DNA of 64,000 nucleotides from contig NC_090380.1 of NCBI RefSeq assembly GCF_036365525.1, forward strand, positions 82,221,658-82,285,657. The letters are read 5' to 3'. The position numbers and the translations under genes are program-made. Origin of the DNA: Heterodontus francisci. Its lineage: Eukaryota. The notes below the pieces were generated by a model. The model saw nothing but the letters and a program-made list of their open reading frames with translations. It was not told where the DNA came from and searched no databases. This document shows, one piece after another, positions 1 through 64,000 of this stretch (position 1 is the first letter of the stretch; each line of letters begins with the position of its first letter).

Positions 1-1
1 T

Positions 2-361
2 ACTCCCGTGTCGGGGAATATGAAACACTGCCCTAACATAATATCTTCCTCTATCCTCGTCACAGGTACCTAACGCTCTGTTAGTTAAGGTCAAACTTCT
101 GTTCCCTCTGGTATACCCAATGTCGTTCCCGCGCACGCCAACCCATCCACTCCCGCATAATACAAACTTAAATCTTCTCGCTATCCTTTGTTGGTTCGAA
201 CTATCTTGATCTGCCACACAAAGTTGTTTCTGGCCACGGGATAGTCTTCCCGCGTCGACACTGCGTCAACGTTCATTCGTTGCGATAGCTCCGATGCGGG
301 TTCACCTCTTATCCCATTTTAAGTCCAGTCTCTCCATATCTTGTTCCCAATTTGTTCTGAT
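2..361 (-). pseudogene. Decayed reading frame downstream of ERV-A integrase (probable start of env or an accessory gene), runs off the window
   Basis: One frame reads IRTNWEQDMERLDLKWDKR*TRIGAIATNER*RSVDAGRLSRGQKQLCVADQ...FVLCGSGWVGVRGNDIGYTRGNRSLTLTNRALGTCDEDRGRYYVRAVFHIPRHGS. Both stops are TGA in Arg contexts, consistent with CGA decay. Confidence 0.4.
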
Positions 362-592
362 TCTAGCCGTCCATTTCTCCTAGCCCACTTACTTTCCCTG
401 TTTTCTTTTTCTTTCATTTTTTCCCTCGATTTCCCTCTGTATGTGGACGTACTACTTCAGGTTGTCTTTCAAACACTTCCGCTTGGATCCGCAGTTGATC
501 CTGCTCTTGATCTCCCTGACCTTCGATCGGAACATCGGTAGCATCAAGCATCACATGCCAACTGTGATTATCTTGTTTTTCTCCTACTAACT

Positions 593-3500
593 TTAACTGA
601 TGTGATACCAGCCACTCTTATCTGGTGCCGACAATACTTTGTATACAGATAGACTAGCTTTATCTACTATCTCATAGGGACCGGTGAACTTTGGACTCAA
701 AAATTAGGTGGGCTCGTACATTCTGATCATTACCCTTTGTCCGGGGCTCAACTCTATCGGGCTGGCTTTCGCATCGAAATAAGCCTTACTTTGCTGTCTC
801 TTCTTTCCCTGTTGGTGAGCTGCCACGTAATTTGCTTCCCTCACTGTTTCTACTAATTGTTGTACCCATTTTTCTCGTATAATACTGTCGACCTCGGGTT
901 CGGACTAGTCCAAACCTACCAACCCCTCCATTCCTCTCATGTCCCTTCCCGTCATGAGTTTATAGGGAATTTAACCTGTTGATGAAGCTACGGTATTCCT
1001 GATTACCATCAACACATAGGGCAGAACAACCTGCCAGGTCACCTTGTGCTGCTGAACCATTTTAGCTATCATGTTTTTCAATTTCCGATTCATCCTTTCC
1101 ACAATATGGGCGGCGCAGTGGTTAGCACTGCAGCCTCACAACTCCAGGGACCAGGGTTCGATTCTGGGTACTGCCTGTACGGAGTTTGCAAGTTCTCCCT
1201 GTGTCTGCGTGAGTTTTCGCCAGGTGCTCCGGTTTCCTCCCACAGCCAAAAGACTTGCAGGTGGTAGGTAAATTGGCCGTTGTTAATTGTCCCTAGTGTA
1301 GGTAGATGGTAGGGAACATGGGATTACTGTACGGTTAATATAAATGGGTGGTTGTTGGGCGGCACAGACTTGGTGGGCCGAAGGGCCTGTTTTAGTGCTG
1401 TATCTCTAAATATAAATGTAAAATAAATATAATTCCACTAGACTGGTCTATAGTGTATGTGGAATTTCTGTTTAACCCCAAAGAGGGTCATGACATTTTG
1501 CATTACTTGGGCTGTAAAATGTGTTCCCTGATCTGATTCTATGCTTCAGGGTAAACCCCACCGAGTGAATACCCTTTCTAACAGAATTTTCGTGGTGACT
1601 TTGGCTGTATTTGTTCTGGTTGGGAAAGCTTCCACCCATTTGGTAAACGTATCTACTATTACTAGAATGTATTTAAACCCTCCTGGAGTGGGGGGTAAGG
1701 GTCCTACATAGTCTATCTGTAAATTAGTCCAAGGCCCTTCTACTGGTCTAGTATGTCGGAGGGCCCCTTTCTTGTCATTCCTATCGGGGTTGTGTTGTGC
1801 ACAGATCAAACAATTCTTGACGTAGTGTTCCACGTCGCCTTTCATTCCAGGCCACCAGCACACCTCCTTTATCCTTTCCAGGGTACTCTCTGTCCCTTTA
1901 TGTCCCCATAAGTCATGGTACCAGTGGATTATTTGGTTTCGTCCTGCCTCTGGCACTACAAATTTTCCTTCACATAAAACCACTCCGTCCTGAATATAGA
2001 CGCCCTTGTACTCTTAGTATGTGTCTGACTCTACTCCTTCTATCAGTTTTTTCAATTCTCCATCTTTCTTCTGCTCCTCTGTTAAATCCATTACCTTAAC
2101 CTGTTTCCCCTTCTGTTCCCCAATGTCCTCAATCGGTGGCTGCCATTCCTGCCCACTAACAGCACCTTGTTTGGCTAGCTCATCCGCTTTACTGTTCCCT
2201 TCTGAGTAAGTTTTGAATGAGCTTTTACCTTCGTGATCCCATATCCTTTCCCCTGTGCTCCTTCAAGGATGTATCTTAATAATGGGGCCGATGGAAGGGG
2301 CTTCCCATCTGCTGAGACAAAACCCCTCGCCTCCCATAAGGGCAAATCTTCTGTGAGGCTATTACAGACATACATGCTATCAGAATATATAACTGATCCG
2401 GGCGGGAAGTATTCTGGGTGGCCAACCACATATGCGACGGCTGCTAATTCTGCCACCTGCGCACTCATTGTTTTAGGCAATTTTAAGGCTGCGCTAAACT
2501 TTTCCTGACCATGTTTGTCTTCTACATATATCCCGCACCCAGTCCTCCTCTCACCATCTTGTACTGATGAGGAACCATCCACAAAAATTTTTAAGTGGGG
2601 TTCTTCTTTTTCCTTTTCATCTTTACTTTCTGTCTCCGTTGCTTTCTCCAATGCACTCCTACCCCCTCCTTTTTGTTTTGATACAAATGGTCCCTTGGGA
2701 TCATTTGCTATCATGACTTGACACTCATGTTTCTCTCCTTGATACACTAGGTTGTCTGCCAACATAGTGGTAGTTTTTACTCCTTTCACGCTTATGTTTC
2801 TTCCCTGCAACAATAGTGTCCACCTAACAATTCGGTTCTGACTTACTGACCCATCTTTGATCCTACCGTCTAATAATAACTGTACAGGGGTATGTTCTGT
2901 CAATATTGTAAGTGGGTTCAGTCCCACTATGTAAGTAAAATACTGTACTACCCAAAAAACTGCGAACAAATGTTTCACACATGTCGTATACCCCTGCTCT
3001 ACCGGTGAAAGCATACGCGAGGCATATGCTACTGGTCTCAATTTGCCGTGTGTCTCCTGTAACAGAACTGCTGAGAAGGTGGTGTCTGTGGTAGCTTCTT
3101 CCAATGAAAACGGCTCAGTTGGATTTGGGGTTTGCAGAGCAGGCGCAGCAGCTAGTGCCTGCTTTAAATCTGAAATGGCCTGTGTGTGTTTGGTTTTCCA
3201 CTCCCACACTACATTCTTTTTCAATAGTTCCATTAATGGAGCTGCTTTTGTTGCGAATCCATCAATGTGGTCTCTGCAATATCCCACCAAACCCAGGAAA
3301 GATCTCAACCCTTTTACATCCCTCGGGACAGGGAGTCTGCCAACCGCTACTACCCTTTGTTGGTCAATTTCTCTTTCCCGGTGTCAAGATCATTCCCAAG
3401 TAAGTAACCTTCTGTTTCATAACTTGTGCCTTTTTAGGGTTTACTTTTAGTCCCAATTCGTGTAACAACTGTAGTAATTCACTTAGTAACTGATAATGTT

Positions 3501-4593
3501 CCTGTTCCGTTTCAGTTTGTAGCAGTAAATCGTCTACATTCTGCACCAGACATTCAGGCTTTGAGAACCTTTTTAACCATTCCCTTAAACGTTGGTGAAA
3601 TATAGACGGGGAATTATGAAATCCCTGTGGCAGGGCGGTCCATATATATTGTCCTTGAAAGGTTAACGCAAATTTATATTGGCATTCCTTCTCCAGTGGA
3701 ATAGACCAAAAACCGTTACTTATATCTAAAACAGTGAACCACTGTGCATCCTCATTTTGTTTAACTACCGTCTCTGGGCTAGTTGCTACGGTAGGGGCCG
3801 TTAACGGGATTACCTTATTTAATTCTCGATAGTCTATCGTTCGTCGCCAGCTACCGTCCGGTTTCCTCACCTGCCAAATAGGTGAATTGTTAGTGGAGGC
3901 TACCGGTCTTAGTATCCCTTGTAGCAGCAAACTCTGTATCACCTTTCCCAACTCCTCTTCTGCCTGTTTTGGAAAACCATACTGCTTCTGTGGTTTGAGG
4001 TCTGGGCCCTGTCTACACACACTCCCGGTCATTTTCCCACAATCATGTTTATGTCGAGCAAATACTACTGAATTCCGTGTGATAATTTGTTGTACTTCAC
4101 GATCGCTACTCATTTCTTTTGGTCTTGTCCACAATTCCCCGAACGTGCATATCCTATCCTGGTATTCCCCCACCGGGACGGATGTGTGATCTATACTACC
4201 CATGCCCAAGGGCATTTGCCAAATTGTGCAATTAACAGGGTCAAAACAGAGTCCTGCTTTAGCCATGTAATCACGCCCTAATATTTGTTCTTGTTCTTCT
4301 CTGGGTAACTCAATGAGAACCACGGAGTGCTCTATTGCTACGTCCCCCACACTAACTTCCAGCAGTACGCTCACATATCCCACTTGTGAATGTCCTGTGA
4401 ATCCACGTAAAACAAGTTTACTTTGAATTTCCCAATCTACTTTACTAACATTAGTGGTGTTTACGGTGGTTCGGGATCCTCCAGTGTCCCAAAGGAACGT
4501 GACAGGGCGGCCTCCAACCCTACCATTCACTAGGGGTCTCCCTGTGTTATCCCACCGCGTGTCACATACCCATAATGGAGAGGCCTACGACCG
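593..4593 (-). pseudogene. pol: ERV-A pol (protease, RT, tether, RNase H, integrase with GPY/F tail), disrupted by stops, frameshifts and a SINE
   Basis: PR FLWDTGG; RT LDISNGFWSIPL, WTALPQGFHNSP, NVDD (decayed YVDD); tether RPVAYASR; RNase H IFVDGSS, AQVAELAA, YSDS, KAH; IN HHCC (HDLWGH..CLIC), QIDYVGPLP, ESDQGTHF, IVERMNR (after the SINE), KFTGPYEI. Confidence 0.92.
1108..1428 (+). mobile_element. tRNA-derived V-SINE (HE1-like) inserted into the ERV-A integrase
   Basis: GGCGCAGTGGTTAGCAC A-box, GGTTCGATTC B-box, V-domain GTGCTCCGGTTTCCTCCCACA, CR1-like tail GGGCCGAAGGGCCTGT and AT-rich end; splits the IN motif SSGI|VERMNR. Confidence 0.88.
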
Positions 4594-6143
4594 TCATTGT
4601 GGTTCAGGATACAACCCCAAAGACGGTGCTATCTCTAGTATATCACATTGAGGATTTGACCTATTCGGTCCTTTCATGGGTAGGCTCTGGCGTTTGTTCT
4701 GACCTCCTCCCCGACCTACATTTTCTCGTCTCAGGTTTGGGCATTCTCTTTTGAAATGTCCCTCCTGGCCACAGTTATAGCAATGGGTTGGCCCGCCCGG
4801 AGTTCTCCCTGTTCCTGGGACGGATCCCCTCCCAATGCCTCTACCCCTTCCTCCTGTCTGAAAGGTTGGGTTAGCGTTCTCAGCCATCGGTTTCTAATCT
4901 CTGGCGTTGGATTGGCTCTATCTAGGTTTGCGCCATATACCCCTTGAAACACAGCCCAGATGCGAGCTGCAAACGCAACAGGGTGTTCACCTTTTCTTTG
5001 ATAGCATTTCGTTAGCACCTCCACTGGGTCCCATCTATTAGCGCCCATGACATTTAATGCTTGTTCTTTTAAAGCCTCATTTGTGCCTCTACTGAGTTTT
5101 TGCTCCTCTGGTAGGGCGGAGCGTATGTGTGGGTGTAGGCACATTATAATTAATTTTCTTTCTTCAGCATCATCTAAGCCGTGTATTCCTCTCTGTTGAC
5201 TGACCGCTTGGAACAGCTCCCTAGGATCATCCCCGGGTGCGCACGTCCCAATATCTTTCGCAATATCCCTCAATTGCTGTACCCCCATTGGAGTGGAATA
5301 TGCCATACGCGGGCCAGCTGCCACCTGGCCATCAGCCCCTATCGCTGCCCTAGTGATCACAAGGGGGGCCGATGACTCCTTTGGCTCTGGCTCATATGCG
5401 GGCGGAGGATCCTCGGGTAGAGGGTCTCCATCATCATAGCCGTATCTAGCCGCTTCGTCTGCGAACTCATTCCAATCTATGCCCCCATCACCATTTTCCT
5501 CACTTCCTTTGGGTGCAAAAGCACAGATTATACCTCTCTGCGTGGCTAGCTGGTCTTGCAGTCTCGCTATGTATTTTTGACACTTTGTGTGATAACCTGT
5601 ATTACTTCTCTTTTCCTGAGCTGCTCTCTGAATCACATTCATGGCAGTTTTTAAATCACTACATTGCTGCTTCCATCCTTCCACCTCAGCTTTAGCTGCT
5701 TGGGCTTCTCCCTAACGCCTACTTTTTTCCGTAACTAGTTTTTCACACTGTAACTGATATTGGTTCATATGCATCAAATCCTCACTTCTCTGTCCCTGCA
5801 AATCAGTTACTTTTTCACTAAGGTGGGCTGCCTCCTCACGGAGTTTTTTAATCTCCTCCTCTAGTCTGTTCTGCTCATTTTTAGCCTGCTGTTGGCATTC
5901 TATCCATTCCTCAAGTAAACAGCCGATAGCTACTGACTTCTGTATCTTTTTAAATTTCCTAGCTGACATCTTTGCTTGTGCAGTCTTCCAAAGGGCTTCC
6001 CCTACAGGTTTTCCCTTGTCGCTAGTGTGACCAGCATATTCTCCGTATTGCGGCCACTTCGCTATTACATATTTTTGGAGGAATCCTTTCCAATCAAAAC
6101 AATCCAAGTCTCCAAAGTTTGGAGATTCCCTTTGTTTCATCAT
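4594..6143 (-). pseudogene. gag: ERV-A gag: N-terminal long coiled coil, PPPAYEP proline-rich segment, capsid-like region, Gly/Arg-rich linker and CCHC zinc knuckle
   Basis: ORFs 5712-6143, 4731-5684 and 4594-4887 join across one in-frame stop and one frameshift; CYNCGQEGHFKRECP knuckle; heptad-rich segment QNRLEEEIKKLREEAAHLSEKVTDLQ. Confidence 0.85.
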
Positions 6144-6251
6144 CTTATGTTAGTAGCTACAAATTAACCCCTAAGTTCCTTTCTGTCTGTACTTTGCCAA
6201 TTCGGTTCGACTCGAGTCTCCCGCTGATTCAACAGAGAGATTTATCCTCGA

Positions 6252-6269
6252 GCCCACCAAGGGACGCCA
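6252..6269 (-). promoter_or_regulatory. Primer binding site, tRNA-Asn(GTT)
   Basis: Minus strand TGGCGTCCCTTGGTGGGC(TCGA) vs the complement of the vertebrate tRNA-Asn 3' end, TGGCGTCCCTGGGTGGGC(TCGA): 1 mismatch. Confidence 0.85.
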
Positions 6270-6273
6270 ATTA

Positions 6274-7047
6274 TGTAAACCGTGGCACGGAGTCAACTCC
6301 CCCTGTCCCCTTTATTCCCTGTACCCAGTTGATCCTGGCCGTCACATGGGACTGAAGTCCTCTTAATTCAGGCTGAGGCTGGGTGTTTGGGATATCGGAT
6401 TTCAAGAGAGCCACCCTCCAGCTTAATCCACAGCTACAGTTAATGGCTTAGTACAAAGAGGAGGAACTCAGTCCTTTCTTTAACTATCAATTTACTTTAT
6501 TCACCTTGTTGTACAATGTAAGAATAAGGCTTATACACTTGGTTAGACAAAAGCATGCAATTCAAACTGAGTTATACAGTTAATAACAAAACCAGCTAGA
6601 ATCCATAAGCACACCCACTAGGTTCCTCTGACCTTTCCCTGACTGAGTCACAGAAAACTTAAGGATAATACCCGAAAAAGGGAGAGTTAACGCTGGCCAG
6701 GCGTTCCGTTCTCTCTCTCTCTTCTACATCGTCGCCGCATCGCTCACGCAGGGTCTTCTGCTTCCACGAAGGTTGATCTCCGGAGTTTTCGCTGGCTCTA
6801 TGCCCAAAAAGCTCTATTCTTATCCTGTTGCTTATCTCTCCAAATCTGAGCTGTGTCTTTTCGGTTGGCTTAAGCTTGCTCACCTTGTTCACATCCTCTT
6901 AATTGGCCCAGGCCCAAAGACCCTGGTATCACACTGTGTCCAAATAAGGCCCTTTTCCTGTGATCGATCCTTTGTCTTGTCTCAAAGTAATTAGTTCAAA
7001 CTGGTTTTTACCAGCACAGGCCAGTGTCTGAGCTCCAGCTTACTACA
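6274..7047 (-). repeat. 5' LTR of ERV-A (~774 bp)
   Basis: Minus strand begins TGTAGTAAG (7047) and ends GTTTACA (6274), 4 nt before the PBS. AATAAA occurs on the minus strand near 6311-6316 and 6496-6501. The partner LTR is outside the window, so the outer boundary is inferred from the TG..CA ends and the switch to Gypsy sequence. Confidence 0.7.
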
Positions 7048-7382
7048 GGTCAAACAATCCCAGCAGTTTGTAACTGATTCTGTATTTCTTGCAGCCCCTG
7101 GCCAACACTAACATGTCTGCAACTGAAGGTGGTAGCTCTCCAAGCCAGGGTGAAATAATTCGGGATAAGTTAAAAGCACTGTCTGTGGAAGAGTTGAGGA
7201 AAATGGCTGAGCAGTGTGGGATCACTGTACGTGATGAGGCTAGGAAGTCTGAACTTGCAAGGCTAGGAGGTCTGAACTCCTAAGGCTAGTGGCTAACCAT
7301 TTTTCCCTTAAATCTGAAGAAGCAGAAATAGGGTTAGAAGCAGACCCAGACAGGGTAGTGCTAGCAAAGATACAATTGGAAC

Positions 7383-7782
7383 TGTAAGGGTGAGGGCTTG
7401 CCCTGGTACCCAAAAAACACCTCGAAAGTCAGATGTCTTATTCAAACGAGCAATCTTTATTACGAATATGCAAGAAGTCCTACTCTCATGAATGATCGTA
7501 GGGATTCCACCAGTTCAATGTTTGAGCAATCAATTTATATAGTTACGGGAGGTTTACTTGACAAGCTGTTTTTTTTAATTACATCATCTTCCCATCTTAC
7601 TCTCTTCCCTGATCTCATCTTTCCTTGATCATCCTTCCTCGATCATAGTATTCACTTTGTCAATCTCTTGATTAGGTTACTCATTAGTTCTCTCTGTCTC
7701 ACAGACAAGTTTTTCTCAAGTTTTAACATCTTTGGTTTACGCCAAGTATCCCATGAACCCCATACGCTAGCGTCCCCTTACA
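7383..7782 (-). repeat. 3' LTR of ERV-B
   Basis: TG...CA termini, diverged and ~43 bp shorter copy of 12622-13064; preceded on the minus strand by a decayed PPT AAAAGTGAGGTC. Confidence 0.9.
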
Positions 7783-8074
7783 GACCTCACTTTTGGCCCT
7801 TGGCCAGCGGCTGGCCCCAGGTAGCCATTATCCTAGAATCCTCTGACTGTCAAATAATCTGTGAATCCTACCGGTTGCAATGAGCTTCGGATCCTTCCCT
7901 GGCATCCCTTTACGACCTCACCTGTGTCCTAGTGACCAGGCTTAGTCTGGGATTGATCCTTTGCATTGTGCTACATAAATTACAGCAATTTTAGTCAAGT
8001 ATGCAGTACTCCCAGGGTAGGCCACTTCAGTTCCCCCTTTTAGCCCTTGGCTACTAATGGCTAACTAATGCTAA

Positions 8075-8848
8075 CGTTAAGACCAGTTGAGAAAGGTGTC
8101 TAGGGGTCTGTTGCAGTCTTCACTTGATCTTATTGTAACAGGGTTTTATTTTTAAACACACTGTGTTTTGAGCTTCCAGTTTGTGAATCCTTCTTCACAG
8201 CTTTCCAATTATAAGGCAAAGAAATGAGCATAAACAGGCTTTCTCAGGTTTAAGGAAGGAACGCGAAATTTATTAAGACTTAAACTCTAATATGGTTAAC
8301 GCCTAGGGATATACGATGTGCCCATGCTAGCATTCACACACGATACACGTGAAAATAGGGTCAGAAAAGAGCAGAAGAAAAATAAAGTTAAAAAGTTTGA
8401 GGCAATCTCTGAACAGAGTTTTTTTTACTGTGCTTCAAGCTCGCTGTAATCCTTGATTGCAGGTAGTCTTGCTTTTCGTTGGGGCCCAGTATTCTTCTTA
8501 AATCTTGTTTACTGTAAGAGACTTTTCTCTCTTAGTCTTCAATGGTTTCCGATGCTGGTGTGAACGAAATGAGAGCAGACAGGAGAGAGGTCTTATCAGT
8601 CCAGGAGAAAGGTGCTTTCTGAGTTCACATTTCTTGATGGAAGTTCAAATTCAAAAAACTCCAACAGGCAGTCAGTCAAACTGGTCTGCCCACTTTTTCT
8701 GTGTATTGGGGAAGCAACTGTTCCAGCACTGTTGGTTACTGTGTAAATATCTTTCCAATCAATGGCTTACAATTTTTAAAAAGTTTTAATGTTCATGCAG
8801 CAAAATCATGTGGGCCTCAGTCTTGGCGGGTGGGGGTTTTGCCTGACA
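8075..8848 (-). mobile_element. Solo LTR of the Gmr1-like family inserted inside ERV-B
   Basis: Reverse complement aligns by eye with both ends of 15225-16049; flanked by CTAA/TTAA, a 4-bp TSD with 1 mismatch. Confidence 0.75.
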
Positions 8849-8929
8849 TTAAGTTCTCCTTACTCCATCACTGTTGGCCTGACAGGCAGTTAGATTTGCA
8901 CGGTTACATTTTCTAAATTATGTCAAACA

Positions 8930-9690
8930 TCTCAATTAGGTACCAGGGTATAACATAAATCCGATAACAATTAGTAACTGCTCCGCCACCCGTATATGGG
9001 AAGCAATTCTAAACCGGGGTGAACATCCACCCTAATACCCCAGTCCCAAACCATCTCCCACCACGATGCGTCCTCCAGTTCGGCTACCATATCCTCTCCC
9101 AGTTGTTTGACCTATTGTTGGATTCGGTGATATTGCTTCATTGCTGTCCGGGTCTCTTCCCTCACCTTCCGCAGACGTTCCAGCAGTTTAGGGATTCAGT
9201 TTCCCTCGGGAAGCAGGTATGTCAACAAGACCTCCGTTAGATTGTCGGTTATGTTCATCCACTCCCTAGGGGGAGGCTGGATGTGAGTTATCGCCGAATG
9301 TCCGATTGTTGTTGGGGTCCGGGGGTGGAAGCAGAAACTTGAGTTGATCACTGGGCAGTGGATGTCACTGTACTGGTATCAAGGTTTGCTGGTGGTCACG
9401 CAGTATTCCCATTCTCCACGGTATGCCACCTGCGTCGGTTTATGGCGGGTACTGGAAATTTCAAGGGTACAGTTTAGGGTAATATTAAAACCATGCACGG
9501 TTCTCATCCCTATCCCTATGGGATGTGGACAGACAGCATTATTCCCTACACTCAGCCAGCGAGATCCCGCAAGGAGGGAATCTCTCTGGGTTGCGTATTT
9601 GGGTACGAGGTAGTACTTTGGCCAATTGTTATCTCCCATGATCCCTGTATTTTCTACCCCAAGAAGGGTTTGGATGCCGCTGGTTCTTTA
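8930..9690 (-). pseudogene. env: ERV-B env remnant, class I fusion glycoprotein resembling paramyxovirus/pneumovirus F1
   Basis: GIQTLLGVENTGIMGDNNWPKYYLVPKYATQRDSLLAGSRWLSVGNNAVCPHP..GFNITLNCTLEI..QVAYRGEWEYCVTTSKP*YQYSDIHCPVINSSFCFHP, then heptad repeat LLERLRKVREETRTAMKQYHRIQQ*VKQLGEDM, Trp-rich SWWEMVWDWG and a hydrophobic TM-like segment; several N-x-S/T sequons. Confidence 0.72.
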
Positions 9691-10444
9691 GTGTTTTACT
9701 AGCATGTTGGTTAATTTCAAATCTAATATAAAATTCCATTTAAACATTGCTTTGCTCAATATGATTTAGTAGTCAGCAAACTCATTATAGCTAACAGCTG
9801 TAATTCATTAATAAATACTGACTGGCTCTACACAATTATTCTAGCAATTCAATTTTTTTTAAATTGAGTTACAATTGAATTAGTGAATTCAGCTGTGCAG
9901 TTCAGCCATGAAACTAGCCAATGTTCTCATGTACACTTAATGGAATCCAACAACACCTCTCGTTCAGGATACGAATAAGAACAGATTACCCAAAATGGGC
10001 CAATTCACGTTGGTTAGACAATTTAATAACAAATAATGTGAATAGAACTTAATCCAACATGTACCTGCATACAGATAGAATAGGGGTTATAAAGTTAGAA
10101 CTACAGTGGGTGATACTGACGCTAGATTTATGCATGACTGCTTTAAGTATAAAGGGAACCTTCATTACCACGCTTTGCAACTTCAGGCACTGTTGTTCCC
10201 CATTCCCAACTGCCCTGAGCTGCTCCTTAGGCATACTAGTTTGTTAACCGTGACATTTAACTCCATGTGCCCGATCGCAATTGGCATTGCTCAAGTTCTT
10301 ATAGAACCTGCATTGTTAGGTCCCCCAGTCAACTGACTTGGTTCTTTCCAGGCTTGTGGTTGCCAGACATTTCAGCAGTACTGCGGTTTTCATGGTCCTG
10401 GAAAGAGAACGTCGCGGATGCCAGTCGTCACCAGTTAGTCATTA

Positions 10445-10720
10445 TTATTTGCGTTTCCATACTCCTTGATCTGTGTCCAGTGTTTCCACCGGCCTTTCCC
10501 TTCCACATCCACACGTACAAGTGTTGCTGGTCATCGGGACCTCGTAAGGTCCTTGCCAGCGAGATGCTAAGTCTGGTTTTGCAAGTAGGACCCTAACAAT
10601 CACTTGATCCCCTACCCCTGGCAGCTTTTCCATGTCTGATAAAATAACTTCCAAGTTCTGATGTTCCCTACTTAACTACATTGGAATTGCGTCGTCTTTA
10701 ACTTGCTGCAGAAGTTTAAA
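10445..10720 (-). pseudogene. pol: ERV-B integrase C-terminal remnant (GPY/F module)
   Basis: PGVGDQVIVRVLLAKPDLASRWQGPYEVPMTSNTC; the rest of pol is deleted. Confidence 0.75.
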
Positions 10721-11099
10721 AGGCTAAAACTGGATTTCTGCCGGACTTTTACAAGGCTCCAGACTTATCTTTATATTTGGAAAACAAACTGGAGCTTCAT
10801 CCCCAGTTGCCAGTAGTTAGTGCCAGTATGTCTCAGTTTTAAAATCGCACTGAAAATCACAAATTCAAGCACACAAACATCGTGCGCCCAAATAAAATAA
10901 ATAAATCCACACACACACCCCCACAGACAGAAAAGAGTATCACGTGTGTTTAAAGGAAGGAAAACAGAAATAAATCAATTACGTCAATGATCCCAATTCT
11001 CCCTTCTTCAAATGTCTTGCAACAACTATAATTAGAAACTAAAGGAAAAAGATAAACTCTCACAAGCAGACAAACTCCAAGAGGTTATGCAGCAGCCTT

Positions 11100-11640
11100 T
11101 CACAGTCATTCTTTGATGAGTATTCTGAACTAGCTGATATGTGTCCCCTTTTCTGAGGCCCATAACCCTAGCAACCCAAGTCTTCATTTCATCACAGGTA
11201 CCTCGAGCCCTTCCTCTGGTAGGGCTGAGTAAATCTCGCTCCTGCTCAGCTTCACTACACCTCTGCTTCAATAATCTCTCGTCTGCTTCCCTCTTTTCCC
11301 TTTCCCTTGATATATCTGCACAATGTGCCTTCAGGAACTCCACTTTCCCGGCCCACCAAGCTGTCTCTTCCATATGTCTGGGTCATTCCTCCTCTCGTTT
11401 ATCCCTTTCTTTCTGTAATTGACTCTTTGTCAAGTTAACTATGGCACACCTATCTTCCTTCTCTTTCCTTAATTTACTCAATTCTAACTCCAACTGTCTA
11501 CGCTTTTCCTCCTGCTGCTTACACCTAGCCTGATACACCAACAGCCAGACTGCTTTAATTTATCTGTCTTTACATGTGGACCCCTGCATCTACTGTTCTG
11601 CCTCACCAACAGGGTCATCTGAAATTTGTACAACTTAAAC
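11100..11640 (-). pseudogene. gag: ERV-B gag-like coiled-coil remnant
   Basis: Reads ...KAVWLLVYQARCKQQEEKRRQLELELSKLRKEKEDRCAIVNLTKSQLQKERDKREEE*PRHMEETAWWAGKVEFLKAHCADISREREKREADERLLKQRCSEAEQERD; occupies the gag position after the PBS. Confidence 0.55.
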
Positions 11641-11783
11641 ACTCCTATTTATCATAGCTTCTTCTAGCTTCTGCTTTTAACTTGCACCAATTTAATACAA
11701 CTTCACTCAGACGTTTCACACACATTCACATTTACCATTCAACAATTTCTGAACACACAAAGAGACCAAACACCAACATAGAC

Positions 11784-11785
<2 letters not shown>

Positions 11786-11816
<31 letters not shown>
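11786..11816 (+). repeat. (CA)n microsatellite
   Basis: About 15 perfect CA units. Confidence 0.95.
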
Positions 11817-11817
<1 letters not shown>

Positions 11818-12601
11818 GTTTTTCTTCTTTTGTCCTTTCAACAGCATTCTAGATTACTGTGGTATTTCCAATGTAATTTCTACCTATCGTTTCCTGAAAC
11901 TTGTTTCTATCTCTGGACTTGTTTCTGGACTGGCTGTTAATTTGTTTCTGCTTTTGGAAATGTTTGTGGACTCGCCGGCAGAGTCCCATATAATAATTGA
12001 TTCTAATCCGAATTGCTTTATCCTTCAGACTTTTCTTTTGGCCCTTCCACCATGCTCTTTGCACTTCTGGGGTGGGGGGTGTCATTAGATTTCTACCCAT
12101 CCTTTTTCATTTTACTGGTCAAGTTCTCATCTGCTATAAACCTGGTAAGGAAGTCCCCAATCTAGACCTTCTGCACTATTGGTCATTCTGGCAGGGTGTG
12201 GTCTGCCCAAGTGGTATTGACCTACAGGATACGCTTTAAATCCCCTGCTCAGCTCGACCTTTTGTGAAGGTCTGCTTTGCGGTCTCTCTCAACGTGGTCT
12301 CCTGCACGGTAACGGCCTTCAGGATACCTCAAAATTCCTTGCACGCCGTCACCTGCTATGTGGTTCTGTGTTGCGACTTTCTCAGCGCAGCCTTCTGCCC
12401 GGTTCTCTCGACTCGTGACCCACTATCCTGGCACGCGCTTTGATCGCTTGGCACTCGAGTCTCCAGGCTTTGGTTTTTTGATACCCATTTAAAGTACCAG
12501 TCCCACGACTGTGAGGTAGACCTTTCCTAACTATGGATGGTAAAATAAAAGGTACTCACCCCTTGGTTGGTCTCCTCACTGTTGCAGACCCGATGTGGTG
12601 T

Positions 12602-12619
12602 ATCCTGCCGACTACCCCA
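12602..12619 (-). promoter_or_regulatory. Primer binding site, tRNA-Ser
   Basis: Minus strand TGGGGTAGTCGGCAGGAT vs the complement of the vertebrate tRNA-Ser(AGA/TGA) 3' end, TGGCGTAGTCGGCAGGAT: 1 mismatch, 2 nt from the LTR. Confidence 0.85.
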
Positions 12620-12621
12620 AA

Positions 12622-13064
12622 TGTGAGGGTGGGACTTGCCCTGGATCCAAAAACACCTCGAGTCGGATGTCTTGTTCAAACGAGTGATCTTTATTACAAG
12701 CATGCAAGGAGAAGTCCTATTCTCATGAATGATCATAGGGATTCTACTAGTACAATGTTTGAGCAGTCAATTTATACAATTATGGGAGGTTTACTTGACA
12801 AGCTGTTTTTTTAATTACATCATATTTCCATCTTACTCTCTTCCCTGATCTCATCTTTCCTTGATCATCCTTCCTTGATCATATTATTCACCTCGTCAAC
12901 CTCTTGATTAGGTTATTCATGTGATTCCCTCTGACCTTGTCTACCTCTTGATTAGATGATTCATTTGGTTCTCTGTATCTCACAGACAAACTTTTCTCAA
13001 GGTTCAGTATCTTTGGTTTTACGCCAAGTATCCCATGATCCCCATACGCCAGCCTCCCCTTACA
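12622..13064 (-). repeat. 5' LTR of ERV-B
   Basis: TG...CA termini, direct repeat of 7383-7782, adjacent to the PBS. Confidence 0.9.
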
Positions 13065-15224
13065 GAACAAAGGAAACTTGAATTAGAGGAAAAAGAGAGA
13101 GAGGCAGGAGAGGGAGAAAGGGAGAGCCTTCCAGAAGGAATGTGAAGAAAGAAAAAGACAGGAGAGAGGAAGAACCTTCCAGAAAGATTGCGAAGAAAGA
13201 GAGCTAAGGCACCTTGAGTTAACTGTGGTGGTGGGGGGGGGGGTGGCGCGACAGAGTAACCCCAGTGAAAATACGGAGGAACATAATTTAGGGCTGGGTA
13301 CAGAATTGTTAAAACTAGCTCATCTAATCCCAAAATTCAACGAGGAAGATGTGGAGGAATACTTTGTGTCTTCTGAGAAACTGGCAAGGCAGCTAAAATG
13401 CCTAGCTGAGACCTGGTCTCTTTTACTACAAAGCAAGCTAATTGGAAAAGTCCATGAGGTTGACTTGCTGTTGCCAGATGAGAGTTCATCAATGAACTGA
13501 CCAAAAATGCTATCCTCAGGGCATATGAATTAGAACCCTTAAGAAACAAGCTAATCAAACTCATTTGGAGTTTGAAAGAAGTAAGCAGCTGGCCTGTGGC
13601 TGAGGGCTGTTAAAGTACAGCTCAGCTTTGAGAATCAGGGAAGTAGTTCTGTTAGAGGAATTTAAAAACTCCCACTCTCCATAAAGACCCATGTGGAGGA
13701 GCAGTGGGTTCAGGAGCCCAGCAAGCAGCCGTTCTGTCTGATGAGTTTGCTGGGCTCCTGAACCCACTGCTCCTCTACATGGGTCCCTAGTTTGCCTGTG
13801 GACAGGGTTGACCTGCTCCTAGGTAATGATCTGGTGGGGGTGAAAGTGGTAGCCCCCTCAGTTGTGAAAGAAAGACCACAGGAGGTCAGACAGACAGGGC
13901 AGTGGCAGGAGGTGGTCCCCTGAAGTTTCCCTGAATGTGTAGTGGATCAGGCCATGTTCAAACAAGCTCCCCCAGTGGAGACTGCATTGGTACTGCACGC
14001 AAATGACCATGAGGTCTGACTGTCCGAGATCTTCTTTGGAAAATTAGAAGACAAAGGGAATGAATTAAATGGATTATTCCTAGCTGAGGCTCAGTGAGCC
14101 GACCCAGTCTTGTGAGAGATAGCACAGGCTGCCGAGTCTGAAAGTGAAGCAGAGGGAGTCCCTGATTGCTATTATTTAAAGAATGAGGTACTGATGAGGA
14201 AATGGAGTTCTCCCCACAGACCTGCGGGCAAGGAGTAGATAGTAGTTCACCAGTCAGTGGTGCCGCAGAGATACCGGGGAGAGATATTAAGAAGGGCCCA
14301 CGAGACTACAGTGGCTGCACATGCTGGTATACGAAAGACCAAAGCCCGCATAAGACAGCAGTTTGACTGGCCAAAACTCCACAAAGATGTGGTGAAGCAC
14401 TGCAGGAGTTGCCACATATGCCAGGTTGAGGGGAAACACCAACCTACGGAGAAACCAGCACCCCTAAGCTCTGTACCTGTGTTAAGATGAGCCTCTAGCA
14501 GGGGGCTGCTGAACTGTAAGGGATCCCTGCCAAGAACAAAAAGAACAGGCAGGCACAAGGCTGGCAAAAGTTTAGAAAGGGAAGGGGGAGAAAATGACCA
14601 AAAGGGCAGGTTAAAGGAAGTGCGGGAGGACTCCCAGATGAAAACCCCTACTGTCCAGTCCAGTCCGAAAAATGTGAAAAGTTAGACCCCACATCCTGCG
14701 ATGTAAATGCAGACTCTAGAAGCACGCCACCAGAGTTGCTAATAGCATTTACAAGAACGTGCAGAGACAAAGAAAGACCTCTAGCAGGCAGAGAAACCGT
14801 GAGGGTGATGCCTCACCTAGTCGAAGTGTCGCAGGGGAGATCAGTAGAGCCTGCACAAATACCTGCAGGCAGGAGTGTCCCAGAGAACAAAAGGAGATTA
14901 ACAAAGAATCTTCCCCCCACAGTCAGAACCAAAGAGAAACTACCTATCCTCCTTTTCAGACCTCAACAGGAACAAAGATGCTCGTCAGCCATGGAAATGG
15001 GCAAACTGAAGAAAAACTTCCCCAAAGAACCACATAGTTACTGGGGTGCCAAAAAGGGGAAATTAAAGCAGCACTGTCACCTAGAAAAGGCAGTTTTAGT
15101 AAGTTTTAGGATTCATGGATGAATGAGAGAAATGCATGGTTTTTCTGTATCTTACATTTTTCTCAACCCTTTTAATGAAATGCACCTTTTCACAAATCGC
15201 ATTTCATTCCTCTGGGTGTGGAGG

Positions 15225-16049
15225 TGTCATGCAGGCCCTCACCTGCCAAGAATGAGGCACATTAATTTCACCATGTGGACATTAAATTTCAAGTTGTTGC
15301 TGGGAAGAAAAGGCCTGTGACAAGGGGTTGCCAGGCACCTGGCTGGAAAGACACATTTACATATTAACAGACCGTGCTTGTAAACAAAGGAGCTATTCCC
15401 TGCTCCAATTCAAACCACAAACAGACATGGTCAGACCAGTTAGTCACATGACTAACTGGCTGTTGGAGTTTGAACTGAGAACCTGCAGAGAAAGCTGAAT
15501 GCTCCTGAACTGAAGAAGACCTCCTGTCTGTCTGCCTGCTCCCATCACTTTCTCACCTGCTTCCGAATCCATTGAAGACACATGAATCCCAAGAGACAAA
15601 AGTCTCCTACAGTGAAGAAGCTTTAAGAAGAATACTGGGCCCCAACAAAAAGCAAGATCTACCTACAAGCAAGGACTCTTCAGTGAGCTCGAAGACCTGT
15701 AACAAAAACTCTTCAGATATTGCCTCAAATGTTTCCACTTTATTTCTTCTGCTCTTTTCTGTCCCTATCTGCATGTGTGTATCGTGCATGCATGCGAGCG
15801 TGGGTGCATTGTGTATCCATAGGCATTTACCGAATTAGAGTTTAAGTTTAATAAAATTTCACTTTTCTTCTTTAAACCTAAGAAGGCCTGTTTATGCTGG
15901 ATTCCTTGCCTTATAATAGGAATGCGGTGAACAAGGATTCAACAATGGGGTGGTGAAAACGCAGTGTGTTTAAAATTAAACCCTGTTACAGTAAGACCAG
16001 GTGAAGGCTGAAAGGTACCCCTACACCTCTTTCTCACCTGGTCGTAACA
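15225..16049 (+). repeat. 3' LTR of the Gmr1-like element
   Basis: TGTCATGC...GTCGTAACA, preceded by a purine tract; AATAAA near 15850; similar in reverse complement to 8075-8848. Confidence 0.8.
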
Positions 16050-16398
16050 CGAGGTTCTATACAATTGAAGCAAGACTTCACTACTCCTGTACTCAAATCC
16101 TCTTGCTATAAAGGCTAACATACCATTAGCCTTCCTAATTGCTTGCTGCACCTGAATGTTAGCTTTCAGTGACTTATTGACAAGGACACCCAGGTCCTTT
16201 TGTACATCTACACTTTCCAATCTCTTACCATTTAAGAAATACTCTGCACATCTGTTCCTCCTACCAAAGTGGATAACCTCACATTTTTCCACATTATATT
16301 CCATCTGCCATATTCTTGCCCACTCACTAAGTCTGTCCAAATCACCTTGAAGTCACTTTGCATCTTCCTCACAACACACATTCCCACCTAGTTTTGTA
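16050..16398 (-). mobile_element. CR1 LINE RT fragment (target of the Gmr1-like insertion)
   Basis: DRLSEWARIWQMEYNVEKCEVIHFGRRN..KDLGVLV..RSSEVLLQLYRT, cut at the LTR edge. Confidence 0.88.
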
Positions 16399-16989
16399 TT
16401 ATAGATGTCTTCAGAAAGCCCAACAGTAAATTTTGGATAATTTCTTGGTTTGTGGGCATGCCTTGATATTTGTTCATATAAGTAGAGTGTAGCTTATATG
16501 CTGGCTCTGATATCACTGTATGGGGAGTCTGAATTTGCTGAATGTTTGAATGCTTTATTCAGATTTTGAAACATTTGTCTTAGAAATTGGACTGTAATAT
16601 ACAGTCTCTAAATCCAGTCTGATGATGCCCTGTGATGTGATGAGATTATAACATATTCTCAAGTTCATTTGAATTAATATTCAGCAGTCTTAAAAATCAT
16701 CACTGAAATCCAAATTATCAGTCAGGAAAACAGGAGAGCATCTGGAACTTTGTACTTCAACTGTTAGCACAAACTTTTTTTGACATGAGACTAACGGCAC
16801 ATGCAATTCCTTTCTGTGTCTGCGCCTACAATAGCTGTGTAAAACAAATTAGCATGTTGCTGTTTAGGATATTGATGTAAACACAAATAGCTGAAAATTT
16901 GAACGGTTCGTATGGCAGGATTTTCATTTCATTCTCATCTTCATGGTGTGTCTCCAATACCTAAAAGGTGCTTGCTGGCAGAAGTATGA

Positions 16990-18955
16990 AGAATTTAGAT
17001 TCTTTTGCCAGTCATCTTAAAACAATGTCCTCTGGTTCTGGATCCTTCTGCCAATGGGAACAGTTTCTCCCCTCTAGCTGTCCATACCTCTCATGATTTT
17101 GAACATTACTATCAAATCTCCTCTTAATCTTCGCTTCTCCAAGGAGAACAGACCCACCTCCAACCTATTCACGTAACTGAAGTTCCTCATCCCTGGGGCC
17201 TAGAACCATTCTCGCAAATCTCTTCTGCACCTCCTCTCATGCCTTAATATCCTTCCTAATGTGCGGTGCTCAGAATGGACAGAATACTCTAGTTGAGTCC
17301 AAACCAGGTTTATCATAACTTCCTTGTTTTGTACTCTATGCCCCTATTTATAAAGCCCAGTATCCCCTATGCTTTATGGCCTACTTTCTCAACCTGTCCT
17401 CCAACTTTCAAAGATTTGTGCGTACATACCCCCAGGTCCCTCTGCTCCTGCAACTGCCTTTAGAATTAGCCTTTAATTTATATTGTCTCTCCTCATTCTT
17501 CCTACCAAAATGAATCACTTCACACTTTTTTGCATTAAATTTTATCTGCCACTTGATCGTCCATTCCACCAGCCTATGTCCTCTTGAAGTTTATCACCAG
17601 CTTCCTCACAATACATCCAAGTTTTGAAATTTTGAAATTGTGCCCCGTGCACCCAAATCTAGGTCCACATCTCAAATACTTGTGCAGATTTGGTCTCCTT
17701 ATTTAAGGAAGGATGTGAATGCTTTGGAGGTAGTTCAGAGGAGGTTTACTAGATTGATACCTGGAATGGGCAAGTTGTCTTATGAGGAAAGGTTGGACAG
17801 ACTGGGCTTGTTTTAACTGGAGTTTAGAAGAGTGAAGGGAGACCTGATTGAAGTATATAAGATCCTGAACGGCCTTGACAAGGTGGATGTGGAGAGGATG
17901 TTTTCTCTTGTGGGTGAGTCAAGAACTAGAGGGCACTGTTTTAAAATTAGGGGTCACCCTTATAGGACAGAGATGAGGAGAAATTTTGTCTCTGAGGATT
18001 GTGTGACTTTGGAACTCTCTGCCTCAGAAGGTGGTGGAGGTGGGGACATTGAATATTTTTAAGGCGGAGGTAAATAGATTCTTGTTAGACAAAGGAATCA
18101 AAGGTTATCAGGGTAGATGGGAGTGTGGAATTAGAAACACAAACAGATCAGCCATGATCTTATTGAATGGTGGAGCAGAAATTGGTAAAGATGAGATATT
18201 AGCTAGGCTGGCTGTACTTAAATTTGATAAGTCATCAGGACCAGGTGAGATGTATCCAGGGATACTTAGGGAAGCAAGAGTGGGAATTGCAGAGGCACTG
18301 GCCATAATTTTCTAATCCTCCTGGGTGGTGCCAGAATGTTAAACCCTTGTTCAAAAGAGGGTATAAGGATAAGCCGAGCAACTACAGGTCACTCAGTTTA
18401 ACCTTGGTGGTAGAAAATTTTTAGAAATGATAATTCAGGATAAAATTAAGTCACTTGGACAAATGTGGATTAGTTAAGGAAAGCTAGCACCGATTAGTTA
18501 AGGGCAAATCATGTTTCACTAACTTGCTTGAGTTTTTGGTGAAGTAACAGAGAGGGTTGATGAGGGTAATGTGATTGATGTGGTGTACATGGACTTCCAA
18601 AAGGCATTTGATAAAGTGCCATATAACAGGCTTGTCAGCAAAGTTAGAGCCCATGGAATAAAGGGGACAGTAGCAGCACTGATTGAATGACAGGACATAC
18701 AAACATACAAATCATGGTTACATATCCCCCACTCTACCATTACCATCAAACCAGGGGACCAACCCTGGTTCAATGAAGGGTGCAGGAGGGCATGCCAGGA
18801 GCAGTACTAGGCATATCTAAAAATGAGGTGTCAGCCCGGTGAAACTACAACACAGGATTACTTGCATGCCAAACAGCAGAAATAGCATACGAAAGATAGG
18901 GCTAAGCAATCTCAGAACCAATGGATCAGATCAAAGTTCTGCAGCCCTGCACATA
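16990..18955. mobile_element. Cluster of degraded CR1 fragments in both orientations
   Basis: Minus-strand CR1 3' part at ~17000-17660; plus-strand KGDLIEVYKIL (17832), DKSSGPGEMYP and VDVVYMDFQKAFDKVP-like (~18570) segments. Confidence 0.8.
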
Positions 18956-20229
18956 TAGTCAACAGCATCCTGTTTTTGCCAATTATCACTCAGCCCATTA
19001 CGCCAAACTCTTGTATTCAAGAGAAACGTACAGTGCTGACTTCTGGAGATTCCTTTTATTTTCTTGCCTGTTTTCCCCTTGATACAAGTTCTGGAACAGT
19101 GTGATTCCAAATGGATAGCAGTGGAATTGCAACATTTATATGGAAGTAAAAGTCCAGCAACTTTCAACACGTCACTGAGCCTGTGTCCCAAGTGAAAGTA
19201 ACACATGCCAGAGTGTAGAAATCGAGACATTCCCCTAGTGACTTTTCCCATTTTAGAATGAGTTTACATAACACAAGCCTTTAAACTTGTGTTTTAAAAT
19301 AACCTAGCTGCTAGTTTATTTTGAAACACAAGGTTAAAGGCTTGGAGCAGCCAATTTTTGCTTGGGGTGGGGGGTAGAATATTACTTATTTTCATTCAAT
19401 TATTTATACAATTTCTTGATAAAATGAACAATTTAGTGGCAAGTTTTCAGAGTAGCTTTGTACTAAGGACCTAATCGCACTGGGTTCAAACTTAATAGTT
19501 GCCAGAAAGAGGAATCATTTATCCAAACAGACCTGAGCTGGATTTGAACCTGGGATCCAGAATAAAAAGTAATATGCACTGACTCACAATAGTCATCCAA
19601 TTGCTTTAAAAATTAACCCACTATTTTTGTGGTATGTATTATCTTTTGGGTTGTGACACTAATAAGTATATCCTTTACATTTCTGATCAGTGGATCTATT
19701 TGGAGCCTTAATGTATTTTTGCAGTTATTTTATTGGCAGATAGAAGAACACATTTATATATCATAAATTTATAAAGAATCTAAAGTTTCAGATAATTCTC
19801 ACTTATCACAACTCAAATGTCCAGTGATTCTCTAGTTTAACTGTTTTGCAGTTCGTTCATTTTACACCACAGCAAGGATTATGTTGCAACCGAATAAGAC
19901 ATTCTTCAAATACACCTTCAGTCAAAATTTGATTATTTGAGTGCTGAAAGAAATGTCCAGCTTTCAACATTATAAATAACCAATAACACCTATAAAGGTT
20001 ATTTTCGCCATCAATATTTTCAAGCAAAATTGAAATCATAGACAGTTCATCATAGATTAGTTTTTATTATTTATGAAATAATTTATTTTAAATACAATTT
20101 GTTCAATGTGATTGAAAATTATAGTAATCTCATGGGGTTAAAACCAGGCAATAAACATTGTACAGCAGTTTGCAAAATTACATCAGAGTTCTGTCTTTAC
20201 AGCTATTTTGGTCTAAATTTAAAGAACAT

Positions 20230-20575
20230 GTGAACATAGGAACTAGGAGCAGGAGTAGGCCATTCGACTCCTTCGAGCCTGCTCCACCATTTAATAAGGT
20301 CATGGCTGATCTGACTCTGGCCTCAACTCCACCATTCCACCTACCCCTGATACCCTTGGACTCCGTTGTTAGTCAAGGATTTATCTTCCTCTGCCTTAAA
20401 AATATTCAATGACCCAGCCTCCACTGCTGCCTGGGGAAGAGAGTTCCAAAGACTCATAACCGTCCGTGAAAACAATTTCTCCTCATCTCCGTCTTAAATG
20501 GGCGACCCCTTATTTTTAAACTGTGTCCCCTAGTTCTAGTCTCTCCCACAAGGGGAAACATCCTTTCAGCATCCA
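20230..20575 (-). mobile_element. CR1 3'-end fragment
   Basis: AGGAGCAGGAGTAGGCCATTCG..CCTTCGAGCCTGCTCC tail signature shared with other CR1 copies in the window. Confidence 0.75.
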
Positions 20576-21324
20576 GAAGCAGTGGTGTTAAAAATATTTT
20601 ATTTGCAAGTATCTACAGCCACAGTCACCCACAGTTTAAATAGGGACTGTTTGAATGAGCTGGCATGAAAATAAAAATGAAGCTAATTTGAAGCCTGTTT
20701 GTTTTAGTTAATTAGTTGTGCTGGTAGTAGTAAATGGATTCAAAATTGGGTACTTAGAAGTAGCATATCATCTTGTCCGAAGTATATCTAACAGTGCTGC
20801 TGACATCAAAGCAATGTACAGCACCTTTAATATTTCCCATTACTTTTGCTGGAAGAAAAGTCACTGTTTAATAGAGGTGTGCTGTAAGTCACTAATTTCC
20901 CTTGCATTAGTGTATAGTACCGATAGAGTGTGCACATGTGTGTGTATTTCTCACCTCCCATTGTTGAATTTAAAATTTTCTCCTTCAGAGCGACAGCACA
21001 GACATGATGGGCTGAATGGCCTCCTTCTGTGCTGTAATCATTCTATGATTTCAATTTTTGTCATACATAGGGGGCTGGTGAGACAATTTCAGAAAGATAA
21101 AGGCATTAAAATTTATCTTACTATTAATAAAAACAAAAAAAATCGAAGAAGCTTTAAATAAGACTAATTTATTGACTTACTTTCTCATCACTATGTTGGA
21201 TTCTGATTTATTGAGATCCCTGGCAATTTTTTGGCTTGCACAAGTAGTCAATCTCTGCCCGCACACTTGTAGCAATGCGGAGTATTCCAGATAGAGGTCC
21301 ACCTGTCAGGAGTGATCTTGATCG

Positions 21325-21872
21325 CTCTCTCGCCCTTCTCTCTCTCTCTGTCTGTCTCTCTCTCTGCGTCTGTCTCACTCTCCCCCTCCCTCTCTGTGCC
21401 CCACCCTCTCTGTGTCCCTCCCTCTGTATTGTTGTCTTCCCTCTCTTTGTTGTCCCCCTCGTATTGTTGGCTCCCCTCTCTGTTGTTCCCTCCCCCATGT
21501 GTCAGCACCCCTCTATCCCCCCCTCTCTGTCCGCCCTTTCTCTTTGTCCCCCTGCTCGCTCTCTCTCTCTGTCCCCCCACTCTCTCGCTGTTCCCCTAAT
21601 CTCTCTCTGTCCCCCGTGCTCTCTCTCTGTCCTCCTACTCTCTCTCTCTGTGTCTTCCTGCTCTCTCTCTCTGTCCCTCTTTCTCACTGTCCCCCCTCTC
21701 TCTCTCTCCCCCATTCTCTCTGTCCCCATCTCTCTCCCTCTGTCCTGCCCTCTCTCTCTCACTATCCCACCTCTGTCTCCCGCACTCTCTTTCTACCACT
21801 CTCTCTCTCTGTCCACTCTTCTTCCCCTCTCTCTCTGCTCCTTCTCCCTCCCCCCCACCCCCTTCCCCGCTT
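21325..21872 (+). repeat. CT-rich low-complexity / degenerate (TC)n tract
   Basis: About 550 bp almost entirely C/T with TCTCTCTCTG units. Confidence 0.9.
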
Positions 21873-22735
21873 TCTGACCGTTGCTGAGGGCAGGAACAGC
21901 AGTTTCCGAACTTTGGACAGATTCGTGGTTTTTCAGCTTGTTCCAATTTTTGCAAAAGCCTGCCAGAAAACTATGAATATGCCCAAAGTTCGGAAACCGC
22001 TGTTCCCGCTCCCAGTAACTGTAGGCTGTGAATATGGAAAGGAGTGTTCATGAGCATTAAATAAAGATCTGAGCTTAGACATTTCAATTGAGCTGTGCAA
22101 CTGAGTTGCGATTTTCTTTTTACAAGCTGGTCTGGTTGGAAAGAAGAAGTCATAGAGTTATACAGCACAGAAACAGGCCCTTCGGACCATCATGTCTGTG
22201 CCAGCCATCAAGTACTTAACTATTCTAATCTCATTTTCCAGCACTTGGCCAATGGGAAATTTCTTATCTCTGAAATTACCAGTCACGGTCCTCAGAAATT
22301 TTTACCATGGATAATCGTGTCTATGTACGGGTCTTGCAATTCCAAAAAATAACAAGAATGATCACTGCGACAAGTACAAGCACTGCAGCAATACTTCCGA
22401 GATGACAGTTTTTGTATTTTTCATGTGGTCTTGAGTCTGAAATTTGAAAAAATACATTTTAGCAGACTTCATAGTACTCGCACCTAAAGTACATCTGTGA
22501 ATTTAAAACTAAGCAAATGCAATGAATAGGGAATTTAAATAAAAAAAGAAAACTGCAAATGTTGGAAATTTGTATTAAGAATGGAAAATGCTGGAAATGC
22601 ACAGCAGTGTCTTTCCGATAACAGCTAGAAAATAAAAGCAAAATACTATAGATACTGGAAATCAGAAATAAAAACAAAGTGCTAGAAATACTCAGCAGGT
22701 CAGGCAGCATCTGTGGAGAGTGAAGCTGAGTTAAT

Positions 22736-23448
22736 GGCCAGAATTTTACCCTTGGCAGACGGGAGCCATCCACCGACTGAAAGGTCGGTGGTGAACCCAC
22801 CTCCGCCTGGCCTGGAGATCTTTTTTTTTTGCGGTCCTCAAGCCTTTAACTTGTCTGATGTGGAACTTCCACCTCATTGAGGCAGGAAGTTCTGCCTAAT
22901 GGAGCTGCCAGCCAATCAGAGGGCTGGCAGCTCTCTGTCCCAGCGGCGCCACCGGGAGCGTTGGCCACTGCTGGGACTGCAACCCAGCTTCCACAAGATG
23001 ATGTCAGGGAGCCCCAGAACCAAGGTAAGTTTTTGATGCCTTGTTGGGGGTGATTGCTCCCACTGAGGCAAGAGTGGTTGATTGTGGAGACGGGGCTTGC
23101 GTGTTGGGTGATGGTGGTGGTTGGAGCAGCGGGGGTAGCTCTCCATTGGGCACAGCGTGCCTGATCATGAGGGCGCCCCCCCCCCAGGCCGTCAGACAGC
23201 CGTAAGCTTTTGTCAGGCAGCTTCTCTCGGACCTGGGCCGCCCAACCAGCCACGGGTAAAATCCCCATGGCAGTGGGCAGAGGCCCTTAAGTGGTCACTT
23301 AAAGGCCTTGATTGGCCTGGAGCAGGCGGTCTGTTTTTCGCTGCCGCCGCCATGTATAAAGTAGCGGGAAGGGCTCCCCTGAGCCTCCCGCTCCATTTTA
23401 TGTCCCCTGCCACTCTCCTGTTCTTTGGGGGGTCATAAAATTCCAGCC
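22736..23448. mobile_element. Non-autonomous DNA transposon (PIF/Harbinger-like MITE)
   Basis: TIRs GGCCAGAATTTTA / TAAAATTCCAGCC, 3-bp TSD AAT, splits the Penelope-derived GAGTTAAT|GTTTCAGG; shares internal sequence with 60596-61144. Confidence 0.7.
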
Positions 23449-24330
23449 AATGTTTCAGGTCTGTGACCTTTCAGCAGAACTGGCAAAGGTAAGAACAATA
23501 TCAGAAATGTTTGTGGGGGGTGTGGGGGTAGGGTGGTGGTCAAGAGAACATATGGAAAGGTGTGTGATAGGGCAGAGGGCAGGAGAGATTAAATAACAAA
23601 GATGTCATGGAACAGAGGCAACGAATGTGTTAATAGTTGTCGTGAAAGACATAGCATTAGTCCAGAGAGAGTGTTAATGGTGGCATAATGGGCAACTCTG
23701 TTCAAACACACAACAAAAAAACGGGCACAAGGTTAAAAAATAAAATAATTAAAAAGGAAATAAAAAATAAAAAAGGCCAGTCCTGCTCTGAAATTGTCGA
23801 ACTCAATGTTGAGTCCGCAAGGCTGTGCCTAATCTAAAGATGAGGTGCTGCTCCTTGAGTTTGCACTGATGTTCACTGGAACACTGCAGCAGGCCTAGGA
23901 CATAAATGTGGGCATAAGAGCAGGGGGATGTATTGAAACTGCAAGCAACCGGAAGCTTGGGGTCATGCTTTCGGTCTGAGCGGAGGTGTTCCGCAAAGCG
24001 GTCACCCACTCTACGTTCGGTTTCCCCAATGTAGAGGCGACCACATTGTGAGCAGTGAATACAGTATACTAAATTGAAAGATGTACAAGTAAATCGCTGC
24101 TTCACCTGGAAGGAGTGTTTTGGGCCTTGGATGGTGAGGAGAGAGGAGGTAAAAGGGCAGGTATTACACCTCCTGTGATTGCATGGGAAGGTGGGAAAGG
24201 GATGAGTTGTCGGGGTTGACCGAGGAGTGGAACAGGGAACAATCCCTTTGGAATGCTGACGGGAGGGGAAGGGAAGATGTGTTTGGTGGTGGCATCGCGC
24301 TGGAGGTGGCGGAATTGATCTTTTAGATGT
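23449..24330 (-). mobile_element. Penelope-like element, GIY-YIG endonuclease fragment (its 3' part continues at ~22540-22735)
   Basis: FTCTSFNLVYCIHCSQCGRLYIGETERRVGDRFAEHLRS (VY..YIG motif). Confidence 0.85.
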
Positions 24331-25298
24331 GGAGTCAGATCAATGCAGAACAGCAATCAATAAAGTTAGTAAAATCTAGACTAGAGAGCCAAAACACTAG
24401 AATAGAAATCAAGGGAAGTAAAACTGAAACTGTATAATAACCACTCTTTTGAATACAGTGATCAGTTCTGTCCAGTGAAAGACATTCAAATACTGGAGGC
24501 AGTGCGGAGAAGAGTCATGAGGCTTTTGATCAGCTGCCTATATATCTCAATTGTTACTCAGTATCAAATTTTGTTTTATAATGCTCCTGTGAATCACCTT
24601 GGGATGTTTTACTACATTAAAGACACTCTATAAGTACAAGTTGTTGGTGTTAAAACAGAAACTAGAAGTTTATACAGAAGCAGTAATCTTTTGTAGCTTA
24701 TATCACAAAATGCAATTTCACCCCATATAGTCAGTGGTTAAAAAGTATTATTCCTCTGCACAGCCCAGAATGAAGAATAAGCATCTACGATCCGAAACAT
24801 GGGCAATAATGGCATGACAGAACCTTTAAGACTAAATTAAACCAGTCCTGCAATGAAATTATTCAGTACACAAATCTCTCATACAAAGCTAAATGACAGT
24901 AAACAACATGCCAAACCACGTAAACTATTAGACACAAAACTCTGCAAAGTTCAAATTTATCCAGAGAAACAGATGATGATCAAATCACAGACATTCTTTC
25001 CTGATTACCTTGGACTAAAGAACACAAATAAAAATTGTGCAAAATGTCTTCAACAGGAAAAATTCTGATCTAATGCAAATATCATCAATTCCATAGTTAC
25101 TAGTGAAATGCTCAATGGAAGTGAGTACCAAATGAAACAAAGCACTCACTAAAAGGAACCAGGCAACTGGTACCATCAACATTAATTATTAGCTGTGAAA
25201 AGGGAAAACATTACAAAAATACCTCCAGGTACTTGTTTTCTCTTATATCACAATTAAATGAACATGTTTTTCATGCTTGAAAAATCAGTTGAGGAAAA

Positions 25299-25414
25299 TC
25301 AAGAAATCTGAAAATAGCTGAAGTTGTATAATACAGCAGTTGTCCAAAAGATGATACTAATTTGATTTCTCCTGATAATCATCTGTTTACCCCAACACGA
25401 GTCAGTGGCTTCAA
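25299..25414 (-). CDS. HHLA2: Candidate terminal coding exon of the HHLA2-like gene: (V)EATDSCWGKQMIIRRNQISIIFWTTAVLYNFSYFQIS*
   Basis: Strong acceptor TTTTTTCCCTACTCAG; phase 1 matches the IgV2 donor; open 37 codons to TGA; the junction gives ..LKIVE, like human ..VHVE (recalled). No better TM exon was found downstream by eye. Confidence 0.4.
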
Positions 25415-25499
25415 CTGAGTAGGGAAAAAATAGGTATGAGGGTGAGGAGGGGTGATCCTGCCCAAGAAATATACAAAATTGAGGTATGGTTTACAAAAA

Positions 25500-25850
25500 T
25501 TCCATCCATGGTTTCAAATCCCCGATTGGCTACATCCCCCCCTATTTCTGTACCATCCTACAACTCTTCGAGATCTTTGTGCTGCTCCTATTCTGGCCTC
25601 TCGAACATTCCTGAATTTAATGGCTCCATCATTGATAGTTGTGCCTTCAGTTCCTAGGCCCCAAGCTCCGGAATTCCCTCCCTAAATCTCTCTGCCTATC
25701 TAACTCCCTTTCCTTCTTAAGATGCCCCTTAAAACCTACCTCTTTGATCAAGCTTTTGGTCATCTGTTCTAATAACTTCTTAGGGGTCAAATTATGTTTG
25801 ATAATGCTCCTGTGAAGCACCTTGCAATGCTTTGCTATGTTGAAGGTGTT
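25500..25850 (+). mobile_element. L2-type LINE 3' tail
   Basis: CCTTAAAACCTACCTCTTTGATCAAGCTTTTGG..CTCCTGTGAAGCACCTTG L2 terminal signature (also at ~24530-24650 and ~45960-46270). Confidence 0.7.
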
Positions 25851-25859
25851 ACCGTCAAT

Positions 25860-27950
25860 CCTTTTAGTAAAGTTCGCCAATCTGACATAGCCAACTCAAG
25901 CCTCATACCTTCTTAGCTTCCTTTATTTAGATTCAGGACCCTAGTTTCAGATTCAACTACTTCACTCTCCATCTTAATGAAGAATTCTATCATGTTATGG
26001 TCACTCCTCCACAAAGGACCCCGCAGAACAAGATTGTTAATTAATCCTTTCTCATTGCACAATACCAAGTCTAGGATAGCCAGTTCTCTAGTTGTTTCCT
26101 CAATGTATAGGTCTAAAAAACTGTCACATACACACTCCAGGAAATCCTCCTCCATAATATTATTTATAATTTGGTTTGACCAATCTATATGTAGATTAAA
26201 GTCACCTATGATTACAGCTGTACCCTTATTGCATGTGTCTCTAATTTCCTGTTTAATGCCATACCTTACATCTCCACTACTGTTTGGGGGCCTATAGACA
26301 ACCCCCACCAATGTTTTCTGCCCCTTGGTGTTTCTTAGCTCCACCCATACAGATTCCACATCATGATTTTCCAGGCCAATATCCTTCCTCGCTATTGCAT
26401 TGATTTCCTCCTTTACTAGCAAAGCTACCCCACCTCCTTTCTCTTTTTACCTGTCCTTCCTAAATATTGAATATCCCTGGATGTTCAGTTACCATCCTTG
26501 GTCACCCTGCAGCCATGTCTCCGTAATCGCAACTACACCATAACCGTTTATATCTATTTGCGCTGTTCATTTATCTACCTTATTGCGAATACACTATGCC
26601 CCATTTGTTTCTCACCCTTGTTTTCTCTGCCTTCCAATTTTGCTTCTTACCTTTCGGTCTTTCATTTCTATCCTTGTTTTCCCCTCATCTGTCTCTCTGC
26701 TCAGATTCCCATCACCCTGTCATTCTAGTTTAAACCCTCCCTGACAGCTCTAGCAAACACCCACCCCTCCCCCCCCCTCAAGGAAATTGGTCCCAGTCCT
26801 GCCCAGATGCATCCTGTCCAGCTTGTACTGGTCCCACCTTCCCCAGAACCGGTCCCAATGTCCCAGAATCTGAATCTTTCCCCACTACACCATTTCTCCA
26901 GCTACGTATACATCTAATATATCCTGCTATTTCTGCTCTCGCTAGCACTGGTAGTAATCCTGAGATTTTAATTTTTGTCCTAACTCCCTATATTCAGCTT
27001 GTAGGACCTCATCCCTTTTTCTACCTATGTCGTTGGTACCGATATGTATCACGACAACTGGCTGCTTGCCGTCCCCCCTCAGAATGCCCTGCAGCCGCTC
27101 AGATATCCTTGACCCTAGCACCAGGGAGGCAACATACCATCCTGGAGTCCCTTTTGCGGCTGCAGAAATGCCTTTTTGTTCCCCTTACAATTGAATCCCC
27201 TATCACTATACCCTGCCACTCTTCTTCCTCCCCTTCTATGCAGCAGAGCCATCCATGGTGCCATGAAGTTGGTTCTTGCTGCTTTCCCCTGAGCCATCTC
27301 CCCTAACAATATCCAAAGCAGTATATCTGTTACAGAAGGGGATGGCCACAGGGGACTCCTGTGCTACCTGCCTTCCTCTACTCTGCCTGGTGGTCACCCA
27401 TTCCCTTTCTGCCTTTGCAGCATTTACCTGCAATCTCAGCATCACGGTGCTCCATAGTGAATCCACTCACAGCACTAGTTCCTTAATGCGGGTAGCCAGT
27501 AGCTGCAGATGGATACACTTTCTGCACACATGGTCACTGGAGGCGTCCCTGATTTCCCACATAGGGCTGGGGAGCAAATCATGGGTGCGTGCTGTCCTGC
27601 CATGACTTACCTTTATATTACTTAGTTACTCCTTTCACTTAAAAAATACTAATTACTCTAGGGGCCTTGTTCTTCTCCAAACACTACCCACTAAAATCTA
27701 AAGTCCTTACCTTTACTTTTGAAGCTACTGATAAATCCTTTTAAAAAATCAGTACAGTTCACTAGTTAAAATAAATCTTACTCAAAAAAAAGCTACTCAC
27801 TTGTTCCTTCTTATTAAGCTATTTACACATGCACCCTAACAGTAGTGTAATAACCCAGCTATTTAGAGTTATTCCCTAACAGCCATTACTCACCAACCAA
27901 TCACCTTGCAGCTTTCCTCTGACGTCCCAGTTCACTTTGTTTTCAAACTC
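25860..27950 (-). mobile_element. CR1 5' portion: 5'UTR, ORF1 (zinc finger/coiled coil/esterase, decayed) and ORF2 APE endonuclease
   Basis: ORF1 ATG at 27603, MAGQHAPMIC..HVCRKCIHLQLL, and IPFCNRYTAL; endonuclease ESVWVELRN..VGVVYRPPN..IIGDFNL..LDLVL..SDHNMI (25913-26422). Confidence 0.85.
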
Positions 27951-27959
27951 CAGTGCGCC

Positions 27960-28740
27960 TGGACTCCTCTCCGCTGCTCCTCCAAAAGGTAAGTGCTCTA
28001 GACCGCGATCCTCAGGCTCTATTTATCTGCTCCTTGCTCTGTGTTCTTCCCGCAGGTCCGCTCCTCTCCGTTGCTTCCGCAAAAGTTAAGTGCTCTAGAC
28101 CGCGATCCTCAAGCTCTATTTATCTGCTCCTCGCTCTGTGTTCTTCCCGCAGGTCCACTCCTCTCCATTGCTCCCCCTAAAGGTAAGTGCTCTAGGCCGC
28201 GATCCTTGGGCTCTTTTTATCCGCTCCTTGCTCCGTGTACTTCCCGTAGGTCCGCTCATCTCCACTGCTCCCCCGGACGTTAAGTGCTCCAGGCTGCAAT
28301 TCTCAGGCTCTATTTATCCGCTCCTCACTCCGTGTTCTTCCTGCAGGTCCGCTGCTCTCCTGGAAGGTAGGTGCTCTAGGACGCAATCCTTGGGCTCTAT
28401 TTATCTGCTCCTCGCTCCATATTCTTCCCGCAGGTCCGCTCCTCTCCGTTGCTCCCGCGAAAGTTAAGTGCTCTAGACCGCAATCCTCAGGCTCTATTTA
28501 TCTGCTCCTTGCTCTGTGTTCTTCCCACAGGTCTGCTCCTCTCCCAGAAGGTAAGTGCTCAAGGCTGCAATTCTCGGGCTCTATTTATCCGCTCCTCACT
28601 CCTTGTTCTTCCTGCAGGTCCACTGCTCTCCTGGAAGGTGAGTGCTCTAGGACGCGATCCTCGGGCTCTATTTATCTGCTCCTCACTCCATATTCTTCCC
28701 GCAGGTCTGCTCCTCACTGCTGCTATCCCGGAAGGTAAGT
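27960..28740. repeat. Tandem array of ~8 units of 97/87 bp at the 5' end of the CR1
   Basis: Unit starts at 27989, 28086, 28183, 28280, 28367, 28464, 28551, 28638 and 28735; conserved core GTGCTCTAG..GCTCTATTTATCTGCTCC..TTCTTCCCGCAGGTCC. Confidence 0.93.
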
Positions 28741-30040
28741 ACATTGACGACACCCAATTCTAACTCATCACCACTTCTCTCGACTTCTCCACTGTTGCTA
28801 AATTATCAGACTGCTTATCCAATATCCAGTCCTAAATGAGCAGAAATTTCCTCCAATTAAATATGGGGAAGACTAAAGCCAATTTTTCAGGTCCCCTCTC
28901 AAAACCCCATTCCCTGTCTACCGACTCCATCCCTTTCCCTGGCAACAGTCTGAGATTGAACCAGTCTGCTCGTAATATTTGGTGTCCCCAAGATGAGCTA
29001 CCAACCTCACATTTGCATCATTACTAAGAACACCTAATTCTACATCCGGAACATCACCCAACTTTGCCACGTCTCAGCTCATCTGCTGCAAAAACCCTCA
29101 TTCATACCTTCGTTACCTGTATACTTGACTATTCCAATGCACTCCTGGCTGGTCTCCCACTTACTACCTTTGGTAACTTGAGATCATTCAAAATTCTGCT
29201 GCCTGTGTCTTAACTTGCACCAAGTCCCGTTTACCTATCATCCCTGTACTCGCTGACCAATATTGGCTCCCAGTCAAGCAATGTCTTGATTTTGAAATCC
29301 TCATTCTTGTTTTCAAATCCATCCACAGCCTTGCCCCTTCCTTATCTCTGTAAGCTCCTCCAACCCCACAACCTCTGAGATATCTGTGCTCCTCTAATTC
29401 TGGTTTCTTGTGTGTCCCTGACTTTAATTGCTCCACTGTTGGTGGATGCGCCTTCAGTTGCCTAGGCCCTAAGCTCTGGAACACTCTCCCTATACCTCTC
29501 TGCCTCTCTATCTCACTTTCCTCCTTTAAGACACTCCTTAAAACTGACCTCTTTGACCAAGCTTTTGGGGCGGCACAGTGGCGCAGTGGTTAGCACCACA
29601 GCCTCACAGCTCCAGGGACCCAGGTTCGATTCTGGGTACTGCCTGTGTGGAGTTTGCAAGTTCTCCCTGTGTCTGCGTGGGTTTTCTCCGGGTGCTCCGG
29701 TTTCCTCCCACAAGCCAAAAGACTTGCAGGTTGGTAGGGAAATTGGCCATTATAAATTGTCACTAGTATAGGTAGGTGGTAGGGAAATATAGGGACAAGT
29801 GGGGATGTTTGGTAGGAATATGGGATTAGTGTAGGATTAGTATAAAAATGGGTGGTTGATGGTCGGCACAGACTCGGTGGGCCGAAGGGCCTGTTTCAGT
29901 GCTGTATCTCTAATCTAATCTAATCTAATAACCTGACCAAATGTGGCTTGGTGTCATAGTTTGTTTTATAATGCTCCTGTGAAGTGCCTTGGGACATTTT
30001 ATTATGCTAAAGGTGCTTTATAAATGTAAATTGTTGTTAA
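28741..30040 (+). mobile_element. L2-type LINE 3' half (RT C-terminus and tail), interrupted by a SINE
   Basis: Y(A/I)DDTQ, MSRNFLQLNMGKT, LDYSNALLAGL-like, AFSCLGPKLWNTLP, FKTLLKT. Confidence 0.85.
29568..29928 (+). mobile_element. Full-length HE1-like V-SINE
   Basis: Same family as 1108-1428; tRNA-like head, V-domain, (CTAAT)n tail. Confidence 0.88.
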
Positions 30041-30546
30041 GCCAGGGAGGGGAAAACAAATTAGCTAGGGCTCCTACACCTAATCTCTATCCAGTGAGTC
30101 CTTCTGGAAAATGCATGTATTGGTGAGGTCAAAGTGAAAAGTTCACTGTAAAAGAATCTGCCAACCTAACCTGTGAAGGGTAATAATTGCATGAGTCTCC
30201 AATCTCTCCTTCCTCTCCAGGATGGCTGCATTCTCCCTTTTCTTTTTAGACCCATCATAGATCAAAGTTGCTCCATCTTTTCTTTCACGTGAATCTGTTG
30301 TGTGACTTATCTATTTTGTTTGGTTATGGTGCTTTCATTTGCACAGAGGAGAATGAAATAGATCTGCTCCCTAGTACCATTTACCATCTTACTAGGAATG
30401 TGACAGATGGTCGTAGAAAACAGATTTAAGCAGGAAATGGAGAATCACGAGACAAGCTTAAGACAGAGCGTCAGTGAGCTGGAATTGGTGGCTGCTCTCA
30501 AATGTCTTTGCTATATAATTTCAATCTCATTCTGGACTAGGTAAAT

Positions 30547-30730
30547 TCTTTTGGGCCTCCTTATCTCGAGAGACAATGGATATGCGCCTGGAGGTGGTCA
30601 GTGGTTTGTGAAGCAGCGCCTGGAGTGGCTATAAAGGCCAATTCTGGAGTGACAGGCTCTTCCACAGGTGCTGCAGAGAAATTTGTTTGTTGGGGCTGTT
30701 GCACAGTTGGCTCTCCCCTTGCGCCTCTGT
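30547..30730 (-). mobile_element. 5'-truncated RTE-clade LINE 3' end with 10-bp TSD CTAGGTAAAT
   Basis: Minus strand encodes FLCSTCGRACHSRIGLYSHSRRC* (RTE C-terminal C2HC finger); exact TSD at 30537-30546 and 30731-30740. Confidence 0.85.
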
Positions 30731-31334
30731 CTAGGTAAATATAACCTATGATAGAGGCAAATACTGATGAAATCCTAGAAACTGAATATTAACAAAACAA
30801 ATTCAAACAATAAGATTCTATATTGGGTAAAAACAAAACAAAAAATCAGCTCAGTCTGGTACCATTCTTCGCACTGATCCAAAAAATTACATAATTTATT
30901 TTCTCACCTATTTCCTCTTCTCCAGGTCACTCACTAACACTATGCTCTCGGTACAGTGGCAACAAATGACCTGAAAGGTAAGGAGACTTACTTTGGCCTT
31001 TCACACTGCCCTTTCTTTCAAGTAGCTGGGTTCAAATGCAGCACAGACTGATGGAAAGAAAGTCGTTCCTCAATCTGCCTGTTGTAATAGTTGTACCCAA
31101 AATCAATTTAGATAGTCACTACCTAGTTCCTAGTGGGCCTGGATCTAAGGCACAAAACTGTCCACAAATTGCACTCTGACCCAAGTGGTTATAAGGATGG
31201 TAGCTATATGAAATTACATTTTTTAAAACCTGAAACTCTCATATTACAAAACACAAATGCCTTAGTTCAATCAAAGATTAAACTATAATTTATCAAATTT
31301 AAATCTTTAACCACACAAATTACTGGGAGCTTAC

Positions 31335-31646
31335 CTATTTTTAAAATGTGGGTGAATACTTGCAGTGTATCTTTGGTTCTGATTTCACAGATATATTCTC
31401 CTGCATTTTCCAAAGTTACATGATGCAGGACAAGTGATGAAGAAGTCTGTTTTTTCAATATTTCTGATTGATTCTTCATACAATTTGAGTGTACATTTTC
31501 ATATTGGTGTATTGATTCACAGATTATCTCCAAAGGAGAGGTTTCTGTTTTTCTGAACTTCCACAAAATTGCCAAATTTTGATCATTCTTGGAGGAATAG
31601 TTTGAAGTAATTACTATGGTTTCACTCTTGTTTTCTTTTTGTTTGC
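31335..31646 (-). CDS. HHLA2: HHLA2-like exon, second IgV domain
   Basis: TTTCAG acceptor and GTAAGC donor, phase 1-1, 312 nt; LAILWKF, SSSLVLHHVTLENAGEYICEIRT. Confidence 0.85.
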
Positions 31647-33089
31647 CTGAAAATAAAATAAAATAAAAATATTTAACGTATAGCATAAAACATGATACAT
31701 TATTTTACTTTTCCCATTTTGGGTATTCAGTTTCATTATCCCAAATAAAGATTGAAAACTCAGCGCAATCTTACAGGAAACAAGGGAAAGAGGGGTACAG
31801 TCTCAATGTGGGAAAAAGCACATTTTCTGGTATACATACATGGCTGATCTTACCGTACGAGCAATGATTAAATATATCCAAATCCAATAAACTTGACCTA
31901 TTCAGGTTCAAGCCATTTAGGTGTTGTGGACGTGTACCAAGTATCTATATTACTTGGATTTGGTACATGTCCAAAAAGGGTTGGGGAAGTAAACCTCCTA
32001 CAATGGGCCTTAAAGTCCTCCAGAGACTTAAAGACACACAGTTTCTTTGGAAGTTCATCAAGGTGTCTGGTAGTATTTCAGGATGATGCCAGTATTAAAT
32101 CTTGCTGCAGGAAGTGAATCCTGGGAAGGCTGTAGTATTTCACTAACTGCATGGTGTGGAGAGCATTGTAGGAGGTGACAAACAACATTAATGTCAGCAA
32201 CACTGTCCAGATGGGGGCAGCAATGCCCCCAGGAGGGTCAAAGTAGAAACCAGCAACATCAGATCATTTTAATGCACCATGCCAATCATAAACTTTTCTT
32301 TCTTGCTTTCTTTCCATCTTTTTATGGGTACCTGTGACACTGCATGGTGCACTATCAGCACCTTCCTCACCCAGTAGCACCTCTTTCAGTAAAAAGCTGC
32401 AGAGGACAAACAACAGTCAACTCCTTCGATGACTAGCACCTGCACGCTGCACATTTTGTACTTCACAATACCTACACAGCCTACCCTGGCATATAGGTGT
32501 AGAGAGATGCCATGCTATCAATAGCAGTTAGGCAGTGCATGCTTCTGCATTTAAAGGAGAAGGCAGCAAATAACAAGAGAGAGAGGGTGAATAACACAGG
32601 TGGCCCAGCCACCATTCATTCTTTGAAACCACAAATCCAAGATGGAACTTAGAGGAGGCGGCAGCAGATGGAGTATAAAAAAGCAGGGCCTGCTGTAGGA
32701 TTCGTATAACACTTAAAAAGGTAAACTACAAATGCTATAAACCCAACAAAAAAAGCAGAAAATGCTGAAATTACACAACAGGCCAGTCAACAACTGGAAC
32801 GTGAAAAGACCTATTGGGTGAAATCTTACTGCCTTTAAAGATGTTCAGAGGTCGGGACCAAAAACGGGTCCTGACTCCACTGGTGATGCCTGGCCTCCCG
32901 TCTGCGCCATCTTACTGGAGGCAGCCAATTAAGGGGCTGCATCCAGGAGCGCTGACCAATTAAGGATGATGGGCAGAACAGGCACCTGTTTGGGCCAGTG
33001 GGAGGGCCCACAGATTTGTCCTGCTGGCAGCCTCACTGGGAGAGGTGGGCACTGATGTGGCAGGCTGGAGAATGTGATGGTGCCTCAAG

Positions 33090-33810
33090 ATTGAGGCTGG
33101 TCTAGTTCAGTTTCTGGTCAGTGGGAACCCCCAGGAAGTTGACAGTGTGGGATTCAGCGATGGTTGAATGTCAAGGGGAGATGGTTAGATTCTCTCTTAT
33201 TGGAGATCGTCCTTGCCCGGCACTTGTGTGGCACGAATGTTACTTGTGATTTATCAGCCCAAGCCTGAATGTTGTCAAGATTTTACTGTGTATGGACATG
33301 GACTGCTTCGATATCTGAGGAGTTGCTAATGGTACTGAACATACAGTCATCAGTGAAGGTTCCCCCTTCAGACCTTATGATGGAGGGAAGGTCACTGGTG
33401 AAGCAACTGAAGATGGTTCGGCCGAGAACACTACCCTGAGGAACACCCGCAGCATTGTCCTGGGGCTGAAATAATTGGCCTCCAACCACCACAACCATCT
33501 TCCTTTGTGCTAGGTATGACTCCACCCAGCAGAGAGTTTTCCTTGATTCCCATTGACTTCAATTTGGCTCGGGCCCCTGGATGCCACTCATGGTCAAATG
33601 CTGCCTTGATGTAAAGAGCAGTCACTTTCACCTCACCTCTGGAGTTCAGCCCTTTTGGCCATGTTTGGACCAAGGTTGTAATGAGGTCTGGAGCCAAATG
33701 GCCCTGGCAGAACCAAACTGAGCATTAGTGAGCAGGTTATTGCTGAATAAGTGACGCTTGATAGCTCTGTTGCCGACACCTTCCATCACTTTGCTGATGA
33801 TCGAAACTCA
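33090..33810 (-). mobile_element. Degraded CR1-clade LINE RT fragment
   Basis: ALYIKAAFD, ESYLAQRKMVVVVGG, AGVPQGSVLG, FTDDC. Confidence 0.8.
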
Positions 33811-34546
33811 TGATTGAAGTCAATGGAGCGTAATATCGGGCAGGGTATATATCCAGTGCTCCTCCTGAGCCTGCTTGTTTTCCACCAGCAAGTCATGATA
33901 AAATTGTCAATCATGAGTGTGGCTTGGCCCCTGCCTGACTCACAACTAGAATTACACATGAAGCACAAACGGGATGGGAGTCATGCACAAGGGATCTCAG
34001 CTCCTTTTCTCACAGTGTTCCAATCCAGATTTAAGTGCATATGTGGTGCAATACAGAGGAAAATTGTTCCCATCGTGTTTTTGGCATATGTTACCCACAA
34101 AGACCTGGCCAGTTCACGTGATGCTCCAGCCAGCATTATGAAGAACCTTACTAGAAGTGGCCCTGTAAAAAAAGCTGGTATCAAAATAATCTGGAGACCA
34201 AACCCTTCTGGCTGGGATTTTCTACAACTGCATCTGCTGGTCTATGGCTTTCAACCCTTTCACATTAATAGATAATTGTAGATTGACGAACACCGAGTGG
34301 AAAATCTCAGCCAACTGTAACAAGGAAAGGTGTTACAAATTTAACCCCAGGAGTATAGAAAGTATACCAGTACCTTCACTTAATTTGACAAAAAGGGAAA
34401 TATGAACCAATGAAAATTCTGCAATTCCAAGCACTGTTTAATCATCAACTTATATCCTATTCAAATTAACAACTATCCTGTAATATTTTACATGCTTATG
34501 AAATAAGATTTATGAGGTGTTCTATCGATTATTTATCAATTGTTAC

Positions 34547-34840
34547 CTTGCATTTTCCAGGATGCAGTCCATGACTGGTGCAATCGTTCATTCTTAATAT
34601 TACATATGTAAGTTGTGTTTGATAGTTGATCAATCTTCAAAATGCTTGTAATATTGTGAAGTCCTTCTTGATCGATAAATTCTTTGAATCTTGCATCCTT
34701 AGTTAGGTTGTTCCCATTCTCATCTTGCCATAGTAATGATGGCTTTGGATAAGCACCAGAGGCAGAACAGGTAATATTTACAACCTTCTTTGCAGCAGAC
34801 AGCATATTCGGGGGACGTAGTGTCAAATTCTTACAGTCAG
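34547..34840 (-). CDS. HHLA2: HHLA2-like exon, IgC domain
   Basis: TTCTTTCCAG acceptor and GTAACA donor, phase 1-1, 294 nt; ITCSASGAYPKPSLLW..GLHNITSIL..YICNIKNERLHQSWTASWKMQ (B7 IgC; the end resembles human HHLA2 LKQTWTGRWTMK, recalled). Confidence 0.9.
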
Positions 34841-35549
34841 CTGGAAAGAAATAATAAGCCATTGATTACTTATTTAGACAGGTTAACTTCTCAAAATTAA
34901 AACTGTTCATCTTTACACATAATAATGGAAATAAAAATCAGGAATGATGTAAAACAGGCTGCTGATTCGGCATCACTCGGTTTAAACTATCACACAAAAC
35001 CAAAATCCCCCCATTTCTGAAAAAATATTCAGGTACAACTTGATAATGAAATGGTGCCTTTAGCATAAAAAAAGGTGCTTCCCAGGTATACATATGGATA
35101 ACAGGGAACTAAGTAAAAAGCAGAGATTAGGGGGATAACCCAAAGTTTGGTCAAAGCGATGGATTTCAAGGGGGTTTTGAAAGGAAGACAGAGAGATGGA
35201 AGGGTTTAAGAAGGGACAGTAAAAGTTATTCAACTTTTATTCCAATGTTTGCCAATATATAATGAAAGAACACGAGGTATAACCATATATAAGTAAAGTA
35301 AATAGTGAAAATAGTAAATTGAATAGTAAAAAGTGAATTCAATAAAGGCTAGTTATTTATCTGCAAGTCTGCAAGTTAACAATGTAGAACATCTGAGTCA
35401 TCACTATATTTAAGACAATTTACCTGTGTTGGGAAATTTTAGGTTACCAAGAATTTAACAGTCAAACGTGCGAATGATTCAGTTTAGTTTGCCTTACCAG
35501 TGAATTGGCCCATATGCAAATTAATAAGTGCTGACTGTTATGCTGACTA

Positions 35550-37990
35550 CAGACTGGTCCAAGCAAAGGTCACCTCAAAATTAAGCCACGTCCCAAGACA
35601 AAGGTCCGAGTAACAAAGAAACTCCAACTTCACCGACTAGGTCTGCCGAGGTTAAAGCAGAACTCGAGCGCAAACTGGAAATTAAGCTCAACGATGTTCT
35701 CAGATGCTGAAACAGACCCAGGTGAACAGTGGAAGCAGCCGCGATCGGTTCTTCAGGAAACAACTGCTTGGTTATTCAGTGAGAAAGAGCAGTTACTGGT
35801 TCAACAAAAGCGACTCCAGAATCCAAGACTTGCTCCAAAAGAAATGCTCCTGCTGTATGAAACTTCTTGTGACACCAGGTGCCCAATCTGAAAAAGTCGC
35901 TTATAGGGAAGCCTGCAGTACCCTACAAACCAAGCTCCGAGTCATTCAAAGCCACTAGTGGCAAGCAATTGCAGAAAAGGCACAGAGTTACGCAGACAGC
36001 AGTGACATGAGATGTTTTTATGAGTCCTTGAAGACTGTTTACGGACCGTCCCACCTGATGCAGGCACCACTGCCATCTTCTGACAGCACAGTCCTGCTTA
36101 CTGACAAAGAGATCATCATGACTCAGAGCACATTGAGAGCCTCTTTGGGGACATAAGGACGGTGCAGGAAGCTTCGATAGCGAGGATGCAACAAAGGGAA
36201 ACAAAGTTCAAAATGGATAAACCCCTGACCCGCAAAGAGATCGCAAGTGCTATAGCACTATTGAAATGCCACAAGGCCCTGGGAATTGCCAGCATAAGTC
36301 GACAAACAGGGAGGTAGCGCACTTCTCAACAAGCTCACAGAGCTTTTAAAGCTTGCTGGGAGAAAGAGACGGTGCCAAGGGACCTTTGCAATTCAGTGAT
36401 TGTCACCCTCTACAAAAACAAAGGAGAAAAGTCAGACTGCTCAAATTACAAAGGGATTACCTTGCGCTTCATTTCAGGCAAAATCTTAGCAAGAATACTT
36501 CTAAACAGACTTGTGCGAACCATCGCCGAGGAAACTTTCCCTGAGAGCCATTATGGATTTAGACCAAGCAGAGGAACCACAGATATGGTCTTTGTACTGA
36601 GACAAATCCAAGAAAAATGCAGGGAATAGAACATGGGTCTGTATGTTTCCTTCCTGGACCTCACAAAGGCATTTGATACCATCAGCTGGAATGGACTGCA
36701 GGAAATACTGAATAGACTGGGTTGCCCATCTGAGTTCCTGGAGATACTCCGACAGCCGCATATTGGACAAAAGGTCAGGTGAAACTGAATGGAGCACTCT
36801 CTGACAGCTTCCCTATCTCCAATGGTGTAAAACAAAGGTGTCTTCTTGCACTGAGCCTCTTTTCCATCTTCTTCAGCTTTATGCTTCAGGAAGCCAAGAG
36901 AGATTTGACAGATGGTATTTACATCCGCTTCCGAACAGTCTACGATGACACTTGATGCTTTCAAAAACACACAAGTGCACATCTTGAAACTTCTTTTTGC
37001 TGATGATTGTGCCCTCGTGGCCCACACACAGGAAGCACTACAGCTCATTGTGAACTCTTTCTCAGAAGTAGCAAAGGCCTTAGGCCTTACCATCAGCCTG
37101 AAGAAAACAGAAGCCATGTTCTAACCCCCATCCAATGAAAATTACAACCCACCACAGATCAATATCGATGATGGAAGTTTCAACACTTTTGATCAATTCA
37201 CATGTCTGGCCAGCGTTATTTCAAATGATGCCTCCATCAGTAAAGGCATTGACAATCGCTTGTCAAAAGCCAATAGCTCTTTTGTCCGCCTCTCTAAATG
37301 AGTCTGGATAAACCACTCATTGCACATTTCCATGAAAATCTAGGTATATAGCGCTGTTTTCATCACTAACCTCTTGTATGGCTTAGAATCATGGGTCCTG
37401 TACAGTAAACAAATTAAGTTACTTGAACACTTCCATCAATGCTGCTTGCGCTCCATCATGAATATCAAATGGCAGGACTACATTACAAATATTGAAGTCC
37501 TTAGCAGAGCAAATTTATCCAGAATTGAGCGCATTTTCCTACAATGACAGCTATGATGAACAGGACATGCATGAAGGACACCAGAATGCCACAAGTGTTG
37601 TATGGAGAACTGTGCCTTGGGAAGTGGAATTGAGGTGCTCCACGAAGATGTTTCAAGGACTGGCTGAAGAAACAACTCTCCTTGGCTGACATCAAACAAT
37701 GGACGTGGGAGCAAGAAGCTGCTGACAGGACCAACTGGCGCCCAAAAATCAGAAATGCTATGCACACGTTTGAGTTCTTAAGATGCAAAACTATAGGAGA
37801 GAAACATTGAAAGCGGAAGGAAGCTGCTTCCGCCCGGGCTCCCCCAGGTCAAGAATTCCTGCGCCCCAAATGCTCAAGGGCCTGCAGATCTAGAATTGGA
37901 CTGTTTAGGCACCAGCGAACGTGTCAGCACCCATTGAGCCAAATCTTCCTTTGATTGTCTTCTGCGAAGAACTAGCCATCTTCATCATCA
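35550..37990 (+). mobile_element. RTE/BovB-like LINE, 5'-truncated and decayed, TSD TGACTA
   Basis: LYKNKGEKSDCSNYKGITL, GFRPSRGTTDMVFVLRQIQEKCRE, DLTKAFD, LLFADDCAL, C-terminal KCSRACRSRIGLFRHQRTC, (CAT)n tail; TGACTA at 35544-35549 and 37991-37996. Confidence 0.88.
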
Positions 37991-39569
37991 TGACTAAGAA
38001 GGGTGTGTTGGAGTGTGTTACATAAAATAAGTGGTTATTCATTTGGGAGGCATATTCAGGATTTGTTAGACAATCAGATTAACTAAATAGAAGATGAAGG
38101 TATAGGTTCTTTGATTTTAGGTTGGGAATTATTTTGATGAAATTAGATTTTGAGAGAAATATGTACAGTACTGCTATGTCTTTGTACTCCTCAAGAATTA
38201 CCTTCAACCTTTCGACACAATAGCCTGCTGTTTGCTACAGCTTATATTTCTCTTTCTTCCAATTTTGGATTCCAAGTAATTAAATGTATTTTTGAGGCAA
38301 GGCATCATAGCTTCATACTTTCAGTCAGTTCTCCAAAGCTGGAATATTCCATTTTTTAGGGAAATATTGAAGTTTTGAAAGAACATTATTGAAAGAACCC
38401 AGCATCATGTGAGAACAGTAAAATCCTCCAAAATATCTCTCCTTTCTACCTCTCCAACTTCCTCAAGCCCTGTATCCTTGCTGGCATCTATCACTCTTTC
38501 AATTCTGTGTTCTAATACTGTTTGGCTTAGTCTTCACCCATCTTGCTCTGACATTCTGAAATGCCGTTCCAAACCCCTCCACTTTGATTCATCTCTGCCA
38601 GCCTTCAAAAGCCTCCATAAAATCCATCGCCAGCAATTTCCTCTGGATTCTCCTGACCAACTGACGGAAGATTGGTGGAAACTGCAGATATGTCTTGTAA
38701 CCAGCATTTCTACTGATCCACCGCTTAAATTACGGCACTCATTCAGGAAAACCCTTGGCGAAATTCCCAGTCGATCGCTACGACCACCACATTTACTCCT
38801 CCCCTTTACCCTTGCTTGGTTCTGACCTGAAACTGTGAAACCCGTTAGCAGCTATGATATATTAATAATGCCATGTAAAAAAAGTTATTGTGAGGCCATA
38901 CGAAGCTACTTTCATGCAACCACCTAAAATAGCAAACAAACCACTTCCTGTCAAGATTCTTTATTAAAAAATATATTTACTATGCTCTAAATATAAATAA
39001 TACTAGTTATTTTTCAGTGAATTTAATTTAATCAAGGTGCTTGTGGAATTATTGTGCCAGGCTGTATCTTCCATCTTTCAGATCAGGCTGGTTTAGTTAG
39101 ACCATCTTGTTACTTAGAAATATTCTGAATAGTACCGTACAGTCTTATAATGATGTAATTGCTTATCATCCTTAATGGGATTGTCGAAGTACTCGCACCC
39201 TTACCATTAGTGGAAATTTTAGTATTTGTGTAACTTTTTTTGAAATGTAAAATATGATTTACATACTTATTGTCTAAAAGTATTACTTTAGACTATTTCT
39301 CTTTTCTGGACTCAGAAGTTTGTCTATCTTTTAATCCGTAACAATGCTGATTAATTCCAGAAACAGTTAAAAGGAACAATCCAGTCACAGCACAAATAAA
39401 TGACCTCAGGGCCTGGTTTTGTAATAAATGTGAGTAATAGGGACATGCAGGGATACAATTTGGGGCAGGACTTAGTTATGCAAGGTTCTTGGCACTTTTT
39501 CTTCCTGCCAAAAATGCCACTGGAAGTGAAGGCAGTTGTATATCTTGTCATGACTAGAAAATGAGGAAA

Positions 39570-39670
39570 AATGGGATTAATGTAGGATTAGTATAAATGG
39601 GTGGTTGATGGTCGGCACGGACTCGTTGGGCCGAAGGGCCTGTTTCAGTGCTGTATCTCTCTATGACTCT
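39570..39670 (+). mobile_element. 3' fragment of HE1-like SINE
   Basis: GGGATTAATGTAGGATTAGTATAAATGGGTGGTTGATGGTCGGCAC..GGGCCGAAGGGCCTGTTTCAGTGCTG. Confidence 0.8.
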
Positions 39671-40459
39671 ATTTGTATACCAGCAATACTGAAGCAAGGG
39701 ATTATCGTCTGCTTCTGGTATCTAGCACTGAATGAAACCTTGGGTTGACTTAAAATGTCAGCTTCAATCAATTGCCGAGTGAACAACTGCATTACAGAAA
39801 TAATCAAAAAAGCCAAATAGCCAGTAAATTTTGTTTTCAGTCTTTCCCACCACTGCAGGGCCTACTTACAGTGCAATGTAAAGGTCCTGCCGCTGCCCAA
39901 GATCCACCTCTAAAAGCTATCCTGAGGAATTTCAGGACCATTTGCTTTGCAAAAATGTTCTTATAACAGATGTCAAATTAATCAAAACTTTCTTTCAGTC
40001 AGATAATCTGCAAAGACCAATTTTCAAGATTTACAGTGTAGAAGCTCAACTGAAACATTGAGCCAAATTTTAACTCTGTGTAATTGATGGATTTTTAGTG
40101 AGTTAAAATCTTGTCCATTCTGTTAAGATATGACCAAGTCAATTGATTGATCAGGACTTCAGCATTACTGCCCGGCTTCAATATCAAGTGCTGACACTCT
40201 CCATCACGAAACAGATATAAGAAATGATGACCACGACTCTGGCCCTTTCATACATGCTTTTGTCATCAAGATTTCTTCTCATTCTTTCCCAGGGTCCTCA
40301 TCAGTCTTTTGAGGTTTTACATTTTGATGGCAGCTTCATACATCAGCACAGCCTTGGTCATATTCTGAATTTCTACATTTGCTTCAAAGTGCATTAATGA
40401 TATGCAATGCTGTTTTCAACCTACTCAATGTGGAACTGAGCCACAACACTCTATGAAAT

Positions 40460-41030
40460 GTGAAATAAAAACAGAAACTGCTGGAAATACTCATCAGGTC
40501 TGGCAGCATCTGTGGAGAGAGAATCAGAGTTACTGTTTCAGGTCCATGACCTTTCATCAGACTCGCAAAGGTTAAAAATGTAATAGGTTTTAAGCTGTGA
40601 AGTGGGGGGGTGGGGCGGGGAAGAGAACAAAAGGGAAGGTGTTGCTAGGATAGAGGCAGGAGATTTAAATGACAAAGATGTCATGGAACAAAGGCAAAGG
40701 GAGGGCTAATGGTTGTGGTGAAAGACAAAAGATTAGTCCAGAGAGAGTGTTAATGGCAAAATAATGAACAGCTCTATCCAAAAGCACAAACATGAAAAAC
40801 CAAGGTTAAGGCAGGCACATAGATAAAAAACAAAATAAAATAGTATAAAAAGGGGCAGTCATGCTCTGAAATAGTTGCAGAGTGCCTAATTGGAAGATGA
40901 GGTGCTGCTCCTCAAGCTTGCGTTGATGTTTACTGGTATACTGCAGCAGGTCAAGGACAGAAATGTGGGCATGAGAGCAGGATGGTGAATTGAAATGGCA
41001 AGCAACGGAAGCTCAGGGTCATGCTTACGG
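40460..41030 (-). mobile_element. Penelope-like fragment, same family as 23449-24330
   Basis: Collinear similarity to 22660-22735 plus 23449-23980 (GCTGGAAATACTCA..GGCAGCATCTGTGGAGAG.., GATGAGGTGCTGCTCCT). Confidence 0.75.
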
Positions 41031-41244
41031 AACATCTCCGCTCAGTCCTTATCAATGGGATATGGAGTAAAAGCAGATTAATGGAGTTGAGGTACAAATC
41101 AGCCATGACTGGTCTTCTCTTGTTCCTATCTTGCTGCGTAATTTTTTTTTTAAACTTACTTTTATTTTGAGGTTATATTATAAATTTAGTTATTTGACTC
41201 ATTGATCAATGCTTACAATGAAATGTTTTCACATTCTATTAGGA

Positions 41245-43195
41245 GGCTTATGGCAGATTCAGAACGCTGAAAACAGCAGAGGCCCTAGAGGAGTATAGAA
41301 AGTGTGTGGGGGTGGGGGGGGTTCTTAAAAAAGTCATTAGGAGACCGAAGAGGGGACATGAAAAAACACTGGTGGGCAAGATAAAGGAAAATCCTAAGAC
41401 ATTTTATAAGTATATTAAGGGCAAGACGATAACCAGGGAAAGAGTAGGGCCCATTAGGGACTAAAGTGGCAATCTGTGTGTGGAGTCGGAGGACAAAGGT
41501 GAGGTTTTAAATGATTACTTTTCATCTGTGTTCACTATGGAGAAGGACGATGTAGGTGTAGAGATCAGGGAGGGGGATTGTGATATACTTGAACAAATTA
41601 GCATTGAAAGGGAGCAAGTATTAGCTGTTTTAGTGGGCTTAAAAGTGGATAAATCCCCAGGCCCAGATGAGATGTATCCCGGCAGCTATGTGAGGCAAGG
41701 GAGGAGATAGCAGGGGCTCTGAGACAAATTTTCAAATCCTCTCTGGCCACGGGAGAGGTAACAGAGGATTGGAGGACCACGAATGTGGTACCATTATTCA
41801 AGAAGGGTAGCAGGGATAAACCAGGTAATTACAGGCCAGTGAGTCGATCAGTGGTAGGGAAACTATTGGAAAAAATTCTGAGGGACAAGATTAATCTCCA
41901 CTTGGAGAGGCAGGGATTAATCAGGGATAGTCAGCATGGCTTTGTCAGGGGGAGATCGTGTCTAACAAACTTGATTGAATTTTTCGAGGAGGTGACTAGA
42001 TGTGTAGATGAGGGTAAAGCAGTTGATGTTGTCTACATGGACTTCAGTAAGGCTTTTGATAAGGTCCCACATGGGAGATTGGTTAAGAAGGTAAGAGCCC
42101 AAGGGATCCAGGGCAATTTAGCAAATTGGATCCAAAATTGGCTTAGTGGCAGGAGGCAGAGGGTGATGGTCGAGGATTGTTTTTGCGAGTGGAAGCTGTG
42201 ACCAGTGGTGTACCGCAGGGATTGATGCTGGGACCCTTGCTATTTGTAGTGTACATTAATGATTTAGACGTGAATATAGGAGGTATGTTCAGTAAGTTCG
42301 CAGATGACATGAAAATTGGTGGTGTCGTAAATAGTGAGGAGGAAAGCCTTATCGATTACAGGATGATATAGATGGGCTGGTAAGATGGGCGGAGCAGTGG
42401 CAAATGGAATTTAATCCTGAGACGTGTGAGTTGATGCATTTTGGGAGGACTAACAAGTCAAGGGAATATACAATGGATGGTAAGACCCTAGGAAGTACAG
42501 AGGGACCTTGGTGTACTTGTCCATAGATCACTGAAGGCAGCAGCACAGGTAGATAAGGTGGTTTTGAAGGCATATGGAATACCTGCCTTTATTAGCTGAG
42601 GCATAGAATATAAGAGCAGGGAGGTTATGATGGAGCTGTATAAAACGTTTGTTAGGTCACAGCTGGAGTACTGTGTACAGCTCTGGGCACCACATTATTG
42701 CACTGGAGAGGGTGCAGAGGAGATACACCAGAATGTTGCCTGGCCCGGAGTATTTCAGCTATGAAGAGAGACTAGATAGGCTAGGGTTGTTTTCCTTAGA
42801 GCAGAGAAGGCTGCGGGGGGACCTGATTGAGGTATACAAAATTATGAGGGACATTGATAGGATAGATGGGAAGAAACTTTTTCCCTTAGCGGAGGGGTCG
42901 ATAACCAGGGGGCATAAATTTAAGGTAAGGGGCAGGAGGTTTAGAGGGGATTTGAGGAAAATCTTTTTCACCCAAAGGGTGGTTGGTCTCTGGAACACAC
43001 TGCCTGAAGAGGTGGTAGAGGCAGGAACCCTCACAACATTTAAGAAGTATTTAGATGAGCACTTGAAACACCATAGCATACAAGGCTATGGGCCAAGTGC
43101 TGGAAAATGGGATTAGTATAGATAAGTGCTTGTTGGCTGGCACAGACACAATGGGCAGAAGGGCCTGTTTCTGTGCTGTGCAACTCTATGACTCT
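41245..43195 (+). mobile_element. CR1 LINE (RT region to 3' tail), frameshifted
   Basis: VPLFKKGSRDKPGNYRPVS, VDVVYMDFSKAFDKVPH, SGVPQG, KFADD, RGDLIEVYK, tail GGGCAGAAGGGCCTGTTTCTGTGCTG. Confidence 0.92.
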
Positions 43196-43253
43196 ACATC
43201 ACAACTCAATTCACAGAAAATTCCTTTTCAATGTTAAATAACAAATTTCTGAC

Positions 43254-43580
43254 CAGCCACTTGTAGCAAGACATTTATTTCTCGTTTCCCCTCTGAAGTA
43301 CTGGTGTAACATTGGTACTCTCCTTCATCATCCTTGGTAATGCCTGTAAGCAGGAGGGATGCATTTCCTTTCATTATCTCATTGATGAAAATCTCAGTTC
43401 TTCCTTTGTAGTTTGGATCTTGTTTGGATAGCTGGTCTATTTCTCGATAAAAGCTGTGAACTACAATGGTCCCCTTGGGCAGCTTGCGCATCCAGTGAAG
43501 CACTATTTCAGACAATTTTGTTGGTCGAAATTGACATGGCAAAAAAATGTCCTTGGAAATTACACCTGTGATGCTCCCAT
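43254..43580 (-). CDS. HHLA2: HHLA2-like exon, first IgV domain
   Basis: TTCTTTTCAG acceptor and GTCAGA donor, phase 1-1, 327 nt; DIFLPCQF..VLHW..VVHSFYREIDQLSKQDPNYKGRTEIFINEIMKGNASLLL..DEGEYQCY, a typical B7/butyrophilin IgV. Confidence 0.92.
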
Positions 43581-43789
43581 CTGAAAAGAAACAGAGCAAA
43601 ATTAGTCTTTTCTGGTAAAAAAAAAAAGCTTTTGACATTTCTGATCCAATTCCCAAGTTTCAAATACCAGCCAATGCCTCTTCACCATGCGCTGAAGGAT
43701 CACCAGCAATAATTATGTACAGAATGGACCATTATTGTGGGGGGTAATAAACACACTGGCAAAATAGGGGGTCTATGCCTCTAAATACT

Positions 43790-44265
43790 TACTATTCCAG
43801 GATCATCCTGGAATGCAAAGATAAGCCCTGACTTATTTTCTCTACTGCAAACCAGCTTCTTAAACCCCTCTCCCTTTTCCCCTCCACCCTTCCCTCCACA
43901 ATCAGTGTGAGGAGCTCATGGACTAAGATCGAGACCGTCCAATCAGCTGCCTCTGCCACTTCCCTCCCTTCCCCTCGTTGATTTTCCTCTAAAGCTGATC
44001 CCTCCCTAGCCCTGAACTCGCATCTTTCTCTAGTTTCTCTCCTATCTGCTCTCACCAAGCTCATTTTATCCATGAGAGCCACCTCCTGCTCCCTCAAACC
44101 TATTCTTACTAAACAGCTGACCACACAATGCCTCCTGGTCCCCATGTTATCTGATATTATTAATGGTTCTCTCTTCAGATGCTGTCCCTTGATCCTTTAA
44201 ATCTGCCTTTAATAACCCCTCCACGAAAAAACAACCCTTGATCACTTTGTCCTCACAAACTACTG
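43790..44265 (+). mobile_element. L2-type LINE internal fragment
   Basis: Decayed YSRIILECKD..LFSTANQLLKP and pyrimidine-rich L2 ORF2 linker. Confidence 0.6.
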
Positions 44266-45557
44266 CCTCAGCTGTGACGAGGCAAGTAGGGAGGACCTCA
44301 GAGGGCCACAAAGCCTGCCTGGAGATTTCCACCCCCCCCCCCACCCCACACCCCCTCCGCCTCCACCGGTCTGCATCAGGAGAGGTCTTCACAGGCAGCT
44401 GGGCTAGTCCTCAACGCTTCAGGGGGCCTGGGGGCCTATTGTAAAATTCCAGTCAGCCTCTGACAATAGTGCTTAAGAGGCCTTTAGATAGACTAATTGG
44501 CTACCTACTGCTTGCAGGCGGGTAGCCCTGCTACCCCCCATCCCGCCTCCAGGAAAATGGCCCGGAGGCATGATGGTGCCAAAAGAGTGGCACACTGGCC
44601 AGTGGCATGAATTTTCATGCACTCGCACCCCATCAAGGCCTAAAAATCCTGCCCCATATCATGGTCTATGACGTACGCAGCACCTCAACTGTCATTTTGG
44701 AAGTCAACTAGGCAGAGCCAGCTCTGTGCATGCTTCACCAGTTTTTAATGGTGAAACAACTGAACAGGCCCCCAAAAGGTAAATATAAGATTATTCTTGT
44801 GGTGTCAGGAGAAGAAGTGTTCCTTTGGGGTCCAGAAAAATAATGTGGGCCACTGCCACCACCAACTCCCCCTCCCTGCAAATGCCAAACCCCAGCCCAG
44901 GATTTACCTTGCTGCTCAATATGGCACTGGCGAGAAGCCAGCCAGCTGCATATGGACACCCATTTGGAGTGAGAAGCTTGTCAATTCTATTTCAATGAGG
45001 CCCAGGCCTCGAAGTGGCACTGGCCTCTTTGCTATCAGCATCAGCAGGCGGCTGGCATTCTCCATCAGTTGCCTGAAAGTTAAAATCTACCACTCCAATT
45101 CCATTTAGCTGCCCTTTCCCACACCCTTTATATTCTTCATTTTCAAAACACTTATCTAATTTTCTTTAGAGGACATTAAGAACATAAGAACTAGGAGCAG
45201 GAGTAGGCAATTCAACCCCTCGTGCCTGCTCCGCCATTCAATACGATCATGGTTGATTACAGGAGTTGTTTTTCTAGTACATGACCAATGATAAATTAAG
45301 GGCAACAGACCCATGATTTTAGAATATGCGCTGCCAATGGACAAGATTTTTTACCATCAGTACATGCTCAATAGTCAGCTGTGGGAAAACACTGTTAATA
45401 ATTGTTCTAATAATCCACTTGTGAAAAAGAAATTCTTCTAAGTTTATTTTGGTAACGTCCCCTTCATTTTAGTGATTTTATAGACAAGTTAACCTTCAAT
45501 GTTCTTATATTTAAAGTCAATATGCAAATATAAAACATCCATAAAATGGGATATCAC

Positions 45558-45615
45558 CTGTACTTAGTAGTTGGGAAATTCCGAAAACACAAAAACAAAC
45601 TATTTGGTGTAGCAT
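45558..45615 (-). CDS. HHLA2: HHLA2-like signal-peptide exon (MLHQIVCFCVFGISQLLST/D)
   Basis: ATG in AAGATGC context, 58 nt ending in a phase-1 CAG|GTGATA donor that splices in frame to IgV1; hydrophobic leader. Confidence 0.75.
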
Positions 45616-47384
45616 CTTGTGCCTCCTTCAGGTCACAATAAGTTGCATCCAAACATATCTTCACAAATAAATTTATATGCAGGAAGAATCTTCATTTCAT
45701 TTCTCAGTGGAACAGTCCCGGTTATTCCTTAAGACTCATCTTTCTCCTATTAAAAAATAATTCTCACATCTAATAACAGTCATAATTTATAGAATTACAA
45801 ACAGAATATACTGAAAACACTCAGCAGGTCAGGCAGCATCTGTGGTCATCTTTGGCAGCCAAATAAGTTTCATAGTATAAAAATACCAATAACAATTATC
45901 AGCTTGCTATTCCATCGCAAAAAGTTTTTTGTTCCTAGACCATCACCTTTATAGCAGACCTCCACCAGTCATACAACCCTCCGAGATCACCATGTCTTCT
46001 GATTTTGCCGACTTTTGCATCCCCAATTTTAATTGCTCCATTATTGGCGACCATGCCTTCAGCTGCCTAGGCCCAAAACTCTGGAATTCTCTTCCTAAAC
46101 CTCTGTAACTCTCTCTCCTTCTTTGAAGTCTATCTCTTTGACCAAACGTTTGATCACCTGTCCTAATATCTCTTTATGTTGCTTGGTATCTAATTTTGTC
46201 TGATAACACTCCTGTGAAGCAGCTTGGGATGTTTGCTATGTTAAGGCCATTGTATAAATGCAAGTTGTGGTGATTGTTATTGCAGAATCACTGAAAGCAT
46301 GACGTACTGAGGGCAATTTTCACATTCACCACTTGGGTGGGTAAATTGGCCGAGAGGATTATCTGCCTGTTATAGAACCCACCTGATTTTCATTCCCATT
46401 GACATCAGCATAACGGAAATACACCCACCGTTCCAATCAGGATTGTTCGATTTGAACACACAAATGTGGTCAAACCTAATCATAAGCTGCCCCCTCAAAA
46501 GCCACGTAAAAAATGAAGGTCTGTGTTTTTCCATATCTTCTTCTGTGTCTTATGATGTGGAGATGTTTGTTATTAAGATTCAGTAAACAAACATCAGAAC
46601 TGAACTCTGCTGCACCCAGAAAGATGTCCACAACCATATCGGCAGGCATTGCCACATCTGTCTGGCAAATACAGTGGGCAACTATGCTCACTGGCACCAT
46701 ATCATCTACTGCAAGGCCAGTAGTATAAAATATGCAACAAAGGGCTGTAACAGTCAGAGGCAGCTATGGGCAACTGCCAGGCATGCTACACTACTGGCTT
46801 ATGGAGTTGATACCATGAAATGACACAGCAGGCCACCCTGTCGCAAACATCTCATGCACCACCACCTCCATTTGAGAGGCTGTCAAGCAAAGGTGGGTGC
46901 TGTGATATTTCATTAATTGTCTATAAACTAATAACTGAATGTTGGAATTCCTTTCACTTCCTTTTTGCCAGTGACGTCACATGTCTCTCCTCTTTCAACT
47001 CTAGCAGTGAGTTGAGATGCCTTTTAAGTAAATTCAAAGACTGCAAGAATTTTTCTCCTTTTTTGTCACTTCCATTAAGTTGTCTACATCCATTTAAATT
47101 TCACCTACATCACAATTTTCTGCTCCTATCACCAGTGTGCTCTGCATAAATCCAAATCTTTATCTAGAGCTGTGAATGATTACGTGAATGGGCTGAATTA
47201 GGTACATTATAGCCGAGAAATTGGAACGTGCAGAACCTATTTTTCAGGCAGAAAATGGGTGTTGAAGGGTCCAACATGATGTGTGGCATTGACGTGCTCA
47301 GTTTGTGCCAGTCATGCACTACATGCCAGATTGGTTAGACCACTCTTTAGTTGCCCAGGGCATCCTCCTGAAGAATATTGTGCA

Positions 47385-48743
47385 TACAAATTGGCGAATG
47401 TAACTCCTTTATTCAAAAAGGGAGGGAGACAGAAAGCTAGAAACTACAGGCCAGTTAACTTAACATCTGTCTTAGGGAAAATGTTAGAAGCTATTATTAA
47501 AGATGTTATAGCGGAGCATTTAGAAAAGTTCAAGGTAATCAGGCAGAGGCAACATGGTTTTGTGAAAGGGAAATCATGTTTAACCAATTCATTGGAGTTC
47601 TTTGAGGGAATTACCTGTGCTGTGGATAAAGGGGAACTGGGGGGATGTATCGTACTTGTATTTCGAGAAGGCATTTGATAAGGTGCCACATCAAATGTTA
47701 TTGCAGAAAATAAAAGCTCATGGTGTAGCGGGTAACATATTGGCATGGATAGAAGATTGGTTAGTTAACAGGAAACAGAGAGTAGGCATAAATGGGTCAT
47801 TTTCTGTTTGGCAAGATGTAACGAGTGGTGTGCCACAGGGATCTGTGCTGGGGCCTCAACTTTTTACAATTTATAAAAATGACTTAGATGAAGGGACCAA
47901 AGGTATGGTTGTTAAATTTTCTGATGACACAAAGATAGGTAGGAAAGTAACTTGTGAAGAGGACATAAGGAGGCTACAAAGGGATATAGATAGGTTAGGT
48001 AAGTGGGGGAAGACCTGGCAAATGGAGTATAGTGTGGGAAAGTGTGAAATTGTCCACATTGGCAGGAAGAATAAAAAAGAAGCATATAATCTAAATGGTG
48101 AGATATTGCAGAGCTCTGAGATACAGAGGGATCTGGATGTCCTAATGCATGAATCGCAAAAGGTTAGTATGCAGGTACAGCACATAATTAGGAAAGCTAA
48201 TAGAATGTTTTCGTTTATCATGTAGAGAATTGAATACAAAAGTAGGGAGGTTATGCTTCAGCTATACAGGGCATTGGTGAGACCACATCTGGAGTACTGT
48301 GTACTGTACTGGTCTCCTTATTTGAGGAAGGATGTAAATGCGTTGGAGGCAGTACAGAGAAGGTTTCCTAGACTAATACCTGGAATGGGCGGCCTGTCTT
48401 ACGAGGAAAGATTGGATAGGCTAGGCTTGTATCCGCTGGAATTTAGAAGAGTAAGAGGCGATTTGATTGAAACATATAAGATCCTGAGGGGTCTTGACAG
48501 GATGTGGAAAGGATGTTTCCCATTGTGGGAGAATCTAGAACTAGGGGTCACTGTTTAAAAATAAGGGGTCACCCATTTAAGACAAGAGATGAGGAAAAAA
48601 ATTTTCTCTCAGAGGGTCTTGAGTTTTATGAATTCTCTTCCTCAAAAGGCAGTGGAAGCAGAGTCGTTGAATATTTTTAAGGCAGATGTAGATAGATTCT
48701 TGATAAGCAAGGGGGTGGAAGGTTATTGGGGGTAGGTGGAAAT
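47385..48743 (+). mobile_element. CR1 LINE RT-to-3' region (tail resumes at 51721-51810 after a younger insertion)
   Basis: ANVTPLFKKGGRQKARNYRPV, SGVPQGSVLGP, KFSDDTK, LVRPHLEYC. Confidence 0.9.
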
Positions 48744-51716
48744 TAAAATTAGAATTAGAACATTACAGCGCAGTACAGGCCCTTCGGCCCTCGTTGTTGC
48801 GCCGACCTGTGAAACCATCTGACCTACACTATTCCATTTTCATCCATATGTCTATCCAATGACCACTTAAATGCCCTTAAAGTTGGCGAGTCTACTACTG
48901 TTGCAGGCAGGGCGTTTCACGCCCCTACTACTCTCTGAGTAAAGAAACTACCTCTGACATCTGTCCTATATCTATCAACCCTCAACTTAAAGCGATGTCC
49001 CCTCGTGTTTGCCATCACCATCCGAGGAAAAAGACTCTCACTATCCACCCTATCTAACCCTCTGATTATCTTATATGTCTCTATTAAGTCACCTCTCATC
49101 CTCCTTCTCTTCAACGAAAACAACCTCAAGTCCCTCAACCTTTCCTCGTAAGACCTTCCCTCCATACCAGGCAACATCCTAGTAAATCTCCTCTGCACCC
49201 TTTCCAAAGCTTCCACATCCTTCCTATAATGCGGTGACCAGAACTGCATGCAATACTCCAGGTGCGGTCTCACCAGAGTTTTGTACAGCTGCAGCATGAC
49301 ATCATGGCTCCGAAACTCGATCCCCCTACTAATAAAAGCTAACACACCATATGCCTTCTTAACAGCCCTATTAACCTGGGTAGCAACCTTCAGGGATTTA
49401 TGTACCTGGACACCAAGATCTCTCTGTTCATCTACACTACCAAGAATCTTCCCATTAGCCCAGTACTCTGCATTCCTGTTACTCCTTCCAAAGTGAATCA
49501 CCTCGCACTTTTCCGCATTAAACTCCATTTGCCATCTCTCAGCCCAGCTCTGCAGCCTATCTATGTCCCTCTGTACCCTACAACATCCTTTGGCACTATC
49601 CACAACTCCACAGACCTTAGTGTCATCCGCAAATTTACTAACCCACCCTTCTACACCCTCTTCCAGGTCATTTATAAAAATGACAAACAGCAGTGGCCCC
49701 AAAACAGATCCTTGCGGTACACCACTAGTAACTAAACTCCAGGATGAACATTTGCCATCAACCACCACCCTCTGTCTTCTTTCAGCTAGCCAATTTCTGA
49801 TCCAAAGCTCTAAATCACCTTCAACCCCATACTTCCGTATTTTCTGCAATAGCCTACCATGGGGAACCTTATCAAACGCCTTACTGAAATCCATATACAC
49901 CACATCCACTGCTTTACCCTCATCCACATGTTTGGTCACCTTCTCGAAAAACTCAATAAGGTTTGTGAGGCACGACCTACCCGTCACAAATCCGTGCTGA
50001 CTATCGCTAATGAACTTATTCTTTTCAAGATGATTATACATCCTGTCTCTTATAACCTTTTCCAACATTTTACCCACAACCGAAGTAAGGCTCACAGGTC
50101 TATAATTACCAGGGCTGTCTCTACTCCCCTTCTTGAACAAGGGGACAACATTTGCTATCCTCCAGTCTTCCGGCACTATTCCTGTCGACAATGACGACAT
50201 AAAGATCAAGGACAAAGGCTCTGCAATCTCCTCCCCAGCTTCCCAGAGAATCCTAGGATAAATCCCATCTGGCCCAGGGGACTTATCTATTTTCACACTT
50301 TCCAAAATTGATAACACCTCCTCCTTGTGAACCTCAATCCCATCTAGCCTAGTAGCCTGAATCTTAGTATTCTCCTCGACAACATTTTCTTTCTCTATTG
50401 TAAATACTGATGCAAAATATTCATTTAACACTTCCCCTATCTCCTCTGATTCCACACACACCTTCCCACTACTATCCTTGATTGGCCCTAATCTAACTCT
50501 AGTCATTCTTTTATTCCTGATATACCTATAGAAAGCCTTAGGGTTTTCCCTGATCCTATCCGCCAATGACTTCTCGTGTCCTCTCCTTGCTCTTCTTAGC
50601 TCTCCCTTTAGATCCTTCCTGGCTAGCTTGTAACTCTCAAGCGCCCTAACTGAGCCTACACGTCTCATCCTAACATAAGCCGCCTTCTTCCTCTTGACAA
50701 GCGCTTCAACTTCTTTAGTAAACCACGGCTCCCTCGCTTGACAACTTCCTCCCTGACTGACAGGTACATACTTATCAAGGACACGCAGTAGCTGCTCCTT
50801 GAATAAGCTCCACATTTCGATTGTGCCCATCCCCTGCAGTTTCCGTCCCCATCCTACGCATCCTAAATCTTGCCTAATCGCATCATAATTTCCTTTCCCC
50901 CAGCTATAATTCTTGCCCTGCCCATCGCTAAGGTAAACCTAACCGAATTGTGATCACTATCACCAAAGTGCTCACCTACATCTAAATCTAACACCTGGCC
51001 AGGTTCATTACCCAGTACCAAATCCAATGTGGCATCGCCCCTGGTTGGCCTGTCTACATACTGTGTCAGAAAACCCTCCGGCACACACTGGACAAAAACT
51101 GACCCATCTAAAGTACTCGAACTATAGTATTTCCAGTCGATATTTGGAAAGTTAAAGTCCCCCATAACAACTACCCTGTTACTCTCGCCCCTGTCGAGAA
51201 TCATCTTCGCTATCCTTTCCTCTACATCTCTGGAACTATTTGGAGGTCTATAAAAGACTCCCAACAGGGTGACCTCACCTCTCCTGTTTCTAACTTCGGC
51301 CCATACTACCTCAGTAGACGAGTCCTCAAACGTCCTTTCTGTCGCTGTAATACTCTCCTTGATTAACAATGCCACACCCCCCCCTCTTTTACCATCTTCT
51401 CTGTTCTTACTGAAACATCTAAATCCCGGAACCTGCAACACCCATTCCTGCCCCTGCTCTACCCATGTCTCCGAAATGGCCACTACATCGAGATCCCAGG
51501 TACCAACCCATGCTGCAAGCTCACCCACCTTATTCCGGATGCTCCTGGCATTGAAGTAGACACACTTTAAACCAGGTTCTTGCTTGCCAGTGCCCTCTTG
51601 CGTCCTTGTAACCTTATCCCTGACCTCACTACTCTCAACATCCTGTACACTGGAACTACAATTTAGGTTCCCATCCCCCTGCTGAATTAGTTTAAACCCC
51701 CCCGAAGAGCACTAGC
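48744..51716 (-). mobile_element. Young CR1 LINE with nearly intact ORF2 (endonuclease 50863-51528, RT 48917-50830), TSD AAAT
   Basis: 637-aa uninterrupted RT ORF (YMDFSKAFD, GVPQGSVLGP, KFADD); APE motifs VAISETW, GDFNF, SDHN; one frameshifting deletion at ~50920 and a W->stop at 48917; (TTCTAA)n tail; AAAT at 48740-48743 and 51717-51720. Confidence 0.95.
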
Positions 51717-52719
51717 AAATGTGGAGTAATCAGTTCAGCCATGAACTTATTGAATGACGGAGCAGGCTCGAAGGGCCGTGGCCTACTCCTGCTCCTAATT
51801 TGTATGTTCATATGACCCAAGCTCATGTTTTAGACCCCTTTACATCATTGGTTCCCAAATGACCACATCATACACTACGCATGCAATGGCCAGTTTTCTC
51901 AAGCAAAAAAAGTGAGCACTGGAGGCTGCCAACAAAACTGAAGTTTTTACTTACTGAATGTGGAGCCAGGAGAAGCAGGAGGGGCCTTTTTAGCTTCACA
52001 TTAAATGCTGCCAGTCTCCCAGTCACCCCTCCCAGTCTCCTTCCTCCATACTGCCCCCTGTGTTCAACTCCAGAAAGCTTGTTATAGAATGATAAGGCTG
52101 GAGCCTCTATTTACTCAGTTTCACATTTAATGTGCAGAATAAAAGGCTTACAAACATGTAACACTTCACATAGATCCCTCTCCCAGTCCCAGTGAGTGTC
52201 TGCTTTTAAGTGGTCAACTAAAACCCCAATTAACTCCTTTCACCTGCATATAATCGCACAATTAACACATATAATCACACAATTAACATCCTGAACTCAA
52301 CTGGTGCCCCTCCGGCAGACTTTCTTCCTTTCCATCACTGCCATACTGCCTGTTGGGATGAGATTAACACCCCAAGTGCACTGGTCATAGACAGCTGACA
52401 TAACATGACCAATTTTGCATTGTCCTTTAGCGATTTTGCAATAAATTTAACCTCTAGGCCGATCATTCTGACAACATTCACAATAGTTCTTAACCAGCAA
52501 TTTCACCAATACACGAAAATCAGAGCCAATCCTTTTTCCCTTTTTAAGGGAATGTTATCTCTTTTTGGTACCAATGTGTTGTTCACAGCCCACACTCATT
52601 AATCCAGGTGAGTGACATGGTCCAAAGGCATTGCCACTGCGATTCTAAATTTAACTGTTAGATTTTCCCAGGGATGAACCTCACTCTGATATTTCTTTCC
52701 TTTCTGTGAAGAAGCATTT

Positions 52720-53415
52720 GGGGCTAAATTTTCAAAATGTGTTTGGGAGCTCAATGCCTGGATGATTTCCAGGTAGTGACCCCACACCTGAGCAATGTCG
52801 CTAGCGCAATGCGATCGTGAAATATAAATGGCCTAATTGGGCAGGAGGTGAGTTCATCACCCAATTAGTGGCGCTGAGCATCTGCAAGAGGCAGGAGCTC
52901 CCTGCAGGGTGTGAATGGCAAAGGCAGGCAGCAGCCACGATGAGGCCTGCCGCTGTCTTGCCGATGAGAGCAGGCAACTCCATAGAGGGCCAGCAGAATA
53001 AAAAGGTGAGGCAGTGCTTCCAGTATGAAAAACAAAGTCCTGTGCTTGGCCTGGTGCAAGATCCCCGTGGGCCCAAAACAGTTCATCGTGTGGAAATAAA
53101 GTCTTCCCCCTGCCCACAGTGAACCTGACAGCTGTGCACTATCGTGCCCCAGACTGGTCGGGCTTGCTGGAACTGCCTTTGAAAACTGCAGTGCAGACCC
53201 ACACCCGGCCCTTTAAAGAGCTCCTTCATGGTCTTAATGTTCCCTTAATTGGAGGTGAATAGCATCCCCATTTCCTCCCTCCTCCCCCGCCCTCACATTG
53301 AAAATTCTGGACTGTGCCGGAAGCACCAGGTTCCACAGACGACCTCCAGGACTGCAATTTTCAAATTGCATCCACATAGAGTCCTGACCCTGCAGCCCTT
53401 TGAAAATCTGGCCCC
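52720..53415. mobile_element. TIR-bounded non-autonomous DNA element (Harbinger-like MITE)
   Basis: GGGGCTAAATTTTCAAA ... TTTGAAAATCTGGCCCC inverted termini; TSD unclear. Confidence 0.55.
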
Positions 53416-55439
53416 TGGTATCTGTTTAGCGCATTCTCATACTAGCATATCTGAGATTGGTAGTTCAGTGCATGAGGAATAATGAGCATTATCCCATGTT
53501 CCATCTCAAAATTAGAAGGACTTGCTTAAATATGTACCTATTTGTAGCTTGAACAATAGGGAGAATTCATAAGGACATTCCTGGAGACTGTCAGTAAACT
53601 ATGTTGTGTTGTGAGTGCCCAAATGGCTCAGTCAATTAATCTAGTGATTAGCCAAGCTACGGACATTAAGAAGATCCCAGGATTGATCTGTGAACTGTAT
53701 TACATTTTTTAAAATCTCAGCCAGGGTGATGGTAGGAATGCTACAATAGGTCTGTGTTTCTGGGTTAGAGAGGAAAAAAATAACTCCTTGCTCTTATTCA
53801 GGCTCAGGAAATTGTATATCTGTGGACATCAGATTTGGATCCGATCAGGCTTGACAAAATGATTAAATAATTTACTGCCTTGGACACACATAAATACAGG
53901 TCACTTTGACAAGGGACTGGAGGGCACTCTGTGCCAGCGAAACCTCACGTGATCAAGGAGTTGTACTTTTGGGGAGGTGAGGGGATATTTGTAAGGAAAA
54001 GAGATTTAAATAAAGTGCAATTCGTGCTGTATGATAAATCTGTTCAATTTTGGAAGTAACATTTTATATCACTGAGTAAAACTATATGCAGTGCATTAGA
54101 AAAACACTGTCAGGTGAACTTGCACATTAAATCAGAGTCCAGCACTAAAGATTAAACATTAAGATTAAAGCTCAACATTAACTTTTTTACAGATTTAGTA
54201 ATACTTAAAGCTAGTTTACTTACATTTTCCAGCCTTCTCTCAGTTCTCTTTGTCCTGTAGTTTCTTTTATGTTTTAGTTACATTTCCACTGTTCACTGAA
54301 GTTTGATTATCAGATTGTTTTTTAAAGTTGATTTGAAGTGAAACTGCCTGACTACTGAAATTTAAGGTGGAGTTACCTCTGCCTTAACGATCAAGTTCCA
54401 GTTTGGCACCACACCTAACCTTGTGCACACAAGGAAGTTTAGCAGCGTGGGGCATCAATCACAGCTAGGATCAACTGGTTCTGTGATTGGCAGGACTACA
54501 AGTATGAATACTTACCATTCCTCTGTTAAACTTCTTCCTTCCTTTAAGTTCACATATTGAAAATGTAAAGATAAGCGAGTTTATTGATGTCACAGAGAAA
54601 GGATTTTTGTGCAAAAGCTGTTTACTAGTATTCTGAGGTCTAATTTCAATACATCAGGGATTAAAGTAAGGAAGCCTGGATCTGGAATGTTCTCACTCTG
54701 CCGCCACAATTTTCTGTAAGTATGGTGGAAACCCCTTTTTATGCTCATAAACAAATTTATACATCACTTTCAGTGAAGTTACAGCGACACAGCAGGAGCA
54801 GCTGCGAGGAAATTGATCGCCATGGGCGAACCTGATTTTAACTCTGTGTAAGTGAATGGGTCTTGAATGAGTTAAAATCAAGCCCCTCAGGGCCGAATGG
54901 ACCAAAATGTCAATGGTGCTGTCAAATAATCCTCAATAGACAGTAAAGGGAAGCAATGTTACTTTAACCTGGTGGGTTGGCTAGCTGACTAAAAGCAATA
55001 CTACAGTTAATTTAACCGGTAGAGTTCTTTCAAGGCTTATCTAAAATTCATTCCAGTAATAAATACGAGGGTGCCACACCTTAAGAAAGCAGCCACGGTA
55101 AGCCGACCTAACAGTATAAATTACCAGGCAAATTATCCAAATACGTATGCCATAAAATGTTGCTCGGCAACCTATTGTAGAATTATCTCTGGCCCATGCT
55201 AAATCCTTACATAACTTTGCAGTTGCATTCACTAGATGTGCTCCTTCAACTTACAACATATAAAACTACTTCTCTGCTTGTATGACAAGATGTTACCTGA
55301 TACAGAGAACAGGCCCAAACTGGAGAAGTCAGGAATTGATTCCCTTTGAAAATCCCACCTTGGGCAACCTTGTACATCACCAACCTAAGAAAAGGTAGAA
55401 CCGCAGTCCACCCCAAAATAAGAGCTAGTAGCACCCTTT

Positions 55440-57310
55440 CCTACTTGCTCCCACACAGGAATAAGCATAACCTCACTCATATAGTTAGAATCCTGCACTG
55501 TGAATGTTGTTTGGCAGTATCCCTTGAAAAGACCATTGCAACAGTTGTCACTTTTGCCATTGCTGGCCTGGAACAGTACTGCCAGTAGTGGCAGGACAAG
55601 ATGGTGATGGCAATTAAGCAACTCACATGCTGGGTTCCACCATTGTTGTGGATGGAGACATTAATGGAAACTTCTTCTCCCATTAGTTGCTTAATTTTCC
55701 ACGACCATTTCTGACAATCAAACAAGTAACAGGAGATGGAGGCTCCATGGACATCCTTATCCTCACAATGGTGAAGCCCAGTACTTGAGTACAAAATACA
55801 GGGCTGAAGCATTTGCAACCAATTTCAGCTGGATGTGCCAAGTCAATGATCCTTCTAGGCCTTCTCCTGACATCTCCACCATCACAGTTGCCAGTTTCCA
55901 GCCAATTTGATTCACTCCATGTGGCATTAAGAGGGCTATGGATCTTGACAATATCCCAGTAATACTGCTGAAGGAATGTGCTCCAAAGCTAGCCACAACC
56001 TAGCTAAGCTTATCCAGTACAGCTATTTCCACAGGAGAATATGGAAAATTGCACAGGTATCTCCTGTCCACAATAAACAGGACAGATCTACCTGAAACAA
56101 TTACGACCAATTAGCCTACTTCCAATCATCAGCAAAGCAATGGACTGGGTCATCAAGAGAGCTATCAGATGACACTAACTCACCTATAACCTGCTTACCA
56201 ATGCTCAGTTTGGGTTCCACCATGATCACTGGCTCCAGACCTCAATATAATCTTGCTTCAAACATGGGCACAAGAACTGAATTCCAGAGGTGAGGTGAAA
56301 GTAACTTCCCTTGACATCAAGACAACATTTAAGTGCGTGTGGTACTGAAGGAGCTGTAGTTAACCTGAACTCAAAGGGGGATCAGAGGGAAAATTTCCCA
56401 GTTAGGTCCTGACAGAAAGGAGAAAGGTTGTGGTCTTTGGCAAACAATCTCAGTCCAGGGACGTCACTGCAGGAGTTCTTCAGGGCAGTGTCCCAGACTC
56501 AACAATCTTCAGCTGCTCCCTCAATGACCTTGCATCCATGGTAAGGTCAGAAGTGGGACTGCTTGTTGATGATTGCACAGCATTCAGCTCCATTTGCAAA
56601 TTATCAGGTAATGAAGCAGTCCATGCCCACATACAGCAAGACCCGGGCAACATACAGTATTGGGCTAATTAGTAGAAAATAATATTTGGGGTCACATCAG
56701 TGACACTTCCACTCAGGTGGTAAGTGAAATGTCCTTCAAGGCTACATGAATGCTGTGGCTATTGAACAGGCCAGAAGGGGGTATTTTGAGGCAAGTAGCT
56801 CATCTCCTGGCTCACAAAGCCTTTCCACCATCTACAAGGCACAAGTTAGGAGGAGGATGTTCTCTTGCCTGGATGGGTGCATCTGCAACACGGAAGAAGC
56901 TTAATACCATTAGGACCACCATCCACAAGCTTAAACATCCATTCCATTCAATACTGGTGCACTGCGGCTGCAGTGTGTACTATGTACAGGATACATTGCA
57001 GCAAGTCGCCAAGGTTTCTTTTGCAGCACTGCAACCTACAAGGACAAAGACAACAGATGCATAGAAATGTCATTGCCTCCAAAGTTCCTCTTCAAATCAC
57101 ACACAATTTGGACTTGGACATAAATTGCTGTTCCCTCATTGCTGCTGGGTCAAAATTGTGGAACTCCCTACTTAGCAGCATTGCAGGAGCAGTTTCATCA
57201 AATTGACTGCAGCGATTCAAGAGGAAAACCCACCTTCACCTTCTAAAGGGCAATTAGGGGTAGACAATAAAGGTCAACCTCGTCAGTGAAGGTCATGACC
57301 CAAAGAATGA
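55440..57310 (+). mobile_element. Highly degraded CR1-clade LINE
   Basis: TAGVLQGSVP, LLVDDCT, KLWNSL remnants; related to 33090-33810. Confidence 0.7.
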
Positions 57311-58279
57311 ATAAAACCAACCTCTGCCAGTTCTAATCTCTAAGTCACACTTTAAAGGAGAAACATTGATGTGAGAAGCAATTGAAAAGAACGGTCACTA
57401 AATTTAACATGCGACCAGATTTTACGGTGACAATAATGGCATGTGTTCTGGGTTCACCGTTACTAGAGAACTTATAGTTCCGATGAAAAGTCATGACCTG
57501 AAACATTAACTCTGTTTCTCTGTCCACAGATGCTGCCAGATCTGCTGAGTATTTCCAGCACTTTCTGTTTTCATTTCAGATTTCCAGCATCTGCAGTATT
57601 TTGCTTTTATTTAGTCGCAACTTTTGGACAGCGCGCACTGTAGAGCACAAATGCAAAAGTTGTGGTGGGCTAACCAGCGCTATTCCTGGGGTTTGCGACT
57701 TCAAATGGCAAGTACGGAACTGGCGCAAACTCAGGCTAATTGCTTACTAATTGCCCACTAATTGTGAATTAATTGCACTTTATAATTTTGGACCTGGTAT
57801 TTCCATGCATAAGGGGCCTCTTCTCAATTCACGAATATGTATTGCGGAGATCTACACCAGAAAGGATCCTTTAAGAGTTAAAATGAACTGATTTTTTTTT
57901 AACATGAAACCTTTTAAAAATTTGATATCATGTTAAAACGTAAAATCTATTACTTTTTAAGCATGATTTATCAGACTGTTTAAATATCACTTTTTAAAAC
58001 AATTTATCTGATCAAAATGATTGCACTTTTTAAAAATATGTTTAAATTTTAATTTTGTAAAATTAATCATGAATGCTTAATCTGACGTTCCAATGCCTTT
58101 TTACTACAGCAGTCGGCTTTATACAGTTTTTCTGGTGCAGTGATTGGAAGCCACGCCCACAATTGCCTGTCCTTTTCGCCTGCAGTACAAGGTGCTGCTG
58201 GGCGATGTCGGCAGCAAATCGTCCCTCAAGGTCACTGAAATTCTAGCTATGGGGATCGCAGTAGATAAGTGCGATGTCA

Positions 58280-59048
58280 AAAGTCATTTGGCGGAATGCC
58301 TCATCACCAGAGCTTTCAAACAAGCACCAAGATGTAGCTTGGCTGGTGATGAGAAGGGCCCTGCCCGTCAGATCCTTCATGCACACCCGAAGTCTCGCCT
58401 CCTCCGCACAATGCCCCCGCGGTGGCTGTGGCGGGGAAGAGACGGTTGCCCACCTCCTCCTGGAATGTGTCTTTGCAAAGCAGGTGTGGAAAGAGATGCA
58501 GTGGTTTTTGTCGAGGTTCATCCCAACACAGGAGTCTGTGCTCTACGGGCTGTTCCCAGGGACGCACACCGAGACAAACATCAACTGCTGCTGGAGGACT
58601 ATCAATTCGGTGAAAGACGCCCTTTGGTCTGCCCGAAACCTGCTGGTCTTCCAACGCAAAGAGCTGTCCACGACCGAATGTTGCAGACTGGCACATTCCA
58701 AGGTCCAGGACTACGTGCTGAGGGACGCACTAAAGCTTGGGGCAGCCGCAGCAAAGGCTCATTGGGGAAAGACCACTGTGTAAGGTCCCCCCCACCAAGC
58801 TGAACTGAGGGGCTGGATCTATGGGAAACCCCTCAAACTGTATCAGGAAAATTTTGTGTGCTGTAAATGTAAAAATGTATATGGCATGACAATGAAATGG
58901 AAGGGTTGTGAGGCAACTCATGATTGTATAGAAGGAAACTGATCACCTTTGCACTGTTTGTATTTTTTGACTTGATGCAGTTTTAAACCGTTTGGGAATG
59001 TAAGATTTACAGATTTTTATGAATAAAGTATATTTTGGGAAAAAAAAA
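58280..59048 (+). mobile_element. Tx1-like LINE 3' end with poly(A) tail, TSD GATGTCA
   Basis: ORF with the zf-RVT motif CPRGGCGGEETVAHLLLEC..VWK; AATAAA plus A-tail at 59022-59048; exact GATGTCA at 58273-58279 and 59049-59055. Confidence 0.85.
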
Positions 59049-60119
59049 GATGTCAGTGGTTGGCACCATCGCTGTGCAACTGTCTGAAATGCAGCCATTT
59101 TTTCTTTTTAGCACTGAGATTCATAACTTATCGAACAACAATTTTGTTGTCAAGAGAAGGTGTTGAGCTTTGAGATGTGAACCATGTTGATTGGAAATTC
59201 TACCCTCTTCTCCATACAGTAAATAAGTATCTTATAGATAAGGCTGTCTCTGGCATAATGGGAGATATGATTGAATAAAGTAATCTGTAAAGTTACACTG
59301 ATTCATAGTTAAGAAATGCCATAATATGTGGGAAACTGAATCATTCACAGAGAATTAGCAATGACCATAAAAACTTATCAATAAGTAACAGTAACCTAAT
59401 TGTTTAATGGATGCAAAGTCTATAGACATAGAGGTGAATGTAATGATATAATAAACTGAAGCGCCACTCATTGTAACTGTTGTAATTTAAAGGCAATCAG
59501 AACACACCTATTTATGAGTGATGTAGTGAAGTTTTAAAATAAAGGAGAAGCAAACCATTGAGGCAATGATGTGTTCATGTTTTGTTATTTCATTTTAATG
59601 TGAAACATTTTTAATATAGACCAGAACTGAACACTGAAATGTTAAAAGCACAGACATTAAGCAATAGTCTTGAACTTTGACTTTTTGTTGAACCCTGAAT
59701 GCATTTCCTGTGACACAGGTTCCACAGTGAAATAATAAAAAGAATGCTATAATGAATGCCAAGTTTACACTTACTGAAGTCTCATTGTATTCATTTTGCT
59801 ACATTTCAAAATTAACACCTTAAAAAGCCAACTTCCTTTCTTTAATTAGACTTTAACCTCTTAAATGGTGCATGGCTTTGAGTTTGGGAGATAGTGTAAA
59901 ATGGTGATGGTGAAGAGGAAGCCATTTTGAGTTTCTCCTGATTGTTATTTCCATTGACTTCAGGCAAACCAATCTTGCAGTGGGGCCCACAAACAGGCAT
60001 TAAGCCCCTCATTCACATATGCAAAGTGCCCAACAACTTTTTACCATTTCCCAATATGGCGTTGATGCACCTGGCCAGAAATCCTGCCTGCCATACTGGG
60101 GGCTTAGTAGACCAGTTAG

Positions 60120-61310
60120 CATTAGAGAGACTAGACAAGGGTAATATAGTAGATGTAATTTATCTAGATTTCCAAGAGGCCTTCAAAAAAGATTCCACAT
60201 AATAGACTAATGTATAAGGTAAGGGCATGGAGAGTCATAGGGACAAGTAGAAGAATAGATAACTAGTTGGCTGCAAGCTAGAAATCACAGAGCAGAGGTA
60301 GCTATACAGAGTTGCATAGGGTGGAAAGTGAGTTCTAATAAAGATTAGTGCTGGGGGAACTGTTGTTCACAATATTTGCTAATGATTTAGATTTTGGAAT
60401 CAAAAAACACAATTACTAAATTTGCAAATGACACCAAATTGGCGGGGATAGTCAATACTGAACCAAATTATAAGACAATTTTAACAAATTTGCAGAATGG
60501 GCATGTACTTGGCAAATGAATTTCAACACAGATAAGTGTGAGCTACTGCATTTTGGCAAGAAAAATTCAGAGGTCACTTATTACTTGGAAAATAAGGCTG
60601 GAATTTTATGTGGCCCAGGCCGTTAATTGGCCTTGGGTGGGACTTCTGCTCCTCTGAGGCAGGACGTCCCGCCTGAAAGAGCTGCTGGCCAATCAGTGGG
60701 CTGGCAGCTCTCAGTCCCAGCAGCGCCACCAAGAGCAATGGCCGCTGCTGGGACTGAAGCCAGGGAAAGGAACAAGAGGGATGCCTGCCCTGGAAAAAAG
60801 GTAAGTTTGTGGGCCCTTGCCAGGGACAATTGATTGGGCCCCGGCAAGGCGAGGGGGATCGGTTGTGGGGGGGGGGAGGTTGGGCCTAGGGCAGGGCCCT
60901 CTGTGGGGCACAGGGTGCCCAATCAGCAGGCCACCCCAGCCCACAAGGAGGCCGCCAGGTTTTACCAGGCAGCCTCCTGCAGGGCCTGAGCCGCTGTTAA
61001 AATACTTGTTGCGGCAGGAGGAGGCAATTAAGTGACAGTTAATTGACCACGTAAGGGCATTGATTGGCCTGGGTTGGGCTGTTTCTTGCTGCAGCCCCTC
61101 GTAAAATTGCAGCAGGGGAGGGAAGGCGATGGGAAATTCCAGCCTAAGAACCTAAATGGGGTAGAAGAGCAAAGGGAGTACAAATTACCAGAAGTAGTGA
61201 CACAGGTTAATAATACCATTAAAAAGGCAAACCAAGCACTGGGGTTTATTTCTAGAGGGATTAAACTGGAAAGTAGAGAGGTTATATTAAACTTGTATCG
61301 AACATTGGTG
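60120..61310 (+). mobile_element. Degraded CR1 RT fragment interrupted by a MITE
   Basis: VDVIYLDFQEAF, KFANDTK, KKANQALGFISRGI..LNLYRTLV. Confidence 0.78.
60596..61144. mobile_element. PIF/Harbinger-like MITE, TSD TAA
   Basis: TIRs GGCTGGAATTT / AAATTCCAGCC; TAA on both sides; same family as 22736-23448. Confidence 0.8.
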
Positions 61311-64000
61311 TAAATTCCAGGTTGAAAGATTTTTTAAATAAAATTTATACATTTCATCAGTTGGATCTGATGACTGGTTATTTTATTTAGGTGTTTAAAA
61401 CATTAAATACTTTGTTTTATGGAAGAAAATGACACAGAGCCAGAGCCAGCTCTGTGTAGCTGCAAGCTTTTAGGATCACATGAATAGCATTACGATATGA
61501 GGAATTAACACCTAATTTGCTGGCTGCTTTGGGTCTGTGATGCCATCAAAATTCTAAGGCTCTCCTCTTCTATGATGAGAGAGCTGTTCATTTGCTGTCA
61601 ACAATGTTCTTTAAGGTAAAACTACCTTAAGATGACACTCCCACCAGGTGACCAATCATTCCGTGTCAAAGAACAAAACAGCTGTCTGATACATAATAAT
61701 TATTGAAGCAATAATTAGATGACATTACCTTTAAGAATTTGCAAAACAGCACAGAATGGGTAAATGGCATTAATTATGATCGTACAAGAAGAGATATGTG
61801 ACATGTAACAGCTTTTGAATATTTCAAATAATATGATAGACAACCTTTGGTTAAACAGATGGCCAGTTCATAAATCATAAGGGTGCTCTTGGCCTAGCAG
61901 TGAGTAGATGGCATTAATATCATTGTTAGGTTGCACCGCTGCACTTTGTTCCCTTTCAGGCATGGCTGTTTTCCTTGATGATGAAACTTTTTTTTCTGCA
62001 ACAAACCAAACAAGAAAGTTCTTAGAGAAGTTCAATAGACAAAACAACCCAAAAGTTGCAGCGGGTAAATAATGTGAACTGCAGTATGGAGGGTTTGGTA
62101 TAAAATGGAAGGTAGATCAATTTAACTCTGTTGTATAGTGTATAAACATGGTACTGAATAGGAAATGTAGAAAAAAACTGCAATAACCAGAAATCTGAAA
62201 CAAAAAACACAAAATGCAATATGACAAGCAATATCTGTAAAGGAAAAAGAGAGGTTATGATGTTTCTGGTGTGTATTCTGTACCAGAACAGCAGATTGAA
62301 AGGTAATGGGCAGCTTAGTAAGGTTAGGAAAATCAGAGGGAAAAGAAGGAAGATCAAAAGGGAGAGAATCAATAAATCACTCAGAGAAAGTAAGTAGGTT
62401 GAATAACATACAAACTGCTTAACAGAAAACTGTTAGAGGTGGAGACAGAACTGTCCAAGAAGGGAGTCCAGATGGAGCATGTAAAAGTGAAGAATGAAGA
62501 ATTGGAATCTTGGTAAATGAAATCCTGGAGAACAGAGAGAGAGAAAGAGAGAGCAGTCATAAATGTAATAGGTCAGGAAGCATACCTGAGTAGTAATTGG
62601 AACAAAGAATTTTCAAGGTGGCCTCCCACAAGATAGGCCTAGCTGGGATTCGCGTAGATTTGCATAACAACATCTTTTATCTGGAGGGAGTGAGTGGTGT
62701 TATAAGAAAATAAAAAGCAAAGACTATAAATGCTAGAATTCTGAAATGAAAACAGAAAATGCTGGAAATATTCCACAGATGGTCTGCATGTATGGAGAGA
62801 GATAACAAGTTACCAATTCAGGTGAAATCTGCTGAGTGTTTCCAGCATTTTCTGGAGTTAAAATAGGTTGCTCAAACTGGCAAAAAGTTCAGCCAGGTAA
62901 GAGGGTTGTGGTGGACAGGGAAAGGTTGATCTTCTTATCAAGGAAGGAGTGGAGGGCTCAGAGACTATCTTAGTGAGGGATGTAGAAGGACCACTTGCTT
63001 ATGGTGAACAGTCAACATAATAGGTCAGGAAGGGTGCCTAAGTAGGAATTGAAGGAAAGAATATTCAAGATATCCTGCACAGCAAGATCCCATATACTGG
63101 AATGATAATAATTAGATAATCTATTTTTTAGTGATATTGGTTGAGGGAAAGATGGCCATGGATTTGGGTGGCGACAAGATGTTCAAGTACTTTGACAAGG
63201 AAAGGGAAATTGGAGACGGGGTGGTAATTTGCAAGGACAGAAGGATAAATAGTAAAATATATATTGAAGTACTCCTTGACAGTCAGATACCATTGCTGAT
63301 TCTGAGTGCTCAACTTGTTTGCTGACAATCCCAGTAAAATGCATTTGAAAGTTACAAATCAGCCCATAAATGACTTATACAGTCATCAGTGGCTCTGAAT
63401 AGCCAGTGAGTTCAGTTAAACGAGTCCACAGTTTCGGACTATCTTAATCAGGAAATTTGTGCCTTTAGACTTGTACGTTCACTTGATAACATAAACCTTG
63501 GCCATACAGTTCTGAGTGTAACATAAAATTCCAAATATGCTAGCTACAAGAATTTTTTTTGAATTAAAAATAAAGTTACATTGAAATCTAAAAACACAAT
63601 CACTTACTTGATATTGAATATGTACAAAGTACTGCAATAACCACAGACACCATGAGTGCAATTAGACTGACAACTGTCAGCATTATCCATGATAGTTTAT
63701 CACCGGCAGGACCTGTTGAGAATTATTTAGGACATGCATCAAAAGCTGTATTGAATAACATACCACAAAGCAGGACATAAGACTTTAGCCTTTTATTTTT
63801 CTTCAAAGTTAACTGTTAAATAAGTTCACATGTCAATAACCATGAAGGGAATGTGATCAGTTTGGTAAACAAAATACTTTCTGTAAGTTATTTATTTTTT
63901 GTAGATTTCATTGACCCTATTGTGCACAGCTAACGCATGCCTATGCCATTGTACATTAAAATGCCTGCGGAAAAAAAATTGAATTTCAATCCACGGTTTC

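Follow-up and report, generated by a model that had tools for sequence, protein, structure and literature searches.

A dead provirus of Heterodontus francisci that branches near the base of the canonical retroviruses and probably carried a lokiretrovirus-related, F-type envelope

The stretch of Heterodontus francisci DNA that was analysed (contig NC_090380.1, positions 82,221,658 to 82,285,657, 64,000 nucleotides, hereafter the window) opens on a dead provirus from a multi-copy endogenous retrovirus family. The provirus is real, lies on the minus strand, totals 8,955 bp including the part left of the window and has the canonical Retroviridae layout LTR-gag-pro-pol-env-LTR. Its features, in window positions unless stated, are as follows.

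1..325, minus: env remnant, 5' part, the whole reaching roughly 840 bases beyond the left edge of the window
about 100, minus: family-wide env deletion junction, ~1,075 nt lost, also in most other copies
near 320, minus: private ~140-nt env deletion, removing the predicted signal-peptide stretch
570..2013, minus: integrase (H2C2, core, C-terminal domain) containing stop codons and a repeat insertion
1106..1443, plus: SINE-like host repeat of ~340 bp in the integrase, absent at the same place in other family copies
2160..2594, minus: second RNase H (PF00075, E 6e-15) with three in-frame acidic motifs and a frameshift near 2200, ahead of the last acidic residue
2805..3200, minus: tether, a degenerate Ty3-like RNase H lacking the catalytic acids (PF17919, E 5e-23)
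3201..3984, minus: reverse transcriptase (RT), active-site motif damaged, frameshift near 3370
4252..4539, minus: aspartic protease, domain match
4594..6143, minus: gag, broken by one stop and one frameshift, ending at an in-frame TGA followed by pro-pol
4735-4782, minus: single Gag CCHC knuckle (PF00098, E 7e-8)
about 5510-5965, minus: N-terminal Gag coiled coil
6252..6269, minus: primer-binding site for host tRNA-Asn(GTT) (complementary sequence), 4 bases past the LTR
6274..7107, minus: 5' LTR, 834 bp, TG...CA ends
7108..7111, minus: target-site duplication TTAG, 4 bp, second copy beyond the 3' LTR
contig 82219810-82220645 (1,012-1,847 bases beyond the window's left edge), minus: 3' LTR, K2P distance to the 5' LTR 0.027

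The two LTRs are 97.1% identical, and the sequence left of the window, where the first-pass annotation had advised looking, holds the 3' LTR, the rest of the env remnant and the TTAG repeat. That annotation had ended the LTR at 7047 and expected a target duplication of GGTC(A); the 5' LTR in fact starts at 7107 and GGTC(A) is internal LTR sequence. Clean 4-bp duplications flank seven of eight family copies, the remaining copy having a truncated 5' LTR. The tRNA-Asn primer, already proposed, is borne out by a match to the host tRNA-Asn(GTT) gene of 17/18 bases here and 18/18 in four of the eight copies. The description near-complete was too generous, as gag and pol contain stops and frameshifts, the RT motif is damaged, the integrase is interrupted and env has two deletions; indeed all family copies read are broken. 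The neighbouring ERV-B, taken for a distinct lineage, does differ in LTR and primer-binding site, yet what remains of its env belongs to the same family. An Rfam search of window positions 1-20000 gave no match. A sequencing run guessed to be RNA covers the element, which is not evidence of expression.

The knuckle had been correctly recognised in Gag. The N-terminal region had been called SMC-like, of which the coiled coil stands, with weak Pfam coiled-coil matches only and a heptad signal of p 0.016-0.10 in seven 56-residue windows over residues 85-224 (15 windows scored); Pfam showed no SMC family match. Except for the knuckle, Gag has no significant similarity to the Gag of snakehead retrovirus (SnRV) or of lokiretroviruses. 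The in-frame gag/pol stop recurs in SnRV and in each of the five copies whose junction is intact.

The catalytic D/E/D of five gypsy rows is missing from the tether, as it is from the lokiretrovirus, SnRV, epsilon and gamma rows. The dual RNase H architecture proposed earlier is confirmed, with a degenerate Ty3-like tether and a second RNase H that has a frameshift before its last acidic residue. The further proposal that it preserves an intermediate state fails: the tether is no special intermediate because its degeneration is dated before lokiretroviruses parted from canonical retroviruses, in a published account (PMC7947760). Ty3/gypsy elements differ in having a single active RNase H, where the first one here is degenerate. 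The RT and tether motifs that had been quoted are present. For the RT motifs, which had been called spumavirus-like, SnRV is the better match; the RT is 51% identical to that of SnRV, 38-44% to those of foamy viruses and 37% to those of lokiretroviruses, and within the reference alignments of the lokiretrovirus paper KPDGSW and LDISNGFWS are found in SnRV only. A scan of viral contigs with the RT of the window found no relative.

In RT+tether trees the element falls inside the canonical retroviruses with support of 100/99 under both LG+C20 and LG+G4. These trees contained two lokiretrovirus references, both of ray-finned-fish type, and lacked Odin, ERV-L and CmiERV sequences as well as foamy-like ones of fish; the RT tree omitted 18 of 60 extracted RTs and later trees omitted more. 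The SnRV row agrees in its RT reading with the lokiretrovirus paper's supplement and in its length with the 10,688 nt given for SnRV in another report (PMC12193657). The AU test on RT+tether rejects a grouping of the element with lokiretroviruses (p 0.001) and of its clade with them (p 0.025), the range over RT and RT+tether tests being 0.001-0.026 with the two references. An epsilon grouping is rejected too (p 0.0005 on RT+tether, 0.012 on RT alone), which puts the RT outside the epsilon clade, as is a gypsy grouping on RT+tether (p 0.019), whereas on RT alone the clade with gypsy is not rejected (p 0.098). Other reference rows were labelled by motif and length, as WDSV, foamy, gamma, delta, alpha/beta or gypsy/caulimo.

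These results bear on whether the element is a true lokiretrovirus that extends the group to cartilaginous fish, which we regard as extremely improbable and as already largely refuted. Its F-type env is closest to that of lokiretroviruses, it has a dual RNase H and a coiled coil before the capsid, its relatives are annotated NYNRIN-like, and six chondrichthyan genomes stand in the lokiretrovirus screen without an asterisk, a mark that we take to denote positives. The AU test and the RT identities speak against it, the protease is without the long insert found in both lokiretrovirus references, and the lokiretrovirus RT motif is absent here with no exact match in the genome, an exact search being no proof of absence. 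Further differences are the CCHC knuckle, an extra N-terminal Env domain and the short protease region. The coiled coil, knuckle, Ty3-like tether and second RNase H, once offered as signs of lokiretroviruses, are all in SnRV too; an smc-like region before gag is described for some lokiretroviruses (PMC7947760). Odin elements (PMC9040795) have a dual RNase H without env and an RT sister to lokiretroviruses, unlike the present element with its env.

Of the suggestion that the element is lokiretrovirus-type or otherwise basal, it is thus the second half that survives: the trees place it on a short branch at the unresolved base of the canonical retroviruses. The nearest relatives by RT are unclassified elements from frogs and coelacanth that carry the annotation 'protein NYNRIN-like' (P0001, P0002, P0004, P0005) and have RT identities of 55-60%, the same Pol domain order and one RT clade with the element (95/97 in an RT-only tree of 42 rows), a likeness known from Pol only. 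SnRV is likely the nearest named virus (RT identity 51-54%, the highest among named viruses; 92/89 in the same tree), with a moderately supported sister grouping that is the best tree under LG+G4, yet unstarred (92/89, 77/73, 65/91) and open under LG+C20. The two share a Gag with a coiled coil and one CCHC, the in-frame stop and a Ty3-like tether with a second RNase H, and their Envs match weakly at the furin site, at the fusion peptide and in a cysteine motif. They differ in that SnRV is primed by tRNA-Arg rather than tRNA-Asn, has an insert between RNase H and integrase, and encodes a long-tailed Env in a frame of 1,134 codons, where the Env here has about 750 residues and a short tail; the 171 bases from env stop to 3' LTR show no room for SnRV's 3' accessory ORF. 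That SnRV-like ERVs occur in cartilaginous fish is already known. SnRV-like or clade III ERVs, which include CmiERV lineage I of elephant shark (PMC4422223, PMC4977317), count with SnRV among the nearest known elements, the sequence comparison having been made with SnRV.

The RNase H groups differently from SnRV, with lokiretroviruses and foamy viruses (95/95), lokiretroviruses pairing with foamy viruses (98/96); tether and integrase score higher against lokiretroviruses than against SnRV, and the integrase tree gives no clear grouping. Descent as an early side branch of the foamy-virus lineage would fit this RNase H group, and RT+tether does not reject joining the clade to foamy viruses (p 0.30). 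Foamy Env was later found F-like by structure (class Ib; PMC11468914). Against this, RT alone rejects the grouping (p 0.039), every tree leaves the element outside the foamy clade, it has a knuckle and has gag and pol in one frame, and a comparison of its Env with 14 foamy Envs found no likeness in sequence (hhalign 2%). We consider such an origin very improbable.

This family's env likely codes for a fusion protein of the paramyxovirus F type, akin to the lokiretrovirus envelope, as judged from sequence comparison. Longer family copies have a furin site RKKR, a hydrophobic fusion peptide and an F-type core. Among 275 reference ORFs a shark/ray Env profile matched only the two lokiretrovirus Envs (E 6e-9 and 1e-7; best of 400 shuffles 2.4 bits) and no gamma Env, and hhalign against lokiretrovirus Env gave 94.7%, E 6e-8. 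The likeness to paramyxovirus fusion proteins appears weaker. A 20-row profile without lokiretrovirus or SnRV reference rows had Fusion glycoprotein F0 as its top two PDB matches (E 2.5e-4, 220 positions), a 9-row profile found RSV F (E 1e-4), indirectly since it holds lokiretrovirus and SnRV rows, and in ESM Atlas the top matches from longer copies were gypsy Env, Baculo_F and Fusion_gly at 0.94-0.95, below the tool's reliability mark. PDB searches with single sequences and a 6-row profile did not find F, Pfam gave no Env family for any shark/ray sequence and no single Env matched Fusion_gly, one Foldseek search had no match at E<=0.001, and a scan of viral contigs with the Env alignment found no relative; two AlphaFold models (pLDDT 39.5 and 31.3) were unusable and leave the F fold without structural support. 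A class III fusogen was considered when a deleted 355-aa Env fragment fell with rhabdovirus-G/gB-like clusters (ESM Atlas, 0.95), and was dropped once longer copies, with F-type matches, turned out to contain the furin site and the fusion peptide that the fragment lacks.

The outcomes named beforehand as contrary to a basal lineage, namely RT within Ty3/gypsy or epsilonretroviruses or a gamma-type env, were looked for and none was found. The basal reading holds because the branch is short and basal, the RNase H groups with lokiretroviruses and foamy viruses, and the env is lokiretrovirus-like and not gamma-type. It would seem unlikely that the element is instead a recombinant, a lokiretrovirus having supplied a canonical RT/tether backbone with env and possibly also with RNase H and integrase. 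These three, which lie 3' of the tether, do lean towards lokiretroviruses, and domain replacement is reported to be common in retroviruses (PMC7947760). However Env is only about 22-25% identical to that of lokiretroviruses and the same Env family occurs in sharks, rays and frogs, therefore any capture would be ancient; furthermore SnRV Env weakly aligns over the same motifs (E 0.005), the RNase H tree pairs lokiretroviruses with foamy viruses and not with the element's family, and retained ancestral domains account for the pattern without transfer. Such a recombination is a matter of origin and would not conflict with the mechanism proposed below.

The same env deletion junction is found in all eight LTR-paired copies, and genome-wide exact 25-mer matches number 42 for the deleted junction and 11 for the undeleted sites; its frequency rests on these eight LTR-selected copies and the pattern counts, a further 30 loci (L019-L048) having been found with a deleted query. 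The idea that env-deleted copies form a later sub-lineage is not borne out by a DNA tree of 43 rows, where the 35 deleted copies are interspersed with the 8 longer ones (5 changes, AU p 0.095; mean distances 0.052, 0.048 and 0.053).

We are fairly confident of the explanation as a whole, that is a dead multi-copy provirus with a deep-branching canonical RT/tether, a lokiretrovirus-related F-type env and the following mechanism. Transcription would start from the 5' LTR, Gag would be translated to the in-frame TGA and Pro-Pol made by read-through of it, as the layout suggests. Minus-strand DNA would be primed by tRNA-Asn, with RNA removed by the second RNase H and the first acting as tether only, and integration would make the 4-bp duplication. 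Entry would use an Env of ~750 residues that begins with a signal peptide, a variable N-terminal domain predicted to bind the receptor and a proline/threonine-rich hinge, followed by an F-like core with furin site, fusion peptide, heptad region, cysteine-rich domains and membrane anchor. Most surviving copies, including this one, likely stem from a variant without ~1,075 nt of env, and so without furin site and fusion peptide; each deleted copy has its own target duplication, therefore the variant was copied by its own or helper Gag-Pol, either within germ cells or through packaging together with relatives that had an envelope.

The lokiretrovirus paper found no significant similarity of lokiretrovirus Env to canonical retroviral Env and left four scenarios of env origin open (PMC7947760). 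A lineage with canonical RT and an Env detectably related by sequence to that of lokiretroviruses would be a third branch and make the four scenarios testable by Env trees; our literature search, thin on subscription journals, did not find such an Env stated for SnRV-like elements. The comparisons suggest that an F-like entry protein is likely to be old and widespread in retroviruses. It is possible, though we hold this only tentatively, that a basal lineage of sharks, rays, frogs and coelacanth kept an ancestral kit, consisting of F-type Env, lokiretrovirus/foamy-type RNase H and a slowly evolving tether. One family Env is intact and 96% identical between two stingray genera, and may be a host-domesticated F-type fusogen. 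If this reading is true, the last common ancestor of lokiretroviruses and all retroviruses used a paramyxovirus-F-type protein for entry, and the gamma/HIV-type Env would be a later replacement.

ERV-A is a real yet dead provirus of a family of deep-branching canonical retroviruses that has an env related to the F-type env of lokiretroviruses and in which an env-deleted variant is dominant. It extends beyond the left end of the window, with the following layout:

Left end of the window plus a part outside it, 8,955 bp in total, minus strand: ERV-A (comparison of LTR-paired copies)
6274-7107, minus strand: 5' LTR (self-comparison, eight LTR-paired copies)
1,012-1,847 bases left of the window, minus strand: 3' LTR (self-comparison, eight LTR-paired copies)

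In these eight copies the LTRs are ~835-845 bp long and begin 60 bases further out than the first-pass annotation had placed the edge. The env and 3' LTR it anticipated left of the window were located there, the target duplication being TTAG and not the expected GGTC(A); 7 of the 8 copies have a 4-bp duplication. Six-frame reading and Pfam gave gag, protease, RT, tether, second RNase H and integrase, recovering the described coiled coil (weak matches), single CCHC, RNase-H-like tether and second RNase H, and the proposed tRNA-Asn primer agrees with a primer site identical at 17/18 bases to a host tRNA-Asn(GTT) gene. ERV-A is inactivated: stop codons and frameshifts interrupt gag and pol, the active-site motif of RT is damaged, a SINE-like sequence has inserted into integrase, and env carries two deletions.

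The family is large, with 80 exact matches to its 25-base LTR/PBS junction and 116 env matches in the 6.0 Gb host genome, where 40 of 1,615 LTR candidates were scored. LTR-pair distances across copies are 0.018-0.046, that of ERV-A (0.027) corresponding to some 6 million years if the mammalian rate of PMC7947760 is applied, or to some 61 million years with the shark rate assumed in PMC4422223, both uncalibrated here. Further copies (loci L012, L014, L044, L053 and L054) have SINE-like repeat insertions in or near env, and the family also occurs, mostly at 90-99% identity, in sequencing runs X1, X4, X5 and X8, labelled as three organisms.

Frog and coelacanth proteins with a NYNRIN-like annotation are the top RT matches (54-57%). 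Against the reference set, RT identity is 55-58% to the frog and coelacanth group, 51% to snakehead retrovirus (SnRV), 42-43% to epsilon, 38-44% to foamy viruses and 37% to lokiretroviruses. Against viral reference genomes and two loki-type contigs, a 42-row RT tree groups ERV-A with the frog and coelacanth elements (95/97) and SnRV next (92/89), inside a canonical-retrovirus clade (98/90) with lokiretroviruses outside. With RT, connection and tether (381 columns) the canonical clade including ERV-A reaches 100/99 under LG+G4 and LG+C20 alike. On these columns AU tests reject the loki-type assignment of the first-pass annotation, both for ERV-A (p 0.001) and for its clade with the frog and coelacanth elements (0.025), as well as the epsilon (0.0005) and gypsy (0.019) placements that it had named as refuting outcomes; grouping with foamy viruses is not rejected (0.30). 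RT alone (28 rows) gives 0.026 for loki, 0.039 for foamy, 0.012 for epsilon and 0.098 for gypsy. ERV-A is excluded from lokiretroviruses and epsilon, its position outside the former being firm with respect to the references used. SnRV is likely the sister of its clade, a grouping supported at 65/91 in the best LG+G4 tree, open under LG+C20, and at 77/73 by RT alone.

The Gag of SnRV also has a coiled coil and one CCHC, its tether matches the Pfam families that the ERV-A tether does, and its gag and pol are separated by an in-frame stop; therefore the mix of features once read as pointing to lokiretroviruses is no such pointer; in the ERV-A family a gag/pol stop may likewise be read through. 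Against a plain SnRV label, the unrooted RNase H tree groups ERV-A with lokiretroviruses and foamy viruses (95/95) and leaves SnRV outside, and the tether and integrase of ERV-A score higher against lokiretroviruses than against SnRV. The integrase tree does not resolve its position, and, apart from the knuckle, its Gag is not significantly similar to that of either SnRV or lokiretroviruses. SnRV-like ERVs are known from elephant shark, coelacanth, zebrafish and amphibians (available parts of PMC4422223, PMC4977317 and PMC6001957), and chondrichthyan ERV RTs are mostly clade III in the accessible text of PMC11089739.

One frameshifting env deletion of ~1,075 nt is common to all eight LTR-selected copies, ERV-A included; with it go the furin site, the fusion peptide, the first heptad region and the greater part of the N-terminal domain. 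Genome-wide, the deletion junction has 42 exact 25-base matches, against 11 for the undeleted edge. Flanks and target duplications differ among deleted copies, and therefore reverse transcription and integration of the variant occurred many times although it had no working Env of its own, which is compatible with both intracellular retrotransposition and complementation by envelope-bearing helpers. Deleted and longer copies intermingle in the tree at equal divergence, which fits one burst with recombination. Amplification accompanied by Env loss is a pattern already known, reportedly from the work of Magiorkinis in 2012.

The env between integrase and 3' LTR has no Pfam match, and its nearest named proteins are from Heterodontus francisci (86-90%), which makes a horn shark the likely host. 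In eight longer copies, each of them broken, env opens with a stretch resembling a signal peptide, followed by an N-terminal domain of ~200 residues, predicted to bind receptor, and a hinge rich in Pro and Thr. After the hinge come a segment of strands and helices, RKKR, a glycine-rich hydrophobic peptide, a heptad region, domains rich in cysteine and a membrane anchor. The same order is given for loki Env and paramyxovirus F in the available part of PMC7947760.

A shark/stingray Env profile, run against 275 reference ORFs with the Envs of foamy viruses, gamma, epsilon and SnRV among them, matched only the two loki Envs. With hhalign it gave 94.7% for loki, E 0.005 for SnRV and nothing for foamy or gamma Env; the gamma-type env that the first-pass annotation had named as a refuting outcome was not found. 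Searching 1.84 billion representatives gave 50 relatives (P0024-P0072); those with names come from frogs, sharks and a skate. Of ten entries looked up, nine were named, belonging to five shark or skate species and three frogs. One relative is annotated Ig-like domain-containing and one Niban 1-like. For a 20-row profile of these relatives, with unnamed rows that possibly include loki-like members, the sole PDB matches below E 0.01 were two sequences of Fusion glycoprotein F0 (E 2.5e-4 and 2.9e-4), falling on the part retained in ERV-A. At the level of sequence, similarity to loki Env is demonstrated, and an F fold would be expected.

Intact stingray Envs of 745 residues that belong to this Env family, P0013 (Hypanus sabinus) and P0014 (Hemitrygon akajei), are 96% identical between genera. 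Their identity to the shark core is 50%, whereas their N-terminal domain is unrelated. They are a candidate domesticated F-type Env, on which a literature search found only an unrelated-looking review. The neighbours of ERV-A include:

7380-13066, minus strand: ERV-B, an older LTR element (LTRs ~79% identical)
8076-16048, plus strand: gypsy-like element, integrase remnant at 14257-14556
31267-31704 and 43234-43659, opposite strands: immunoglobulin V-like exons, read by eye

No pol match was obtained for ERV-B, of which the genome has 40 or more copies (86-90% identity); its env remnant (9001-9666) is related to the stingray Env (E 2e-8), and its primer site is presumably tRNA-Ser-like. The gypsy-like element has inverted LTR-like repeats (~8076-8620 and 15490-16048), with CR1/L2-like LINE pieces to its right, and both exons probably belong to host B7/butyrophilin-like genes. 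Near-complete lokiretrovirus-like elements (L190, L191) lie in metagenome-collection contigs that are probably fish DNA.

F-type Envs are published, in the available parts of the sources, for lokiretroviruses (PMC7947760), foamy viruses (PMC11468914) and invertebrate gypsy elements (PMC13524379, which sets lokiretroviruses against canonical retroviruses). The shark Env of PMC11521997 is of another, filovirus-like kind, and PMC12193657 describes SnRV without an Env type, each in the part available. Snakehead retrovirus did not come up in a word search of the accessible text of PMC11468914, PMC13524379, PMC13709493, PMC12583693 and PMC11089739. An F-type Env may be the ancestral state.

Follow-up and report, generated by a model that had tools for sequence, protein, structure and literature searches.

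A dead, pol-less env remnant in the shark Heterodontus francisci and the likely pairing of an F-type Env with a non-lokiretroviral pol in its parents

Lokiretroviruses are a group defined by the phylogeny of the reverse transcriptase (RT) (Wang & Han, PMC7947760). The relatives of the shark element reported here resemble them in carrying an F-like Env with an R-x-K-R site, a fusion peptide, a coiled coil and a transmembrane (TM) segment. It is established that F proteins fuse membranes after cleavage at a basic site and through refolding of the heptad repeats HR1 and HR2 (PMC11468914). The preliminary description of our locus treated an F-like Env as the signature of lokiretroviruses, which cannot be upheld, because the Env proteins of foamy viruses (PMC11468914) and of errantiviruses (bioRxiv 2023.10.26.564294) share the F fold. 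With paramyxovirus and pneumovirus F and foamy Env (class Ib, PMC11468914) the shark Env has in common the predicted domain order and the best Foldseek matches; it differs from them in belonging to an LTR element with a canonical-type pol, and the copy found here is truncated and broken. Errantiviruses and baculovirus F offer a further parallel, an F-type Env on an LTR retroelement, but errantiviruses are Ty3/gypsy elements of invertebrates (bioRxiv 10.1101/2023.10.26.564294), whereas the shark RTs lie far from gypsy.

The closest named RT reference by identity, both to the A-type and to the C-type shark RTs distinguished below, is snakehead retrovirus (SnRV). Its pol, which we recognised in protein P0045 from the supplement of PMC7947760, is 44% identical to C-type and 49% identical to A-type RT, as compared to 36-37% for lokiretroviruses and 37-42% for gamma-like pol; the RT motifs are the same and the host is again a fish. 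Nevertheless, the shark RTs form no supported clade with SnRV (14.6/37), and the position of SnRV in the tree between A- and C-type is without support. SnRV-related ERVs are known in the elephant shark (CmiERV lineage I, clade Huo; PMC4422223, PMC6001957, PMC12193657), and we found no paper terming the SnRV Env F-like. Class I ERVs share with the shark elements the class I-type RNase H, the C-type RT as sister and the 4-bp target duplication, which is typical of ERV1 (PMC4299795, Table 1). In contrast to class I ERVs, the shark RT is not nested in the gamma/epsilon-like clade and the env lacks CX6CC, ISD and TLV_coat.

The host provirus and its env remnant

The window, i.e., the whole stretch of 64,000 nucleotides that was analysed, harbors on its minus strand an LTR element that we call element B. 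Its features, in window coordinates, are as follows.

13064 to 7383, minus strand: element B, a dead and deleted LTR element of 5.7 kb
12622..13064, minus strand: 5' LTR with TG...CA ends
12602..12619, minus strand: primer binding site (PBS) for tRNA-Ser(AGA), with one mismatch in the window copy
12018..12601, minus strand: leader, 72-81% identical in DNA to L070/L071, which carry a non-loki RT
11100..11640, minus strand: broken N-terminal piece of gag with a coiled-coil-like stretch, weakly matching the gag region of L024
10440..10640, minus strand: C-terminal tail of integrase (IN) with no catalytic core, 67-72% identical in amino acids to L052, L063 and L064
10214..10394, minus strand: truncated start of env of about 60 codons, a putative signal-peptide region, by homology to L052/L064
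9690..10214, no strand: AT-rich non-coding stretch of about 520 nt, in the place of the central env part where furin site, fusion peptide and HR1 would lie
8954..9681, minus strand: 3' half of env, with predicted Cys-rich beta domains, HR2, Trp-rich membrane-proximal segment and TM
8076..8850, minus strand: later insertion that contains an LTR-like piece of another family, missing from other B copies
7383..7782, minus strand: 3' LTR with TG...CA ends, directly next to the GTTC duplication
7379-7382 and 13065-13068: the 4-bp target duplication GTTC flanking element B

The anatomy of the LTRs, the PBS and the target duplication confirmed the presence of a minus-strand env remnant inside an LTR-bounded, PBS-bearing provirus and downstream of an integrase tail, as previously described. 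The two LTRs differ by a K2P distance of 0.112 (400 sites). The PBS pairs with the 3' end of the host tRNA-Ser(AGA), the complement is carried by the host tRNA-Ser genes, and in the copies L028 and L037 the match is exact. The gag piece is 52% identical over 31 amino acids to the gag region of L024 (E 1e-4). DNA homology to L052/L064 stops at 10214-10233, where the AT-rich stretch begins; this stretch has 35% GC and stops in all six frames, and it is found in all 16 other B copies examined. No source of it was found among 40 scored genome matches, which include many known B copies. The insertion is absent from the other B copies, which jump from 8850 to 8074, and 8076-8620 is 78% identical to the inverted segment 15489-16048.

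The Cys-spaced domain, the heptad stretch, the Trp-rich segment and the peptide quoted in the preliminary description were all found, in minus frame 0 between 9620 and 9030. Stops interrupt this frame at 9381, 9198 and 9114, with a fourth just upstream at 9690. The hydrophobic TM segment, also expected, does exist, but a frameshift near 9020 moves it to another frame. The env piece is not a chance open reading frame, since further proviruses of this genome have an env that matches it with up to 58% amino acid identity (E 8e-69) and 79-81% DNA identity. By analogy, it would correspond to the Cys-rich beta domains, HR2, membrane-proximal segment and TM of an F-type Env. It is the C-terminal half alone, the furin site, fusion peptide and HR1 being deleted; because of this deletion of the fusion peptide and HR1 and because the frame is broken, the piece cannot fuse membranes.

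Element B is one of at least about 150 copies that make up its family. In the 6.0-Gb genome the DNA search gave 39 other B-like loci at 86-89% identity among the 40 of 190 candidates that were scored, which is a lower bound, and the protein search gave at least 153 matches, most of them above 60% identity, with 150 of 3327 candidates scored. We examined the window copy and 16 others in 10-kb stretches (n=17). All 17 retain the 3' half of env, and none has inside the element a protease, RT, RNase H, IN core or fusion-peptide region; these shared deletions mark element B as a stereotyped non-autonomous family. An IN-core match in L042 sits in the flank outside the element and was rejected as part of a B copy. 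The search for intact copies that had been advised thus came out negative, with 0 of the 17 examined copies intact. The family kept its LTRs, PBS and leader, and on these grounds it could have been copied in trans by helper proviruses, using their proteins, with the env remnant as a probable passenger.

Several other elements surround the locus. Between 7107 and 16048 of the window, element B is nested in a Gypsy-like plus-strand gag, which runs from 13087 onward and resumes at 7170-7382; the 5' LTR of a second provirus, element A, abuts the same Gypsy-like element, and the LTR-like piece of another family lies inside B at 8076-8620. Element A (window 1-7107, minus strand, and L023:8152-10000) is a full-length, younger provirus with gag, pol and env, an LTR distance (K2P) of 0.027 and its own 4-bp target duplication, TTAG. 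Its PBS presumably resembles tRNA-Asn. A shared LTR of elements A and B was considered and rejected, as each has its own pair. Further along the window, the minus-strand open reading frames at 31267-31704 and 43234-43659 look by eye like Ig V-type exons, which may be those of a host B7/butyrophilin-like gene.

Fold type of the Env in fuller relatives

The F resemblance is undetectable from the env piece of the window alone. The piece has no PF00523 match in Pfam at E<=1 and no F chain among PDB sequences at E<=10, so that the profile check failed with it, and its score against lokiretrovirus Env is not above that of shuffles. In Foldseek, the ten best rows for its AlphaFold model (mean pLDDT 57.0) are all foamy Env or the F proteins of hMPV, Nipah, PIV5, Hendra and Mojiang virus, though at E>=0.66, the best row being post-fusion foamy Env at E 0.66. 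The reading of the env as F-like stands at the level of the family, through fuller relatives, and the structural check likewise gave a positive answer with the relative L054, from a low-confidence model.

In L054, L045, L055 and L024 an R-x-K-R site, a fusion-peptide-like segment and heptads (HR1) precede the part that is kept in element B. The ectodomain of L054 was modelled with low confidence (mean pLDDT 41.6); its ten best Foldseek matches in the PDB are all post-fusion F structures of hMPV, RSV and measles virus, with E values of 2.4e-4 for hMPV F, 1.3e-3 for RSV F and 2.3e-3 for measles F, as compared to 0.012 for foamy Env. The TM-scores of the matches to the L054 and env-piece models are 0.1-0.2. 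In the Atlas the L054 ectodomain fell to Baculo_F (best cluster) and Fusion_gly clusters at 0.91-0.95 with a weak recognition of 1588, and four of its six phmmer matches are henipavirus F proteins (E 0.19-0.25). L051, the closest relative, gave a weak PF00523 match (E 0.039, residues 70-144 against profile positions 250-323). This match spans the quoted peptide, for which equivalence with measles F1 had been proposed; residue by residue that equivalence was not confirmed.

The comparison with lokiretroviruses relied on three lokiretrovirus-type elements, L086-L088, taken from metagenome contigs; two of them have long gag, pol and env open reading frames, and the contigs are probably host fish DNA. 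Two of the three elements have an Env that matches PF00523, with E 1.2e-5 and 2.2e-3. The shark env family aligns collinearly with one of the lokiretrovirus Envs over 358 columns at 20% identity (E 4e-4), and its HMM scores the two Envs at 12.1 and 9.7 bits, while the maximum of 300 shuffles is 1.8. A kinship of the env with lokiretrovirus Env is supported by this alignment. Sequence identity to F proteins of PF00523 and to foamy Env is 10-13%.

One could argue that the env is a divergent orthoretroviral Env that is not homologous to F, and that the length of the heptads together with a beta sandwich of generic type produces the F matches. The 249-aa L051 fragment was indeed assigned by the Atlas to TLV_coat and Avian_gp85 clusters (0.94-0.96), at a very low recognition (797). 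PF00523 is absent from 13 of the 14 relatives' proteins scanned, 12 of them env; L051 has no PDB match at E<=10, the family profiles A1 and A2 find no F chain in the PDB at E<=1, and a Foldseek search of BFVD returned nothing at E<=0.001. The structure models are poor, and the wide VIA structure searches gave generic helices or Ig/FN3 folds with Z<=5.2, which is uninformative on F. However, CX6CC, CX7CC and ISD-like motifs are absent from all nine env family sequences tested, in agreement with what had been reported for CX6CC and ISD in the env piece, and no Pfam match to TLV_coat (PF00429) was found in P0001 or in the 14 relatives' proteins. The post-cleavage part of the Env is about 400 aa long and has beta domains between the heptads, unlike a gamma-type TM. 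Additionally, F and foamy Env rank first in Foldseek for both models, and the alignment to lokiretrovirus Env is collinear. We therefore consider a non-F Env unlikely and the F-type homology of the env family highly probable; the parent env was most likely F-type (class Ib) and not gamma-type. By analogy with F proteins, the parent Env would have been cleaved at R-x-K-R, exposing the adjacent fusion peptide, and its HR1 and HR2 would have refolded into a six-helix bundle that drives fusion.

A search of the whole genome with PF00523 returned nothing besides the microsatellite L021/L022, and its stricter first pass means that this is no evidence of absence. L021/L022 (G000:C32:47361130-47366745) was rejected as an F protein: it is a 21-bp tandem repeat whose translation is an unbroken perfect heptad, which takes it over the PF00523 cut-off as a false positive. 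IMG/VR gave no usable retroviral references.

Placement of the pol genes

Element B has no RT and must be placed via its parts. In DNA, its IN tail and env share 79-81% identity with L052, L063 and L064, and 74-78% with L068. These loci keep IN, and L063/L064 also RNase H; none has an RT within the stretches examined, so the RT placement of element B is one step removed. L070 and L071, both of which bear an RT, share 72-81% identity with the LTR and leader of element B. Element B is probably a mosaic: an L070/L071-like virus would have supplied its LTR and leader, and an L052/L064-like virus its env and IN tail. L069, considered as a B copy with RT, was not taken as the source of an RT for element B: its RT and gag are those of another family, with 74-81% DNA identity to L076/L081, and the 10 kb examined contain no B LTR upstream. 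L076 itself is identical over 959 residues to P0015, a protein labelled Heterodontus francisci, and this shows the host to be a shark.

The FastTree RT tree included 23 loci and 42 of 127 database pol proteins, and 45 of these 65 rows entered the IQ-TREE analysis, the dropped rows being mostly near-duplicates. The RT segments are single tblastn or blastp segments; the RNase H and IN trees have 41 rows each. All three trees were built without foamy, ERV-L and betaretrovirus sequences, and the gamma/epsilon labels come from Pfam gag domains and hosts.

In the RT tree the lokiretroviruses form a clade (99.9/100) from which the shark elements are excluded. The shark RTs fall into two groups outside it, the A-type, together with frog and coelacanth elements, and the C-type, which includes L070/L071, L044/L045 and L082. 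The pols of frog, coelacanth, eel and minnow elements (P0035, P0051, P0133, P0021, P0016) group with these two types. The C-type is sister to class I-like sequences (93.8/83) and lies outside the gamma/epsilon-like clade, which is supported at 99.6/100 without shark elements; the whole non-loki, i.e., canonical-retrovirus, clade has a support of just 68.7/85. In AU tests, with p-values from fuller searches of the constrained trees, a grouping of lokiretroviruses with the C-type (p=2.9e-5) and with the A-type (p=0.025) was rejected. The env and IN donors of element B belong to the C-type clade and stand apart from lokiretroviruses, by RNase H for L063/L064 (UFBoot 97) and by IN for L052/L063 (UFBoot 95), in an IN tree whose deep nodes are weak. 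The L063/L064 RNase H groups with C-type, class I-like and SnRV sequences (UFBoot 95-97), and C-type RNase H is 24-26% identical to that of lokiretroviruses.

These results bear on the proposal that element B is lokiretrovirus-like, which would make it the first lokiretrovirus in a cartilaginous fish. Its Env is homologous to lokiretrovirus Env, and with no RT of its own element B cannot be placed directly. Its relatives also resemble lokiretroviruses in having a tether plus RNase H (PF17919 and PF00075, found in L044 and element A). Both domains are common to all retroviruses and hence not diagnostic. Some lokiretroviruses have an smc-like coiled-coil gene; coiled-coil-like gag stretches occur in elements B and A, the one of element A being long, and the gag pieces of element A have no SMC match. 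The RNase H and IN of element A group near lokiretroviruses, with the frog and coelacanth elements (UFBoot 98 and 85), while its RT lies outside (AU p=0.025); on account of this discrepancy element A may be an intermediate or mosaic lineage. Its env is homologous to that of element B at 22% identity (E 6e-10).

Contrastingly, all three pol regions placed for the relatives of B (RT, RNase H and IN) lie outside the lokiretrovirus clade, the lokiretroviral RT signature is absent and the host is a shark. The RT phylogeny that had been advised thus contradicts the proposal, and it does not nest the relatives in the gamma/epsilon-like clade either. A lokiretrovirus RT query reached a best identity of 42% in this genome, and no lokiretrovirus RT was found among the 150 scored of 16,378 candidates, whereas lokiretrovirus RTs are 70-93% identical to each other; the supposed gap in the host range is accordingly not filled by this genome. 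Taking the asterisk as the mark of a positive, none of six chondrichthyan genomes screened is marked in PMC7947760, and one of them, Chiloscyllium punctatum, has the env family. The lokiretrovirus reading of element B is largely refuted, and we consider it very improbable.

Parents that were foamy-like (spuma) ERVs would also have had an Env with a known F fold. Besides heading the Foldseek rows for the window piece (post-fusion, E 0.66), foamy Env ranks second by VIA for L054 (Z 5.1, rmsd 2.5, 51 aligned), and in the PDB comparison the RT core of element A scores 146 bits against foamy and 113 against MLV. The C-type differs: its RT core scores 148 bits against MLV and 140 against foamy, and its RT-RNase H region 389 bits against gammaretroviral RT and 199 against foamy. 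By eye, the RT motifs are SnRV-like and not like the foamy or fish foamy-like rows in the supplement of PMC7947760. The C-type gag has a CCHC knuckle, and the Env is without a large inserted receptor-binding domain between its subunits. We regard foamy-like parents as very unlikely.

The explanation that we prefer, and which we regard as probable, is that the locus preserves the 3' half of a dead env, within a pol-less multi-copy ERV whose parents likely combined a paramyxovirus-F-type fusogen with a non-loki pol. Of the 10-kb loci with an RT match, 12 out of 15 of the C-type and 6 out of 7 of the A-type have this env on the same strand downstream of the RT, a fraction that is not a genome-wide rate, as the loci were picked by similarity to IN, env or RT. 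Families with F-type Env continued to insert long after B (K2P 0.112), since related proviruses (L043, L054, L057, L058 and L053) have LTR pairs that are 96-99% identical. Dozens of nearly identical matches to ERV IN/RT lie in clusters on G000:C40 (22-40 Mb) and on G000:C2 (224.7-225.1 Mb), which suggests segmental or tandem proviral amplification.

Origin of the F-type Env

The loki papers put forward four scenarios for the origin of retroviral Env (PMC7947760, PMC9040795), and PMC9040795 prefers independent acquisition, as canonical and lokiretrovirus Env had no detectable similarity. The shark proviruses join a canonical-type RT, RNase H and IN with an F-type Env that is homologous to that of lokiretroviruses, and thereby this premise is removed for at least two lineages. 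It could be that the F-type Env is the ancestral retroviral envelope, kept in lokiretroviruses, foamy viruses and basal canonical shark lineages, of which one is the sister of class I ERVs, and that gamma- and beta-type Envs are later replacements; we put this forward tentatively, and lean against it rather than for it. If true, it would favour scenario 1 or 3 (Wang & Han 2020) over independent acquisition (PMC9040795).

Alternatively, these shark viruses acquired the F-type env through recombination with a loki-like virus or another donor bearing F, and it says little on the ancestral Env. This differs from our preferred explanation in history alone, and we give it a serious, somewhat less than even, chance. 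The env of the A-type RT loci L055/L056/L074 groups with that of the C-type loci L070/L071/L081 (UFBoot 84), a pairing that suggests env exchange between deep pol lineages, and L069 joins a B env to the RT of another family; env-pol exchange is described as frequent in anamniotes (bioRxiv 2021.11.23.469661). Because of such exchange between lineages, lateral acquisition is as likely as ancestry. On the other hand, the shark Env is about 20% identical to lokiretrovirus Env, and the env accompanies two deep RT lineages and is spread over four genera of sharks, so that any transfer would be very old. The env-family search gave 11 matches among 6868 candidates, and the 10 with a species label are all from sharks. 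In the env tree the branch of family C is implausibly long, probably through misalignment, and for this reason we used well-supported groups only. In family C (L045:6959-7450, L047) the env is extended at its N terminus by about 170 residues, a Cys-rich region that precedes the segment alignable with lokiretrovirus Env.

Taken by itself, the locus is an unremarkable dead copy of a non-autonomous element. What is new here is the F-type Env on a pol that is neither loki nor gamma; our search, which mostly left out subscription journals and did not cover bioRxiv supplements, found no report of such a combination. A lokiretrovirus cannot be called from an F-like Env. The shark proviruses make the question of Env origin testable by RT-versus-Env trees, and F-type fusion proteins likely occur in more retroviruses than has been published.
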